In this document: piece by piece, positions 1-48,671 of the stretch
Layout of the letters: every line of letters begins with the position of its first letter
Position numbering within the stretch: position 1 is the first letter of the stretch
Assembly: GCA_031414955.1 (NCBI GenBank)
Contig: JANOQV010000009.1
Location: 1 to 48,671, forward strand
Reading direction: 5' to 3'
DNA from: Pedosphaera sp.
Lineage (GTDB): Bacteria > Verrucomicrobiota > Verrucomicrobiia > Limisphaerales > SIBH01
Length of the DNA stretch: 48,671 bases
Notes under the pieces: generated by a model
Database searches by the model: none
Seen by the model: the letters and a program-made list of their open reading frames with translations, nothing else
What the model was told of the DNA's origin: nothing
Translations under genes and position numbers: made by a program

Positions 1-96
1 CTCGGGCGCAGCAAGCTGGAGCGCGGCAGGGTGTCGGCAAATTCCAAACTCTTCGCACGGGCGGACATTGCTGCGCCCGAGGACGGGCGCACTCCG
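1..96. repeat. REP-like inverted-repeat element, truncated by the window start
   Basis: CTCGGGCGCAGCAA (1-14) is the reverse complement of TTGCTGCGCCCGAG (68-81); internal hairpin TGCGCCCG-agga-CGGGCGCA. Confidence 0.6.
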
Positions 97-148
97 GCTC
101 GTTGGCTTCGCTGCCCGACACTTTCAATCCCCCCCGCCGACCGTTGCT

Positions 149-177
149 TTGACACTCCATTTGCGCGTCGTTAGTTT
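149..177 (+). promoter_or_regulatory. sigma70-like promoter, probably giving a leaderless transcript of the HIT-phoH-ybeY-recO operon
   Basis: TTGACA (149-154), 17 bp spacer, TAGTTT (172-177), ATG 8 nt downstream, no Shine-Dalgarno. Confidence 0.55.
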
Positions 178-185
178 CGCGCCGC

Positions 186-680
186 ATGGAAGCTCTGCAC
201 GCGCCGTGGCGCATTGATTACATTCTGGGACCGAAAGCACCCCCCGGAGACGGCTCTGTTTTCACGCGCATCGCCCAATCCAGTGACGACGAGGAGAACC
301 TGGTCATCGCGCGGGGACGAAGCTGTTTCGCCCTGCTCAACAACTATCCCTACAACGGTGGTCACCTCATGGTGATTCCTTATCGCGAAGTGCCGGACTT
401 CACCAACCTGCTCGACGATGAATTGCTCGAACTGATGAAACTCACGCGCCGTTGCCAGCAGGCGCTGACCAAGGTGATGCAACCACACGGCTTCAACCTC
501 GGTGTGAACCTCGGCAAAGTGGCTGGGGCCGGCATCCAGGAACATCTCCACATCCACGTCGTGCCGCGCTGGACGGGCGACAGCAATTTCATGCCTGTGC
601 TGGCCCACACCACCGTCGTGCCGGAGGCGCTGAAGGAAACCGCGGCCAAGCTGCGCGCCGCCCTCGCCGCCGACCCATAG
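186..680 (+). CDS. HIT family nucleotide hydrolase
   Basis: LHAPWR N-terminus, NxYPYxxGHLMVIP, histidine triad HLHIHVVPRW. Confidence 0.92.
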   Translation: MEALHAPWRIDYILGPKAPPGDGSVFTRIAQSSDDEENLVIARGRSCFALLNNYPYNGGHLMVIPYREVPDFTNLLDDELLELMKLTRRCQQALTKVMQPHGFNLGVNLGKVAGAGIQEHLHIHVVPRWTGDSNFMPVLAHTTVVPEALKETAAKLRAALAADP

Positions 681-687
681 AATTCCC

Positions 688-1659
688 ATGCCCACTGAAA
701 CCCTCCATTTTGAAAACGCTCGAATGGCGCAGCAGTTGTTCGCCAACGATCCACACAACCTCGACGCCCTGGAAACCGCCCTGGCCGTGAAGGCCACGGC
801 CCGCGAAGGCTGGATCAAACTCGACGGCGCGGCCCCGGACATCGCTCGCGCCAAGGAGCTTTTCCAATCGCTCGAAGCCGCCTTGCGCGGCGGCACGACC
901 ATTCGCGCCCGCGATTTCTCCCAGGCTTTGCGCGTGGTGCAGCTCGAAGGCCCGGAGGCGCTGCGAGAGATCTACGCCGAGCGCATCAACACCTCGCCGC
1001 GCAAAGCCAGCGTCACGCCCAAGACCACCGGCCAGCGCCAATACGTCCAGGCCATCCGCGCGCACGATGTGACCTTCGGCGTGGGCCCAGCCGGCACGGG
1101 CAAAACTTACCTCGCCATGGCCATGGCCGTTTCGGCGCTGCGCGAGGAGAAAGTTTCACGCATCATTCTGACCCGCCCGGCCGTCGAGGCGGGCGAGGCT
1201 CTCGGCTTTTTACCCGGTGACCTCTACGAGAAGATCACACCCTATCTCCGCCCGCTTCACGACGCCCTGCACGACATGATGCCCGCCGAGGACATTCAGA
1301 AGCACATGGAGAAGGCCGTCATCGAAATCGCTCCTCTCGCCTACATGCGCGGACGCACGCTGAACAACGCCTTCATCATTCTCGACGAAGCCCAGAACTC
1401 CACCGCCGAGCAGATGTTCATGTTCCTCACCCGCCTCGGGCATGGTTCCAAGGCGGTCATCACCGGCGATCCGACCCAGATCGATCTGCCTTCACACAAA
1501 CAGTCCGGCCTGATCGAGGCCGCCCGGGCCTTGCGCCAGACCGCAGGCATTTCCATCGTGCAATTCACTCGCCAGGACGTGGTCCGGCATCCGCTCGTGC
1601 AAAGGATTATCGAAGCGTACGAAGAGCATCGGCAGCTCGCGAAGCGGACGAAGGAATAA
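688..1659 (+). CDS. phoH: PhoH family ATPase
   Basis: GPAGTGKT Walker A, RIILTRPAVEAGE-LGFLPGD, APLAYMRGRTL, ILDEAQN, VVRHPLVQRII. Confidence 0.96.
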   Translation: MPTETLHFENARMAQQLFANDPHNLDALETALAVKATAREGWIKLDGAAPDIARAKELFQSLEAALRGGTTIRARDFSQALRVVQLEGPEALREIYAERINTSPRKASVTPKTTGQRQYVQAIRAHDVTFGVGPAGTGKTYLAMAMAVSALREEKVSRIILTRPAVEAGEALGFLPGDLYEKITPYLRPLHDALHDMMPAEDIQKHMEKAVIEIAPLAYMRGRTLNNAFIILDEAQNSTAEQMFMFLTRLGHGSKAVITGDPTQIDLPSHKQSGLIEAARALRQTAGISIVQFTRQDVVRHPLVQRIIEAYEEHRQLAKRTKE

Positions 1660-1664
1660 CATTT

Positions 1665-1740
1665 GATCCCCGAACCCCGAACTCAAAACTTGGAACAGCG
1701 GGCCGCGCCAGCCCCTTGTTTCACAGTTCAAAGCTCCCCT
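1665..1740. repeat. degenerate heptamer-period palindromic intergenic element
   Basis: ccccgaa-ccccgaa-ctcaaaa-cttggaac left arm; gtttcaca-gttcaaa-gctccc right arm. Confidence 0.4.
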
Positions 1741-1748
1741 TCCTGCCC

Positions 1749-2231
1749 ATGAGCCGCGCGCTCGCCCTCCGCAACCGTCAGCGCACCCGCGCCCTGAACA
1801 CTCCCCTGCTCCGCCGCGTGATCCTCCACCTGTTGCAGAACGAGTTCGCGGTCCGGGCCTACGAGCTGGGTTTTCATTTCGTGGCCCCGGCGGAGATGGC
1901 ACGCGTGAATCAGCAGTTCCTTCAGCATGCCGGCTCCACGGATGTGATCACCTTCGATTACCGGGAGGTGAACGAGCCGGCCAAATTGCCGGGCGAGACT
2001 TTGCACGGTGAAATCTTCATCTCGGTTGGCGACGCGGTGCGCCAAGCCCGCCAGTTCAGCACCACCTGGCAGGGGGAGGTCACGCGCTACGTCATCCATG
2101 CTTTGCTGCACCTGCGCGGTTTTGACGATTTGGAGCCCGCCGCCCGCAAACTGATGAAGCGCGAGGAGAACCGGCTCTTGCGAAAGGTGGCCACGCTCTT
2201 CCCCCTGCGCGCGCTCGCCCGTCCGGCCTGA
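1749..2231 (+). CDS. ybeY: rRNA maturation endoribonuclease YbeY
   Basis: TDVITFDY, GEIFIS, HALLHLRGFDD (HxxxHxxGxDH-like, last His replaced by Asp); follows phoH; ATG 1749 preferred to TTG 1716. Confidence 0.9.
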   Translation: MSRALALRNRQRTRALNTPLLRRVILHLLQNEFAVRAYELGFHFVAPAEMARVNQQFLQHAGSTDVITFDYREVNEPAKLPGETLHGEIFISVGDAVRQARQFSTTWQGEVTRYVIHALLHLRGFDDLEPAARKLMKREENRLLRKVATLFPLRALARPA

Positions 2232-2234
2232 CCC

Positions 2235-2879
2235 ATGGACGAGCGCACCTCCGGCATCATCCTCCGCACCCGTCCGCTCACCGAGACGAGCCTGATCGTG
2301 CAATGGCTCACGCCCGATCTCGGCCGCATCGCCACCGTGGCCAAGGGCGCGCGCCGGCCCAAGTCGCCCTTCCGCGGAAAGCTGGATTTGTTTTACGAGG
2401 CGGAGTTCACCTTCGCCCGCAGCCGCCGGAGCGAGCTGCATAATTTGCGCGAAGTGGTCCTGGGCGACACCCACCGCACGTTGCGCGAAAATCTCGGCTG
2501 GTTGCAGCAGGCCAGTTATTTCACCGCGCTGGTCGAGCAGACGACCGAGACCGAAACGCCGCTGCCCAAAGTCTATCAGCTCGGGCGCGAAGTTCTCGCG
2601 CAACTCTGTGCCGTCCCGCCCAGTCCTCGCACCGTATTCGCCTTCGAGTTGAAGCTGCTCGAAGAACTCGGCCTCAGTCCGGATCTCGCGGAGGCGAAGT
2701 TGAGCGCGGGAGCCCGGCAGGTGGCGGACGCATTGACCCGTCGCAACTGGGATGCGCTCGCCCGACTGAAATTGAGTGACGCCCAGGAGCGGGAACTCCG
2801 GCAGTTCCTGCATGGCTTCATGATTTATCATTTGGAGAAGATTCCCACCTCCAGAGCGGCCGCGCTGAACGCGGCCTAA
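2235..2879 (+). CDS. recO: DNA repair protein RecO
   Basis: GIILRTRPLTETSLIV, G-I-TVAKGARRPKSPF, AFELKLL; phoH-ybeY-recO context. Confidence 0.92.
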   Translation: MDERTSGIILRTRPLTETSLIVQWLTPDLGRIATVAKGARRPKSPFRGKLDLFYEAEFTFARSRRSELHNLREVVLGDTHRTLRENLGWLQQASYFTALVEQTTETETPLPKVYQLGREVLAQLCAVPPSPRTVFAFELKLLEELGLSPDLAEAKLSAGARQVADALTRRNWDALARLKLSDAQERELRQFLHGFMIYHLEKIPTSRAAALNAA

Positions 2880-2991
2880 TCCCGGCGGCGGGGCCGGGCG
2901 GTTTCAAGATTCGGCCGCAGTTGTTTCAGCTGAGAACTCATGGTCTCGTCGCCCGCTGCCCGGAAAAATCCGACCGAAACTTCACGATCCG

Positions 2992-3372
2992 GTGGGTGGC
3001 CTTCATAAGCACGGCCGCGCATGGTCAGACGACCGATCCACAGACGCCCCAATCATTGTCCGGTCGAAACTCCAACTGAATCTCGTGACTCTTGAGGCCA
3101 GTGCGAAGCTGCTCGAATCGCTGCTTCAGGCTTTCCGGTACGCGCGTAGAACACAAACTCTCTCCAGGCCACACGTCCCCCATCAGAAAATCAAAATCAG
3201 CCCGGACACCAACCACAAAACTTTGAAGACCATTCGCATCGTGTACGGTGCGGCGCGCTGCGACATTTACCGTCCCGTCCACGAGCCGGCGATCATTGCC
3301 GCGCCCAACCGCACGGCTAACCTCAACTGCTCGCCGGTCAGTCACGCCCACCGGCGTAGACGGCCGCCTTGA
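2992..3372 (+). CDS. possible hypothetical protein; strand uncertain
   Basis: 126-aa ORF with an in-register antisense ORF (3025-3351); no recognisable motif. Confidence 0.2.
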   Translation: MGGLHKHGRAWSDDRSTDAPIIVRSKLQLNLVTLEASAKLLESLLQAFRYARRTQTLSRPHVPHQKIKISPDTNHKTLKTIRIVYGAARCDIYRPVHEPAIIAAPNRTANLNCSPVSHAHRRRRPP

Positions 3373-3448
3373 TCACAAACGATCCATTTCATGCCACGTC
3401 CGGATCTGGCCAAGCATCCGCCGTAATCACTTCCGCCATTAGTTCCGA

Positions 3449-4825
3449 TCACTCGTAGCGGAGCGCCTGAATGGGATCGAGGCGTGAAGCCTTGATGGCG
3501 GGGATGAGTCCGGCCAGCAGCCCAACGCAGGCGCTGAAGATGAAGGCCAGAACCATGGCATCAGCCGTGATCACCGGCGCGTTGCCGGTGGGCGTGAGGT
3601 CGGCCAGAAGTTTCACGAAGCCCCACGACACACCCAGTCCGGCGAGTCCACCCACCACGCCGATGACTACGCTCTCGACGAGGATTTGCGTGAAGACAGC
3701 GAGGGTGGTGGCCCCGACGGCCTTGCGCAGTCCGATCTCGCGCACGCGCTGGGCGATGCTGGCCAGCATGATGTTCATGATGCCGATGCCGCCGACGAGC
3801 AGGCTGATCACGGCGATGATGCCGCCGCTGACCCGCGCATTGCGGATGGCGATGTTGATGTTCTCCACGTTGTTCTCCTGGGTGCGGAATTCAAAGTCCT
3901 CGATGCCGCGATGGGTCATCATCATCACGTTGCGGGCCTGTTGCAGGGCGGACTCGAGCTTGGGCAGGCTCTGCACCTTGAAGTCGATGTCGTTGAGGCG
4001 CGGATCCGGAACACCGTTGGTTCCGCCGGCCGCGCGGAACCGCAGCCACATGGTGTTCAAGGGAATGTAGGCCGTGTAGTTTTTGCGGCGAAAGGCCCAG
4101 CCTCCGCCGCTGCGTCCGCGCTGACCTGAGCCCCAGCCTCGCGCGCGCGCCACGGTCTGGGTTTTTTCCAGAAAATCGCCGGAGGCCTTGCGTTCGCGCA
4201 GTTTTTTCTCCGCCTCGCTTTCGTAGTGCTCAAACAGGCCGATGATGGTGAACGGCTGGTGATTGATGCTGATTGTCTCGCCGAGGGGAATGATCTCTCG
4301 TCCTATTTCCTCGGGGTTGCCAAACAGATCGTCGCGGATGCCCGTGCCGATAACGCAGACGTTGCGGGCCAGTTCGTCATCGAGCGCCGTGAAAAACCGG
4401 CCGTGCGCAATCTGGTGCAGGTTCATCTCGATGACTTCCGGCCAGACGCCGACGAGTTCGGACGGGATGACGCTCTTGGTGCCGCGCGTCATGATGGAGT
4501 TACGCACGCCCATCTCAGGAGATACGAGGCGCAGCAGCGGCGCGCTCTCCCGGAGCGCGCGCACGTCCTGGATGGTGCGGCCGGGTGCCTCGTCGGCCCG
4601 GTGGCCTTGGTGGGCGGGCACGTCCTGATCATCAGTCACGACCTTGTCCAGTCCGCCCATGGCGATGAGGGCTTCCTTCATGCCGTTCTCCATGCCCTTG
4701 GTGATGGCTGACATGCCGACCAGCGAGGAGACACCGAGAATGATGCCGAGCATGGTCAGGAGGGAACGAAACTTGTTCGCCCAGATTTCCTTGAGGCCGA
4801 CGGCGATGGCGTTGGAGAGGTTCAT
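3449..4825 (-). CDS. MacB/FtsX-type ABC transporter permease
   Basis: [16 protein letters not shown] N-terminus; [47 protein letters not shown]. Confidence 0.93.
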   Translation of the reverse strand: [458 protein letters not shown]

Positions 4826-4835
4826 GGGCCGTAAG

Positions 4836-4964
4836 AAGATCCAAGATCCAAAATCCAAGATCCAGGGAAGCTCCAAACACCAAACATCGAAGAGCCGCGC
4901 ACCCCAGCGAGGGTATGGACATTGGAGCTTGGTGTTTCCCTGGATCTTGGATCTTGGATCTTGG
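4836..4964. repeat. heptamer-repeat palindromic element (MITE-like)
   Basis: (ATCCAAG)n-CAGGGAAGCTCCAAACACCAA left arm; TTGGAGCTTGGTGTTTCCCTG-(GATCTTG)n right arm; short unique core. Confidence 0.8.
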
Positions 4965-5000
4965 TGCTTTGCTTCCCGGTGCTTTGGTCTCTCTTCTTCA

Positions 5001-5813
5001 TCACGCCATCAAATCAATCTTCACGGCCGGCTCTGTTTTCTGACCCAGGAAGCGCGCGGCCAATTCATCGAACCTTTCCACCTCGTCGGTGACGAAGGGC
5101 TGGATGAGACCGCGCCGACGGCGACTGGTGCTGAGAAGCTTCAGACCGGCGAGTTGTTCTTTGACGGAGCGAGCGCAGGTCTCGGCGGAATCGACGAGCT
5201 TCACTTTGCCTTGCGTGACTTCGTGGATGGCGTTCTTGAGCAGGGGATAATGCGTGCAGCCCAGCACGAGCGTGTCGATGCGTTCGCGCAGAAGCGGCTT
5301 CAGATATTCGCGCAACACGCGCACGGTGACAGGATGGTCTTGCCATGATTCCTCGACCAGCGGCACGAGCAGCGGACAGGCGCAGGTGAAGACTTGGGCG
5401 GTGGGGCATTGCGCGAGGATGGCGTGGCGATAAGCCTGGCTGCGCACCGTGGCGTTCGTCCCGATGACGCCGATGCGCTGGGTGCGGGATTGGGCCAGCG
5501 CGGCTTGTGCGCCCGGAAGGATGACGCCGAAGATTGGTAGCTTGAACTGGCGTTCCAACTCAGGCAGCGCCCAGGCTGACACGGTGTTGCAAGCCACGAC
5601 GATGGCTTTAACCCTTTGCTGAAGCAGGAAGCGAGTGTCCTCGCAGGCGAAACGGACGACGGTGCCCGGCGACTTGGTGCCGTAAGGAACGCGCGCCGTG
5701 TCGCCGAGGTAAATGAGATTTTCCCTGGGCAGCACCCGGTGGATTTGCCGCACCACGGTCAACCCGCCGACGCCGCTGTCGAAGATGCCAATGGGGAGGG
5801 ATGAATTGTTCAC
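5001..5813 (-). CDS. murI: glutamate racemase
   Basis: PIGIFDSGVGGLTV, DTARVPYG, VVACNT, LVLGCTHYP. Confidence 0.97.
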   Translation of the reverse strand: MNNSSLPIGIFDSGVGGLTVVRQIHRVLPRENLIYLGDTARVPYGTKSPGTVVRFACEDTRFLLQQRVKAIVVACNTVSAWALPELERQFKLPIFGVILPGAQAALAQSRTQRIGVIGTNATVRSQAYRHAILAQCPTAQVFTCACPLLVPLVEESWQDHPVTVRVLREYLKPLLRERIDTLVLGCTHYPLLKNAIHEVTQGKVKLVDSAETCARSVKEQLAGLKLLSTSRRRRGLIQPFVTDEVERFDELAARFLGQKTEPAVKIDLMA

Positions 5814-5868
5814 GAAGAAGCGCAAGGAAGCGGGTCGGGCCGCCGGGCCGGGAACTCGAGCGGTGAGA

Positions 5869-5965
5869 TTTCAAATCCCAACCTGGCGAACATGGCCCAC
5901 AGCGGCCTTTGGAGTTTGGACCTTGGAATTTGTTTGGATTTTGGGATTTGGATTTTGGAGTTTGT
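5869..5965. repeat. heptamer-period palindromic element, degenerate left arm
   Basis: tttggag-tttggac-cttggaa-tttgtttggat-tttggga-tttggat-tttggag run; short ttcaaatcccaa left arm. Confidence 0.65.
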
Positions 5966-5967
5966 TT

Positions 5968-6948
5968 TCACGGTTCCACGATCCTCCGGTAACTCCCGAT
6001 GCCCGCCGCAATGGCCTGGGCCATTTGCTTGCGCCAGACCGGGCTGAAAATCTTTCTCGCCTCGGACGGGTTGCTCATGAAGCCGCCCTCGATGAGTACA
6101 GCCGGCATCTGGGCCTCGCGCAGCACCTCGAAGCGGGCACGCTTGACGCCTCGATCTTCAAGTCCCGTGCCGCGTGTGATGGCCTTCTGCAATTCATAGG
6201 CGAGCACCATGTTGCGCGCATTGTTCAGATTGCCAAGGTAGGCGCCGCTGTTGCCGCCTTCGCCGCGCGCGTTGGTGGAACTGGCCCGCGGTGGTGTCAT
6301 GCAATAAACTTCCACGCCGCGAATGTCCGCGCTGGTGTAGCCAGCCGAGTTGAAGTGCAGGCTCACGAACAGATCCGCGCCGCGCCGCCGGGCGATCTCC
6401 GGGCGTTCGCCCAAATCGATGAGCGTGTCCGCGGTTCGCGTGTACGAAACCGTGTAGCCGGCCTGGCGCAACTGCGCGCCCAGTTCCATCGCCAGCAGCA
6501 GCGTGTGCTTTTTTTCCGTCTCCTTGCCTGCGAGGTAACCGGCCTGCTTCCCGCCGTGGCCGGGATCGATGCAGATGTGTTTGACCGTGCTGCGTGGCCG
6601 GCCTTTGGGCGGAAACAGGAGGGGCTGCAAGGCTGTGGTCAGGTCGAGGCTGGCCATGCAGGGCGTGCCGTTGAAGTTGCGCACGGCTTCCGAGAGGATG
6701 ACCAGCACGCCGTTCACCGACATCCTCTTTGATTCCGCCGTGAACTCGATCCGGGTAGCCCCTTTCAGCAGCACGGCATCCTGTTTGGAGATCCAGGTGA
6801 GCTGGAATGAATTGGCCCGCGCCCACTGGTCGAGGCGGACGTATTCCTTGCCGGCGATGGAGAATTTTTCCACGCGCGGCGGCGGGACGTTCGCGCTCGG
6901 GCAGCACGCCGCCCAGAGGAGCAGGAGGAGCGTGGCCAAGATTTTCAC
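5968..6948 (-). CDS. N-acetylmuramoyl-L-alanine amidase (Amidase_3)
   Basis: signal peptide; IDPGHGG, EK, ADLFVSLHFNS, MPAVLIEGGFMSN. Confidence 0.93.
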   Translation of the reverse strand: MKILATLLLLLWAACCPSANVPPPRVEKFSIAGKEYVRLDQWARANSFQLTWISKQDAVLLKGATRIEFTAESKRMSVNGVLVILSEAVRNFNGTPCMASLDLTTALQPLLFPPKGRPRSTVKHICIDPGHGGKQAGYLAGKETEKKHTLLLAMELGAQLRQAGYTVSYTRTADTLIDLGERPEIARRRGADLFVSLHFNSAGYTSADIRGVEVYCMTPPRASSTNARGEGGNSGAYLGNLNNARNMVLAYELQKAITRGTGLEDRGVKRARFEVLREAQMPAVLIEGGFMSNPSEARKIFSPVWRKQMAQAIAAGIGSYRRIVEP

Positions 6949-7107
6949 AAGCGCGAAATCTGCCCGCCGCGCGCCGATGATTCAAGTGTTTGGCGCGAAC
7001 AACCTCCACTTTCCGGGAAAACCGTTGACGCCCTGTTTTCACGGCAACTATTTTGGCGGTGAATTTGTGTTCGCGAGGCAGCGCGAATTTTCAGCGGACT
7101 TTTTCTC

Positions 7108-8250
7108 ATGAGCAATTCGACAGCAACGGCAGCAACGACAAGCAAGGGTCTGGAAGGCGTGGTCGCGGCCCGCACCACTCTCAGCGACGTGCAGGGCGAC
7201 GTCGGCAAGCTCATCTACGGCGGCTACGACATCGACGAACTCGCCGGCAAGGTCAGTTACGAGGAAGTCGTGTATCTGCTGCACCACAATCATCTGCCCA
7301 ATCGTTCCGAGCTGGAGGAACTCAAGTCCGCACTGGTGGCTTATCGCGAAATTCCCAAGGGCGTCATCGACATCATCAAGAAGCTGCCCAAGACCACCCC
7401 GCCCATGCACGCGTTGCGCACCGCCGTCTCGGCGCTCGGCTGCTTCGACACCGTGGCGGACGACGACACGATGGACGCGCAACGGCGCAAAGCGCGACGG
7501 CTCATCGCGCAGATTCCGATCTGCGTCGCCTACTTTCACCGGGCGCGGTTGAAGAAGGAACTGATTCACCCCGATCCTTCCCTCGGCGAGGCGGCGAACT
7601 TCCTCTGGATGATCAACGGCGAGAAGCCGAACGACGAAATGGTCAGCACCATGGACATGTGCTACGTGCTGCACGCCGACCACGGCATGAACGCCTCGAC
7701 CTTCAGTGCGCGCGTGACCATCGCGACCTTGAGCGACATGTATTCGGCCATCACGACGGCCATCGGCACGCTCAAAGGCCCGCTGCACGGCGGCGCGAAC
7801 GAGGGTGTGATCCGGATGCTCCAGGAGATTGGAACGCTGGACAAAGTGGACGCTTTCATTGAGGACGCGCTGGCGAACAAGCGCAAGATCATGGGCATCG
7901 GGCATCGCGTTTACAAAGTGCTCGACCCGCGCGCGCCCCATCTCCAGCGCATGGCGCAGATTCTCAGCGCCAAATGCGGCGACCCCAAGTGGATTCAGAT
8001 GAGCGAACGCATTGCGCAGATCATGCTGGAGAAGAAGGGCCTGAACGCAAACGTGGATTTCTATTCGGCGACAGTCTATTGGTCGCTCGGCATTCCCACG
8101 GACTTGTTCACGCCCATCTTCGCCATCGCTCGCACCAGCGGTTGGACGGCGCATGTCCTCGAACAACTTGCGGACAACCGGCTCATCCGTCCGCAGTCCC
8201 TTTATACCGGTCCGGTCGGGCTGAAGGTCGTGCCGATCGATCAACGATGA
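7108..8250 (+). CDS. gltA: citrate synthase (short, type I / methylcitrate synthase-like)
   Basis: KGLEGVVA, HADHGMNASTF, GPLHGGANE, MGIGHRVYK-DPRA, NVDFYSA. Confidence 0.93.
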   Translation: MSNSTATAATTSKGLEGVVAARTTLSDVQGDVGKLIYGGYDIDELAGKVSYEEVVYLLHHNHLPNRSELEELKSALVAYREIPKGVIDIIKKLPKTTPPMHALRTAVSALGCFDTVADDDTMDAQRRKARRLIAQIPICVAYFHRARLKKELIHPDPSLGEAANFLWMINGEKPNDEMVSTMDMCYVLHADHGMNASTFSARVTIATLSDMYSAITTAIGTLKGPLHGGANEGVIRMLQEIGTLDKVDAFIEDALANKRKIMGIGHRVYKVLDPRAPHLQRMAQILSAKCGDPKWIQMSERIAQIMLEKKGLNANVDFYSATVYWSLGIPTDLFTPIFAIARTSGWTAHVLEQLADNRLIRPQSLYTGPVGLKVVPIDQR

Positions 8251-8317
8251 TTTTTGAGCCGCCGCCGTCGAAATCATCCGCCGGCGGCTTCGTTTCAACC
8301 CCAGAAACCTACACAAA

Positions 8318-9520
8318 ATGAACATTCACGAGTACCAGGCCAAGCAGTTGCTCAAACAGTACGGTGTCGCCGTGCCGCCGGGCGACGCGTGCAAGACGCT
8401 TGAGGAAGCGAAAACTGCCGCCGAAAAAATCTTCGCCGCCGGAAACAAACTTGCCGTCGTGAAGTCACAGATTCACGCCGGTGGTCGGGGCAAGGGCGTC
8501 TTCAAGGACGGTTTCAAAGGAGGCGTGAAACTCGCCAAGTCCGCCGAGGAAGCCACGGCGCAGGCCAAGGCCATGCTCGGCAACACGCTGGTCACCAAAC
8601 AGACCGGGCCGGATGGCCGCGTGGTTAGCACTGTGCTCGTCGCGGCGGCGGAGGACATCAAGAAGGAGTTTTACCTCGCCGTGCTGCTCGACCGCGCGAA
8701 TTCGCTACCGCTCTTGATGGCCAGTACCGAGGGCGGCGTGGACATTGAGGAAGTCGCCGAGAAGACGCCGGAGAAGATCATCAAGGAACACATCGACCCC
8801 GCCATGGGCTTCCAACCCTGGCAGGGACGCAAGATCGCGGCCGCGCTCGGACTCAAGGGCGACCTGGCCGGCCAGGCCGCGAAGCTGTTTGCGGGCGTGT
8901 ACAAAACCTGGTGGGAAGCCGACGCCTCCATGGTGGAAATCAACCCCCTCTGCATCTGCGTCGGTGCGGACGGCAAGGAGAAGCTGGTCGCCGTCGATGC
9001 TAAGATCGGCCTCGATGACAATGCGCTTTATCGCCACAAAGACATCCAGGAGATGCGCGACCTCGCCGAGGAATCGCCCCTCGAAATCGAGGCCAGCAAG
9101 TTCAACCTGAACTACATCAAGCTCGACGGCTCCATCGCCTGCCTCGTCAACGGCGCGGGACTCGCGATGGCCACCATGGACATCATCCAGCATTTCGGGG
9201 CCAACCCGGCCAACTTCCTCGATGTGGGCGGCGGCGCGAGCAAGGACCAAGTCTGCGCGGCCTTCAAAATCATCCTCACCGATCCGTCGGTGAAGGCGAT
9301 TTTCGTGAACATCTTTGGCGGCATCATGGACTGCAACGTCATCGCCACCGGCATCGTGGCCGCAGTGAAGGAGACGGGCTTGAAACTCCCGCTCGTCGTG
9401 CGCCTCGAAGGCAACAACGTCGCCGCCGGCAAAAAAACTTTGGCGGAAAGCGGTTTGACCATCATCCGTGGCGACTCGATGGCGGACGCGGCGCAGAAGG
9501 TGGTTCAAGCCGTGAAATAG
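8318..9520 (+). CDS. sucC: succinyl-CoA ligase beta subunit
   Basis: [46 protein letters not shown]. Confidence 0.98.
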
Positions 9521-9532
9521 ATCGGTGGCCGA

Positions 9533-9811
9533 ATGACGATTGTGGGCGTTGAGCGGCGGGCGAAAGCCCGGCCCCGGGAAGCGGAAGTCGAGCAGATCAA
9601 GCGTCTGATCGAGATTCAGAGCCAGATCGTCGAGTTGGCCAGACAAAATGAACTTACGGAGAAACAATGTGAAATGCTGCGGCACGATCTGGCGCGTGGG
9701 ACGCGGCCGCCATCGTGGCGGCAACGCTGGTCCATGTTTTTGCGCGGCATATTTTCCAACGCTTCTTCCAAGCACAGCCAGTCGCGCGACGGAGATTCCG
9801 AACTAAGCTGA
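9533..9811 (+). CDS. hypothetical protein, coiled-coil-like
   Basis: co-oriented ORF filling the gap between sucC and the VOC gene. Confidence 0.5.
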   Translation: MTIVGVERRAKARPREAEVEQIKRLIEIQSQIVELARQNELTEKQCEMLRHDLARGTRPPSWRQRWSMFLRGIFSNASSKHSQSRDGDSELS

Positions 9812-9814
9812 CCC

Positions 9815-10195
9815 ATGCTCAAAGTCACCGAGATTGCCTTCAGTTGCTACCCCGTCACCGACATGGCGCGGGCGCGGGCGTTTTATGAAGACATGCTGGG
9901 GTTGAAGATGACCATGGCCCACGGTGCAGCCGGTGGGATGCAATGGACAGAATACGACATTGCCAACGGCACGCTCTCCATCGGGGCCGGTGCGCCGGAC
10001 TGGAAACCGAGCGCGAATGGCTGCTCCGTCGGTCTGGAAGTGGAAGACTTTGATGCGGCCATCGCGCACCTACGCTCCAGTGGCGTGAAGTTCCACATGG
10101 AGCCGTTCCCTACGCCAGTCTGCCAGATGGCTTTCATTCTCGATCCCGACGGCAACGCGATTTGCATCCACAAGCGCAAGGCCGGACACTCGTGA
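9815..10195 (+). CDS. VOC/glyoxalase family protein
   Basis: YPVTDMARARAFYEDMLGL, LEVEDFDAAIAHL, AFILDPDGNAICIH. Confidence 0.9.
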   Translation: MLKVTEIAFSCYPVTDMARARAFYEDMLGLKMTMAHGAAGGMQWTEYDIANGTLSIGAGAPDWKPSANGCSVGLEVEDFDAAIAHLRSSGVKFHMEPFPTPVCQMAFILDPDGNAICIHKRKAGHS

Positions 10196-10196
10196 C

Positions 10197-10415
10197 ATGA
10201 TGGATGACGCGCTCATCGAAGAACTGAATCGCGGCTACGTCTGCCCTCCGGACGCAGGGCCGGCGTGGCGAGCGGCGTGTGACTACGGTTTCGACATGTC
10301 TCTCGTTGAAGATGCGATGCAGATGACCCCCGAACAGCGAGTGGAACAGCATCAACGGGCTTTGGACATGGTTCTCGCGGTGATGAGTGCCAGCCCTGCT
10401 TATGGTGCAGAATGA
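10197..10415 (+). CDS. small hypothetical protein, possible partner (antitoxin-like) of the downstream nucleotidyltransferase fragment
   Basis: 72 aa, GFDMSLVEDAMQMTPEQRVEQHQRAL; ATGA overlap with the next ORF. Confidence 0.6.
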   Translation: MMDDALIEELNRGYVCPPDAGPAWRAACDYGFDMSLVEDAMQMTPEQRVEQHQRALDMVLAVMSASPAYGAE

Positions 10416-10654
10416 CAAAGCACTCCTCCTGCGGTTGCTTGGGAACCCTCGACTGCCTCGGGGAAGTCTTGGGCGTTGGTGACTTCGACGCTTGCTCGCG
10501 AAGCTCGGTCGTTCACGAGATGTCATACGGGCGGTTTCGCATTCTAAACCTCGACGCCATCATCGCAGCCAAGGAAGCTGTGGGCCGCGACAAGGACAAG
10601 GCCGCCGTCAAACAACTCCGGGCCATCCTAGAGCGTCGGCAAAGCGGTCATTGA
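10412..10654 (+). pseudogene. C-terminal fragment of a nucleotidyltransferase-like (DUF6036-type) protein
   Basis: GTLDCLGEVLGVGDF...RILNLDAIIAAKEAVGRDKDK resembles the C-terminal half of these proteins; the N-terminal GG/DxD catalytic region is absent. Confidence 0.55.
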
Positions 10655-10688
10655 CTCATAAAACGCAAATCTGAAATCGTAAATCCAC

Positions 10689-11588
10689 ATGGCTATTCTC
10701 GTTAAACCCGACACCAAACTCCTCATCCAGGGCATCACCGGCGAATTCGGCGCGCGCCACGCCAGGCTCTCCATCGACTACGGCACGCAGGTCGTGGCTG
10801 GCGTCACGCCGAACAAGGGCGGGCAGTTCTTCGAACACGGCGGGATGAAGGTGCCCATCTTTGACACCGTGGCGGACGCGGTGAAACAGACCGGCGCGAC
10901 CGCCAGCGCGGTCTTCGTGCCGCCGCCGTTTGCCGCCGACGCGATTCTGGAAGGCGTCGATGCCGGACTCGATCTCGTCGTCGCCATCACCGAGGGCATT
11001 CCGGTGCGCGACATGGTGCGTGCCAAGCAGGCCATGGCCGGCAGCAAGACGCGGCTCATCGGCCCGAACTGCCCCGGCGTGGTCACGCCCGGCGAGGGCA
11101 AGGACTCGCACGGCGGCTGCCGCATCGGCATCGCGCCCGGCTACATTCACAAGAAGGGCCACATCGGCGTCGTCTCGCGCAGCGGCACCCTCACTTATGA
11201 AGCGGTCTGGCAACTGACGTCGCGCGGCGTGGGGCAAAGCACCTGCGTTGGCATCGGCGGCGATCCAGTCAATGGCACGTCGCACCTTGATGTGATCCAA
11301 CTCTTCATGGCTGACCCGGAGACGACGGGCATCATCATGATCGGCGAAATCGGTGGCAGCGCCGAGGAGGAAGCCGCCGAGTGGATCAAGAAGCACGGCA
11401 CCAAGCCTGTCGCTGGATTCATTGCCGGCGCCACCGCTCCGCCCGGACGCCGCATGGGCCATGCCGGCGCCATCGTCAGTGGGGGCAAAGGCACCGCCCA
11501 GGCCAAGATTGACGCCTTCAAAGCCGCGGGCATTGGCATCGCCATCACGCCCAGCGAAATGGCGGACACGCTCCTGAAGATGATGTGA
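10689..11588 (+). CDS. sucD: succinyl-CoA ligase alpha subunit
   Basis: [37 protein letters not shown]. Confidence 0.98.
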
Positions 11589-11668
11589 GAATGACGAATG
11601 ACGGATTGCCTTTTGCGCGCTGGCCTCCGTTCGACATTCTGTCATTAGGCATTCGTCATTCGGCATTC
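11589..11668. repeat. heptamer-repeat palindromic element
   Basis: GAATGAC-GAATGAC left arm; CATTCTGT-CATTAGG-CATTCGT-CATTCGG-CATTC right arm. Confidence 0.7.
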
Positions 11669-11672
11669 CTCC

Positions 11673-12512
11673 ATGCCCGTCCTCGACTTCATCCTCAACT
11701 GCGCCTGCCTGCTCCTCTGGCTGAACTGGCGGAGCCGGGGCCTGGCGGGCACCCCGCACGTCTCTGGCATCGCACTCGTCGGCACGTTGCGGCGGGCCGG
11801 CGATTCCAAGCGCGACCGGTGGAGTTCACCAGCGGTGCTCGTCGCCGTGCTCATCGTCCGCGCTTTTCTCTACTGGCAGGTGGGAACCGCCCACCATTGG
11901 GCGCCGCAAATTTCTCTCTCGGCCGTGGTGCTCCATTTTCGGCCGGACCATTTCACCAGAATGCTGGCCTTCTCGCTGTTTGGATTCTTGCGAATGTTGG
12001 GCGGATTCTATTTCACGTTGCTCCTGCTGACCGCCTTGAATCGCGCCGGTACCGCCGGTTCGTGGCCTGCCCTGATCCGAGCGCACCTCGGTTTACTCGG
12101 TCGCCTCCCGGGGTGGCTCTGCCTATTGCTGCCCTTCGTGGTCACCTTTCTGTTCTGGCTGGTGGCCGGTCCGTTGCTGGCGCTCATCAGAGTTCATCTG
12201 CCCGTGACATCGTTTTACCAACTCTGCCTCCAGGCCTCCATCATCGGGCTGCACGGGTGGATGGTCTGGCCCTGCGTCATCGCCGCTCTGCTCGGGTTGC
12301 ACCTGGTTTCGAGCTACGTCTATTTCGGCCGCGCGCCTTTCTGGAATTTCGTCAATGCCATTGCCCGCCAATTGCTGCGTCCGGGCGCGGTCCTGCCGTT
12401 GCGACTGGGGAAATTTGATTTAGTGCCGCTGATTGGGATCGTCTTGATGGTGCTCGTGGCCCTCCAGGCCCCGCAAGGTCTGGCCTGGCTCTACCAGCGC
12501 CTGGCGTTATGA
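11673..12512 (+). CDS. polytopic membrane protein (YggT-like C-terminus)
   Basis: multiple hydrophobic segments; LLRP...LRLGKFDLVPLIG resembles the YggT signature. Confidence 0.7.
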   Translation: MPVLDFILNCACLLLWLNWRSRGLAGTPHVSGIALVGTLRRAGDSKRDRWSSPAVLVAVLIVRAFLYWQVGTAHHWAPQISLSAVVLHFRPDHFTRMLAFSLFGFLRMLGGFYFTLLLLTALNRAGTAGSWPALIRAHLGLLGRLPGWLCLLLPFVVTFLFWLVAGPLLALIRVHLPVTSFYQLCLQASIIGLHGWMVWPCVIAALLGLHLVSSYVYFGRAPFWNFVNAIARQLLRPGAVLPLRLGKFDLVPLIGIVLMVLVALQAPQGLAWLYQRLAL

Positions 12513-12516
12513 ACGG

Positions 12517-14208
12517 CTACGGCACGGCCAACTGGAAGTAGGCCTCGCCCGCGGCGGGGCCTGGCACGGTGGCGTGGAACTGGCCATTGGACTGGACCAC
12601 GGGGACGCCGGCGGGCTGCCAGTTCACCGGGGCCGCCAGGTTGGTGGCGACATACAGGCTGAAGCCCGTCGCTGCGGCGGACCAGGCAAGCCGGATGGAA
12701 TTACCCGACACCGACACCGTCAAAGACGGCAGCGGCCCCGCCTCCAACCGCACGTTGTCCCAGTTCACCTCAATGCCCGGCGCGCTGTTCAAATTCACCA
12801 ATCGGATGCCGAGCGGTTGTCCGAGGAACGGATGCGACGTGCCGATGGCGACGCTGACGGTGGAGGTGAGGAACCGCCCTTCGCCGGGCAGCAGCGTATT
12901 GAGATCGGACGCGAGGACATTCGTGCCCGCGAGCAGGTCGATGCGGTAGTTCGGGAAACCGCCGAAGGCGAAAGGTGCGTTCACATCATTGCCGATGTTG
13001 CCCACCTCCACGCGCAACACGTAATGCCTCCGTGGCTGGAGCGTGGTGGCCAGCGTCTGTTGCAATCCGGCTTCGATGTTGGTGAAGAAGGTCTGGTTCG
13101 CCTGATTGTCCATCAGGAAAATCACGCCCACGTTGTTCCCGTCAGGCGCCGGCTCGACGTAGAGCGTGGTCGGGGCCGGACGCAGTGCGCCGATGGTGCG
13201 GTTGTTGAAATTTATGTTACTGCCATACACCGACCACCCCGTCGGGGCGGCCGTGGCGGAGAAGGCTCCCGGCGCGAGGGCGGGCAACTCGAAGCTGTGA
13301 TTGTTCACCACCAGCGCGGTCGTGCCCACGGCGGCCAGCGTCTCGGCCAGCCACAGCGCGGCGGGCGCGTCTTGATTGGCGGGGATGAGGTGACCCACGC
13401 CGGGCAGACGAATGAAGGTCGAGGGGACGCCCGCGTTGGTCAGCGCGGTGTAAAGCAACTGGCTGGCGAGAATGTTCACGTTCGGGTCCGCCTCGCCATG
13501 GATGATGCGGAAGGGCGGCGCGTCCGGGCGCACGAAGTTGATCGGGTTCACCGTGGCGAGCGTGAGCGGATTATTCGTCGCGTAATCGCCGAGCAGCCAG
13601 CGGTCGTAGTCGAAGCCCGGCACCGTGGTCGGCACCTGGAGCAAATCCGTCGGCCCGGTCATATCGACCACGGCCTGCACGCGGCTCGACTGGCCGAGAT
13701 GTTCGCCCACGTCGAACAGGTTCGTATGCCCGCTCGCGCCCGTGAGCGCGGAGAGATGGCCGCCCGAGGAGAAGCCCCAGATGCCGATGCGGTTGGTGTC
13801 GAGGTTGAACAACGCCGCGTTCGCGCGCAACCAGCGCAGGGCGGACTTCACGTCGTGGATTTGCGCCGGGTGCGGCAGGTTCAACGGATACGGCGAGGGC
13901 GGTGGATTCGTGGTGTAGCGATAGCTGATGGCGGCGACGGCGATGTTGTGATTGGTGAGAGCGAGGGCGCGGGGATTGTTCTCGTTGTCCGAAGCCCAAC
14001 CGCCGCCGTGGACCCACACCACGACCGGCGTGGGCACAGAGTTGGACGGCACGTAATACAAGTCCATCCACTGTCGCGCCTGCCCGCCGGTGACGTAAGG
14101 CAGGTTGTTCGTGACGCGATAATTCGTGGGCAGCGACTGGGCCGATGCCAGCCAAGGCAGGGCGTTAGCGACCAGCAAGGCCGCAGCCCGGACGATGAGG
14201 ATTTTCAT
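12517..14208 (-). CDS. secreted alpha/beta hydrolase (HSL-type esterase) with an additional beta-rich domain and C-terminal sorting-like domain
   Basis: signal peptide; HGGGW oxyanion motif, GFSSGG nucleophile motif, HGEAD, GVGH. Confidence 0.88.
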   Translation of the reverse strand: MKILIVRAAALLVANALPWLASAQSLPTNYRVTNNLPYVTGGQARQWMDLYYVPSNSVPTPVVVWVHGGGWASDNENNPRALALTNHNIAVAAISYRYTTNPPPSPYPLNLPHPAQIHDVKSALRWLRANAALFNLDTNRIGIWGFSSGGHLSALTGASGHTNLFDVGEHLGQSSRVQAVVDMTGPTDLLQVPTTVPGFDYDRWLLGDYATNNPLTLATVNPINFVRPDAPPFRIIHGEADPNVNILASQLLYTALTNAGVPSTFIRLPGVGHLIPANQDAPAALWLAETLAAVGTTALVVNNHSFELPALAPGAFSATAAPTGWSVYGSNINFNNRTIGALRPAPTTLYVEPAPDGNNVGVIFLMDNQANQTFFTNIEAGLQQTLATTLQPRRHYVLRVEVGNIGNDVNAPFAFGGFPNYRIDLLAGTNVLASDLNTLLPGEGRFLTSTVSVAIGTSHPFLGQPLGIRLVNLNSAPGIEVNWDNVRLEAGPLPSLTVSVSGNSIRLAWSAAATGFSLYVATNLAAPVNWQPAGVPVVQSNGQFHATVPGPAAGEAYFQLAVP

Positions 14209-14259
14209 AAATCGGTCTGGAATCAATTCACGCGAGATTAGCTTACCGCACCAAAGTTC

Positions 14260-16833
14260 TCAAAGCCGGACTTCCACCGTGCGCACATGGGCCACCCAGC
14301 GCACCGGCACCGCGCCCGAACCGGTGACCAAAATGATCAACGCATCGTCTATGTTATCCGCCTGCGTCGTCACGCTCCAGGCTGCGACATTCTCGCCCAG
14401 CGTGGTCACGTCCGGTCCGCCCACCAGGGTGGTCACACCGCCAATGTTCTTGATCACGCCACGAATCTGGTAGCCGCCCGCGCTCGCGCCGTCGCTGCCC
14501 ACCACGAGAATGTCATAGGTCAGCATGCTGCCGGTCCAGAGGATGATCTCGCGATCAACTCCGTCGAGGAACAACTCGGTCTGGACGACGCCAGTCGAGG
14601 TGCCACGCAGCACGTACTGTGAATGCTGGGCGTCGCCCGTCCGGGCGAACGCGCCGCTGGCGAAGGCGTGCTGGTTGTAGTTGGTGGCCCGGGCCAACTG
14701 GCCGCCGGGAATGACCGCGTGCTGAGCCGAGGGTTCGATGAGGTTGCCGCGCCCACCGCTGATGGTGGCATTCGTCGCGGAGACGGCGTTGGCCAGGTTG
14801 CCGATGACATTGGACTCGCCGCCGCCAATCGTACTGGCAGGCGCGTTGAAGCCGATGACGTTGAAGGTGCCGCCGGCCACCACGCTGTTGGTCGAGCCCT
14901 GGTTGATCACATTGCCCCGACCGCCGCCGACCGCACTGGAAGGCGCGTCGCTCCCGATGCTGTTCAGGAATCCGCCGGCGACAACGCTGTTGGTGGATCG
15001 CGGGCCGACCGTGTTGCGCTGCCCGCCGCCGATGGCCGCTCCGATCGATTGTTGTTCAATCAGATGCCGCGCGCCGCCGGCAATGGCGGCGTACGAGGCC
15101 GTGGTTCCGATGGTGTTGCTGTAGCCGCCGCTGACGGTCGCGTGAACGGAGAACTCTTGCACGAGGTTGCTCGAACCGCCGCCGATGGTCCCGCCCGGCG
15201 CGTTGATGTCCACGCGGTTGCGCTCGCCGCCCGCGAGGGTGGAGGCGCGCGAGTTGAACCCGATTAAATTCTGGCGTCCGCCGCCGATGACGCCGCCCGC
15301 CACCGCCGCGTCGATCAAGTTGCCCGCGCCGCCAGCGATGGTCGCGTTAGCCGAGTTGCCCAGAATCCGGTTGGTCACGCCGCCGCCAATGGTTGACGCG
15401 GCGGAGAGCGCTTGGACCGCATTCGTCCCGCCACCGCCGATGGTGACGAGACTGGTGCGCGGATCGATGGTGTTGCGCTGGCCGCCGCTGATGGTTCCGT
15501 ACGGGCTGTTCGTTTCGATGCGGTTATTGCCTCCTCCGCCGATGGTGCCGAAGGGCGAGTCGAAGCGAATCAAATTGGTCGCGCCGCCGCCGATGCTGCC
15601 GAAGTCCGAGTCGCTGTCGATATGGTTGGTGCGCCCGCCGGCAATCGTCGCCGCCACCGCGAGCACGCTGTTCAACTCACCGCCGCCGATGCTGCCGTCC
15701 GTGCTGGTGCCGGAGAGGAAGTTGCGCCGCCCGCCCCCAATCGCTCCGTGCGTGGCCTGATTGGTGTTGAAGTCGCCCCCGGCAATGGTGGAGGAGACGA
15801 GGCCGCCGACGTAATTGCCCGCACCACCGCCGAGGGTCGGCGTGTAAATAGAGGTGGCCAGGGTGTTGCCGCTGCCACCACCGATGACCCCGGCGAGCGT
15901 GAAGCCGCGAATGGTGTTATTCACCCCCCCGCTGATCACGCCGTCATCGGACACGATGTCGATGAGATTGCCGCTCCCGCCGCCGATGAAGCCGTAGCCG
16001 CCCTGGACGGAGTTGTTGGCCCCGGCGCGTCCGCCACCCGCAATGGTGCCGCCCACGCTGGTCACGGTGTTGCCGACGAAGCCGCCGGTGATGTTCGGCG
16101 CGCTGGCCGCACCGGTGAATTCGTGCCGCAGCGAGCGATTGTTGTTCACCCGGAAATCCAGCGGGGCCAGTTCACCGGCGATGGTGCCGAGGAAGTTTAC
16201 GTTCGCCGTGATGTTCCCGTTGCCGAGCAGGTTCCAGTAGCAATTGCTGTAGGTGAGGCAACTCACTGCGGCGGCGAGCACGAGCTGATTCTGATTCGTG
16301 CGCAGAAAAAGTTCGCCCTCCACGACGAGTTGGATGTCATCCGCCAGCCCATTGAAACTTTTCACCACCTGGCCCGGCGCAATCTTGTCCGCGCTCACCG
16401 CGTTGGTGGCGAGCGCCGCGTTGCCCACGGCATTGGAGGCGACTCCTCCCGCTGTGAGTGCGTGCAGCGCATAGGGCGTTGGGCGCACTGGCTGGCGCGG
16501 AGACAGCATGGTGAAGGCGGCGGTGCTGTTCGTGCGCAATCCAATCTCCAGCCAGTATTGTTTGCCGTCCAAGACGGCGCCGCCGAAGTCGATGACCGTC
16601 GAGAACACGCCGTCCGTGACCTCCACGATGTTGGTGACCGGCCCGGCCACCCGGATGCCGCCTGTCGGGCTGTCGTAGAAGTCGTAATAGTGTTCATAAT
16701 TCAATTTGCCTGGGTTGGGCTTGCCTGCCTCGGTGAGCAGACCCTGGTAGAAGAAGCCAGTGTCCAGCGGCGCGGCGGCCACGGAGGCGACGACGGCAAA
16801 GAGCGCCAGTGTGATGGTGGGGATTGTTTTCAT
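14260..16833 (-). CDS. secreted Gly-rich repeat fibre/adhesin-like protein
   Basis: signal peptide; FFYQGLL...DFG...YWLEIGLR...LSPRQ...PYALHA N-terminal module; many 17-aa xTIGGGxxNxI repeats. Confidence 0.8.
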   Translation of the reverse strand: MKTIPTITLALFAVVASVAAAPLDTGFFYQGLLTEAGKPNPGKLNYEHYYDFYDSPTGGIRVAGPVTNIVEVTDGVFSTVIDFGGAVLDGKQYWLEIGLRTNSTAAFTMLSPRQPVRPTPYALHALTAGGVASNAVGNAALATNAVSADKIAPGQVVKSFNGLADDIQLVVEGELFLRTNQNQLVLAAAVSCLTYSNCYWNLLGNGNITANVNFLGTIAGELAPLDFRVNNNRSLRHEFTGAASAPNITGGFVGNTVTSVGGTIAGGGRAGANNSVQGGYGFIGGGSGNLIDIVSDDGVISGGVNNTIRGFTLAGVIGGGSGNTLATSIYTPTLGGGAGNYVGGLVSSTIAGGDFNTNQATHGAIGGGRRNFLSGTSTDGSIGGGELNSVLAVAATIAGGRTNHIDSDSDFGSIGGGATNLIRFDSPFGTIGGGGNNRIETNSPYGTISGGQRNTIDPRTSLVTIGGGGTNAVQALSAASTIGGGVTNRILGNSANATIAGGAGNLIDAAVAGGVIGGGRQNLIGFNSRASTLAGGERNRVDINAPGGTIGGGSSNLVQEFSVHATVSGGYSNTIGTTASYAAIAGGARHLIEQQSIGAAIGGGQRNTVGPRSTNSVVAGGFLNSIGSDAPSSAVGGGRGNVINQGSTNSVVAGGTFNVIGFNAPASTIGGGESNVIGNLANAVSATNATISGGRGNLIEPSAQHAVIPGGQLARATNYNQHAFASGAFARTGDAQHSQYVLRGTSTGVVQTELFLDGVDREIILWTGSMLTYDILVVGSDGASAGGYQIRGVIKNIGGVTTLVGGPDVTTLGENVAAWSVTTQADNIDDALIILVTGSGAVPVRWVAHVRTVEVRL

Positions 16834-16878
16834 AATTTGATCTTCCTGATGCGAGTTTCGGTGAGAGTAGAGTGAGGG

Positions 16879-19707
16879 TCAGTCATGGTCCGGAATTGCG
16901 ACGGCTCGGGATCCGCCCGCACTCCGCAGCAGCGCGCGCAGCTCCGCCAAATCCTTCCTCAGCGCGGTGATCTCGGCGGCCTGTGCCCGGGCGATTTGAT
17001 CAAGCCCCTGGATCGCCGCCAGCGCCACGCCGTCGGCGTCCACGGTGGCGATGGTTTTGTCGTCCGCGCCGAGGCCGAACGCGGCTTGGAAATCCTGGGC
17101 CATCGGGCCGACGTGGCGCGTGCCGGGCGCGTTGGTGTAGTGCCAGCTTTGCAGCGGCAACGCGGCGACCCTGGCCAGCACATCGCGCGTGTCCACCGGC
17201 GCGAAGCCCGCCTTGAGATTGCGATCCGAGGCGTTGTTCCAGGTGCTGCCGTCGCAGGTCGCGTTGACCACGCGCAGCCGCGCCGTGGACGACGCGGTGC
17301 CGATGGAGACGTTGCCGCCGCCGGCATTCAGGAACAACGTCGAGGCCGCGCTGTTGTTGCGGGCCTGAATCTCATTGCCGTCCAGGGCCACGTTGCCGGC
17401 GCTGACGGCTCCGAGAACGAGCGTGCCGCCGCCGGTGAGGTTCACGTCCGAACCGCCGACGACATGCAGTGGCGCATCGGGATTGTTGTGCCCGATGCCC
17501 ACGCCGCCGGTCGCCCGGATGAGGAATTGATTGGGAGCAGTAGAAGCAAAGCTCGTGTAATTAACGAAGTCAGCCCAAACGAACGAGCCATCGTGGTTGG
17601 CTTTGGCTAAAACCCCGGCGGCCAGGCTGTAACCACCGTTGGCTTCGTTGAACCATCCGCCCGGGACGCTCGCCCCATATCCGTCCGCGACATTGCCAAT
17701 GCCTCCACCCACCATTGAGTAAGTGCCGCTGCTCGTGTTCTCGTCTCCGCCACTGACCGTGGCTCCGAAAGAATTCGCGCGGTTTCCACGCCCGCCCGCC
17801 ACGGTGCTGTAGTCACCCGAGGCCAGGCCGTTCGCCCCGCCAGTCAGCGTGCTGAAGTCACCCGAAGCCACTCCATTTGTCCCACCCCCGACCGTGCTGT
17901 AGAGGCCGTAGGCGCGATTGTTCCTCCCACCCGCGACCGTGCTCGCCGTGTTGGTCGCTTGATTTGACTGCCCGCCCCCGACCGTGGCGTAGTTGCCGCT
18001 GCTGACGTTGAGAAGACCTCCGCCGACCGTGGTGCCCAGACCGCTGCTTTGGTTTCCATTGCCGCCGCCCACGGTGGCGAACACGGCACTGGCCGTGTTA
18101 TCAACTCCGCCACCGACCGTGGTGTAGTACGAACTGGCCGTGTTGTCGAAACCCCCGCCGACCGTTGCAGCCGATCCGGTGCTCTCGTTCTGGAAGCCGC
18201 CACTGACGGTGCTGTAGGAGTTGGTGGCTCGATTATCACGTCCGCCAGCCACCGTGGCACCAGGGCCGGAGCTTTGGTTATTCCATCCGCCCGCCACGGT
18301 GCTGAAGTCACCCGAGGCCAGCCCATTCGTCCCGCCGCCGACTGTGCTGTAGAGGCCGTAGGCGCGATTGTTTCTGCCTCCCGCGACGGTGCTGGCCGTG
18401 TTGGTCGCCGCGTTGAGCATGCCGCCTCCAACCGAAGTGAATTCCCCGCTGCTGCTGTTAAGCAGACCACCTCCCACTGCCGCGTGGGGTCCGCTGCTGG
18501 TGTTAGCGCTGCCACCCGCGACGGTGGAACTCAAGCCGCTGCTCTCGTTCCCGAAACCGCCGCCAACTGCGCCATAACTCCCGCTCGTGAGGTTGGCTTG
18601 TCCTCCGCCAACAGTCCCCCACGCACCAGCGTTGGTATTGTTCTGACCTCCCGCCACCGTGCTGTAGAACCCAATGGCCCGATTGTTCCTTCCACCCGCG
18701 ACCGTGCTCGCGGTGTTGGTCGCCTGATTGAAAAGTCCGCCGCCGACGAACGCGTAGTCGCCGTTGGCCAGGTTCACGCCACCGCCCGCCACCGTGGCGA
18801 AGAAGCCGATGCTGGTATTGTTGTAGCCGCCGCCGATGGTCGCGCCGACGCCCGCCGTATCGTTGCCCACGCCGCCGCCGACCGTCCCGTAACTGAGGCC
18901 CACGGTGTTCGGCGCGGGGCCGTTGCCCTCGTAATCCGCCGAGCCGCCGCCCGCGATGGTCGCGCCCACCACACCCGGCGCGATGAGATTCACCGGCGAA
19001 CCGCCGAGCACGCCCGGCGCATTCGCGGGCGACGAGTCGGGTTGGAGACGAAAGGCGCGGGAATTGTTCACGCGCAGTTCGAGCGGCTGGTTGTCCGTGG
19101 TGCCGAGGAAGTGGTTCGCCGGTTGCGTCCCGTTGTTGCCGCCGATGCGCCACGCGTTGCTCAAGGCCGCCACTGGCACCGGGCCGACGAGACTCGCGGC
19201 ATTCAGATTGGTCAGCCCGCCGCCGTCGCCGCTGAAGCTGCCGGCGAAAAGATTGGCCGCGTTGGTGATGGCGACCGCGCTGCCGTAGGTGCCGGCCAGT
19301 TGCGCGTTGGAAATCGCGCCGCTGAAGTTCAGCGCCCGAAGAGCATACGGCGTCGCCGTGATCGGCTGGCGCGGGGCGACGTTGGTGTAGTCGCCCAGGC
19401 TGGCACCCGGCCGCACCGCGATTTCCAGCCAGCGTTCGCTGCCGTCGAAGGCCGCGCCGCCGAAGTCGAGTAGGACGGTGAACAGGCCGTTGGTGACGCC
19501 GAGGTCGTTAAGCACGTTGCTGTCACCGACGGTGGTGCCGGCGGCGACCGCATCGTAGAGCGTAAAGGTGAGGTCATACTGTCCGTTGGCAGGCGCGCCG
19601 CCGTCGGTGAGGCGGCCTTGGTAAGTGAAGGCGCTGCCCAAGGACGCGGCGTGGCCGCGCACGAAGGAAGCGGCCAGGAGAAGGCTGATGAGGAGTGATG
19701 TTTTCAT
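16879..19707 (-). CDS. secreted tail-fibre-like protein with C-terminal peptidase S74 / intramolecular chaperone domain
   Basis: signal peptide; FTYQGRL...RWLEIAVR...PRQPITATPYA; 14-aa STVGGGxxNxA repeats; SDRNLK...WHY...HVGPMAQDF...DGVALAAIQGL followed by a coiled coil. Confidence 0.88.
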   Translation of the reverse strand: MKTSLLISLLLAASFVRGHAASLGSAFTYQGRLTDGGAPANGQYDLTFTLYDAVAAGTTVGDSNVLNDLGVTNGLFTVLLDFGGAAFDGSERWLEIAVRPGASLGDYTNVAPRQPITATPYALRALNFSGAISNAQLAGTYGSAVAITNAANLFAGSFSGDGGGLTNLNAASLVGPVPVAALSNAWRIGGNNGTQPANHFLGTTDNQPLELRVNNSRAFRLQPDSSPANAPGVLGGSPVNLIAPGVVGATIAGGGSADYEGNGPAPNTVGLSYGTVGGGVGNDTAGVGATIGGGYNNTSIGFFATVAGGGVNLANGDYAFVGGGLFNQATNTASTVAGGRNNRAIGFYSTVAGGQNNTNAGAWGTVGGGQANLTSGSYGAVGGGFGNESSGLSSTVAGGSANTSSGPHAAVGGGLLNSSSGEFTSVGGGMLNAATNTASTVAGGRNNRAYGLYSTVGGGTNGLASGDFSTVAGGWNNQSSGPGATVAGGRDNRATNSYSTVSGGFQNESTGSAATVGGGFDNTASSYYTTVGGGVDNTASAVFATVGGGNGNQSSGLGTTVGGGLLNVSSGNYATVGGGQSNQATNTASTVAGGRNNRAYGLYSTVGGGTNGVASGDFSTLTGGANGLASGDYSTVAGGRGNRANSFGATVSGGDENTSSGTYSMVGGGIGNVADGYGASVPGGWFNEANGGYSLAAGVLAKANHDGSFVWADFVNYTSFASTAPNQFLIRATGGVGIGHNNPDAPLHVVGGSDVNLTGGGTLVLGAVSAGNVALDGNEIQARNNSAASTLFLNAGGGNVSIGTASSTARLRVVNATCDGSTWNNASDRNLKAGFAPVDTRDVLARVAALPLQSWHYTNAPGTRHVGPMAQDFQAAFGLGADDKTIATVDADGVALAAIQGLDQIARAQAAEITALRKDLAELRALLRSAGGSRAVAIPDHD

Positions 19708-19759
19708 AGTCGTGATTTCAATGGCTGGTTATTTGGCGAGCGGATCGTTGGAAAGCATT

Positions 19760-20209
19760 TCAAAGTTTGCGCAGCCGGTAGAACCGCGCGGCGGGCGCGA
19801 TGGGTTGGCTGACCTGCTTCTCCCCGCTAACCACGGCGGGCACCGTGTTGACATCCGTCCAGTCTGGTGTGGTCAGGCTGGTGGATTCCTGCAACTGAAA
19901 ACCGGTGGCGGGATTCGGCCAGGCCAGAACGACGTTCGTGCTGTCGCGCAGGATGCGGAGCGCGGGCGCACTCTCGGCCGTCACGCCTGCCCAGAAGCCG
20001 CCCTGCAATGTGTAGGTGCCGCCGCTGGACATGACCGCGTCGGGCTGGCCGATGGTGCCGGCAAGGGTGTAAGGGCCGCCGGAACTTTGCCCGCCGCCAC
20101 CATCGAGCGTGAACCAATCAATGGCGAACTGCGCCTGGCCGCAGGAAGCCGCGAGCAGGAGCGTGAACAGGGCGAGACTGCGAAAGGGAACGATGTTTTG
20201 TTTCTTCAT
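19760..20209 (-). CDS. small secreted protein heading the fibre operon
   Basis: signal peptide; FAIDWFTLDGGGGQSSGGPYTLAGTIGQPDA...YTLQGGFW; C-terminal LAWP...FYRL domain. Confidence 0.8.
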   Translation of the reverse strand: MKKQNIVPFRSLALFTLLLAASCGQAQFAIDWFTLDGGGGQSSGGPYTLAGTIGQPDAVMSSGGTYTLQGGFWAGVTAESAPALRILRDSTNVVLAWPNPATGFQLQESTSLTTPDWTDVNTVPAVVSGEKQVSQPIAPAARFYRLRKL

Positions 20210-20224
20210 ACCCGCGCACGATGC

Positions 20225-20271
20225 GTGAACGGGCGTTAAACGAACGTGAACGGCACATGAAAAAGTATTCA
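20225..20271 (-). promoter_or_regulatory. putative OmpR-family binding site upstream of the fibre operon
   Basis: + strand GTGAA/GTTAA/GTGAA/ATGAA at 20225, 20235, 20246, 20257, ending TGAAAAAGTATTCA; same motif at 21902-21938. Confidence 0.6.
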
Positions 20272-20290
20272 GGTTGGATGCCGAAGGTCC

Positions 20291-20489
20291 GGCCCCGGAG
20301 GGGCCAAACGTGAATAGCCCCGGATGAAATCCGGGGTAACCTCCGGGAAATTTCACAACCCCGGAGGGGTTGAACCGCGCGAACCTGGAAGCGGCGGAAT
20401 GGTTCAACCCCTCCGGGGTTGCGTTTCATCATGCATCGTCACCCCGGATTTCATCCGGGGCCATTCACGTTCAATCGCTCCGCGATTGG
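20291..20489. repeat. REP/REPIN-like nested inverted-repeat element
   Basis: outer arms ACGTGAATAGCCCCGGATGAAATCCGGGGT / ACCCCGGATTTCATCCGGGGCCATTCACGT; inner arms CAACCCCGGAGGGGTTGAACC / GGTTCAACCCCTCCGGGGTTG; each arm is itself a hairpin. Confidence 0.85.
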
Positions 20490-21878
20490 TCAGTGGCCCA
20501 GCGGCATTCGCAAGGTGAAGGTGCTGCCCGCGCCCAACTTGCTCTCCACGGACACGGTGCCGCCGTGCGCCTCGACGATAGCTTTGACGATGGACAGGCC
20601 CAGACCCGCGCCGCCGTGCGTGCGCGTGCGCGCCGTGTCCACGCGGTAGAAGCGCTCGAAGATGTGCGGCAGGTGTTCCGGCGCGATGCCCACGCCGGCG
20701 TCGATGACGTCGATGCGCGCCTCGCTCCCGACGGTGGCCGCGCGGATTTCGATCTGCTCGCCGGGCGGCGTGTGGTGCAGGGCGTTCTCGACCAGATTGC
20801 GCACCGCGCGTTCGAGCGAGAACACATCGCCGGGAATGTTGACGCTCTCGGCCAACTCAAGCTGGAGCCGGACATTCTGCGCGGCAGCAAGCGGGGACAG
20901 TTGCTCGGTGACATCGCGGCAGACGAGGGCGAGGTCCACCGGCGACTTCTCGCCCTGCGGACGGACCGCGTCGAGCGCCGCCAGCGCCAGCAGGTTCTCC
21001 ACGAGGCTGGAAAGGCGTTCCAGTTCGTGCCGGTTCGAGTCGAGCGTGCGCTGGTAATCGGCCGGTGCGCGCTCGCGACGCAACGCGATTTCGATCTCCG
21101 CCCGCAGCGCGGCCAGCGGTGTGCGCAGTTCGTGCGAAGCGTCCGCGACAAAACGATGCTGGCTGGCGTGCGCGGCTTCGAGGCGGTCGAGCAGTTCGTT
21201 GCAGGTGGTGGCGAGCTGCGCGAGTTCGGGTGCCTCGGGCGGCGCGAACAGGCGCTGGCGGCCCAGACTGCCGAGATTCACGTTGCGCGCCGTTTCACTG
21301 AGCGCGGCCAGCGGCGCGTTCCATTGGCGGATGAGAAAGTTCAAGCCCAGCGCGGCCAGCAGCAGCGCGGCGGCGCTCCCGCCGGCCAGCCAGAAAATCA
21401 ACTGCCGCAGCGGACGGTCGCGGTCGCGGATCAAGATTCCAACCTGCGAGTAGCAGACAAATTTTTTCTGCTGCTCGATCCGCACGGTCGCCATCCGGTA
21501 GCGCGCGCCGTCCGGCCCCGTCGCGTCGTGGACGAGCACGCCGAGGGGATGCGAGGCCAGGCGTTTGACTTCCTCAGTGGGCAGGATGGGCTGGGCGAGG
21601 CGCGCGCTCTTGTAGAGCACGTTCCACCCGGCGTCGAAGGTCTGGCCAAAGCCGGTGTAGCGATCCCCGCGCCACGGCCGCTCGTCCGCCGCGACGGACG
21701 AGGGTGCGGTTGGATTGACCTGGCTGCCGAGGATGAACGCCTTGTCGCGCACGAACTGATCGACGTCGCCGAGCAACGTCTGGCGCACGAGCAGAAACAC
21801 CACCACGCCGAACACCGCCAGCACCAGCCCGAGCCAGGTAAGCAGCGTGGTCAGCAGGCGTTGGCGCAAGGTGCTCAT
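20490..21878 (-). CDS. HAMP-domain sensor histidine kinase (CusS/CzcS-like)
   Basis: two TM helices, FVADASHELRTPL H-box, NLVENA, DAGVGI, IFERFYRVD, GAGLGLSIV. Confidence 0.95.
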   Translation of the reverse strand: MSTLRQRLLTTLLTWLGLVLAVFGVVVFLLVRQTLLGDVDQFVRDKAFILGSQVNPTAPSSVAADERPWRGDRYTGFGQTFDAGWNVLYKSARLAQPILPTEEVKRLASHPLGVLVHDATGPDGARYRMATVRIEQQKKFVCYSQVGILIRDRDRPLRQLIFWLAGGSAAALLLAALGLNFLIRQWNAPLAALSETARNVNLGSLGRQRLFAPPEAPELAQLATTCNELLDRLEAAHASQHRFVADASHELRTPLAALRAEIEIALRRERAPADYQRTLDSNRHELERLSSLVENLLALAALDAVRPQGEKSPVDLALVCRDVTEQLSPLAAAQNVRLQLELAESVNIPGDVFSLERAVRNLVENALHHTPPGEQIEIRAATVGSEARIDVIDAGVGIAPEHLPHIFERFYRVDTARTRTHGGAGLGLSIVKAIVEAHGGTVSVESKLGAGSTFTLRMPLGH

Positions 21879-21901
21879 CGGTTCAGCGTCGCGGAGCGCG
21901 G

Positions 21902-21938
21902 GTGAAAGGCGGATGAAGCGCGGGTGAAAAAGTTTTCA
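21902..21938 (-). promoter_or_regulatory. putative OmpR-family binding site upstream of the histidine kinase
   Basis: + strand GTGAA/ATGAA/GTGAA at 21902, 21913, 21924 (11-bp period), ending TGAAAAAGTTTTCA. Confidence 0.6.
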
Positions 21939-21952
21939 TGTCCAGCCCGGTT

Positions 21953-22073
21953 TTGAACCGCAGATGGACGCGGATAAACGCAGATAGAAAGTGGTTGAAC
22001 ACAGCCGGCGCAGTTTTTGGAAATGTTTTGGTTCATCAGCATCTGCGTTTATCTGCGTCCATCTGCGGTTCAA
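21953..22073. repeat. palindromic MITE-like element with 10-nt periodic arms
   Basis: 33-bp inverted repeat with one mismatch: TTGAACCGCAGATGGACGCGGATAAACGCAGAT / ATCTGCGTTTATCTGCGTCCATCTGCGGTTCAA. Confidence 0.85.
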
Positions 22074-22077
22074 TTCT

Positions 22078-22752
22078 TCACGCCTCCGCCTTCAGCACAT
22101 AGCCCGCGCCGCGCACGGTGTGGAGGAGCGGCGTGGCGAAACCCTTGTCCACCTTGGCCCGCAGATGCGAGAGCGTGACATCAATCACGTTGCTGAAGGA
22201 GTCAAAGTTCTCGTCCCATACTTCCTCGGCGAGCCGCGTGCGGCTGATGACTTCGCCGGGATGCCGGAGCAGAAACGCGAGCACGGCAAATTCCTTTGCC
22301 GACAGCGCGAGCGCCTGCCCGGCGCGCGTCACGGTGCGCGCGCGGTAATCGAGTTCGAGATCCGCGTGGCGCAGGTGCAAGGATTCCTCCGCCACCGGAC
22401 GCCGCAAGACCGCACGCACCCGCGCCAGCAGTTCCGCAAACGCGAAGGGCTTCACGAGATAATCATCCGCGCCCGCCTCCAACCCGCGCACGCGGTCCTC
22501 GACGGATTGCCGCGCCGTGAGCATGAGCACGCGGGTGGCCCGACGCTCCGCGCGCAGCGTGTCGAGCACTGCCCAGCCGTCGCGCTTGGGCAGCATCACG
22601 TCGAGGATCGCCAGATCAAATGGCTCGGTGCGCAGACGATGCAGCGCGTCCTCGCCGTCGTGAGAAACCTCGACGACGAAGCCTTCCTCGCGCAGCCCGC
22701 GCGCGATTGAATCGGCGAGCCGCGCCTCATCCTCCACGATGAGAATTCGCAT
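22078..22752 (-). CDS. OmpR-family response regulator (CusR/CzcR-like)
   Basis: MRILIVEDE, ILDVMLP, LTAR, GADDYLVKPF, LRAKVD, HTVRGAGY. Confidence 0.96.
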   Translation of the reverse strand: MRILIVEDEARLADSIARGLREEGFVVEVSHDGEDALHRLRTEPFDLAILDVMLPKRDGWAVLDTLRAERRATRVLMLTARQSVEDRVRGLEAGADDYLVKPFAFAELLARVRAVLRRPVAEESLHLRHADLELDYRARTVTRAGQALALSAKEFAVLAFLLRHPGEVISRTRLAEEVWDENFDSFSNVIDVTLSHLRAKVDKGFATPLLHTVRGAGYVLKAEA

Positions 22753-22978
22753 GAGCGGAGCTTGGGCCACTAGTTTCGGGAAAGCGAGTCCGGGCATGAC
22801 TGCGGTCAACTACGCGCCGCAAATTGTGTCGTGATGGGTCTTTGATCTACGATTGAGTTGTCTCGCCGAACGAACGCCAGCGCGAAAAAGTAACATAGAT
22901 GTTCACATCAAACCTTGTGAACGGCGGCACGTTATCCACAGAAAGAATCCCGTTCGGAAAAACGCTCACAAAAACACT

Positions 22979-24907
22979 ATGAACAAATCCTACGCACCGA
23001 TCTCGCTGCCTCGCTTGCGCGCCATTGGCACCAGTATCCGCCTGCTGGCTGCGGTGCTGGCGCTTTCCGTGATGACCAGCCGAAGCCTGGCCATCAATGC
23101 GAGTCCCACCCCCGTCCAACTCAAGCAACCGGATGGACGCAGCATTACCCTGCGAGTGCGCGGCGACGAATACTGTCACTGGTTCGAGGATCTGAATGGC
23201 TACTCGGTTGTATTGAACAAGGGCGCCTACGTGTACGCGGTCCGCGACACACAGGGTGGTTTGGCTCCGACCGCTCTGGCAGTTGGCGTCGCCGATCCAG
23301 CCAGTTCAAATGTCACGATCAAGAGCGGGCCTACGCCGGCCTTCAAAAGCCAAAAGCGGGCCGCGGTGTTGGGCCCGCCGAGGCCGCGGCACCTCCGCCG
23401 TCCATCGCGCCCGTGGGCACAATTAAGAACCTCATCATTCTGTGCCAATTCAGCGACCACACCCTGGGTGTTCACACCCGGGCACCTTCTGATTACACCA
23501 CCTTGATGAACGCCATTGGGGGAGATCCAGTTCTCGCTCCCACAGGCAGCCTGCTGGATTATTACAAAACGAACTCCTACGGGACCATGACCCTGACGAG
23601 CACCGTGGTCGCGTGGGTCACGCTCCCGCAGACCGAGGCTTATTATGGCAACGGGAATGACGGACTTGGTAGCGCTCCAAACAATGGCCAGCGCATGGCG
23701 GAGGACGCGCTGAATGCCGCCAATGCCGTCGTGAACTTTGGCCAGTTCGACTCGGACAACGATGGCTTCGTCGATTCCATCGACTTCATTCATTCCGGCT
23801 ACGCGGCGGAGACGGGCAGTGGAGGCGGCAATTGGATGTGGTCCCATCGCTGGGGTCTCAACTCCACCAGGTCGAGCGGCGATTTGAACGGCTTGGGTGT
23901 CAGCGTCAAAGCTTCTGATTATCACACCGAAGCCGCGCTCTGGGACACCAGTGGCACCAACATCCTGCGCGTCGGCGTCATTGCCCATGAAACCGGTCGC
24001 TTCTTCGGATTGCCGGACTTGTATGACAGTGATGGCACCAGCGCGGGCATCGGCTCCTATTGTTTGATGGCGAACTCGTGGGGCTTCGACGGCACGCAAT
24101 ATCACCCGCCGCAATTGAGCGCCTGGTGCCGCCAGCAGGTAAACTTCACGGTGCCGACGGTCATCGGTGCCGGGACTTACAATATCGGTCGGGCGGAAAC
24201 CGTCTCGCAGACCTTCAAGGTCAACAGCGGCTATCCGAGTGGCGAGTATTCTGCGCCAGACGGTGCCTGGCACCTTCGTAACTCACGTGACCCTGGCGGG
24301 CGGTGCCCTGGATTCTCAGGCCTCCGTGGTTCTGAACGGCAACGCCAATGATTACGTGGCGTTAACCGCGGGCGTCATCCAGCGTTGGCGCACCAACGGT
24401 TCCTTCCTCGGCACCGTCACTCTCGCCGGCTTCGGTGCCGTCCCCGGAGAAAACGCATCCTTTCAAAACGTGCGGCTGGCCGCGGTGGGCAACAACTGGC
24501 TGACCTACAACGCGAATCGCGTGCTCTCGATCTGGAGTCAGCGCGGCTCCCGCATCGCCACCACCACCCTGCAAAATGCCGGCGCCGGCACCATCGAGGC
24601 CCAGTTTAGCCTCAGCTACTGCGCCGGGAAGGTCTTCGTAGTGGATGCCCCCGCCGGACTGTGGCGCGGCTACGACATCTGCACCTCGCCCGAGCGGCCG
24701 ATCCTCTCGAACCCCGTGCGCCTGGGCGGCGGCCAGTTCCAGTTGAACCTGCACGCGCCGCCCGCCCGCCCTTACATCCTCGAACGCACGGCCAACCTCA
24801 CCACCTGGACGCCGTTCCTGACCAACACTCCGCTGGCCCCGAACACCATCATCACCGACACCGGGGCGGCGGGCAGCATTCTCTACTACCGCGCCCGCAC
24901 CCAGTAA
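22979..24907 (+). pseudogene. disrupted M6-family (immune inhibitor A-like) metalloprotease gene in three frames
   Basis: signal peptide and QPDG...GDE prodomain; frameshift near 23375; M6 core (DYYKTNSYG, FDSDNDGFVD, HSGYAAE, WSHRW, HETGRFFGLPDLYD, CLMANSWG); out-of-frame junction near 24250 to a C-terminal module paralogous to 29125-29785. Confidence 0.8.
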
Positions 24908-25066
24908 GCGCGGCCCGGACGTTCGCGCCTGGCTTTCACGCCGGCGTCATCGCACCCGCGGTGACGCCGGCCTTTTCTATGGCCGGGCCGGGGACAAGAC
25001 TTGTGAAAGTCAGTCCGGCGTGGCATTAAACTGGCCATCAACCTTACTGACACAACCCAAGAAGAA

Positions 25067-28000
25067 ATGAACAAAGCCCGGCTGCACCTCGTTCCGCGCA
25101 CTCTGCGCCTGGTCAAATCCACGGTGGGCGTCGCGCTCACGGCGCTCTTCCTCGCCGCCACCGCATCAGCCTCAGCCTTGATCATCAACCTGACCTACGA
25201 TCCGGATGGAACTTTCACCAACGCCGGTTTGTCGGCGGTGGACATCGTGAACATGAAGACGGCCAGCGCCCAGGCCGCCGCGCTGCTCACCACGAACTTT
25301 ACCGACCAGATCAACGTCAACATCCACATCACGGCGGAGCCGGGCACCAACACGCTCGGCCGCAGCAGCACCGTGCTCATCGCCACCAACTTCGCCACGC
25401 TTCGCGCCCGGCTGCTCGCGGATGCGACGGGGCCGGATGACGCGACGGCGACCGGCCCGGGCGGTTCCCTGCCCTCCTCCGACCCGTTCGGCGGCAGCAC
25501 CAACTTCGTGGTCAGCCGCGCGCAGGCCAAGGCGCTGGGTCTCCTGGCGGATGACGCGGTGACGCTGGATGGCACCTTCACTTTTGGAGGCGGGCACAGC
25601 TTCGCCTACGATCCGACCAACCGGGCGGTGGTGGGGAATTTTGATTTCATCGGCCTGGCCCTGCGCGAATTCACGGAGATCATGGGGCGCGGCTTTGTGA
25701 TGGGGGCGGAAGCCGAGGGCAGCCCCGGTTACATGGTGATGGATCTGTTCCATTTCAGCGCGGCGGGCGTGCCGGCTTTTAACACCGGAGCCGGGCGGTA
25801 TTTCTCGATTGATAACGGCACCACGAGCCTGAAGGACTTCAACAACTACGACCTGAACGGCAGGGATGCCCAAGACTGGGCCAGCGGAGCGAATGACGCC
25901 TTCAACGCCCTCAGCAGCGCCGACGTGAAAAACGATCTGACCGAAGTGGACCTGCGCGTGCTGGAAGTGATCGGCTACAACCGGCTCACGCTGCCCATCG
26001 CCCTGGATGCGACGGGCCTGACGTGGACCACGGGCGGCAATGTGAGTTGGTTTCCACAAACCAACGTCACGCACGACGGCGTGGACGCTGCCCGCAGCGG
26101 CGGCATCACCCACAGCCAGTCGAGCTTCGTCGAGGCCTCCGTCACCGGCCCGGCGGCCTTGAGCTTCTGGTGGAAAGTTTCCTCGGAGACCACCTTCGAC
26201 GCCCTGACCGTGGCGATGGATGGGAACGTCTCCAACTCCATCTCGGGAGAAGTGAACTGGCAGCTCCGCACGCTGGCCGTGCCGGCGGGCGCGCACACGG
26301 TGCGGTGGACCTACTCGAAGGACGGCAGTTCCAGCGCGGGCAGCGACGCGGGCTTTTTGGATCAAGTGACCGTGGCGCTGGCCCCGGTGCTGGCGGGCCT
26401 TGAGGCTGGGGCCGTGGCTTACACGGAGAATCAGGCGGCGGTGCTCCTCACCGCGACCATCACGGCCAGCGATGCGGACAGCGCCAATCTCGCCAGTGCC
26501 ACGGTGAGCATCACGACGGGTTTCACCAGCGGACAGGACGTGCTGGCCATGACGCCCAATCCGCAAAACGGCATCACGGCCGCCTACACTGCGGGTACCG
26601 GCGTGCTGACCCTGAGCGGGGCAAGCGCGGTGGCGAACTATCAATCCGCGTTGCGCAGCGTGACCTACACGAACACCAGTGAGAATCCATCCAACGCGAC
26701 CCGCACCGTCACCTTTCGCGTCAATGACGGCGCGAGCGGCAGCAATCCGCAGTCGCGCAACATCACCGTGGCGGGCGTGAACGACGCGCCGGTGCTGGCG
26801 AGCATCGGGGCCAGCGCCGTGGCCTACACGGAGAACCAGGCGGCAACGCTCGTGACCGCAACCATCACGGTCACGGATGCCGACAGCGCCACCCTCACCG
26901 GCGGCACGGTCAGCCTCAGCACCAATTTCGCCAGCGGCCAGGACGTGCTGGGCATGAATCCGAATCCGCAGAACGGCATCACGGCGACCTACAGCGCCGG
27001 CACGGGCGTCCTGACCTTGAGCGGCTCCAGCACGGTCGTGAGCTACCGGACGGCGCTGCGCAGCGTGAGCTACACCAACACCAGCGACACGCCTTCGACC
27101 GCGCTACGCACGGTCACCATCCTCGCGAATGACGGCGCGGTGGACAGCAACCCGCAATCGCGCAACCTCACCGTGGCGGCAGTCAACGACGCGCCGGTGC
27201 TGGCCAACCTCGAGCCGGGAGCCTTGGGCTACGCGGCGAGTCAGGCGGCGACTCCCGTGACCGCGACACTCACCGCCAGCGATGCGGACAGCACCAATCT
27301 CGTCAGCGGCACGGTGAGCCTCACGGCGGGTTTCAACATCGGACAGGATCTGCTGGCCATGACGCCCAATCCGCAAAACGGGATCTCCGCCAGCTACAAT
27401 GCCGGCTCGGGTGTGATGTCGTTGATCGGTGCCAGCGCGGTGAGCAATTACCAGGCGGCCTTGCGCAGCGTGACCTACTCGAACAGCAGCGCGAACCCTT
27501 CGACCGCAACCCGCACCGTCACTTTTCTGGTCAATGACAGCCCGGCGAACAGCAATCCGCAGGCGCGCAACATCACCGTCAGCGGGCCGAGCCTCATTCC
27601 GCCCATTACCCCGACCAATGGCGGCGTCACCTCCATCCTGCTCTTTGTGGATGATCCGGGTTCGCTCTCGCCCTACAAAACCGCCTTGGATTTCGCGGGA
27701 CTCGGCCACCAATACTTCACCAACGAAGCTCTGTTCAGCGCCGCCGTGGCCGCGAGCAATCCGGTCAGCACGCTGGTGATCGTGAACTCGACCGTGAGCA
27801 ATCACAACTTCTCGCCGCTCATCACCTTTGTGGCCAACGGCGGACGGGCCATTCTCCAATATCAGAACCTCGATGGGGACGCCGCCCTCGCCGCCGCCTT
27901 CAACGTCGCCGTAACGCAGGATGTTTTAACGCCGTTGAATCTCTCCAACTGGGACGGCACTTATTTTTTCGCCCGCGTCGCCAGCCCGCTCATCCTCTCG

Positions 28001-29785
28001 GAACGCGGGAACGCCGATGATGGCGACCGGCTGCGCGCGACCCCGGGCGGTGTGGCGGTGGCGGGCTACACGGCTGTCCCGGAGGACGCCGAAGCCGCCG
28101 TGGTGATCGGCAACGCCGGCCGGACCATCGTGAACGCGCTGGCCCTGGAGAACGCAACCAGCGCCCCGGCCCAGGCCAGTCAGTTCGCGTTGAATGAAAT
28201 CTTCTACCTGCTCGCGCCCCTGAAGGGCGGAGGACGCGTGGCCGTGCTGGGCGCGGAACCCAACACGGGCTGGAACGAGGACGTGCGCCAAAAGCTCCTG
28301 AGCACGGCGGCGTTCGAGGCGGTGGATGTGTTCCAGGTGGACACGATGACTCCGACCCTGGCGCAGTTGCGACCCTACTCGGCCGTGCTCGTCTATTCGG
28401 ATTTGCCTTTCGACAACGCCACCACGCTGGGCGATGTGCTGGCCGACTACACCGAGGCGGGTGGAGGCATCGTGGTTTGCACCTTCGCCCTGCACGAATT
28501 GGGCTCGGGCTATGGAGTTGAGGGACGCCTCCGTTCTGGAGGCTATCTGCCGTTCGTGGGAGTGTCGCAGAGTCAGGGCACCGAGGTCACCATGTTGCCT
28601 GATCAAACCGGGCATCCCATTCTGGCGGGGGTGGGATCGATGAGCGGAGGCAGTTCCAGTTTTCACAATATCGCGGAGGTGGCCAGCCATGCGGATTTGA
28701 TCGCGCATTGGAGCAACGGGCGTCCGCTCATTATGAACAAGCTCACGGGTCTGGGTCGCGTGGCCGGGCTGAACTTTTTTCCGCCCTCGGAAACATTGCA
28801 GGCCAACCTCTGGCGCACCAACAGCGGCGGCGGCCAGCTCATGGCCAACGCCTTGCGCTGGGCCGCCCTGCCCGACTGCACCTTGAAGACCAACTACACC
28901 GCCGACCTGACTTTCACGGACAGCCTGGGCGGCAACACCATGAGCCTGGCCTTCGACGGCACGAACTTCTGGTCGGCCAGCGGCGGCGACACCAACGGCA
29001 ATCGCCTCGCCCGCTACACGGCGGCGGGAACCTTCGTGGCTTCCTACGCGCCGGCCATCGATTTCCGATCCCTCTTCACCGATGCCCGAGGCCGGCTCTA
29101 CGCGCGCGGCTCGGACAGCCCGGCCATCCTGCGTCAAACGACGCCGGGAACTTTCCTTCCTCATCTGGTCTTGAATGGCGGGCCGTTGGATGAAGCGTCC
29201 GCCGTCGTTTTGAGCGGCAACGCCAACGAGTACCTGGCGCTGAACAATGGTGTGGTCAGCCGGTGGAGCACGAACGGCTCTTTCCTCGGCACCGTCACTC
29301 TCGACGGCTTCGGCACCCTCGCCGGAGAGAGCAGCGACTATCAAAATGTGCGCCTGGCCGCGGTGGGCAACGTCTGGCTCACCGGGAACGGCAGCCGGGT
29401 GTTGTCGGTCTGGAACCAAAGCGGGGCCCGCCTCGCCACCACCGTGCTGCAAAACGCCGGCACCGGTTTTGATTCCAAGTACAGTTTCAGCTACTGCGCC
29501 GGCCGGGTCTGGATCGTCGATGCCCCCGGCGGATCGTGGCGCGGCTACGACATCTGCACCTCGCCGGAACGCCCCGTCATCTCAAACCCGGCCCGCGTGG
29601 CGGGTGGAAGGTTCCAATTCGATCTGCGCGCGCCGCCTGCCCGCAGTTACACCCTCGAACGCACCGCCGATCTCATCAACTGGGTGACCTTGACGAATTT
29701 CGTGCCCCTGGCTCCCAACACGGCCATCACCGATGACGGCACTGCGGGCCAAAGCAACCTGTTCTACCGCGCCCGCACGCCGTAG
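25067..29785 (+). CDS. 1572-aa secreted multidomain protein: zincin-like N-terminal domain, three cadherin/Ig-like repeats, further domains and a C-terminal sorting-like domain
   Basis: signal peptide; FDFIGLALREFTEIMGR...MDLFHFSA...YFSIDNG...DAQDW; three 135-aa repeats; ends FYRARTP. Confidence 0.85.
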   Translation: MNKARLHLVPRTLRLVKSTVGVALTALFLAATASASALIINLTYDPDGTFTNAGLSAVDIVNMKTASAQAAALLTTNFTDQINVNIHITAEPGTNTLGRSSTVLIATNFATLRARLLADATGPDDATATGPGGSLPSSDPFGGSTNFVVSRAQAKALGLLADDAVTLDGTFTFGGGHSFAYDPTNRAVVGNFDFIGLALREFTEIMGRGFVMGAEAEGSPGYMVMDLFHFSAAGVPAFNTGAGRYFSIDNGTTSLKDFNNYDLNGRDAQDWASGANDAFNALSSADVKNDLTEVDLRVLEVIGYNRLTLPIALDATGLTWTTGGNVSWFPQTNVTHDGVDAARSGGITHSQSSFVEASVTGPAALSFWWKVSSETTFDALTVAMDGNVSNSISGEVNWQLRTLAVPAGAHTVRWTYSKDGSSSAGSDAGFLDQVTVALAPVLAGLEAGAVAYTENQAAVLLTATITASDADSANLASATVSITTGFTSGQDVLAMTPNPQNGITAAYTAGTGVLTLSGASAVANYQSALRSVTYTNTSENPSNATRTVTFRVNDGASGSNPQSRNITVAGVNDAPVLASIGASAVAYTENQAATLVTATITVTDADSATLTGGTVSLSTNFASGQDVLGMNPNPQNGITATYSAGTGVLTLSGSSTVVSYRTALRSVSYTNTSDTPSTALRTVTILANDGAVDSNPQSRNLTVAAVNDAPVLANLEPGALGYAASQAATPVTATLTASDADSTNLVSGTVSLTAGFNIGQDLLAMTPNPQNGISASYNAGSGVMSLIGASAVSNYQAALRSVTYSNSSANPSTATRTVTFLVNDSPANSNPQARNITVSGPSLIPPITPTNGGVTSILLFVDDPGSLSPYKTALDFAGLGHQYFTNEALFSAAVAASNPVSTLVIVNSTVSNHNFSPLITFVANGGRAILQYQNLDGDAALAAAFNVAVTQDVLTPLNLSNWDGTYFFARVASPLILSERGNADDGDRLRATPGGVAVAGYTAVPEDAEAAVVIGNAGRTIVNALALENATSAPAQASQFALNEIFYLLAPLKGGGRVAVLGAEPNTGWNEDVRQKLLSTAAFEAVDVFQVDTMTPTLAQLRPYSAVLVYSDLPFDNATTLGDVLADYTEAGGGIVVCTFALHELGSGYGVEGRLRSGGYLPFVGVSQSQGTEVTMLPDQTGHPILAGVGSMSGGSSSFHNIAEVASHADLIAHWSNGRPLIMNKLTGLGRVAGLNFFPPSETLQANLWRTNSGGGQLMANALRWAALPDCTLKTNYTADLTFTDSLGGNTMSLAFDGTNFWSASGGDTNGNRLARYTAAGTFVASYAPAIDFRSLFTDARGRLYARGSDSPAILRQTTPGTFLPHLVLNGGPLDEASAVVLSGNANEYLALNNGVVSRWSTNGSFLGTVTLDGFGTLAGESSDYQNVRLAAVGNVWLTGNGSRVLSVWNQSGARLATTVLQNAGTGFDSKYSFSYCAGRVWIVDAPGGSWRGYDICTSPERPVISNPARVAGGRFQFDLRAPPARSYTLERTADLINWVTLTNFVPLAPNTAITDDGTAGQSNLFYRARTP
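26381..27583 (+). repeat. three intragenic tandem repeats with 405-nt period
   Basis: APVLA-coding starts at 26381, 26786, 27191; conserved PNPQNGI, YxxALRSVxYxN, SNPQxRNxTV. Confidence 0.9.
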
Positions 29786-29837
29786 CGGAACGCCTCCGTG
29801 GGAGAAGGCTGCCCCGTGGCCGGAAGCACCTCCGCTC

Positions 29838-30704
29838 TCAAAGCACCGCGTTGTCGATCAGCCGGGTCTTCCCCACGAACACGGCGAGCGCGAGCTGCGT
29901 GCCGCGGCCCACGGCGCGGGAGGGTTGCAATGTTTCCGGATCGAAGCACTCGAGATAATCCACTCGCGCCTCGGGCTGCTGCTCGATGAATTCTTTCAGC
30001 TCGCGCCGGAGTTTGAGCGCGGAAATCGGACGTGATGATTTTGCGACGGCGATTCGCGCGCGTTGAATCGCCTGCCAAAGCACGATGGCCTGGGAGCGCT
30101 GCGCGTCCGTCAGGTATTTGTTGCGCGAACTCAGGGCCAGCCCGTCGCGCTCGCGCACGGTGGGCGCGACGACAATCTTGAGCGGGAAGTTCAGGTCGCG
30201 GATCATGCGCCGGATGACGGCGGCCTGCTGGAAATCCTTCGCGCCAAACACCGCCACCTCCGGCAGCACGAGGTTGAAGAGCTTGGCCACGATGGTGGTG
30301 ACACCGCGAAAGTGCGTGGGCCGTGACGCACCTTCCATGCGGCGCGAGAGATTCTCCTCCACCACGAAGGTGCTGTAACCGCCTTCGGCCTGGGAGGGGT
30401 AGATCTGCGCGTCCGAGGGAAAGAAGATCACATCCGCGCCCGCCTCGCGGCAGAGTTGGGTGTCGCGGGCCAAATCGCGCGGGTAGCGGCTCAGGTCTTC
30501 GGCGGGCGCGAACTGCGTCGGGTTCACGTAGATGCTCACCACCACCACGCCCTTGGGGCCGACCAATCGCCGCGCGCGCCGCACGAGGCTGACGTGCCCC
30601 TCGTGCAGATAGCCCATGGTGGGCACTAAGCCGATGCGCGCTCCGGCCCGCCGCCATTGGTGCGCCAGTCGCTGCATCGCCGAAATTGTTTTCACCACCC
30701 GCAT
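29838..30704 (-). CDS. panC: pantoate--beta-alanine ligase
   Basis: VPTMGYLHEGH, VNPTQF, RPTHFRGV, FGAKDFQQ, DGLALSSRN, TRLIDN. Confidence 0.97.
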   Translation of the reverse strand: MRVVKTISAMQRLAHQWRRAGARIGLVPTMGYLHEGHVSLVRRARRLVGPKGVVVVSIYVNPTQFAPAEDLSRYPRDLARDTQLCREAGADVIFFPSDAQIYPSQAEGGYSTFVVEENLSRRMEGASRPTHFRGVTTIVAKLFNLVLPEVAVFGAKDFQQAAVIRRMIRDLNFPLKIVVAPTVRERDGLALSSRNKYLTDAQRSQAIVLWQAIQRARIAVAKSSRPISALKLRRELKEFIEQQPEARVDYLECFDPETLQPSRAVGRGTQLALAVFVGKTRLIDNAVL

Positions 30705-30871
30705 GGCCGTGATGTTGTTGCGCGGCGTGCGCGCGGGGCAAGCCAGGAATGGAGCGCGACCATGGAGGGGGGGCACATCTTGGAAGTGCCACCGTGGTCC
30801 GGCCTGTCACCGCGACACTTTCCAGTCTCGTGTGGGTGGCACTATCAAGCTGCGCGACCTCGGCCTGGAAC

Positions 30872-31306
30872 CTAGTCTCCAAACCACGACCGCCAGGGAA
30901 GATTCCGCAACACGCCGAACCCAACCACCACCAGGGCGAACAGGCCCCACCAACGAGGACTCTTGAACGGATGCGCCACTCGCCGTCCGGTGAAGAGGAA
31001 AAGCAACTGACGCAAAGCGTAGAAGGCGGCCAGCGGCAGGAGCAGAAAGAGCAACGGGTTCAACTGGAAGGCCGCGCCGAAGTGCCCGTGCAACAACTGG
31101 TGCATGGCGCGCAGCCCGCCACAGCCGGGACAGTCCAGGCCGGTGAAGGATTTAAGAAAGCAACGAGGATAGAACCGGGCTTCAGACGGATTGAAAGCGA
31201 ACAGAACAACCACCACCACGAACGAGACCACCAGCACACTGATCGTGATCGACCAGATCAACGCCGGGCGGGAGCGAATCGGGACGGCGTGACCGACTGC
31301 CTCCAT
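30872..31306 (-). CDS. DUF2752 domain membrane protein
   Basis: PRCFLKSFTGLDCPGCGGLRAMHQLLHG...NPL...VLRNLP. Confidence 0.88.
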   Translation of the reverse strand: MEAVGHAVPIRSRPALIWSITISVLVVSFVVVVVLFAFNPSEARFYPRCFLKSFTGLDCPGCGGLRAMHQLLHGHFGAAFQLNPLLFLLLPLAAFYALRQLLFLFTGRRVAHPFKSPRWWGLFALVVVGFGVLRNLPWRSWFGD

Positions 31307-31317
31307 GTCCACCTCCC

Positions 31318-31818
31318 TCACCCTTTGAACCTCTGGATAATGTCTTTGAGATTCACCGCCACTCCCAGAGCCACCACAACAGCAATCAGGATGAACTGAA
31401 GGACACCCATGATGATTCCTGCCTTGGCCATCACCCGGTTGCTGCCCGCGTCCGGCACATTCTTCAGTTGTGAGAGCGCAATGCAGCCGAAGACAATGGC
31501 GAGGACATTAAAAGGGAATCCATAACAGCAACAGGCCAACGGCAGACTCACGACGCCCATCACCAAGGACGCAATCGCCATCGAGTTACTCTGGCCCGCG
31601 AGTGCGGGAGAACTTGCAGGGAAAGGCGCGGGGCCAGGGGCCGGAGCCGACGCACTGGGCGAGAACTCGGGAAAGCTGTGCAGCGGCCGCCAATCCGTCT
31701 GGCCCTCGCCTTGAATGAGGGTCTGGGCATTGACCCGGCCCTGGGCCATCCATTGACGCAAATCATCCGCGCTGACCGGCCCGTACTGCTTTTGATCCGA
31801 CCCGATGATTTTATACAT
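31318..31818 (-). CDS. GYF_2/DUF4339 plus DUF4190 membrane protein
   Basis: MYKIIGSDQKQYGPV...W...W.PL..FPEF; MAIASLVMG...CC...AIVFGCIALSQ...MAKAG. Confidence 0.85.
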   Translation of the reverse strand: MYKIIGSDQKQYGPVSADDLRQWMAQGRVNAQTLIQGEGQTDWRPLHSFPEFSPSASAPAPGPAPFPASSPALAGQSNSMAIASLVMGVVSLPLACCCYGFPFNVLAIVFGCIALSQLKNVPDAGSNRVMAKAGIIMGVLQFILIAVVVALGVAVNLKDIIQRFKG

Positions 31819-32069
31819 GAGTTGCTCCTGCGCAGAGTGTTGGTGCGGATGGATGACAGATGCAGGAGTTGAATCCAACAGCAAAGTGGCCGGGCGAAAG
31901 AGGACGAGGAATACAGGCCAGGACCAACCGAACCGTTGGGACGGCGGGCCTCCAAACCGACGATGCGACGGGCCAAGGTCGGCCGGCAGGTTGCTGGCCA
32001 GCGCGCAACGCTCGCCCGCGCCCGGCAGTTGCAATTGTTTTCCTCCGCTGCATACTCCGCCCGCCAAAT

Positions 32070-33074
32070 ATGAAGATGCACCTGTTGCTCAATTCTTTAC
32101 TCGCGTTCGGCGCGATTTCACTCCTCGGCCTTCGCGCCGTCGCTGATCCAATTCTGCCCTACCAGTTGCCCATCGCGCAGCAATTGACCAACGACATCAA
32201 CTCAGGAGCGGGCAACCAGGCGGCCTTGGGCCGCGCCAACCAGGAATTCCACCATCGCTCCCGTTCGTTGAGCGGCGACTTGGTCATCTTGCGCAGCCTC
32301 AACAGCCTGCTTCACGACGAACCCAATTATCCGGCCCTGCTCCAGGCGGCGGCAGACGATTACCTCGCCGATTTCACCGCGCGCAGTGCCGCCCTGGCTG
32401 ATCAACTGCGGGCCGCCCCGCGAAGCTCCACCAAGAGCAGCGCGCGGAGCCTGCTGCGCCGCATCGACGATTCACTCTCGAACGCCGCCCTGGCCGCCAC
32501 GACATCGGCGAAACTCCGTTTGCTGGCCAACGCCGCTTCGCGGTTCGGCCCGGCGGTCAACATTGTCCGGAACGCGCTGCGTCAACCGGTGGGACTCAGT
32601 TCCATGTCGGCGCGAATCGGAGCTCTGGACTTCCAAGCGACGCGCGGATTCATCGCCGGGGGCACAAATTTCCAAGCCACTCCGGGCACGAGCAACGGGC
32701 TGTTTGACGCGGGTCTGGGCACTTTTGACGTGACCGCTGTGGCCAATGGCGGGGTCGTCCGTTCGATCCATTTGCATGTGGAGGGGATCGGCACCAACAC
32801 TCCGGCGACCTATCCGCTGGGCGTGGGCCAGAACTCGGCCTATTACCGCGCCACTGATTTATCGACCCGCCGCGAATACCATTTCGATGCGCGGAGCGGA
32901 CTGACCAACAGCCTGGTAACGAACGCCTGGGTGACTTTTGATTACATCGGCACGAACTATGTGCTGGCCCGGTTCGCCTTCCTGGGCACGAATTCGCGGC
33001 CGCCCTACAGCAATGCCCCCAACACCGTCGTGACTGTTTCGAGCGGGCGTGTGCAGTTAAACTTTAGTCATTGA
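32070..33074 (+). CDS. secreted hypothetical protein (helical N-half, beta-rich C-half)
   Basis: signal peptide from ATG 32070; long ORF with host-like codon bias. Confidence 0.7.
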   Translation: MKMHLLLNSLLAFGAISLLGLRAVADPILPYQLPIAQQLTNDINSGAGNQAALGRANQEFHHRSRSLSGDLVILRSLNSLLHDEPNYPALLQAAADDYLADFTARSAALADQLRAAPRSSTKSSARSLLRRIDDSLSNAALAATTSAKLRLLANAASRFGPAVNIVRNALRQPVGLSSMSARIGALDFQATRGFIAGGTNFQATPGTSNGLFDAGLGTFDVTAVANGGVVRSIHLHVEGIGTNTPATYPLGVGQNSAYYRATDLSTRREYHFDARSGLTNSLVTNAWVTFDYIGTNYVLARFAFLGTNSRPPYSNAPNTVVTVSSGRVQLNFSH

Positions 33075-33225
33075 GGGCGCGTCCGGTCGGTGGGCGAAAA
33101 TCGTGACCACGCCCGGTGGCACTTCGGGACACGGGTGCGAGTTCCGATATTTTGATCTCGCGCCAGCACACCACGCAAAATAGGAAGCTTGCTCTCCGGC
33201 CCGCCTCGCCAATCATCTCCGGCCA

Positions 33226-34248
33226 ATGCCGCAAGCTGATATTTTACCGACACACACACCCGCGTTGTTTCGCTTGGCCGTGGAGCGGGCCGTGGAGGCT
33301 TTAAGCCGCGGCGAAGTGGTGGCCTTGCCCACCGAAACGGTTTACGGCCTGGCCGCCAACGCCTTGGACGAGGCCGCGGTGCGTCGCATATTCGAGGTGA
33401 AGGGACGTCCGATGCGCAACCCCATCATCGTCCACATCGCGGATCTCACGATGGCGCGGGCCTGTGTGTCCACCTGGCCGGAACTGGCCGACCGGCTTGC
33501 GGCGGCCTTCTGGCCCGGGCCACTCACGCTGGTGCTGCGGCGGGCCCGCGCAATTTCCGATACGGTCACGGCGGGAGGCGCGACCGTGGGTTTGCGCTGG
33601 CCGAGTCATCCCTTCATGCAGGCGGTGATTCGCGCCTGCGGTTTCCCGTTGGCCGCGCCGAGTGCAAATCGCTCCAACAAAGTCTCACCCACTAATGCGG
33701 GGCACGTCGCGCGCAGTCTAGGGGATCGCATTCGGCTGATTGTTGATGGCGGGCAGTCGCAAGTAGGTCTTGAGTCCACGGTGCTGGACGTGACGGTGGC
33801 GCCGCCCCGCGTGCTGCGCCCTGGAATGATTCACGAGGAATCGCTCCTGGCCGTGACCGGCTCGGTACAACGCGGCGGAGGCGGCGATGGGGTCGCCTTG
33901 CCCAGTCCGGGCCTGTTGCGAAAACATTACTCACCGCAGGCGCGACTCGTGGTGCTGCGCTGGAATGGCGACGCAGAGTTGGCGGCGAAGTTGGGCGTGC
34001 TCCAGGTGGAGCACGGCGTCGCACCCGCGCGCATCCTCATCATTGCCCACACGCACATTCCAATGGCGGCACACGGAGCCGACGTAAGCGTGATTCCACA
34101 CGATGCCGAGGCCTTCGCGCGCGCCTTCTACGCGGAGTTGCATCGCAGCGAAGAGACCGGCGCGGCGCTGATCGTGGTGGAAGCGCTCCCGGACGGGCCG
34201 GAGTGGCGGGCCATCGAGGATCGGTTGCAACGCGCGGCGGCGGATTAA
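33226..34248 (+). CDS. sua5: L-threonylcarbamoyladenylate synthase (Sua5 type)
   Basis: PTETVYGLAANA, KGRP-NPIIVH, FWPGPLTL, AAPSAN, ESTVLD, SPG...HYSP and SUA5 C-domain. Confidence 0.95.
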   Translation: MPQADILPTHTPALFRLAVERAVEALSRGEVVALPTETVYGLAANALDEAAVRRIFEVKGRPMRNPIIVHIADLTMARACVSTWPELADRLAAAFWPGPLTLVLRRARAISDTVTAGGATVGLRWPSHPFMQAVIRACGFPLAAPSANRSNKVSPTNAGHVARSLGDRIRLIVDGGQSQVGLESTVLDVTVAPPRVLRPGMIHEESLLAVTGSVQRGGGGDGVALPSPGLLRKHYSPQARLVVLRWNGDAELAAKLGVLQVEHGVAPARILIIAHTHIPMAAHGADVSVIPHDAEAFARAFYAELHRSEETGAALIVVEALPDGPEWRAIEDRLQRAAAD

Positions 34249-34378
34249 CTCTCAACTCCAGTGGCACGTCGGAAGGCGGAGCGGCGATCGAATCGGGGCA
34301 ATCAACTTTTGACCGCCGAGGCAGGCTGTCTGTTTTCGCGGAGTTGCGGTGAGGTCTCTTCATTCGTAGCGTCGGCTC

Positions 34379-35113
34379 ATGCAACGCCTCTTCTGGGTGG
34401 GAATCAGTTTTACGTTGGCCGTGGCGCGGGGGTTTTCCGCCGACGCGCCGCGGCCAGCCGCGTCCAATCTTTACGAAAGCCGAACCGCGCACGATCCGAA
34501 CGGCATCGGCAAGTTTTATCAGGGCCGCGAGATCGCGCATGTGATGGGACATCAGGCCGCGTCTTGGCTGGAGCGGGGCACTCGCGAGGAGGAGGAGCGC
34601 ACGCAGTTGCTCCTCGACGCCCTCAAATTCAAACCCGGCGAAGTGGTGGCCGACATCGGCGTGGGCACGGGCTATCACACGCGCCGCATCGCGCCGAAGA
34701 TTCTGCCGGGCGGTAAGGTTTACGCGGTGGACATCCAGCAAGAGATGCTGGATCTGCTGACCAACCATGTCGCGCGTCTGGGTCTGACCAATGTCGTGCC
34801 GGTGCTCGGCACGATCACCGACCCCAAACTGCCAGCAGGCGCGATGGACACCATCCTGCTGGTGGATGTGTATCACGAGTTCGATCATCCGTTCGAGATG
34901 ACGGAGGCGATGTGTCGCGCCCTGAAGCCCGGCGGGCGCATCGTCTTCGTGGAGTTCCGTGCCGAGGATGAGTCAGTGCCAATCAAACGCGTCCACAAGA
35001 TGAGCGAAGCCCAGGTGAAGAAAGAGGTGACGTTGCATCCGCTGGCATGGAAGGAAACGCTGACGGTCCTGCCGTGGCAGCACATCATCGTGTTCAGCAA
35101 GCAGGCGCGGTAA
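34379..35113 (+). CDS. class I SAM-dependent methyltransferase with signal-like N-terminus
   Basis: GREIAHVMGH, VADIGVGTGY, AVDIQ, VDVYHEF, ALKPGGR. Confidence 0.9.
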   Translation: MQRLFWVGISFTLAVARGFSADAPRPAASNLYESRTAHDPNGIGKFYQGREIAHVMGHQAASWLERGTREEEERTQLLLDALKFKPGEVVADIGVGTGYHTRRIAPKILPGGKVYAVDIQQEMLDLLTNHVARLGLTNVVPVLGTITDPKLPAGAMDTILLVDVYHEFDHPFEMTEAMCRALKPGGRIVFVEFRAEDESVPIKRVHKMSEAQVKKEVTLHPLAWKETLTVLPWQHIIVFSKQAR

Positions 35114-35144
35114 GGGCAAGGACACTTCCGCGAACCGCACTCCC

Positions 35145-35831
35145 TTACGGCTTGAGGATGCAGTTGCTGTAGTTGGTGTCGCCAGTGTTCTCGAGGTGCG
35201 TCAGGAGTTGAAACGGAGTGAACTGCTGCACGCTGCCATCCACCAGCGCCATATTGCCTTCGTTCTGATGCGTTTCGGCGTTCCAGGACGTGCCGCCGCT
35301 AAAGGGGACCAGGGTGGTGACGAGATTGGTAAGGCCCGCCTTAGTGCAGGTCTTGGGAAAGGCGCCGTTGATGTTACGGTCCACCACGACATGCATGGAA
35401 GTGTTCCCCTCCGTGGCCTCGGTACCAATGGCGTAGCTAAGGGCATTGTTGCCGACGTTCAGCAAAGTGTTGCCAGTGCCGGTGAACGCATCGGCGGCAG
35501 TGCGTGACTTGTCCATCGCGCAATGGAGGACCTTGGGTGTGGCAAGTTCATTCGAGAGGACGGCGAAGTGCTCCCAAGCATTGCTCAGGCCGTAGGAACC
35601 GCCATCGGCTGCATTCACAATCCACAGATATTTCCCCTCGTGGTCCATGGACCAGAGAATGATGCCCACGCCGGCCTGCTTCATGTTGCTCACGCAAGCG
35701 ATGCGTTGGGCCTTGGTTTTCGCCTTGCCCAGGGCGGGCAGCAGCATGGCGGCCAGGATGGCGATGATGGCAATGACCACGAGCAACTCAATCAGAGTAA
35801 AGGCTCCGCGCGATTTTGTTTTGTAACCCAT
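35145..35831 (-). CDS. prepilin-type N-terminal cleavage/methylation protein with H-X9-DG motif
   Basis: [46 protein letters not shown]. Confidence 0.92.
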
Positions 35832-36067
35832 GCGCCTATTAAGACGGCAACCGAGCGAAATGTTTCAACAGTTTTACAACTCAAGTTTGCGATGGATGAT
35901 CTTGACCCTGTTATCCGCTGGAGCCGGCGAAGTGGAAGTAGTCGCGCTGCGACCACTGGTAAAGCCGGAAATGCCTAGTTTCAGGGAGACTTGTTGAGGC
36001 CACGACGTCGTGGCCTTCAGGCCATTCGCACCGGAGGACAGGGACTTGGAGACGTGCCTGGCCGCGC

Positions 36068-37273
36068 TCAAAGGCGGCCTTGCTGATGTTCACGTCCCCG
36101 ATACGCCGCAAAGAAATAGACGAGGACGAACGCAACCACGACCGCGAGCACGCCCCAGAACAGCGGCCAGTTCACCACGCCGTTGCGCGCGGCCGCATGG
36201 AACCACCAGCCGGTGCCAAGGTAGCCGCAGAGATTTCCCACCCCGCCCGTCACCACGCTGAACAGCGCCTGCGCCCGGACCCGCCACGCCGGGTCAATGC
36301 GTTGATCGAGATAGATCTGGGCCGTGATGAAGAACAACGTGAAGGCAAATCCGTGCAGGGTCAGCCCGGCCAGCACCCACGCCTTGCCGTCCAGAGTGCA
36401 AAGCGCATAACGCACCAGTCCGAAGGCCAGCCCTGCGCCCAGTGTCCACTTCAACCGCCACTGGCCCAACAGGCGGGACAACCCCACCAGCGCGATGATT
36501 TCCGAGATCTGCCCGAGCGTCATCCAAGCCGACACGCGCTCCAATCCCAACTCCTTCAAGTGGGTCGGCGTGTACGGATAAAAAGCCGCCAACGGAATCG
36601 AGAACAGCGCGGCCGTGATGAAAACCACCCGGTGATCGCGCACCTTCAACAACGCCAGCGCGTCCAGCCCCAACCTTTGCCGCAACGTGGTGTGGCCACC
36701 GGAATCCAGCGGCGGCGGGGTCGGCAACCAGCGCGTGAACACCGCGACCAACATCCAAATCACCGCCCCCGTGTAACACGCCATCGACGAACTATCCGCG
36801 CCCATCGCGCTCACCAGCCAGCAGCCGGCCATCCAGCCCAAGGTGGCCAGCGCGCGGATTGGTCCGAACTGGCGCGGCGCATTGCTCAATCGCCCCAGCA
36901 CGATCGAGGTGGAAAGACCCCAGGTCGGCGACGCGCACAAAGCGTGCAATTGAATGCATCCCAGCACCAGCCACGGGGCCGCTCCGCGCTCGATGGCCGT
37001 CGCCGCCAGCGCCATGGAAAGTCCCGTCGCCACCGCCAGCCAGCGCAGCACCCGCACCGGAGCCACATGCCGGTCGGCCATGGCGCCAAACACCAGCGGC
37101 GACACGAACGCCGCCAGCGCCGAGGTGGCGAAAGCGTAGGGCTTGATGTCCTGCAAGCCATGCGCGTCGAGCACCGTGCCCAACGGAACGAACCAGGCTC
37201 CCATCGCCATGGCGTGGAGAAAAAATAAAAGCGAAAGCTCGGCGAATTCAGCCGGCCGGATGACCCGTTGCAC
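36068..37273 (-). CDS. MFS transporter, nucleoside:H+ symporter (NupG/XapB-like)
   Basis: about 12 TM segments; GAMADRH, FGPIRALATLGW, MTLGQISE, LHGFAFTLFF, RVRAQAL; start approximate. Confidence 0.88.
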   Translation of the reverse strand: MQRVIRPAEFAELSLLFFLHAMAMGAWFVPLGTVLDAHGLQDIKPYAFATSALAAFVSPLVFGAMADRHVAPVRVLRWLAVATGLSMALAATAIERGAAPWLVLGCIQLHALCASPTWGLSTSIVLGRLSNAPRQFGPIRALATLGWMAGCWLVSAMGADSSSMACYTGAVIWMLVAVFTRWLPTPPPLDSGGHTTLRQRLGLDALALLKVRDHRVVFITAALFSIPLAAFYPYTPTHLKELGLERVSAWMTLGQISEIIALVGLSRLLGQWRLKWTLGAGLAFGLVRYALCTLDGKAWVLAGLTLHGFAFTLFFITAQIYLDQRIDPAWRVRAQALFSVVTGGVGNLCGYLGTGWWFHAAARNGVVNWPLFWGVLAVVVAFVLVYFFAAYRGREHQQGRL

Positions 37274-37377
37274 GCGGAAGAGAACGCACGGCAAAAGTGA
37301 AATTACAAGTCTGCGCCGACGGAGTTCGGCAGCGATGTCGCATTGACCTGCCCGAAACACCATGTTGAAAATCCGCG

Positions 37378-37710
37378 ATGGCAAATACTGAATTGAAGAT
37401 TGAAACCATCACCCTCGGCACCGGTGCCGCCCCCAAGCAGGGCGACGTGGTTTCCGTGCATTACACCGGCCTGTTCACCACGGGCGGAAAATTCGACAGC
37501 TCGGTGGATCGCAATCAGCCGTTTCAGTTCACGCTCGGGGCCGGAGAAGTCATTGCCGGCTGGGACCTCGGCGTGGCGCGAATGAAGGTCGGAGACAAGG
37601 TCAAGCTGACCATTCCGCCGGAACTGGCCTACGGCAGTGAAGGTTACCCCGGGGCCATTCCGCCGAACTCCACGCTGATCTTTGAAGTGGAATTGCTCGG
37701 CATCGGCTGA
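37378..37710 (+). CDS. FKBP-type peptidyl-prolyl isomerase
   Basis: [38 protein letters not shown]. Confidence 0.96.
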
Positions 37711-37722
37711 ACGCCGCCGGGC

Positions 37723-37770
37723 GTAACGCCGGCTTTCCAGCCGGCAGGTAGCGAGACTTTCCAGTCTCGT
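37723..37770. repeat. REP-like double hairpin; partial copy at about 30811-30832
   Basis: GCCGGCT-ttcc-AGCCGGC and CGAGACT-ttcc-AGTCTCG; ACTTTCCAGTCTCGTG recurs upstream of panC. Confidence 0.6.
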
Positions 37771-37813
37771 GTTGTTGCTGCTCTCGGGCGCGACTCGGCC
37801 CTGCCCCCCAAGG

Positions 37814-38215
37814 TCAGCCGCCCGCAAACACGGGCCGGAACCCCGCCTCGGTGAGAATGCGCGCGACTTCCGCGCGCTTGTCGCCGTGAATCTCGATGTT
37901 GCCATCTTTGACCGTGCCGCCCGTGCCGCAGGTCTTCTGCATCTGGCGGGCGAGCTTTTCCTTCTCCGGCAATCCGATGCCGACGAAGTTTGTGATCACC
38001 GTGACCGTCTTGCCCCCGCGATGGGCCGTCTGGCGGATGATGTCCACGCGCCCGCGACTTTTCTTCTTTGTGAGGGAGGAAGCATCTCCCCCGCCCTGTC
38101 CTGCCAAGGCATCGGTCTCTTTCCCGACGGGCAGACCTTCGGTTTTCAAAGCCGCAAAAGGATTGTTCCCGAAAGCCGGGCCGCCCTCAGTCGGGATTCT
38201 CTTCTTGTCACTCAT
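37814..38215 (-). CDS. yciH: SUI1/YciH family translation initiation factor
   Basis: RGGKTVTVI, KTCGTGGTVKDGNIEIHGD. Confidence 0.9.
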   Translation of the reverse strand: MSDKKRIPTEGGPAFGNNPFAALKTEGLPVGKETDALAGQGGGDASSLTKKKSRGRVDIIRQTAHRGGKTVTVITNFVGIGLPEKEKLARQMQKTCGTGGTVKDGNIEIHGDKRAEVARILTEAGFRPVFAGG

Positions 38216-38240
38216 AAATTTGTCGCACCGGGTTGCGTCG

Positions 38241-39182
38241 CTACTTCTTCTTGGGCGCGGCCAGATCAGGCAGAACGCTCGCGCCGAATTCCTGCCAGCG
38301 ACGGTTCAACGCCTTCGTGTCGCTCAAACCGCCGTGGACATAAAACCCGTAACGCAACTGCAACGGCGCGTTGGTCTCGATGGTCCGGGCACCGTCGAAG
38401 GTAAGCGATGCGCCCATCCAGCCATCGTCGCGCACATGGAAGTGGCTGGGGTGGTTCGGATTCTTCGGATGATCGAGGAAAGTGATACCCTCAATGACAT
38501 TCGAGACAATGGACCCGGAGTAATCCACCCAACGCGCGCGTTTCCAGAAGACGTTGGTTTCGTTCACGGCACCCTCGGAGTTGCGGATCATTCCCCCGCC
38601 GTCGTTCACGCCCATGCTCTTGGCCATGCGCACCGCCGCGAGACCAAACGGTGTCTTGCCGAGCGTGACCGCTTCCCGCGCGGCCTCGAAGCGCACATCG
38701 AGCAGAAGCAGCCACTCATTGCTGGCGAGGGATTGCACCGTCATGCGCCGCCGTTCCCAGAGCAGCACACGATTCGTCTCGCCCCACGAGTGCAACACCG
38801 TGGCTGCCGCGGAGTCATCACCATCCTCAAGCTTCTCCACTCGCACGGCGCGAATCTGCCCGCGGCCCCCATCGCCCCAGAGGCTGAGGCCATCCACGTC
38901 GTGATGAGAAAGCCAAAGTGAATTGTGATGACTGTGCCCCACCGGATCATGCGGATGCCCCATGCGCGTGAGGGATCGTCCGCCCGGTCCATTCAGCGGA
39001 TACAAAAACGTGCGCTTGTCCGCCGGATCGAAATGAAATCGCGTCAATTCCAACCCGTCGCGCTGAAAGGAAATCTGGTGATGCGGCAGCGGCAACGCCT
39101 GCATGCGCGGCACGGGCTTGGGCGCAAACTGGGCACACACACCGATGGCACCGCACAACAGAATGGTGAGCGAGAATTTCAC
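38241..39182 (-). CDS. DUF6807/PmoA-like secreted protein
   Basis: FLYPLNGPGG-SLTR, HSHHNSLWLSH, GKTPFG, RARWVDYSG, DHPKNPNHPS-FHVR; GTG start approximate. Confidence 0.78.
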   Translation of the reverse strand: MKFSLTILLCGAIGVCAQFAPKPVPRMQALPLPHHQISFQRDGLELTRFHFDPADKRTFLYPLNGPGGRSLTRMGHPHDPVGHSHHNSLWLSHHDVDGLSLWGDGGRGQIRAVRVEKLEDGDDSAAATVLHSWGETNRVLLWERRRMTVQSLASNEWLLLLDVRFEAAREAVTLGKTPFGLAAVRMAKSMGVNDGGGMIRNSEGAVNETNVFWKRARWVDYSGSIVSNVIEGITFLDHPKNPNHPSHFHVRDDGWMGASLTFDGARTIETNAPLQLRYGFYVHGGLSDTKALNRRWQEFGASVLPDLAAPKKK

Positions 39183-39496
39183 GGCGGCGAGGATGTTCCA
39201 TCCGTCGGCAGACGTGAAGTTGAAATTGACTTCCGCACTTTGAAGTAGCGAACAAAGCCAAACAACAATCCCGCCACGCACAAAGCCTTCCACACGAACA
39301 GCCACCACGGCTTCCACCAGGCACCGGTGCGCGCCTCGACCAGATCGGAGCCGCCAAACACCACCATCGTGACGGCGAGCAACCACAGCGTGGGCCGCAG
39401 CGGCCTGGGCTGGCTGAATGCGAAGCCCAACAGGACGAGGGACAGCAAAACCCACATGCCTGCCTCGATGAGATTGCCGTCGCGTTGCAAATCCAT
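39179..39496 (-). CDS. small membrane protein
   Basis: three hydrophobic segments, FGGSDLVE-TGAWWKPWWL. Confidence 0.7.
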   Translation of the reverse strand: MDLQRDGNLIEAGMWVLLSLVLLGFAFSQPRPLRPTLWLLAVTMVVFGGSDLVEARTGAWWKPWWLFVWKALCVAGLLFGFVRYFKVRKSISTSRLPTDGTSSPP

Positions 39497-39545
39497 GTGC
39501 CAAGGGTGTCAGCCGCACTTCCCCAGCGCGAGCATGAAGAGACCT

Positions 39546-40610
39546 TCAACTCCGGGCGAAACTCTCCGTCCGCCGACGCAACTGCCCACACGCCGCGTCG
39601 ATGTCCTTGCCGCGCGAGCGGCGGAAGTGCGCGACAAGTTTCCGCGCGCGCAGAATTTCAGCGAACGCCTCAGCCGTCTCATCCGATGATGGCTCGTAAG
39701 CAATGCCACGCAGACTCAACCCGGTGGGATTGTAGCGCAGCAGATTGATGTGCATCCGTCGCGAGCCGATCAATTCTGCGAGCAGCCGCGCGTGTTCCAG
39801 CGAGTCATTCACGCCCGCGAGCAGGCAATACTGAATCGTCACCGGCCGTCCGCGACTCGCCTGAAAACGATCCGCCGCCGCGAGAATGTCCGCGATGGGA
39901 TAGCGTTTCCCCATCGGCAGCAACCGGGCGCGCGTGGCGTCATCGGGCGCGTGGAGAGAAACCGCGAGATGAATGTTCAACCCCGTCGCCGTGAGCGCCT
40001 CGATGCCCGGCACGATGCCAACCGTGGACACAGTGATCTGCCTCCAACCCAGCGCACCGAGTTTATTATCCGCCATCCGCCGCACCGCCGCGAGCACCGC
40101 GTCGAGATTCAGCAGCGGTTCGCCCATGCCCATGAAGACCACCGTCTGAAGTTTGCGCCCGACCGCCTGCGCCTCGCGTCGCAAGGCCAGGAACTGCTCC
40201 ACGATTTCTCCAGCGGTGAGATTGCGTTCAAAACCCGTCTTCGTCGTGGCGCAAAAATCACACCCCATCGCACACCCCACCTGCGATGAGATGCACCCCG
40301 CCGCGCGGTCGTCGCGAAAGTCCGGCATCAACACCGACTCCACCGTGCGCCCATCGCCAAGCCGCAGCAGCAGCTTGGTCGTCCCATCCGTCGCCACCTG
40401 TCGCACCGCCAGCGTCGCCGCACTCGGTGTGAGTTCCGCCCGCAACCGCTCGACCAATCCCTGCGGTAGCCCGCGTGACGGCGAACTCACGATGTCGCCA
40501 CCCGCATAGAAAGCTCGCAACACCCGCGCCGCGTGACTGGGTTTGTAGCCCCACGCCGCGAACTGCTTCGCGAGCGGGGCGGGATCGAAGTCAGCGAGCG
40601 GGGCAAACAC
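39546..40610 (-). CDS. rlmN: RlmN/Cfr-family radical SAM RNA methyltransferase
   Basis: CISSQVGCAMGCDFC, MGMGEPLLN, SLHAP, DIDAACGQL. Confidence 0.93.
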   Translation of the reverse strand: MFAPLADFDPAPLAKQFAAWGYKPSHAARVLRAFYAGGDIVSSPSRGLPQGLVERLRAELTPSAATLAVRQVATDGTTKLLLRLGDGRTVESVLMPDFRDDRAAGCISSQVGCAMGCDFCATTKTGFERNLTAGEIVEQFLALRREAQAVGRKLQTVVFMGMGEPLLNLDAVLAAVRRMADNKLGALGWRQITVSTVGIVPGIEALTATGLNIHLAVSLHAPDDATRARLLPMGKRYPIADILAAADRFQASRGRPVTIQYCLLAGVNDSLEHARLLAELIGSRRMHINLLRYNPTGLSLRGIAYEPSSDETAEAFAEILRARKLVAHFRRSRGKDIDAACGQLRRRTESFARS

Positions 40611-40650
40611 AAGGTGACGGGGCTTTGGTCAGCATCGGGGAAAAGCGATC

Positions 40651-40932
40651 TCAGTAAACCTCGTCGTGCGTACCGATCGCTTCGAGAGCAACGGCTGGCT
40701 GTCCCTCATGTTTGGTCAGGCGGAAGACGACGCGCAAATCATAGCCGCCGCTGGCCGACCAAGAACCTGCCAGCGCGCCCTTGAGCTTGTGGGTTCGCAA
40801 CGCCGGAGCGAAAGGGTCAGCGGACAGACATTCCAGGAGGCTTTCTATTTCCGACGATGCTCCCGGATGTTTTTTGAGGTATCGCTTGGCAGAGCGCAGG
40901 AAGGCCGGGCTGGGCAGCAGGACGTGCTTCAC
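40651..40932 (-). CDS. RelE/YafQ-superfamily type II toxin
   Basis: [11 protein letters not shown]...[19 protein letters not shown]...YDLRVVF...IGTHDEVY. Confidence 0.9.
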
Positions 40933-41135
40933 GGTTTCACCTGGCGCATGATGGAGGCGACGGAAGCGGGCTTGCACTTGCCGGCGGCCTGTTCTTTCCG
41001 GGACTGCTTCACAGTCGCGATCAGTTCAGCCCGGCGGCGTTCCGTCAGGCGGCGGTTCATGATTTCCAAGACAGACTCTTGTTCCTCAAGAGGCAAGGCT
41101 TCCAAAGCTTCCAGCGTGGCGGCGTAGCTGTTCAT
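40929..41135 (-). CDS. cognate antitoxin
   Basis: 68 aa, [15 protein letters not shown]...RRAEL; GTGA overlap with the toxin. Confidence 0.8.
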
Positions 41136-41142
41136 GGCGGGA

Positions 41143-41171
41143 ACGATACGTTTGGCAGTTGAATTTGCCAA
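41143..41171 (-). promoter_or_regulatory. TA promoter with overlapping inverted repeat
   Basis: minus strand TTGGCA-17 nt-TATCGT, 7 nt before ATG; TTGGCA-N8-TGCCAA inverted repeat overlaps the -35. Confidence 0.55.
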
Positions 41172-41177
41172 TCCCGG

Positions 41178-41210
41178 AAACAAAAAGCTGCCCCGGTTTC
41201 CCGGAGCGGC
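41178..41210 (-). terminator. intrinsic terminator after ppdK copy A
   Basis: GCCGCTCCGG-GAAA-CCGGGGCAGC followed by TTTTTGTTT. Confidence 0.85.
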
Positions 41211-41229
41211 TTGGTGATCCTGAAGTCGA

Positions 41230-41700
41230 TTACTTCTTCTTCGCAGGTTGGCGCCCTTGCGCTTCTCCTCGATGGCCGCCTGGGCGGCGGCGAGGCGGGC
41301 GACGGGGACGCGGTAGGGTGAGCAACTCACGTAGCTGAGGCCGAGCTTGTGGCAGAACTTCACAACATGGATGCAGGCCCCGCCTGCTCGCCGCCGTGTT
41401 CGCCGCAGATGCCGAGCTTGATGTCGGGCCGGGTCTTGCCGCCCTTCTCGATGGCGATTTGCATGGGGTAGGGCGGGCGACTCGCCTGCCTGAGCGCGTC
41501 TCGCCGCAAAAGGCCGACGCGGGTCTGGTCAATCGTGGCAAAGGGTGGGCGTCCGCCAGAACTTCTTCTTCACGATTTCCAGTTCCGCGTAGCCGGGCAG
41601 GAAGCTGCCGGAGTCGTCGCGGGACATGCCGAGCGCGGTCTGCGTGAGATCGTTGGTGCCGAAGCTGAAGAACTCGGCGGTGTGCGCGATCTCGTCGGCC
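41230..41700 (-). pseudogene. ppdK: ppdK 3'-end copy A, degenerate
   Basis: [29 protein letters not shown]...GICGEHGGE...[20 protein letters not shown]; three short insertions and frameshifts. Confidence 0.92.
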
Positions 41701-41783
41701 AGGGCTATAAGCCCGACAGATGATGGCCCAGGGCAACGCCCTGGGTTAATCGTCAAACAAGTTGTTCAAGCCCTGTAAGGGCG
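41701..41783 (+). repeat. REP-like left arm of RM cassette 1
   Basis: AGGGCTATAAGCCCGACAGATGATGGCCCAGGGCAACGCCCTGGG...AGCCCTGTAAGGGCG; first 36 nt match the reverse complement of 45062-45097 at 31/36. Confidence 0.85.
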
Positions 41784-41837
41784 AGGTAACGATGTCGCCG
41801 CCCGCATAGAACGCTGACAACGGCAGGTCGTCAGGCA

Positions 41838-43835
41838 TCAAGTGAGAACCGCATCATCAATGCTATTCAGTAGCCGTTGAATTCGCCCCGTCTCCTTGCG
41901 TTGCACCAAGTATTCGCTGTAGATGTGGCGCGTGTTATCCAAGAGTTCTTTGTAAAGCAACACACGCATTCCCTTCCTGCGAAAGACATCCTCATCTTCG
42001 TCGCGCCGCTTCGGATTGTTCCAGTTCTTGAGCGGAACTCCGATCAGAAACACGACTTCAATCGGCTCGTTCTCCCTCCTGCGGTTCACGAGCAATGCAG
42101 TCAGTCCATCGCGATACTTCTCGCCCTGCTTGAGCAAATCGCCGAGTTCCATCTTCCGTTCAGGCCGTTTCAGTTCGATGATGACGTGGGTCTTGGAGGT
42201 TGTGGAATACTTGATGTCGAAGCGCGCCTTTCGCTCATCCTCAGAAATTTCCGATTCGGCAAAATCGATGAACTCTTTCCGCAGCCCGGACTCGACGTAT
42301 TCCGTGTCTGTGGCCCGCTCCCACGCGGGGTCGAGCAACCACAAGTGCGAGTAAACGTAATCTCGGATGACAGATTCGAGTTCGTTGCTGTCCACCTTCG
42401 ACTCCAGTGCCTCAATGACTTCGATTCGTCCGCTAAGAATCTGATGATAAAGGCTGGCTTCAATGTCGTCCAAGTCCGCAAAAATTTCACCGACGAGAGC
42501 TATATCCTCGGGTTTAATTTTCTCCAAGGCATCCAAATTTTCTTTGTAGCGTAAGTGCTCAAACGCCAAGACCCCGTATTTGAAGAGCTGTTTCTTGTCC
42601 TGCGGTGATTCGATGGTGAGTTGGTTGATTTTGCCAAACAGCGAACTCGCCTTGCGCTTGCCGTCACCCCCGAGGTCGTTGAACCACGCTTTGATGGCGG
42701 GTATCTGCATCGCCTCCTCAGTTCCGCGTTTGTTGCGGAGATCGGTCCACTTGTTCTGGATATGCTTCAACTCCTGTTGAATGAACTCGCGCAGAGCAAC
42801 GTAGCGTGGATCATCCTCCATGATTTTCTGACGACTGCTGGTGGCAATGTCGTCCTGCTCGTTCAGGTCGAGAAAGTCCGCGTGAATCTCGCCAATCAGA
42901 TACTTGGAATACATCCCGCCTTCGTTGAAGTCCTCAAGGATGTCTTCCTGCGCCATCTTTCCCCGCACCATCACGACAATCTTGTTGAGGTTGTCCTCCT
43001 CGTCTTTCAAGTCACCAGACTCCCGGACGGTGCCAATCCAACCCGTGACCTGAAACTTCTGCGCCGGGTCGTCTCCCTCGGTAGGAAGCGCGATTTCATT
43101 CGCGCGCTCTTCGCACGAACCAAGTTTGTCAGGGTTGGAGATGGGCAGCGCATCAATAGTCCCATAGTGCCAAAGGAACTGGAGCTTCGAGAAATAGCCG
43201 CGATCAACGATGCTGACCGGCTTCGAGTTGATCTTCAGCGCGAAACACGATTTCTCGCCGAGGATGCTGAAACGGCGAGCCAGTCGCTTCCGTAAGGCCG
43301 CTTCGGTCTGATGTTGGCTCTTCTTCAGTTCAGCAAGGACAATTCGCGTGCCCTTCTGGAGGTCAGCCGGAAAGTCGGAAAGAACCGAGGGCTGATAATC
43401 AGATTCCTTCCGCGAAATTTTTGCCTCAATTTCGGAAAGAAGCATTTTGAAGCCGCGCTTATCGCCATTTTTGACGGTGTAAATTCGGATGTCCTTAGCG
43501 ATGGAAAACAGTGAAAGCTTGCCGATTCCCTTTCGCCCCATCACTGGGCGCAACAGAGTCGGCGAGACTGCGCCTTGATTGCCTGGGTCGCGACGGCGGT
43601 AGCCAATCGTGAGGAATTTTCCGTTGATGTCTTCCAAATCCATGCCGTGACCATTGTCGGTTATCACAATTGTGCCGCCGCGCTTATCGATCACGATGTC
43701 CACACTTTCGGCATCTGCATCCCAAGCGTTGGCTACGGTCTCCGACAAAACCGCAGGAACATTGCTGTAAAGATTGATGCCGAGATGGTTGAGCAAGTTT
43801 AGGCTCAACGTCATGTGGTAAGGCGATTCAGGCAT
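41838..43835 (-). CDS. GHKL-ATPase / PD-(D/E)xK restriction endonuclease (HgiDII/BbrUII-like)
   Basis: ETVANAWDADA, DNGHGM, GRKGIGKLS, GT GHKL motifs; HLWLLDPAW; RFDI...IIELKRP nuclease motif; coupled to an m5C MTase; lower GC than the flanks. Confidence 0.8.
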   Translation of the reverse strand: MPESPYHMTLSLNLLNHLGINLYSNVPAVLSETVANAWDADAESVDIVIDKRGGTIVITDNGHGMDLEDINGKFLTIGYRRRDPGNQGAVSPTLLRPVMGRKGIGKLSLFSIAKDIRIYTVKNGDKRGFKMLLSEIEAKISRKESDYQPSVLSDFPADLQKGTRIVLAELKKSQHQTEAALRKRLARRFSILGEKSCFALKINSKPVSIVDRGYFSKLQFLWHYGTIDALPISNPDKLGSCEERANEIALPTEGDDPAQKFQVTGWIGTVRESGDLKDEEDNLNKIVVMVRGKMAQEDILEDFNEGGMYSKYLIGEIHADFLDLNEQDDIATSSRQKIMEDDPRYVALREFIQQELKHIQNKWTDLRNKRGTEEAMQIPAIKAWFNDLGGDGKRKASSLFGKINQLTIESPQDKKQLFKYGVLAFEHLRYKENLDALEKIKPEDIALVGEIFADLDDIEASLYHQILSGRIEVIEALESKVDSNELESVIRDYVYSHLWLLDPAWERATDTEYVESGLRKEFIDFAESEISEDERKARFDIKYSTTSKTHVIIELKRPERKMELGDLLKQGEKYRDGLTALLVNRRRENEPIEVVFLIGVPLKNWNNPKRRDEDEDVFRRKGMRVLLYKELLDNTRHIYSEYLVQRKETGRIQRLLNSIDDAVLT

Positions 43836-44913
43836 GATGTTCCTCCAAGTGTCGTTTGATGGTTTTCCCGACTATCTCTCCCAGCCGCACCGGAACCGCG
43901 TTGCCAATCATTCGCCCGATGGTCTTGAAGCAGTATCTGCCGCCAGGCGGCACGAACTCGTAGTCCTCCGGGAACGATTGGAGAATTGCACCTTCGCGCA
44001 GTGAGATGGCGCGGTCTTGCTCAGGATGGCCGAAGCGCCCGTTGCCGAAGCCGAAGAACTGCGTGGTGATGGTGGGCGAGGGTTTGTCCCACTCCATGCG
44101 GCCATAAACGCTCGGGTAGGTCTTGCCAGTCTTGACCTGGTGGCACTTGGCGACGAGTTCGCGCGGCCAGTCGCGCCAGGTGCCGCCGGGCCGGGAACGG
44201 CGGATGCGGCGGAGATTGAGCGGTGAGAGTTCGCTGGTGCGGTGGAGCGGGTCGGCGGGGGACACGTCGCCCGCTGCGAGCGCCGGCAGAGGGCGCAACA
44301 CATCGCAAACTTTGCGGTGCTGGGTGGGCGCGTGCGTGGGCGCGATGAGTTCGATGGGGCCGAGACGTGAAGCAATCAGCACAAGGCGGCGGCGGTGTTG
44401 CGGGATGCCGTAGTCGGGGCAATAGACGACTTGCTTCTCGCGATCCTCGGTGAAGTGAAAGCCCTCGTCGGCGAGCGTGGCGAGGAAACGGTCGAAGATG
44501 GAGTGGCGCTGAATTTCAGGAACATTCTCCATCGAAACAATGTCGGGCTTCAGCTCGCGCACGAGGCGGGCGAATTCATTGAGCAGTTTCCATTTCGGAT
44601 CGTCGCCGTTGTCGCGACCTTGCGTGTATTTCGAGAAGGTCTGACAAGGGGCGCAGCCCACAAGGATACGCGTGTGCCCAGCGGGATAATGGGCGGCAAG
44701 CATTGCGCCAGTCACTTCGGTGACGCTGATTTTTTTGAACTCGGCTCCGGGGTTATTGTGTTCGTAAGGGAAGTGGCACGCAGCATCCACGTCGTAACCA
44801 GCGGCGACGGGAATCCCGGCGTCGAGCAAGCCGCGCGTCAACCCGCCCGCGCCGCTGAAGATGTCAACTGCGGTAGCGCGTGCCGGTTTGGTGCGTGAGG
44901 AACGGCGGCTCAT
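43828..44913 (-). CDS. C5-cytosine DNA methyltransferase
   Basis: DIFSGAGG (I), GCAPCQ (IV), ENV (VI), YGIPQHRRR (VIII), REGAILQSFP (IX), IGNAVP (X). Confidence 0.96.
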   Translation of the reverse strand: MSRRSSRTKPARATAVDIFSGAGGLTRGLLDAGIPVAAGYDVDAACHFPYEHNNPGAEFKKISVTEVTGAMLAAHYPAGHTRILVGCAPCQTFSKYTQGRDNGDDPKWKLLNEFARLVRELKPDIVSMENVPEIQRHSIFDRFLATLADEGFHFTEDREKQVVYCPDYGIPQHRRRLVLIASRLGPIELIAPTHAPTQHRKVCDVLRPLPALAAGDVSPADPLHRTSELSPLNLRRIRRSRPGGTWRDWPRELVAKCHQVKTGKTYPSVYGRMEWDKPSPTITTQFFGFGNGRFGHPEQDRAISLREGAILQSFPEDYEFVPPGGRYCFKTIGRMIGNAVPVRLGEIVGKTIKRHLEEHHA

Positions 44914-44997
44914 GTTTCACGCATTGTTTCCAGAACTGCGACGGACGCGCAAGGTTCCAAGCGAGTCCGGTCGGAGTTTATCAGAGAGGCGGCTCTG

Positions 44998-45097
44998 GCA
45001 CCACTTCAGGGTGCATGAACTCTCTGGACGGTTGACCCGGGGCGTCGCTCGCGGACTCGCTTTGCCCGGGGCTATCATCTGTCGGTCTTTCAGCCCT
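44998..45097 (-). repeat. REP-like right arm of RM cassette 1 (inverted)
   Basis: GCACCACTTCAGGGTGC...CCCGGGGCGTCGCTCGCGGACTCGCTTTGCCCGGGGCTATCATCTGTCGGTCTTTCAGCCCT. Confidence 0.85.
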
Positions 45098-45111
45098 GCT
45101 TTGGAGGCGGC

Positions 45112-45144
45112 AAACAAAAAGCCGCCCCGGTTTCCCGGAGCGGC
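45112..45144 (-). terminator. intrinsic terminator after ppdK copy B
   Basis: GCCGCTCCGG-GAAA-CCGGGGCGGC followed by TTTTTGTTT. Confidence 0.88.
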
Positions 45145-45230
45145 CAGATGGGCGCTCACCACGAGGGCGAGCTAACCCTGCGTGCTGGACACCGAAGCGT
45201 CCGCACAAGGTCTCCTTGCGGAGACAATCC

Positions 45231-45642
45231 TTACTTCTTCTTCGCCGGCTTCGCAGCGGCCTTGCGCTTCTCCTCGATGGCAGCTTGCGCGGCGGCGCGG
45301 CGGGCGACGGGGACGCGGTAGGGCGAGCAGCTCACGTAGCTGAGGCCGAGCTTGTGGCAGAACTTCACGGAATCGGGTTCGCCGCCGTGTTCACCGCAGA
45401 TGCCGAGCTTGATGTCGGGACGGGTCTTGCGGCCCTTCTCGATCGCGATCTGCATGAGCTGGCCCACGCCGGTCTGGTCAATCGTGGCGAAGGGATTCTT
45501 CTTCACGATCTCGAGTTCCGCGTAACCGGGCAGGAAGCTGCCGGAGTCGTCGCGCGACATGCCGAGCGCGGTCTGCGTGAGGTCGTTGGGGCCGAAGCTG
45601 ATCCCGCCACGCGGGCTGGCGGTGTGTGCGATCTCGTCGGCC
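45231..45642 (-). pseudogene. ppdK: ppdK 3'-end copy B
   Basis: ADEIAHTA[SPRGGI]SFGPNDLTQ...[10 protein letters not shown]...[13 protein letters not shown]; 5'-truncated at the same point as copy A. Confidence 0.93.
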
Positions 45643-45683
45643 AGGGCTGTAAACCCGGCAGGTGATAGCCCAGGGCAAGCGAG
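45643..45683 (+). repeat. REP-like left arm of RM cassette 2
   Basis: AGGGCTGTAAACCCGGCAGGTGATAGCCCAGGGCAAGCGAG, homologous to 41701-41736. Confidence 0.8.
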
Positions 45684-45752
45684 ATGAAGTTCGCGCCCAC
45701 CAATCGCTCGTCCGCCCTCGACGGCGAACTGCCAATCAAATAATCTCCCGTT

Positions 45753-46643
45753 GTGCCGCATCCGAAACTGCCCAAGCCAACGACCTTCGCCGACTACAAG
45801 CCGGACGGGCGCAATTGGATCACCCTCGCGACCGGCGAATACTTTCCCGACATCCTCAAGGACGCCTGCCTGCTCTACGGACCAGTCCTCGTGCTTTTCG
45901 GGCAGCTCCTGCGTTCATCGGAATCCTCGACGCGGCTGATGATGCAGATTTCTGAGCAGACGGACGGCTGGATGCGCGTTCAACTCGCCCGCGTCTTTCG
46001 CAAATACGTCAGCCCCGAGACGCCGGTGGAAATGCTCAAGCAGAAATCGAAAGCGGCGAAAATCTGCGAGGAATTCGGCAAAGGCTTCCGTCCCGTTCAC
46101 GAAGTTCAGGCGGCGTTCTCCACGCGCCCGTTGCCGGATGAAGCTCTCTGCGCGCTGCTTTGGGAATACAAGGACCGTGGCAAAAAGGGCTACGACCTCA
46201 CTGAACGCCTTTTCGCCATGTTCCGGGATAAATTTCCGAACCTTCCGCTGTCCGGGCCGGAACGCGCAGGAAAGGACATTCTGCTTGGCGATGTTTTCCC
46301 GAATTATCCGAAGCCCAGCCGCCCGGTGGACTTCATCATCCGCGACCCGGTGAAAGGCGACGTGCTCGCCGTGGGCCTCGCACGCTACGACGGAGATCGC
46401 GGCGGCGCGCAGGAAGACGACCGCACCGGTGGTTACAGCAACTGTGCAGACGAAGTGCTGGCCTACGCGCGCAAGCACGGACTGCGCACCAAAGTCATCT
46501 TCATCAACGACGGCCCCGGCCTCCTGCTCGGCTCGATGTGGAATGACTACGCCGCTCTGGAGCGCAGTCACAAGGGGCGCATCCTCGTCGCCACCCTTCG
46601 CATGGTGCCGGAGCGGCTCACCCGCGAATGGCTCGCCTCTTGA
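45753..46643 (+). CDS. type II restriction endonuclease, BstEII-like from recalled similarity
   Basis: RPVDFII...[20 protein letters not shown]...FINDGPG; directly upstream of an amino-MTase. Confidence 0.72.
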
Positions 46644-46644
46644 C

Positions 46645-48153
46645 ATGGCCACCGGCATTCCAAATTCCAACGGCGGCAATGGGCGCACCCCGGCACGGAT
46701 GGGCGAAGCCGCAACAGTCACATTGACCTACCCCGGAAAGAAATCTGTCGCGGCCATTCTCGCCACGCCGCCCGCGAAAATTTCCGTCGCGTGGTCAGGC
46801 GAAACCTCTCCTAGCCGCAACGCACTTTACTACGGCGAAAACCTCGCCGTCCTCGCCGCTCTCTCCCACGACCCGCGAGTGCGGGGCAAAGTTCGCCTTA
46901 TCTACATCGACCCGCCCTACGCCACGCGCAGCGTCTTCCAGTCGCGCAAGCAGGCCGACGCTTATCACGACCTTCTCGCCGGGGCCGACTATCTCGAATT
47001 TCTCCGTGAACGCCTCATCATCCTGCGCGAACTCCTCGCCGCCGACGGCAGCATTTACGTCCACCTTGATGAAAATATGGCGTTCCAAGCCAAGGTGCTC
47101 ATGGACGAAATCTTCGGCCCGTCAAACTTCCGCAACTGGATCACGCGGAAGAAATGCAATCCCAAGAACTACACGCGCAAGACCTACGGCAACGTCTCCG
47201 ATTACATCCTCTTCTACACAAAGACCGACGATTATGTCTGGCACCGTCCGCTCATTACGTGGACCGACGAACATGCCGCGCGCGAATACACCTACGTCGA
47301 ATCCGGCACAGGACGGCGCTACAAGAAAGTTCCGATCCACGCCCCCGGCGTTCGCAACGGCGAAACCGGAAAGACATGGCGTGGCATGACGCCGCCGCCC
47401 GGCAAACACTGGCAGTATCTACCCAGCACCCTCGATGAAATGGATTCGCGCGGCGAAATCTACTGGTCCCCGACCGGCAACCCGCGCCGCAAAATTTACC
47501 TCGACCAAAGCGGTGGCATTCCAGTGCAGGACATCTGGACGGAGTTTCGCGACGCGCACAACCAGAACATTCGCATCACCGGCTACCCGACCGAGAAAAA
47601 CCCCGAGATGCTCGCGCGCATCATTGCCGCATCTTCCAAGCCCGGTGACCTCGTGCTCGATTGTTTCTGTGGCTCCGGCACCACGCTCGAAGCCGCACAC
47701 CGTCTCGGTCGTCATTGGCTCGGCGTGGACAACAGTGCCGAGGCTATCCGCACCACGCTGGCCCGCTTCGCCAAAGGCGTCGAGCCGATGGGCGATTTCG
47801 TCCGTCGGATGGAGCGCGAAGACACGACACAAAGCGATGAAACGATGCTGCCACTGTTTGACCTGAACGTCCCCATCAAGAAAACGAACGACGACAACGG
47901 CGCACACGAACCCATCACGAATTTCGCCCTTCATGTCGCCGCCGGTCTGCACAGCACCGAAGTTTTGAAGCACTGGCCCCCGGCTGGATCGTCACAGTCA
48001 TCGCCATCAGTCGGGAGCGTTGCCGACTACGACGCGGCTGCCCTTCGCGAGGAACCTGCGTCCCCACCCACCCGGGCAGTTCCGCCGCGCCGCGCAGTCC
48101 GCTATTCCGTCAAGAGAGTGAAGCGCAAGCCCGCTGCAAGAACTTCAAAATAG
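46645..48153 (+). CDS. N6A/N4C DNA methyltransferase, beta class
   Basis: LIYIDPPY (motif IV) precedes YPTEK...VLDCFCGSGTT (motif I). Confidence 0.94.
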   Translation: MATGIPNSNGGNGRTPARMGEAATVTLTYPGKKSVAAILATPPAKISVAWSGETSPSRNALYYGENLAVLAALSHDPRVRGKVRLIYIDPPYATRSVFQSRKQADAYHDLLAGADYLEFLRERLIILRELLAADGSIYVHLDENMAFQAKVLMDEIFGPSNFRNWITRKKCNPKNYTRKTYGNVSDYILFYTKTDDYVWHRPLITWTDEHAAREYTYVESGTGRRYKKVPIHAPGVRNGETGKTWRGMTPPPGKHWQYLPSTLDEMDSRGEIYWSPTGNPRRKIYLDQSGGIPVQDIWTEFRDAHNQNIRITGYPTEKNPEMLARIIAASSKPGDLVLDCFCGSGTTLEAAHRLGRHWLGVDNSAEAIRTTLARFAKGVEPMGDFVRRMEREDTTQSDETMLPLFDLNVPIKKTNDDNGAHEPITNFALHVAAGLHSTEVLKHWPPAGSSQSSPSVGSVADYDAAALREEPASPPTRAVPPRRAVRYSVKRVKRKPAARTSK

Positions 48154-48190
48154 CCGCCGGGCGTGCGTGGGCTTTCACGAAACGCTGGCC

Positions 48191-48223
48191 AACAAAAAGA
48201 CCGCCCCGGTTTCCCGGAGCGGC
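48191..48223 (-). terminator. intrinsic terminator after ppdK copy C
   Basis: CCGCTCCGG-GAAA-CCGGGGCGG followed by TCTTTTTGTT. Confidence 0.88.
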
Positions 48224-48308
48224 CAGATGGGCGCTCACCACGAGGGCGAGCAACCCTGCGTGCTGGACGCCGAAGCGTCCGCACAAGGTCTCCTTGCGGA
48301 GACAATCC

Positions 48309-48671
48309 TTACTTCTTCTTCGCCTTCGGTGCGGCGGCTTTGCGCTTCTCCTCGATGGCGGCTTGCGCGGCGGCGAGGCGGGCGACGGGGACGCGGTAGG
48401 GCGAGCAGCTCACATAGCTGAGGCCGAGCTTGTGGCAGAACTTCACGGAATCGGGTTCGCCGCCGTGTTCGCCGCAGATGCCGAGCTTGATGTCGGGCCG
48501 GGTCTTGCGGCCCTTCTCGATGGCGATCTGCATGAGCTGGCCGACACCGGTCTGGTCAATCGTGGCGAAGGGATTCTTCTTCACGATTTCCAGTTCCGCG
48601 TAGCCGGGCAGGAAGCTGCCGGAGTCGTCACGCGACATGCCGAGCGCGGTCTGCGTGAGGTCGTTGGTGCC
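48309..48671 (-). CDS. ppdK: pyruvate phosphate dikinase C-terminus, running off the window edge; may be the intact gene or a further copy
   Basis: uninterrupted [16 protein letters not shown]...[10 protein letters not shown]...[19 protein letters not shown]. Confidence 0.85.

Follow-up and report, generated by a model that had tools for sequence, protein, structure and literature searches.

Stacked defence cassettes between duplicated ppdK gene ends in a Pedosphaera genome: probable insertion with gene-end duplication and spread by homologous recombination

Introduction

Three ppdK 3' ends, designated C, B and A and each followed by a terminator-like hairpin, are arranged in a row on a 48,671-nt contig of Pedosphaera sp. 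(C9, 1..48671; this entire stretch was analysed and is referred to as the window), with a BstEII-like restriction–modification (R-M) pair, an m5C/BbrUII-family R-M pair and a toxin–antitoxin (TA) pair lying between or behind them. The tandem array of defence cassettes between gene-end copies described in an initial annotation is real, all three ends and their cargo being confirmed. To judge from sequence comparison, this row has probably been built by insertions that duplicate the gene end and were passed on by host homologous recombination, and its best reading is the R-M 'insertion with long target duplication', occurring more than once at one site, with homologous recombination as the means of spread. 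The steps set out below are those that we infer; the repeats, cargo, recurrence, variable left ends, cross-family REP–ppdK junction, mosaic copies and ppdK transfer are observed.

Architecture of the array

Copy C (48309-48671, minus strand), which carries the PEP-utilizers_C domain in a frame open to the contig end, is probably the end of the working ppdK gene. The first 772 codons of ppdK are present on contig C21, which terminates in codon 772, ∼81 nt short of C, and the C21–C join is absent from the assembly. Displaced copy B (45231-45641, minus) starts 401 nt before the stop codon and carries one replacement near its left end; displaced copy A (41230-41700, minus) starts at the identical ppdK base, contains insertions of 16, 42/43 and 14 nt and, as in B, is fused there to the end of a palindrome. 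Aligned-base identity is 94.5% for B–C, 93.0% for A–C and 91.9% for A–B. The ppdK repeats measure 401-530 nt and are otherwise single-copy, occurring nowhere else in the genome; the short insertions of A and B match no repeat family in it.

Behind C the hairpin is followed by a T run (48190..48223, minus; repeat D9), and repeat analysis places its counterpart behind A at 41178..41210 (minus). Directly after the stop codon of C lies a predicted three-hairpin structured element of 88 nt (48222..48309, minus), with compensatory change in 9 of 26 pairs across 12 sequences, and a second copy of element and terminator stands behind the stop of B (45112..45231, minus). Matches to the element model were found solely next to ppdK ends, in 8 of 101 genomes. 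Because A and most arrays lack it, the element was rejected as a candidate recombination site and is treated as a presumed passenger.

An assembly concatenation of strain alleles, a possibility raised in the initial annotation, could be imagined from the 5.8% contamination of the metagenome-assembled genome (MAG), the contig end within a repeat and the lack of any unitig spanning a whole repeat, but the copies differ every 15-20 nt, and depth is comparable among the exact-match unitigs that fall on the two cassettes and on the flank (8-15 in X1, 6.6-9 in X2, two datasets of one study that may be the source reads; X3 and X7 cover relatives only). Doubled rpoB 3' ends are seen in only 1 of 129 genomes. 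The same junctions are carried by G001, where the unit of C-end, R-M pair, REP and copy is present over 3268 nt at 90.5% identity, and by G199 of family f13, where it extends over 1126 nt at 91%; concatenation is thus not supported, and recurrence in independently assembled genomes, one of them from another family, makes a chimera extremely unlikely.

Cargo genes and the downstream rlmN

The cassette between C and B comprises a type II amino-methyltransferase gene (46645..48153, plus; likely start 46645 in an ORF open from 46429; Pfam N6_N4_Mtase; PADLOC MTase_II, 6.7e-140) and a gene for a 296-aa BstEII-like restriction endonuclease (45753..46643, plus), relatives of which are 76-88% identical and are named bstEII by their sources; the 296-aa protein has no match in Pfam, PADLOC or NCBIfam. 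This cassette had been read with the minus strand, but lies on the plus strand, opposite to ppdK. Cassette 2, between B and A, pairs an m5C DNA methyltransferase (43828..44913, minus; Pfam DNA_methylase) with a GHKL restriction enzyme of the BbrUII/HgiDII family (41838..43835, minus; NF050001, 809 bits, cut-off 550). Behind A, a putative antitoxin encoded by a 68-aa upstream ORF accompanies a YafQ/RelE-like toxin (40651..41135, minus) whose match, at E 1.2e-5, is under the Pfam cut-off; the pair is 87% identical to that behind ppdK in G078 (family f66). The view that every cargo is a defence or addiction module holds inside the window but fails in relatives, where MBL-hydrolase/ArsR genes (G020) and a B12 radical-SAM gene (G046) lie between ppdK copies. 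Comparison of genomes did reveal the variable cargo that had been anticipated among relatives. Avs4-like, PD-Lambda-1-like and unnamed genes are also among the cargo seen at duplicated gene ends.

A second RlmN-family gene (39546..40610, minus; 37% to the copy on C99) lies downstream and is possibly itself a passenger, as an RlmN-family gene follows ppdK in genomes from six families. A 33-nt remnant of the 5' region of this rlmN-like gene (41789..41821, minus; repeat D15) scores 46 against a best of 31 among 2999 random stretches (0/2999); both this remnant and the 88-nt structured element had been overlooked in the initial annotation. Its position before the REP and copy A is like a duplication joint, and might indicate that the copies are scars of a local ppdK–rlmN tandem duplication with no role in spread, the cargo having later been exchanged by ordinary allelic replacement within a pair of conserved flanks. 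Variable or absent ppdK–rlmN cargo, with no second copy, in G007, G009, G011, G131, G182, G244 and G314 would suit such a history. This account is nevertheless very unlikely, given that G199 acquired the unit despite having no rlmN downstream of its array, and that the remnant is missing from other copies.

Recurrence and left ends in relatives

Displaced ppdK ends were identified in 14 genomes from 12 families of the order, plus one distant metagenome contig, counting individually inspected loci alone. The raw count, at least two ppdK C-terminal matches in 20 of 354 genomes (unpublished G316 included), was set aside because it includes several paralogues, split contigs and frameshifts (G135, G184, G244, G257, G330 and G352). 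The genomes are without exception fragmented MAGs; for G199:C55 misbinning is excluded, for G134:C132 it is unlikely, and for G021:C128 and G199:C122 it is possible. Displaced ends start at -401, -364, -356, -209, -195, -154, -137, -59, -463, -557 and -596, giving at least 11 different left ends from -59 to about -600 nt, as long, variable duplications predict. The same layout is seen in L232, with a PpdK 50% identical and no REPs. G009 carries the same R-M pair as the window behind an unduplicated ppdK end, and in G244 rlmN follows ppdK with no cargo between, both genomes being of other species or families. In G199, the flank behind the terminator of the last copy, together with the downstream genes, resembles the sequences of congeneric G025 and G291 (85-93%). 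Pieces of ppdK also occur away from the gene (G308:C39, G365:C87 and G021:C128), which homology alone does not explain.

The increase in insertions and replacements from one in B to several in A had been read as a chronology of ordered addition, but the lesions recur in other genomes in other combinations, and the first displaced copy of G001 has three, versus one in B; lesions are inherited and shuffled, and the gradient is therefore not a clock. Among seven long displaced copies starting at -401, any that has the 43-nt lesion also has the 16-nt one further left, a pattern depending on a single informative copy (G021).

Arrays akin to that of ppdK are present at lysS and pyc in the same genome, and R-M insertion with duplications has been published (PMC2853133), so that the arrangement is neither specific to ppdK nor unprecedented. 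Searching for duplicated gene ends is an easy way to locate defence hot spots in Verrucomicrobiota.

Movement of the ppdK gene and proposed mechanism

Comparison of identities and trees indicates that whole ppdK genes have moved between families whereas rpoB has not. Identity to G000 in the 5' part of ppdK and in rpoB, respectively, is 91.9 and 77.9% for G199, 89.9 and 75.1% for G365, 89.8 and 79.4% for G020, 91.0 and 83.1% for G021, and 92.2 and 84.1% for G162; for the congeners G156, G155, G102 and G314, the values are 82/83, 83/81, 83/81 and 84/85%. Families stay together in the rpoB tree, and the ppdK tree rejects all four family groups tested (p-AU 0.007 to 2e-56), the groups being drawn from taxonomy but tested after the tree was seen. 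About 650 nt upstream of ppdK are common to G199 and G007. A central metabolic gene has been exchanged across family lines at a site of this kind, and phylogenies built on one gene can be misled by such exchange.

Under insertion with gene-end duplication and homologous spread, a cassette would insert with a long target duplication across the stop codon and terminator, by which ppdK would stay whole. Once a ppdK–cargo–ppdK' unit had formed, each arm would match any resident ppdK, and linear DNA or a looped-out circle could recombine in, pushing the resident's gene end and terminator beyond the cargo; a shared downstream gene would be unnecessary, so the unit could cross families, often replacing the whole ppdK allele. 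Successive events would stack units, crossovers within copies would renew their right parts while lesions stayed on the left, and cargo would also be exchanged behind fixed junctions, probably via recombination at REP-like palindromes. Loss through looping out would be countered by the addictive nature of R-M and TA modules. Among these fragmented MAGs of other species and families, no circle, same-species pair of empty and filled sites or recombination event was observed; a table of joints that pools many organisms at 90% likeness was left out of the evidence on circles and empty sites. ComEC is present in the genome; it was discarded as a sign of competence since it also scores in 10 of 14 control genomes. 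Transformation of S. pneumoniae, in which donor DNA partly repeated in the chromosome yields tandem structures by unequal crossing-over, offers a parallel, although the duplications described there are of 100-900 kb and IS-bounded (PMC3784515), as against sub-kb gene ends around foreign cargo here.

Recombinase searches and integrase-driven alternatives

Pfam scans of the window (12 ORFs in 36-48.7 kb; 28/53 ORFs ≥200 aa in 1-36 kb) detected no recombinase, transposase or transfer family, in agreement with the initial statement that no integrase, transposase or transfer gene lies there. The tyrosine recombinase family PF00589 has no match on C9 or C21, and hence no IntI was detected by it beside the array; nor has it any on the short ppdK/array contigs of G000, G199, G134, G078, G216 and G226 (none in 6 of 6 genomes), the search in relatives being by PF00589 alone. 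Recurrence in relatives and PF00589-free array contigs lend support to the integrase-free stacking through ppdK homology put forward initially. Integrons stack defence cassettes by proximal addition. Neither IntI nor an attC or attI site was found at the present array, and its cassettes, unlike those of integrons, have their own promoters and lie in either orientation; a general Rfam scan of 40000-48671 (E≤5) contained no attC-type site among its matches, and with no dedicated recombinase found the term 'integron-like' is an analogy only.

Cis-mobilisable remnants (CIMEs) of integrase-driven islands that target and restore the ppdK 3' end, their integrase lost or acting in trans, would account for A and B starting at one base, and PF00589 has eight matches elsewhere in the genome. 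In Streptococcus, ICE, IME and CIME accretion likewise stacks cargo at the 3' ends of housekeeping genes, with integrase-less CIMEs accreting in tandem at fda, rpsI, rpmG and rplL (PMC7563491). The CIMEs described there, however, come from integrase-bearing elements and keep att sites, whereas the repeats here, of 60-600 nt, start at variable positions, and a linked integrase was not found. A decidedly unlikely origin for the array, this is opposed by the diversity of left ends, the crossover being fixed just within the -401 lineage, by the lack of tyrosine recombinases on the six genomes' array contigs tested, and by whole-ppdK replacement reaching the shared upstream sequence of G199 and G007, which is not a product of site-specific integration.

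Relation to R-M insertions

R-M insertion with long target duplication was described by Furuta, Abe and Kobayashi (2010), with duplications of up to 423 bp (PMC2853133, Table 3). In the insertions reported there, as in those here, an R-M pair is bounded by direct repeats (30 to over 400 bp) and has no mobility genes with it; the repeats often cover a stop codon, so that the gene is preserved. The R-M inserts of ∼2.5 and ∼3.3 kb in the array are under 20 kb with both R and M genes, the repeats exceed 30 bp, no linked mobility gene was seen among the ORFs scanned and duplication length varies. The cases presented in that report are single insertions in within-species or close comparisons, whereas those at ppdK are stacked and recur at one gene across 12 families, with non-R-M cargo and cross-family replacement of the target gene in addition. 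Its authors proposed invasion, amplification and release, stating that evidence for release and infection was lacking (PMC2853133); the present data provide comparative evidence for that step, in which defence modules flanked by duplications reach new hosts. A survey covering few subscription papers listed no report of ppdK arrays among work on integration sites, defence hot spots and homology-facilitated illegitimate recombination.

REP-like palindromes and the Y1/HUH transposase

A full REP-like palindrome (41701..41784, minus) ends exactly at the start of copy A, scoring 36.2 bits against the Rfam Acido-Lenti-1 motif (gathering 37; motif source PMC2864571), and a right half (45642..45678, minus; weak Acido-Lenti-1 match) is fused to B. 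When this region was used as a query, its positions 7-90 matched REPs throughout the order, and ppdK begins at 91-92. One copy lineage has the fixed start -401 fused to the palindrome, a junction common to several families and found as an exact pattern at 3 loci in genome_contigs and 0 in metagenome_contigs, a search that misses variants such as that of G199; the junction may have a single origin, in which case its seven copies are not independent. A further palindrome (44995..45098, plus) points outward from cassette 2, and its terminator–REP junction is common to G078, G134 and G199. Outward palindromes at C90:9159 and C90:9716 also flank a Y1/HUH gene (PF01797, 9303-9644), a likeness to REPtrons, TnpA-REP/RAYT and TIRtrons (PMC3333891, PMC3733652) that extends to cassette 2, flanked by the same palindrome family. 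Searches of the literature on REP/RAYT with defence cassettes found no published system of defence cassettes bounded by REPs, and a TnpA-REP/lanthipeptide preprint, which withdraws its own causal claim, is not counted as support (10.1101/2020.03.09.984088).

These palindromes raise the alternative that a RAYT-like Y1/HUH transposase acting in trans cuts and joins them, made the -401 junction and loads REP-bounded cassettes, with homologous recombination merely spreading the product. The outward palindromes around cassette 2, the C90 gene and an NgoMIV-family R-M pair on C105, also between outward-facing palindromes, are in keeping with this, as are the coincidence of the -401 joint with the final base of the Rfam motif, the differing cargo behind one terminator–REP junction in G000, G078, G134 and G199, and, at an unrelated locus in G365, a REP with a 25-nt ppdK stub beside Mrr-like and AAA genes. 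TnpA-REP of E. coli is described as cutting C|T at a distance and exchanging strands, with possible capture of neighbouring genes (PMC3333891). The palindrome does end in CT, yet C|T is found at the -401 joint in none of the ∼60 listed native alleles of ppdK, a comparison subject to the enzyme subfamily's own specificity, which may differ. By BLAST feature scan or eye, moreover, no left-end palindrome is seen in most other ppdK duplications (G020, G046, G078 distal, G216, G388 and L232) or in the lysS and pyc copies, and a single ancient event may account for the fixed junction; the transposase is accordingly an unlikely driver.

A composite proposal, rather unlikely as a whole, is a two-step integrase-free system in which a domesticated HUH (RAYT-like) enzyme would place defence cassettes bounded by palindromes after the end of a conserved gene, and that end, once duplicated, would serve as a universal homology arm, carrying cassettes and core gene between families, with ppdK, lysS, thrS and pyc as parallel docking genes in one genome. 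With its fixed position, the REP junction allows the movement of cargo by RAYT enzymes to be tested directly.

Organisation of the ppdK array

The window is a complete contig (C9) of a 6.5 Mb genome (G000; 313 contigs), in which three ppdK 3′ ends lie on the minus strand. The names carried by close relatives of one cargo protein point to a Verrucomicrobiota-type genome. The outermost, copy C (48309–48671), is probably the working end; the end of a second contig, C21, holds ppdK codons 1–772, leaving ∼81 nt missing before copy C, a gap that could conceal additional units. Directly after copy C, on the minus strand, lie an 88-nt structured element and a terminator, followed by a first restriction–modification (R-M) pair on the strand opposite ppdK, comprising an amino-methyltransferase (up to 48153) and a BstEII-like endonuclease (45753–46643). 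A half REP-like palindrome separates this pair from copy B (minus strand, 45231–45641), itself followed by the structured element and a terminator; a palindrome then precedes the second cassette, an m5C methyltransferase with a BbrUII/HgiDII-family endonuclease, after which a 33-nt rlmN remnant and a full palindrome lead to copy A (minus strand, 41230–41700), its terminator, a toxin–antitoxin (TA) pair and an RlmN-family paralogue. The structured element (48222–48309 and 45143–45231) comprises three covarying hairpins with GNRA and UUCG loops, has no match in Rfam, and occurs only directly 3′ of ppdK stops, with a patchy distribution across families. Elsewhere (25067–29785 and 14260–19707), the window encodes a repeat-containing ORF of 1572 aa, one of 857 aa that lacks a Pfam match, and one of 942 aa ending in a Peptidase_S74 domain.

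The array is very unlikely to be an artefact: assembly concatenation, named in the initial annotation as a possible refutation, is countered by matching units in two relatives. A 3264-nt contig of G001 (same genus) matches at 90.5% identity and runs from the last part of C through an identical R-M arrangement and half palindrome to a ppdK copy, while G199 (family f13) has the order R-M, palindrome, copy, terminator, palindrome, Mrr/helicase cargo, palindrome and second copy, followed downstream by genes matching its own genus at 85–93%. Read depth is similar on both cassettes and flank (exact-match unitigs from two runs of one study, possibly the source study), and no exact-match unitig in the two runs holding the stretch covers an entire repeat. 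Across the order, doubled 3′ ends were found for the control rpoB in 1/129 genomes, for lysS in 7/135, and for ppdK in 20/354 before inspection, a raw count that includes some paralogues or splits and, for this figure alone, the unpublished genome G316.

Recurrence and cargo

Inspection of individual loci, rather than a full census, placed two ppdK pieces together on a contig in 14 genomes representing 12 families (G000, G001, G020, G046, G078, G134, G139, G148, G192, G199, G216, G226, G343 and G388); G008 has two ends on separate contigs, and pieces distant from the gene occur in G021:C128, G308:C39 and G365:C87. Copies start at −401 from the ppdK stop in A and B, G001, G021, G134 and both G199 copies, with other left ends at −364, −356, −209, −195, −154, −137, −59, −463, −557 and −596. 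The cargo behind ppdK varies among relatives, as anticipated, and includes (G148 and G343 excepted) R-M, TA, an Avs4-like NACHT protein, PD-Lambda-1-like, AAA and SNF2 genes. The proposal that every cargo is a defence or addiction module holds for the R-M and TA genes of the window, but not for the MBL-hydrolase/ArsR genes of G020 or the B12 radical-SAM gene of G046.

The same layout recurs in one (L232) of 79 metagenomic loci with a BstEII-like gene, from a distant bacterium with a 50% identical PpdK, where positions 3182–9570 comprise ppdK, a BstEII-like R-M, a 233-nt ppdK copy (94%), a ParE TA and a 113-nt copy (86%), with no palindrome match; an Mrr gene lies upstream. Others of the 79 carry lysS or other repeats. 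BstEII-like R-M genes with flanking direct repeats or a 6.9-kb tandem repeat were seen at L196, L202, L194, L254 and L250–L252, the repeats deriving from lysS ends, a hydrogenase-maturation-type gene and others. At G308:C39 (L128:4972–7655), a ppdK 3′ end with terminator precedes HTH and methyltransferase genes and then upstream ppdK pieces, intact ppdK lying on another contig; this arrangement resembles a unit that was permuted and integrated at another site. In G139 (L101:1228–2471), ∼170 nt are duplicated inside the gene around a TA-like two-gene module (by eye).

Mosaic copies and transfer of ppdK

Substitution identity hardly drops with distance (B–C 94.5%, A–C 93.0%). A left replacement is found in B, G001, both G199 copies and a G365 stub; a 16-nt insertion in A, G001, G021 and G134; a 42/43-nt insertion in A, G001 and G134; and a 14-nt insertion in A only. 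Recurrence in the copies of other genomes marks the insertions as inherited, so that lesion counts cannot serve as the proposed chronology, although addition at the proximal end is itself plausible. The 43-nt lesion never occurs without the 16-nt lesion, as crossovers replacing the right-hand part of copies would predict, a pattern for which G021 is the sole informative copy. The sequence after the stop of A resembles G291 (family f13), and the distal flank of the G199 array resembles G025, of its own genus.

Over 1150 nt of unduplicated ppdK, identity to G000 exceeds that of rpoB in G199 (91.9/77.9%), G365 (89.9/75.1%), G020 (89.8/79.4%), G021 (91.0/83.1%) and G162 (92.2/84.1%), compared with 82–84% for ppdK and 81–85% for rpoB in the congeners G156, G155, G102 and G314. 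Families stay together in the rpoB tree (23 rows), whereas a supported clade of the ppdK tree (37 rows) mixes f1, f6, f8, f9, f13, f15 and f81; AU tests on ppdK rejected 4/4 family groups, taken from taxonomy and tested after the tree was seen. High identity extends along the entire gene, and ∼650 nt upstream in G199 and G007, which argues against codon-bias convergence. The comparisons indicate that ppdK itself moves between families, single-contig misbinning being possible in some cases.

Probable insertion, spread and stacking

Array structures, mosaic copies and gene transfer are legible in the compared sequences, and are probably best read as insertion at ppdK with a long target duplication, followed by spread and stacking through homologous recombination. 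The first insertion would yield [ppdK – cargo – ppdK′], both arms of which match any resident ppdK, and therefore incoming DNA or a circle could recombine in, displacing the resident end and perhaps replacing the whole allele; repeated events would stack units. Within this scheme the route of recombination, a requirement for RecA, the vehicle of transfer and the source of the initial duplication are all putative. Partly repeated donors can give tandem structures by transformation, according to the portion of PMC3784515 available.

Loading of the cassettes by a REP-associated transposase (RAYT) is unlikely, despite suggestive features of the palindrome. It scores slightly below the Rfam gathering score for Acido-Lenti-1 (motif source, available in part: PMC2864571), whose model ends at the final base preceding copy A. 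The same family flanks a Y1 transposase (C90) and an NgoMIV-family R-M pair (C105), outward-facing as around cassette 2, and one terminator–palindrome junction is common to G000, G078, G134 and G199 before different cargo; E. coli TnpA-REP provides a precedent for C|T cleavage and strand exchange, and may capture flanking genes (PMC3333891, in the portion available). Most other ppdK duplications, however, have no palindrome, which questions its necessity, and C|T at −401 is absent from every native ppdK allele listed. Away from any ppdK-related locus, a full palindrome with a 25-nt ppdK stub neighbours Mrr-like and AAA genes (G365:C87; L071:9934–10040). At individual loci, the palindrome family borders R-M genes (Eco57I, type ISP, NgoMIV), clusters of TA genes, Pnkp and helicase-nuclease genes (G000:C90, C92, C105, C127, C165; G073:C155; G080:C7; G036:C51).

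The array is integrase-free, as first described: tyrosine recombinase family PF00589 has no match on C9 or C21 or, in the five relatives tested, on the contigs that carry arrays. Accretion in the manner of cis-mobilisable elements (CIMEs), derived from integrase-bearing elements, is improbable; the tests applied place the window with neither CIMEs nor integrons, 'integron-like' being an analogy only. An origin of the repeats as scars of local duplication appears highly improbable. It corresponds instead, same-species empty site excepted, to the R-M insertions of Furuta et al. 2010 (PMC2853133), which in the text available have repeats up to 423 bp, which often run across a stop codon, and occur mainly in species that are competent; an invade-amplify-release cycle was proposed there, release and infection being without evidence according to those authors. 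A literature search of incomplete coverage found neither ppdK arrays nor defence cassettes bounded by REPs described in print. New here are array recurrence at one gene in 12 families and a distant lineage, transfer of units plus the core gene across families, multiple docking genes within one genome, and the REP-anchored junction.

Other docking genes

The array is not special to ppdK: in G000, lysS likewise forms an array of four copies and the pyc end is doubled around TA cargo, and with the lysS repeats in metagenomes, ppdK is therefore one of several docking genes. On G000:C83 (L278:1–4260), the lysS 3′ end is followed by three displaced copies (1340–1700, 2394–2710 and 3564–3793) spaced ∼1 kb apart, with common lesions and only ∼79% identity to the working end; one gap holds a PIN toxin, and thrS-like 3′ pieces (by eye) face the copies. 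On G000:C140 (L279:3237–6785), a 529-nt duplication (95%) of the pyruvate carboxylase 3′ end encloses a ParE toxin and genes of low GC; an MNT-HEPN pair follows. Further repeated gene pieces surround TA-type cargo (PemK; SocA/Panacea) at G000:C3 12297–14033 and C137 57182–62584.

Follow-up and report, generated by a model that had tools for sequence, protein, structure and literature searches.

Described systems that resemble the ppdK array

In the parts of Furuta et al. (2010, PMC2853133) that deal with insertion with long target duplication (ILTD) of R-M genes, the insert is shorter than 20 kb, comes with a long direct repeat and has no mobility gene; the same account describes R-M genes located between imperfect inverted repeats. 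The array described here, found in a window of 48,671 nucleotides (the whole stretch of DNA analysed, from the Pedosphaera sp. genome G000), resembles ILTD as set out there: it has R and M genes, an insert of less than 20 kb, a direct repeat of more than 30 bp and no mobility gene, and an empty allele with a single target copy exists (G025 versus G199). It differs from that account in that the duplicate consists of about 530 bp of coding tail plus terminator, is stacked in tandem and has a junction common to five families; moreover, its unit mixes direct with inverted repeats, and the inverted ones are a dispersed, Y1-tied family rather than unit-specific.

For rhs loci, the sections of Jackson et al. 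(2009, PMC2935791) on C-terminal displacement describe strings of fragments behind the intact gene, generated via homologous recombination. The array likewise has integrase-free fragment strings of variable length downstream of an intact ppdK; however, the ppdK tail is a conserved, dead copy, genes behind a terminator rather than a variable toxin tip form the payload, and exchange reaches across families. Hotspots that lack an integrase and are renewed through recombination at the core genes beside them form part of the account of Oliveira et al. (2017, PMC5635113). Similar to these, the array is a defence-rich variable site without a mobility protein beside a recombining core gene, but its two homology arms both lie within one gene, and the downstream neighbour therefore need not be shared.

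As characterised in the relevant part of Quentin et al. (2018, PMC6006769), subclass 1.2 TnpA-Y1 proteins carry the signature Y---Q--HH and generally lack typical terminal structures. The hairpin ends seen here beside HUH Y1 genes are reminiscent of IS200/IS605 elements and REP-associated Y1 transposases, and the five arm-flanked proteins carry the subclass 1.2 signature; in contrast to that description, each of the five genes has long three-hairpin arms, while the cassettes, unlike IS200/IS605 elements and REPtrons, have no tnpA, GTAG foot or fixed target word. Finally, Weinberg et al. (2010, PMC2864571), in the portion covering this motif, give the Rfam entry RF01687, Acido-Lenti-1, as a probable RNA from Acidobacteria and Lentisphaerae, whereas the Acido-Lenti-1-like motif here is dispersed like a repeat, at both Y1-gene and cassette ends.

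Organisation of the array

Two restriction-modification cassettes lie behind ppdK. After each of them comes a dead copy of the ppdK tail, fused to a hairpin repeat (the arm) at a junction, J. The repeat units are 3.9 and 3.1 kb long, with direct repeats of about 490–520 bp. We consider it probable that the array originated as an insertion with long target duplication, after which host homologous recombination moves cassettes without an integrase. The features are as follows:

39546–40610, minus strand: rlmN, the native downstream neighbour of the array in the genus (TIGR00048, 319 bits, cut-off 290)
40654–41135, minus strand: distal cargo, a YafQ/YoeB-like toxin gene with a small upstream partner, toxin–antitoxin-like
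41178–41210, minus strand: terminator-like hairpin, copy 1 of the three-copy repeat D9
41230–41699, minus strand: dead copy 1 of the ppdK tail, the distal one, bearing scars B, C and D
41364–41387: scar D, a hairpin replacing 9 nt of ppdK
41465–41511: scar C, a 47-nt hairpin-bearing insert replacing 5 nt
41546–41562: scar B, a 16–17-nt insert
41700–41783, plus strand: arm L1, a three-hairpin repeat with its foot CAG fused to ppdK (J at 41699/41700)
41780–41831, minus strand: rlmN remnant (5' end plus upstream region), joined to arm L1 through GGCG
41838–44913, minus strand: cargo 1, a type II restriction enzyme (HATPase domain) and a C5 methyltransferase (PADLOC, Pfam)
44997–45098, minus strand: arm R1, inverted to L1
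45112–45144, minus strand: terminator-like hairpin, copy 2 of the repeat
45231–45641, minus strand: dead copy 2 of the ppdK tail, whose only scar is A
45602–45617: scar A, a 16-nt hairpin replacing 7 nt
45642–45698, plus strand: arm L2, truncated, with its foot fused to ppdK (J at 45641/45642)
45753–48153, plus strand: cargo 2, a BstEII-like protein (lead only) and an N6/N4 methyltransferase
48191–48223, minus strand: terminator-like hairpin, copy 3 of the repeat
48309–48671, minus strand: unscarred ppdK 3' end, taken as the end of the intact gene, with the 5' part on contig C21

That the terminal 3' end and the 5' part on C21 form one intact gene is inferred, not assembled. The position of rlmN is the same in G007, G008, G009 and G011. 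Cargo 1 (GC 0.558 versus 0.627) matches PADLOC REase_II (E 8e-101) along with an MTase model. The methyltransferase of cargo 2 matches PADLOC MTase_II (E 6.7e-140) and its first protein scores 0.98 by Atlas features to clusters auto-named BstEII; cargo 2 is also present in G001, G009 and G199. The distal cargo matches PF15738 below the cut-off (E 1.9e-5), with weak NCBIfam matches in addition, and in G078 the same module stands behind a terminator repeat, at 87%. Integrase and transposase genes are absent both from the cargo of this window and its close relatives and from the 60 ORFs scanned around ppdK fragments of other genomes.

Position and spread of the junction

The sequence ATCTCGTCGGCCAGGGCT is present twice in the window (41689–41706 and 45631–45648), and a 20-mer at the junction occurs twice as compared to 0.00 expected from 100 shuffles. 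The original prediction placed the start of both truncated ppdK copies at the same base, fused to an arm, with the breaks at 41700/41701 and 45642/45643. The shared start is confirmed, but the true join lies one base to the left: ppdK homology stops at 41699 (copy 1) and 45641 (copy 2), and the next C is the arm’s foot. Contig C21 stops at ppdK model position 732, the window resumes at 760 and the join is at 746, and so the part of intact ppdK across the join falls in the assembly gap. Loose contig ends continue past 41699 as GGTGAGGGCGCC (10 and 6 contigs in the two runs holding the window, placed at 88% likeness, so that relatives may contribute), which is why we end ppdK identity at 41699/45641 and assign the C to the arm. 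At the join, one extra codon (T, V or I) is present in 27 of 27 intact relatives whose context is readable, and one codon upstream intact ppdK contains a 5-nt look-alike, GCCCT. The only constant letters after J are C-A-G (mostly CAGG), adjoined by two arm subtypes and several inserts, and the codons beside J differ in G134; these differences count against the reading preferred here.

The search for the junction in other genomes, suggested earlier, yielded six more copies in five other genomes, bringing J to eight copies in six genomes of five families, with different cargo behind. In G199, amid the gene context of that genome’s own family, skeleton and outer junctions are the same but the cargo differs, and the congener G025 has an empty site (a single target copy) with a matching terminator flank; in G134 the skeleton stands in a continuous context. 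For G000 itself, the only sign of an empty allele is a joint of 40593 to 48193 in run X3, with unknown letters between.

J is found in 6 of the 401 genomes of the order, in which other ppdK fragment starts are more numerous: 17 other fragments with a mapped start begin elsewhere, including six that begin upstream of J and thus cannot be trimmed J copies. This variation of breakpoints at the order level counts against the predicted hairpin-guided event. Tandem ppdK fragments of variable length stand behind the intact gene across the order, armless tails are common, and in G000 duplicated tails lie downstream of four named genes, on contigs without an arm in the census. Broader searches gave chance matches: the whole genome-contig collection returned six loci (two true, already-found copies and four chance matches in other genes), metagenome contigs none and then four chance matches, and viral contigs five chance matches. 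A loose order-wide pattern was mostly noise (of 17 regions fetched, G199 alone was real). A strict pattern run on 300 genomes of the class gave no further copy and is narrow, since it recovered only G000, with one of its two copies. No RNA holder was listed for the window stretch.

Arms and Y1 transposases

As predicted, the arms around cassette 1, L1 and R1, are inverted and agree at 31 of 36 positions at their tips. L2 breaks off within the second of its hairpins, and G001 and G199 have an almost identical version. The arms, non-coding repeats of only about 100 bp, are chimeras of subtypes and match one another imperfectly; R1 combines the outer half of one subtype with the inner hairpin of another, and its outer junction recurs in G199, G134 and G078. 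The rlmN 5' remnant, missed earlier, is fused to the inner end of L1, with a local score of 45–50 against rlmN of G000, G008 and G009 and 32 against that of G007 (maximum of 31 in 3000 random windows). It is the second join of an arm to a housekeeping gene, on a 4-nt overlap.

The claimed link between arms and Y1 transposases turned out to be right. The genome has 12 PF01797 (Y1) matches, five with the signature Y---Q--HH (subclass-1.2-type), and three-hairpin arms flank all five of these genes; NCBIfam assigns four of the five proteins to IS200/IS605 transposases, over cut-off. At the same time, the window’s contig, C9, holds none of the 12 matches. Among the 20 arms parsed of 30, no fixed tetranucleotide stands beside the foot (16 different 4-mers precede the AG) and GTAG/GTGG is not found. 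Against a gathering threshold of 37 bits, RF01687 scores 47.5 bits for an arm on C105, 36.2 for L1, 32–35 for three others and 35.5 for an arm of G021, R1 and L2 not being listed at E 0.05; the outer two hairpins fit the model over its whole length. Since the arms flank Y1 genes and resemble Acido-Lenti-1, a Y1 enzyme may act on them; it may also have made the founding join.

The best-surviving alternative to movement by host recombination is a division of labour: a Y1 (HUH) transposase acting in trans would have made the founding join and would swap arm-bounded cargo, host recombination docking the result at ppdK. We regard this as rather unlikely, albeit worth weighing. Besides the flanking of all five signature-bearing genes, it draws on inverted arm pairs that enclose an NgoMIV-type R-M pair on C105 and, in G008, cargo without any ppdK tail; on the arm foot, intact at J and joined to ppdK exactly where an enzyme cut would leave it; and on crossovers inside arms so short and imperfectly alike. 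The diversity of 4-mers at the feet speaks against it, as do the missing Y1 gene on C9, the common armless tails and the C105 cassette, for which there is no clean empty site (only G008 of five genomes matched, with other DNA there). Plasmid searches for the arm gave two weak arm-like matches only.

Scars in the dead tails

Both dead ppdK tails carry short foreign insertions, or scars, that had been missed earlier. Scar A is common to G001, G199 (twice) and G018; scar B to G001, G021, G018, G134 and G204; scar C to G001 and G134, and partly to G018; scar D is also present in G204 (twice) and G226. All eight J copies have scar A, scar B or both, in mosaic combinations (A; B; A+B+C; B+C; B+C+D), as compared to none of ten aligned intact or native ppdK 3' ends. 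Because all eight copies share scars in the dead tail, J most likely travels with the tail and is not cut anew: the fusion point most likely arose once and now recurs in distantly related bacteria. Of the two origins offered by the original prediction, the supported one is a single founder unit whose cargo was swapped later, as seen from the eight J copies, the shared scars and the differing cargo inside the same outer arm junctions; a hairpin-guided site-specific event each time fits poorly with the lack of a Y1 gene on the contig and of a fixed tetranucleotide at the tips.

With its flank, scar D agrees at 30 of 31 positions with the non-coding 3' end of a G334 IS110 element, and the core of scar B matches the same IS110-type end (a 14-nt exact match in the G134 form). 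Scars A and C have no match to the G334 end, both IS110 genes of G000 belong to another type than that of G334, two scar patterns had no match in viral contigs and the IS110 end had none in plasmid searches. An explanation of the scars as REPs common in this genome was rejected, as each occurs once. Scars B and D also occupy these same positions in J-less fragments of G204 and G226, which on both sides of the scars look more like other ppdK alleles: the flanks were repainted by conversion from the intact gene next to them, or the scars were re-made. If re-made, the equation of a shared scar with descent is weakened, and this could extend to J. It is doubtful, yet conceivable, that pieces of the non-coding (bridge-RNA-bearing) IS110 end are repeatedly written into the same tail bases, possibly RNA-templated and primed at a 10-nt match, jointly with Y1 arm-swapping and ppdK-tail docking across families.

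Quite improbable, in our view, is that J reflects targeting instead of descent, re-made repeatedly by a sequence-guided enzyme (with a Y1 hairpin guide or an IS110-type RNA guide). It would fit that in G134 and G018 J joins differing arm subtypes and ppdK codons, and that the IS110-matching scars D and B recur on different alleles; however, a freshly displaced host tail would be unscarred, and every J copy is scarred, J turned up in only 6 of the 401 order genomes amid more numerous other starts, and no copy was added by one strict pattern on 300 class genomes or by the metagenome-contig and viral-contig searches.

Textbook integrase islands consist of an intact gene, then cargo, then a displaced 3' end whose start is fixed. 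This layout would suit an integrase acting in trans at an attachment site at J, replacing the 3' end and displacing the tails, but no scanned cassette has an integrase in or near it, starts vary across the order, and the foreign scars 3' of J in the displaced tails largely refute this reading, which is very improbable. An assembly or binning artefact is scarcely credible: all genomes are draft or binned, contigs often break in repeats and no listed contig of four runs spans the whole array, but G001 holds the whole unit 45111–48314 on one contig at 90.5% identity, G199 and G134 have their skeletons in native or continuous context, and the copies differ by scars.

Exchange of ppdK and proposed movement

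Seven genomes with gyrB identities of 74–81% have ppdK tails 91–96% identical to that of G007 (picked for high tail identity, all binned assemblies), as compared to 79–86% for their relatives. Identity steps up at the tail from 75–80 to 89% in G216, from 88–91 to 95% in G101 and from 86.5 to 96% in G000, and the proximal ppdK tail protein is 95–100% conserved among exchange partners. Restriction of exchange to the 3' end proved partly wrong: the whole gene is G007-like in G199 and G162. The competence genes comEC and dprA are present and over cut-off in G000; they are widespread (10–11 of 14 controls), and their presence is no proof of competence.

Insertion with long target duplication followed by host recombination would then run in three steps. 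The first would be a single illegitimate join between a three-hairpin arm, at its foot, and ppdK, some 400 bp ahead of the stop, probably aided by the GCCCT look-alike one codon off; its product would be ppdK, terminator, cargo, arm fused to ppdK tail, terminator. In the second, suggested by the footprints above, the ppdK tail would act as a second homology arm: incoming DNA would pair in the ppdK body and in the tail, or a circle would cross over once, so that cargo lands behind any ppdK, whatever gene follows. ppdK would be kept whole only by a distal crossover located 3' of the final scar; J and the scars before the crossover would thereby be carried unchanged, and the copies would share their start base. 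Repeated docking would stack cassettes. In the third step, to which the arm pattern points, cargo would be exchanged via crossovers or microhomology joins inside arms. DNA uptake is a likely route, given comEC and dprA, and turnover of anti-phage genes the likely benefit. A point against this scheme is that recombination between genomes about 75% identical needs earlier sharing of ppdK itself. Docking and transfer are proposed from footprints in the sequence.

Such movement would offer defence genes a way between bacteria too distant for flank-to-flank replacement, with a copy of a core-gene tail travelling with the cargo to supply the second homology arm; the single traceable junction and the four scars make up a natural crossover record across five families. 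There are two further leads: the arms are a candidate DNA substrate for a Y1 subclass so far unstudied, and as such would assign a function to an orphan Rfam motif, and short IS110-derived patches recur at fixed bases. Together these could amount to gene traffic without an enzyme of its own, in which subclass-1.2 Y1 proteins swap arm-bounded cargo in trans, the ppdK tail docks and IS110 pieces are rewritten, a combination that we rate as unlikely.

A GGGCTTTCA remnant of an arm had been proposed near 48169. We found no support for it: the 9-mer occurs 92 times in the genome and has no partner hairpin at this site. The same 9-mer stands at the equivalent place in G009, whose copy of cargo 2 is without a full arm.

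The array and its shared junction

The array in the window, contig C9 of a 6.5-Mb binned host genome (G000), has the following elements when read on the minus strand:

48671-48309, minus: unscarred ppdK 3′ end, the first element
terminator
cargo 2: methyltransferase and BstEII-like protein
arm L2, truncated
ppdK tail copy 2 (45231-45641)
terminator
arm R1
cargo 1: type II restriction-modification
rlmN remnant
arm L1
ppdK tail copy 1 (41230-41699)
terminator
toxin-antitoxin-like pair
rlmN, the last element

The original prediction, that both dead ppdK tails begin at one identical base, was borne out: chance does not account for the 20-mer, and the shared start at this junction (J) is real. A recount of the arm tips likewise gave the 31 of 36 identical positions predicted; the GGGCTTTCA proposed as an arm remnant at cassette 2 found no support. 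The intact gene does not run on across the junction, and contigs from both runs holding the window part from the tails after 41699, reading GGTGAGGGCGCC. Since one extra codon is present at the join in 27/27 intact relatives and divergence sets in after 41699, we place J at 41699/41700 and 45641/45642. GCCCT stands in the arm tip and again in ppdK, one codon upstream. Contig C21 carries the 5′ part of ppdK, and the J position falls inside the gap between C21 and C9.

The stretch of ~90 bp separating the ppdK stop from the terminator (window 45144-45230 and 48223-48308) holds hairpins, is kept in several families and is missing in distal copies. Elsewhere in the window, 24248-24906 and 29126-29784 form a 660-bp repeat (73%) that pairs a short ORF with the end of a 1572-aa ORF without Pfam match.

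Copies of J and their cargo

Among 401 genomes of the order, J is found in eight copies in six genomes of five families. G001, of the same genus, carries it with the same cargo 2 (90.5% over 3268 bp); further copies are in G021, G134 and G199, which holds two, and G018 has a decayed one. The same skeleton and outer arm R junction recur in G199 with a helicase-type cargo in place of cargo 1; there the unit has the gene neighbourhood of the G199 genus, and G025 has the corresponding empty site. A T5orf172 gene occupies the cargo site in G134, and in G078 other DNA lies behind the same R junction. G134 also has a c-di-AMP riboswitch above the gathering score (L148:15781-15948).

In the window, cargo 1 is accompanied by an rlmN piece fused to arm L1 across GGCG, which scores 45-50 against three rlmN loci and 32 against a fourth (null maximum 31). 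That this piece travelled with cargo 1 argues that the cargo formerly lay directly before rlmN; cargo stands in this position in G007, G008 and G009.

The arms and Y1 transposases

A hand-made pattern found 30 copies of the arm, a three-hairpin repeat whose copies are mosaics of subtypes. Arms adjoin five of the 12 Y1 (HUH) transposase matches of G000, exactly the five with Y---Q--HH, which PMC6006769 gives as the signature of Y1 subclass 1.2, there described as generally without typical end structures. All five loci (C172, C90, C184, C89 and C53; L009-L013) have long three-hairpin arms, inverted around the gene at C90:9303-9644 and direct at C89. No Y1 gene was found on C9. In its outer two hairpins the arm resembles Rfam Acido-Lenti-1: an arm on C105 scores 47.5 bits, above the gathering score of 37, and L1 scores 36.2, just below it. 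An AG foot is common to the 20 parsed arms, and the word preceding it is variable, none being fixed. On C105 (76758-79305; L222) an inverted arm pair encloses an NgoMIV-type restriction enzyme and a C5 methyltransferase, without a ppdK tail.

In relatives, the first hairpin is often broken by other inserts of 13-90 nt (sites: window 41700-41706 and 45642-45646, run X3; L103:8688-8730; L148:574-670).

Scars in the dead tails

Four short foreign inserts (scars A-D) each occupy a fixed place in the ppdK tails. Scar A alone is present in copy 2 and both G199 copies, and B alone in G021; G134 has B+C, copy 1 B+C+D, G001 A+B+C, and G018 A+B with part of C. None was seen in ten aligned intact or native ppdK ends. 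A cut at J would displace the host's own clean tail; because the J tails are scarred, J came together with a scarred tail, and the working crossover therefore lay further 3′. Crossovers between scars would give such mosaic sets.

Scar D and its flank match an IS110-family element of G334 in its 3′ non-coding end, antisense, with 30/31 positions identical (score 57, against a null maximum of 32 in 1200). Ten of the matched bases are shared with ppdK as well. For scar B, the form in G134 has 14 bases in common with the same end (28, null maximum 26); the forms in G000 and G204 stay within the null, and neither A nor C matches this end. In many members of the IS110 family a non-coding end codes for a bridge RNA (PMC11208160). 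The G334 end holding both the D and B sequences is L284:150-672 (C393); in G000 (C301:10580-10745), pieces resembling D and B lie in a solo stretch without transposase match. The scar A region (window 45600-45612) has 13 bases in common, inverted, with an rlmN start in G007 (L056), possibly by chance.

At odds with the mechanism proposed below, scars D and B recur at the same bases in J-less fragments of G204 (two) and G226, all nearer to other ppdK alleles. Either conversion from the intact gene of each host has repainted an old scarred tail, or patches were repeatedly written at short matches. Such repeated patches would resemble short-patch double illegitimate recombination. If patches were re-made, J might have been re-made too, which we consider quite improbable.

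Other ppdK fragments and probable exchange across families

At least two matches to the ppdK C-terminus are present in 27 of the 401 genomes, G000 included (the 27 also include unpublished G316, on which no other result depends). We inspected 22 of the other 26 and dropped seven as contig-end splits, frameshifts or second long copies, leaving 15 with truncated copies inside contigs; the G018 and G078 fragments came by other routes. Starts were mapped for 17 non-J fragments: those in 15 of 16 windows, of which two are weak, and those of G020 and G216. J is the start of none of the 17, and six begin upstream of J. A scan of 60 ORFs around non-J fragments found neither an integrase nor a transposase. 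A repeat screen of G000 gave 49 pairs; in the 22 inspected, four named genes have a downstream tail copy (DUF1501, pyruvate carboxylase, DUF1549/1553 and aldehyde dehydrogenase), on contigs with no listed arm. Together with the non-J starts, these copies indicate that tail duplication is general and can occur without arm or J.

In a comparison of binned genomes chosen for high tail identity, and hence a pattern rather than a test, G000, G020, G078, G134, G162, G199 and G291 show 74-81% gyrB identity to G007 and 91-96% ppdK tail identity; their relatives G003, G027, G102, G107 and G219 resemble them in gyrB and have 79-86% tail identity. The identity steps at the tail in some genomes, and in others the whole gene is alike. 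G000 has comEC and dprA, both common.

Proposed mechanism

What is observed is that junction and scars are shared, cargo changes, starts vary elsewhere, no mobility gene is present and ppdK is discordant. The founding event was probably one illegitimate join, after which the tail would have acted, with host RecA, as the second homology arm for a double crossover or as a circle anchor, and cargo would have been replaced inside the arms. Homology-facilitated illegitimate recombination is a related process.

The footprint itself is already known. This mechanism agrees with insertion with long target duplication (PMC2853133), the circle model of rhs arrays (PMC2935791) and integrase-free hotspots (PMC5635113); PMC3784515 describes duplication through repeats, driven by transformation. 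New here are one junction traceable across five families, Y1-linked arms as putative swap points and IS110-like patches. In the largely open-access literature covered, no paper was found on a ppdK docking site, such arms or the combination; novelty for the Y1 subclass and Acido-Lenti-1 is claimed against the main texts of the cited papers.

Further duplicated and scrambled ends

More duplicated tails with cargo between are present in G000 at C137:57182-62584 (by eye, adjoining a GTAG-type repeat remnant), C140:9236-12784, C229:1238-2518, C244:2937-4889, C292:37182-39451 (presumably a glmS end, by its motif) and C159:3162-5833. Repeats on C3, C12, C56, C67 and C165 resemble second copies of the 5′ ends of long ORFs, or of the sequence upstream of them. 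In G078 (L163:5062-5913) the last 10 ppdK codons, followed by a ppdK-type terminator, form the end of an unrelated ORF, and in G204 (C82; L198) at least four scrambled ppdK pieces are stacked within 7 kb, one of which fuses two non-adjacent parts.
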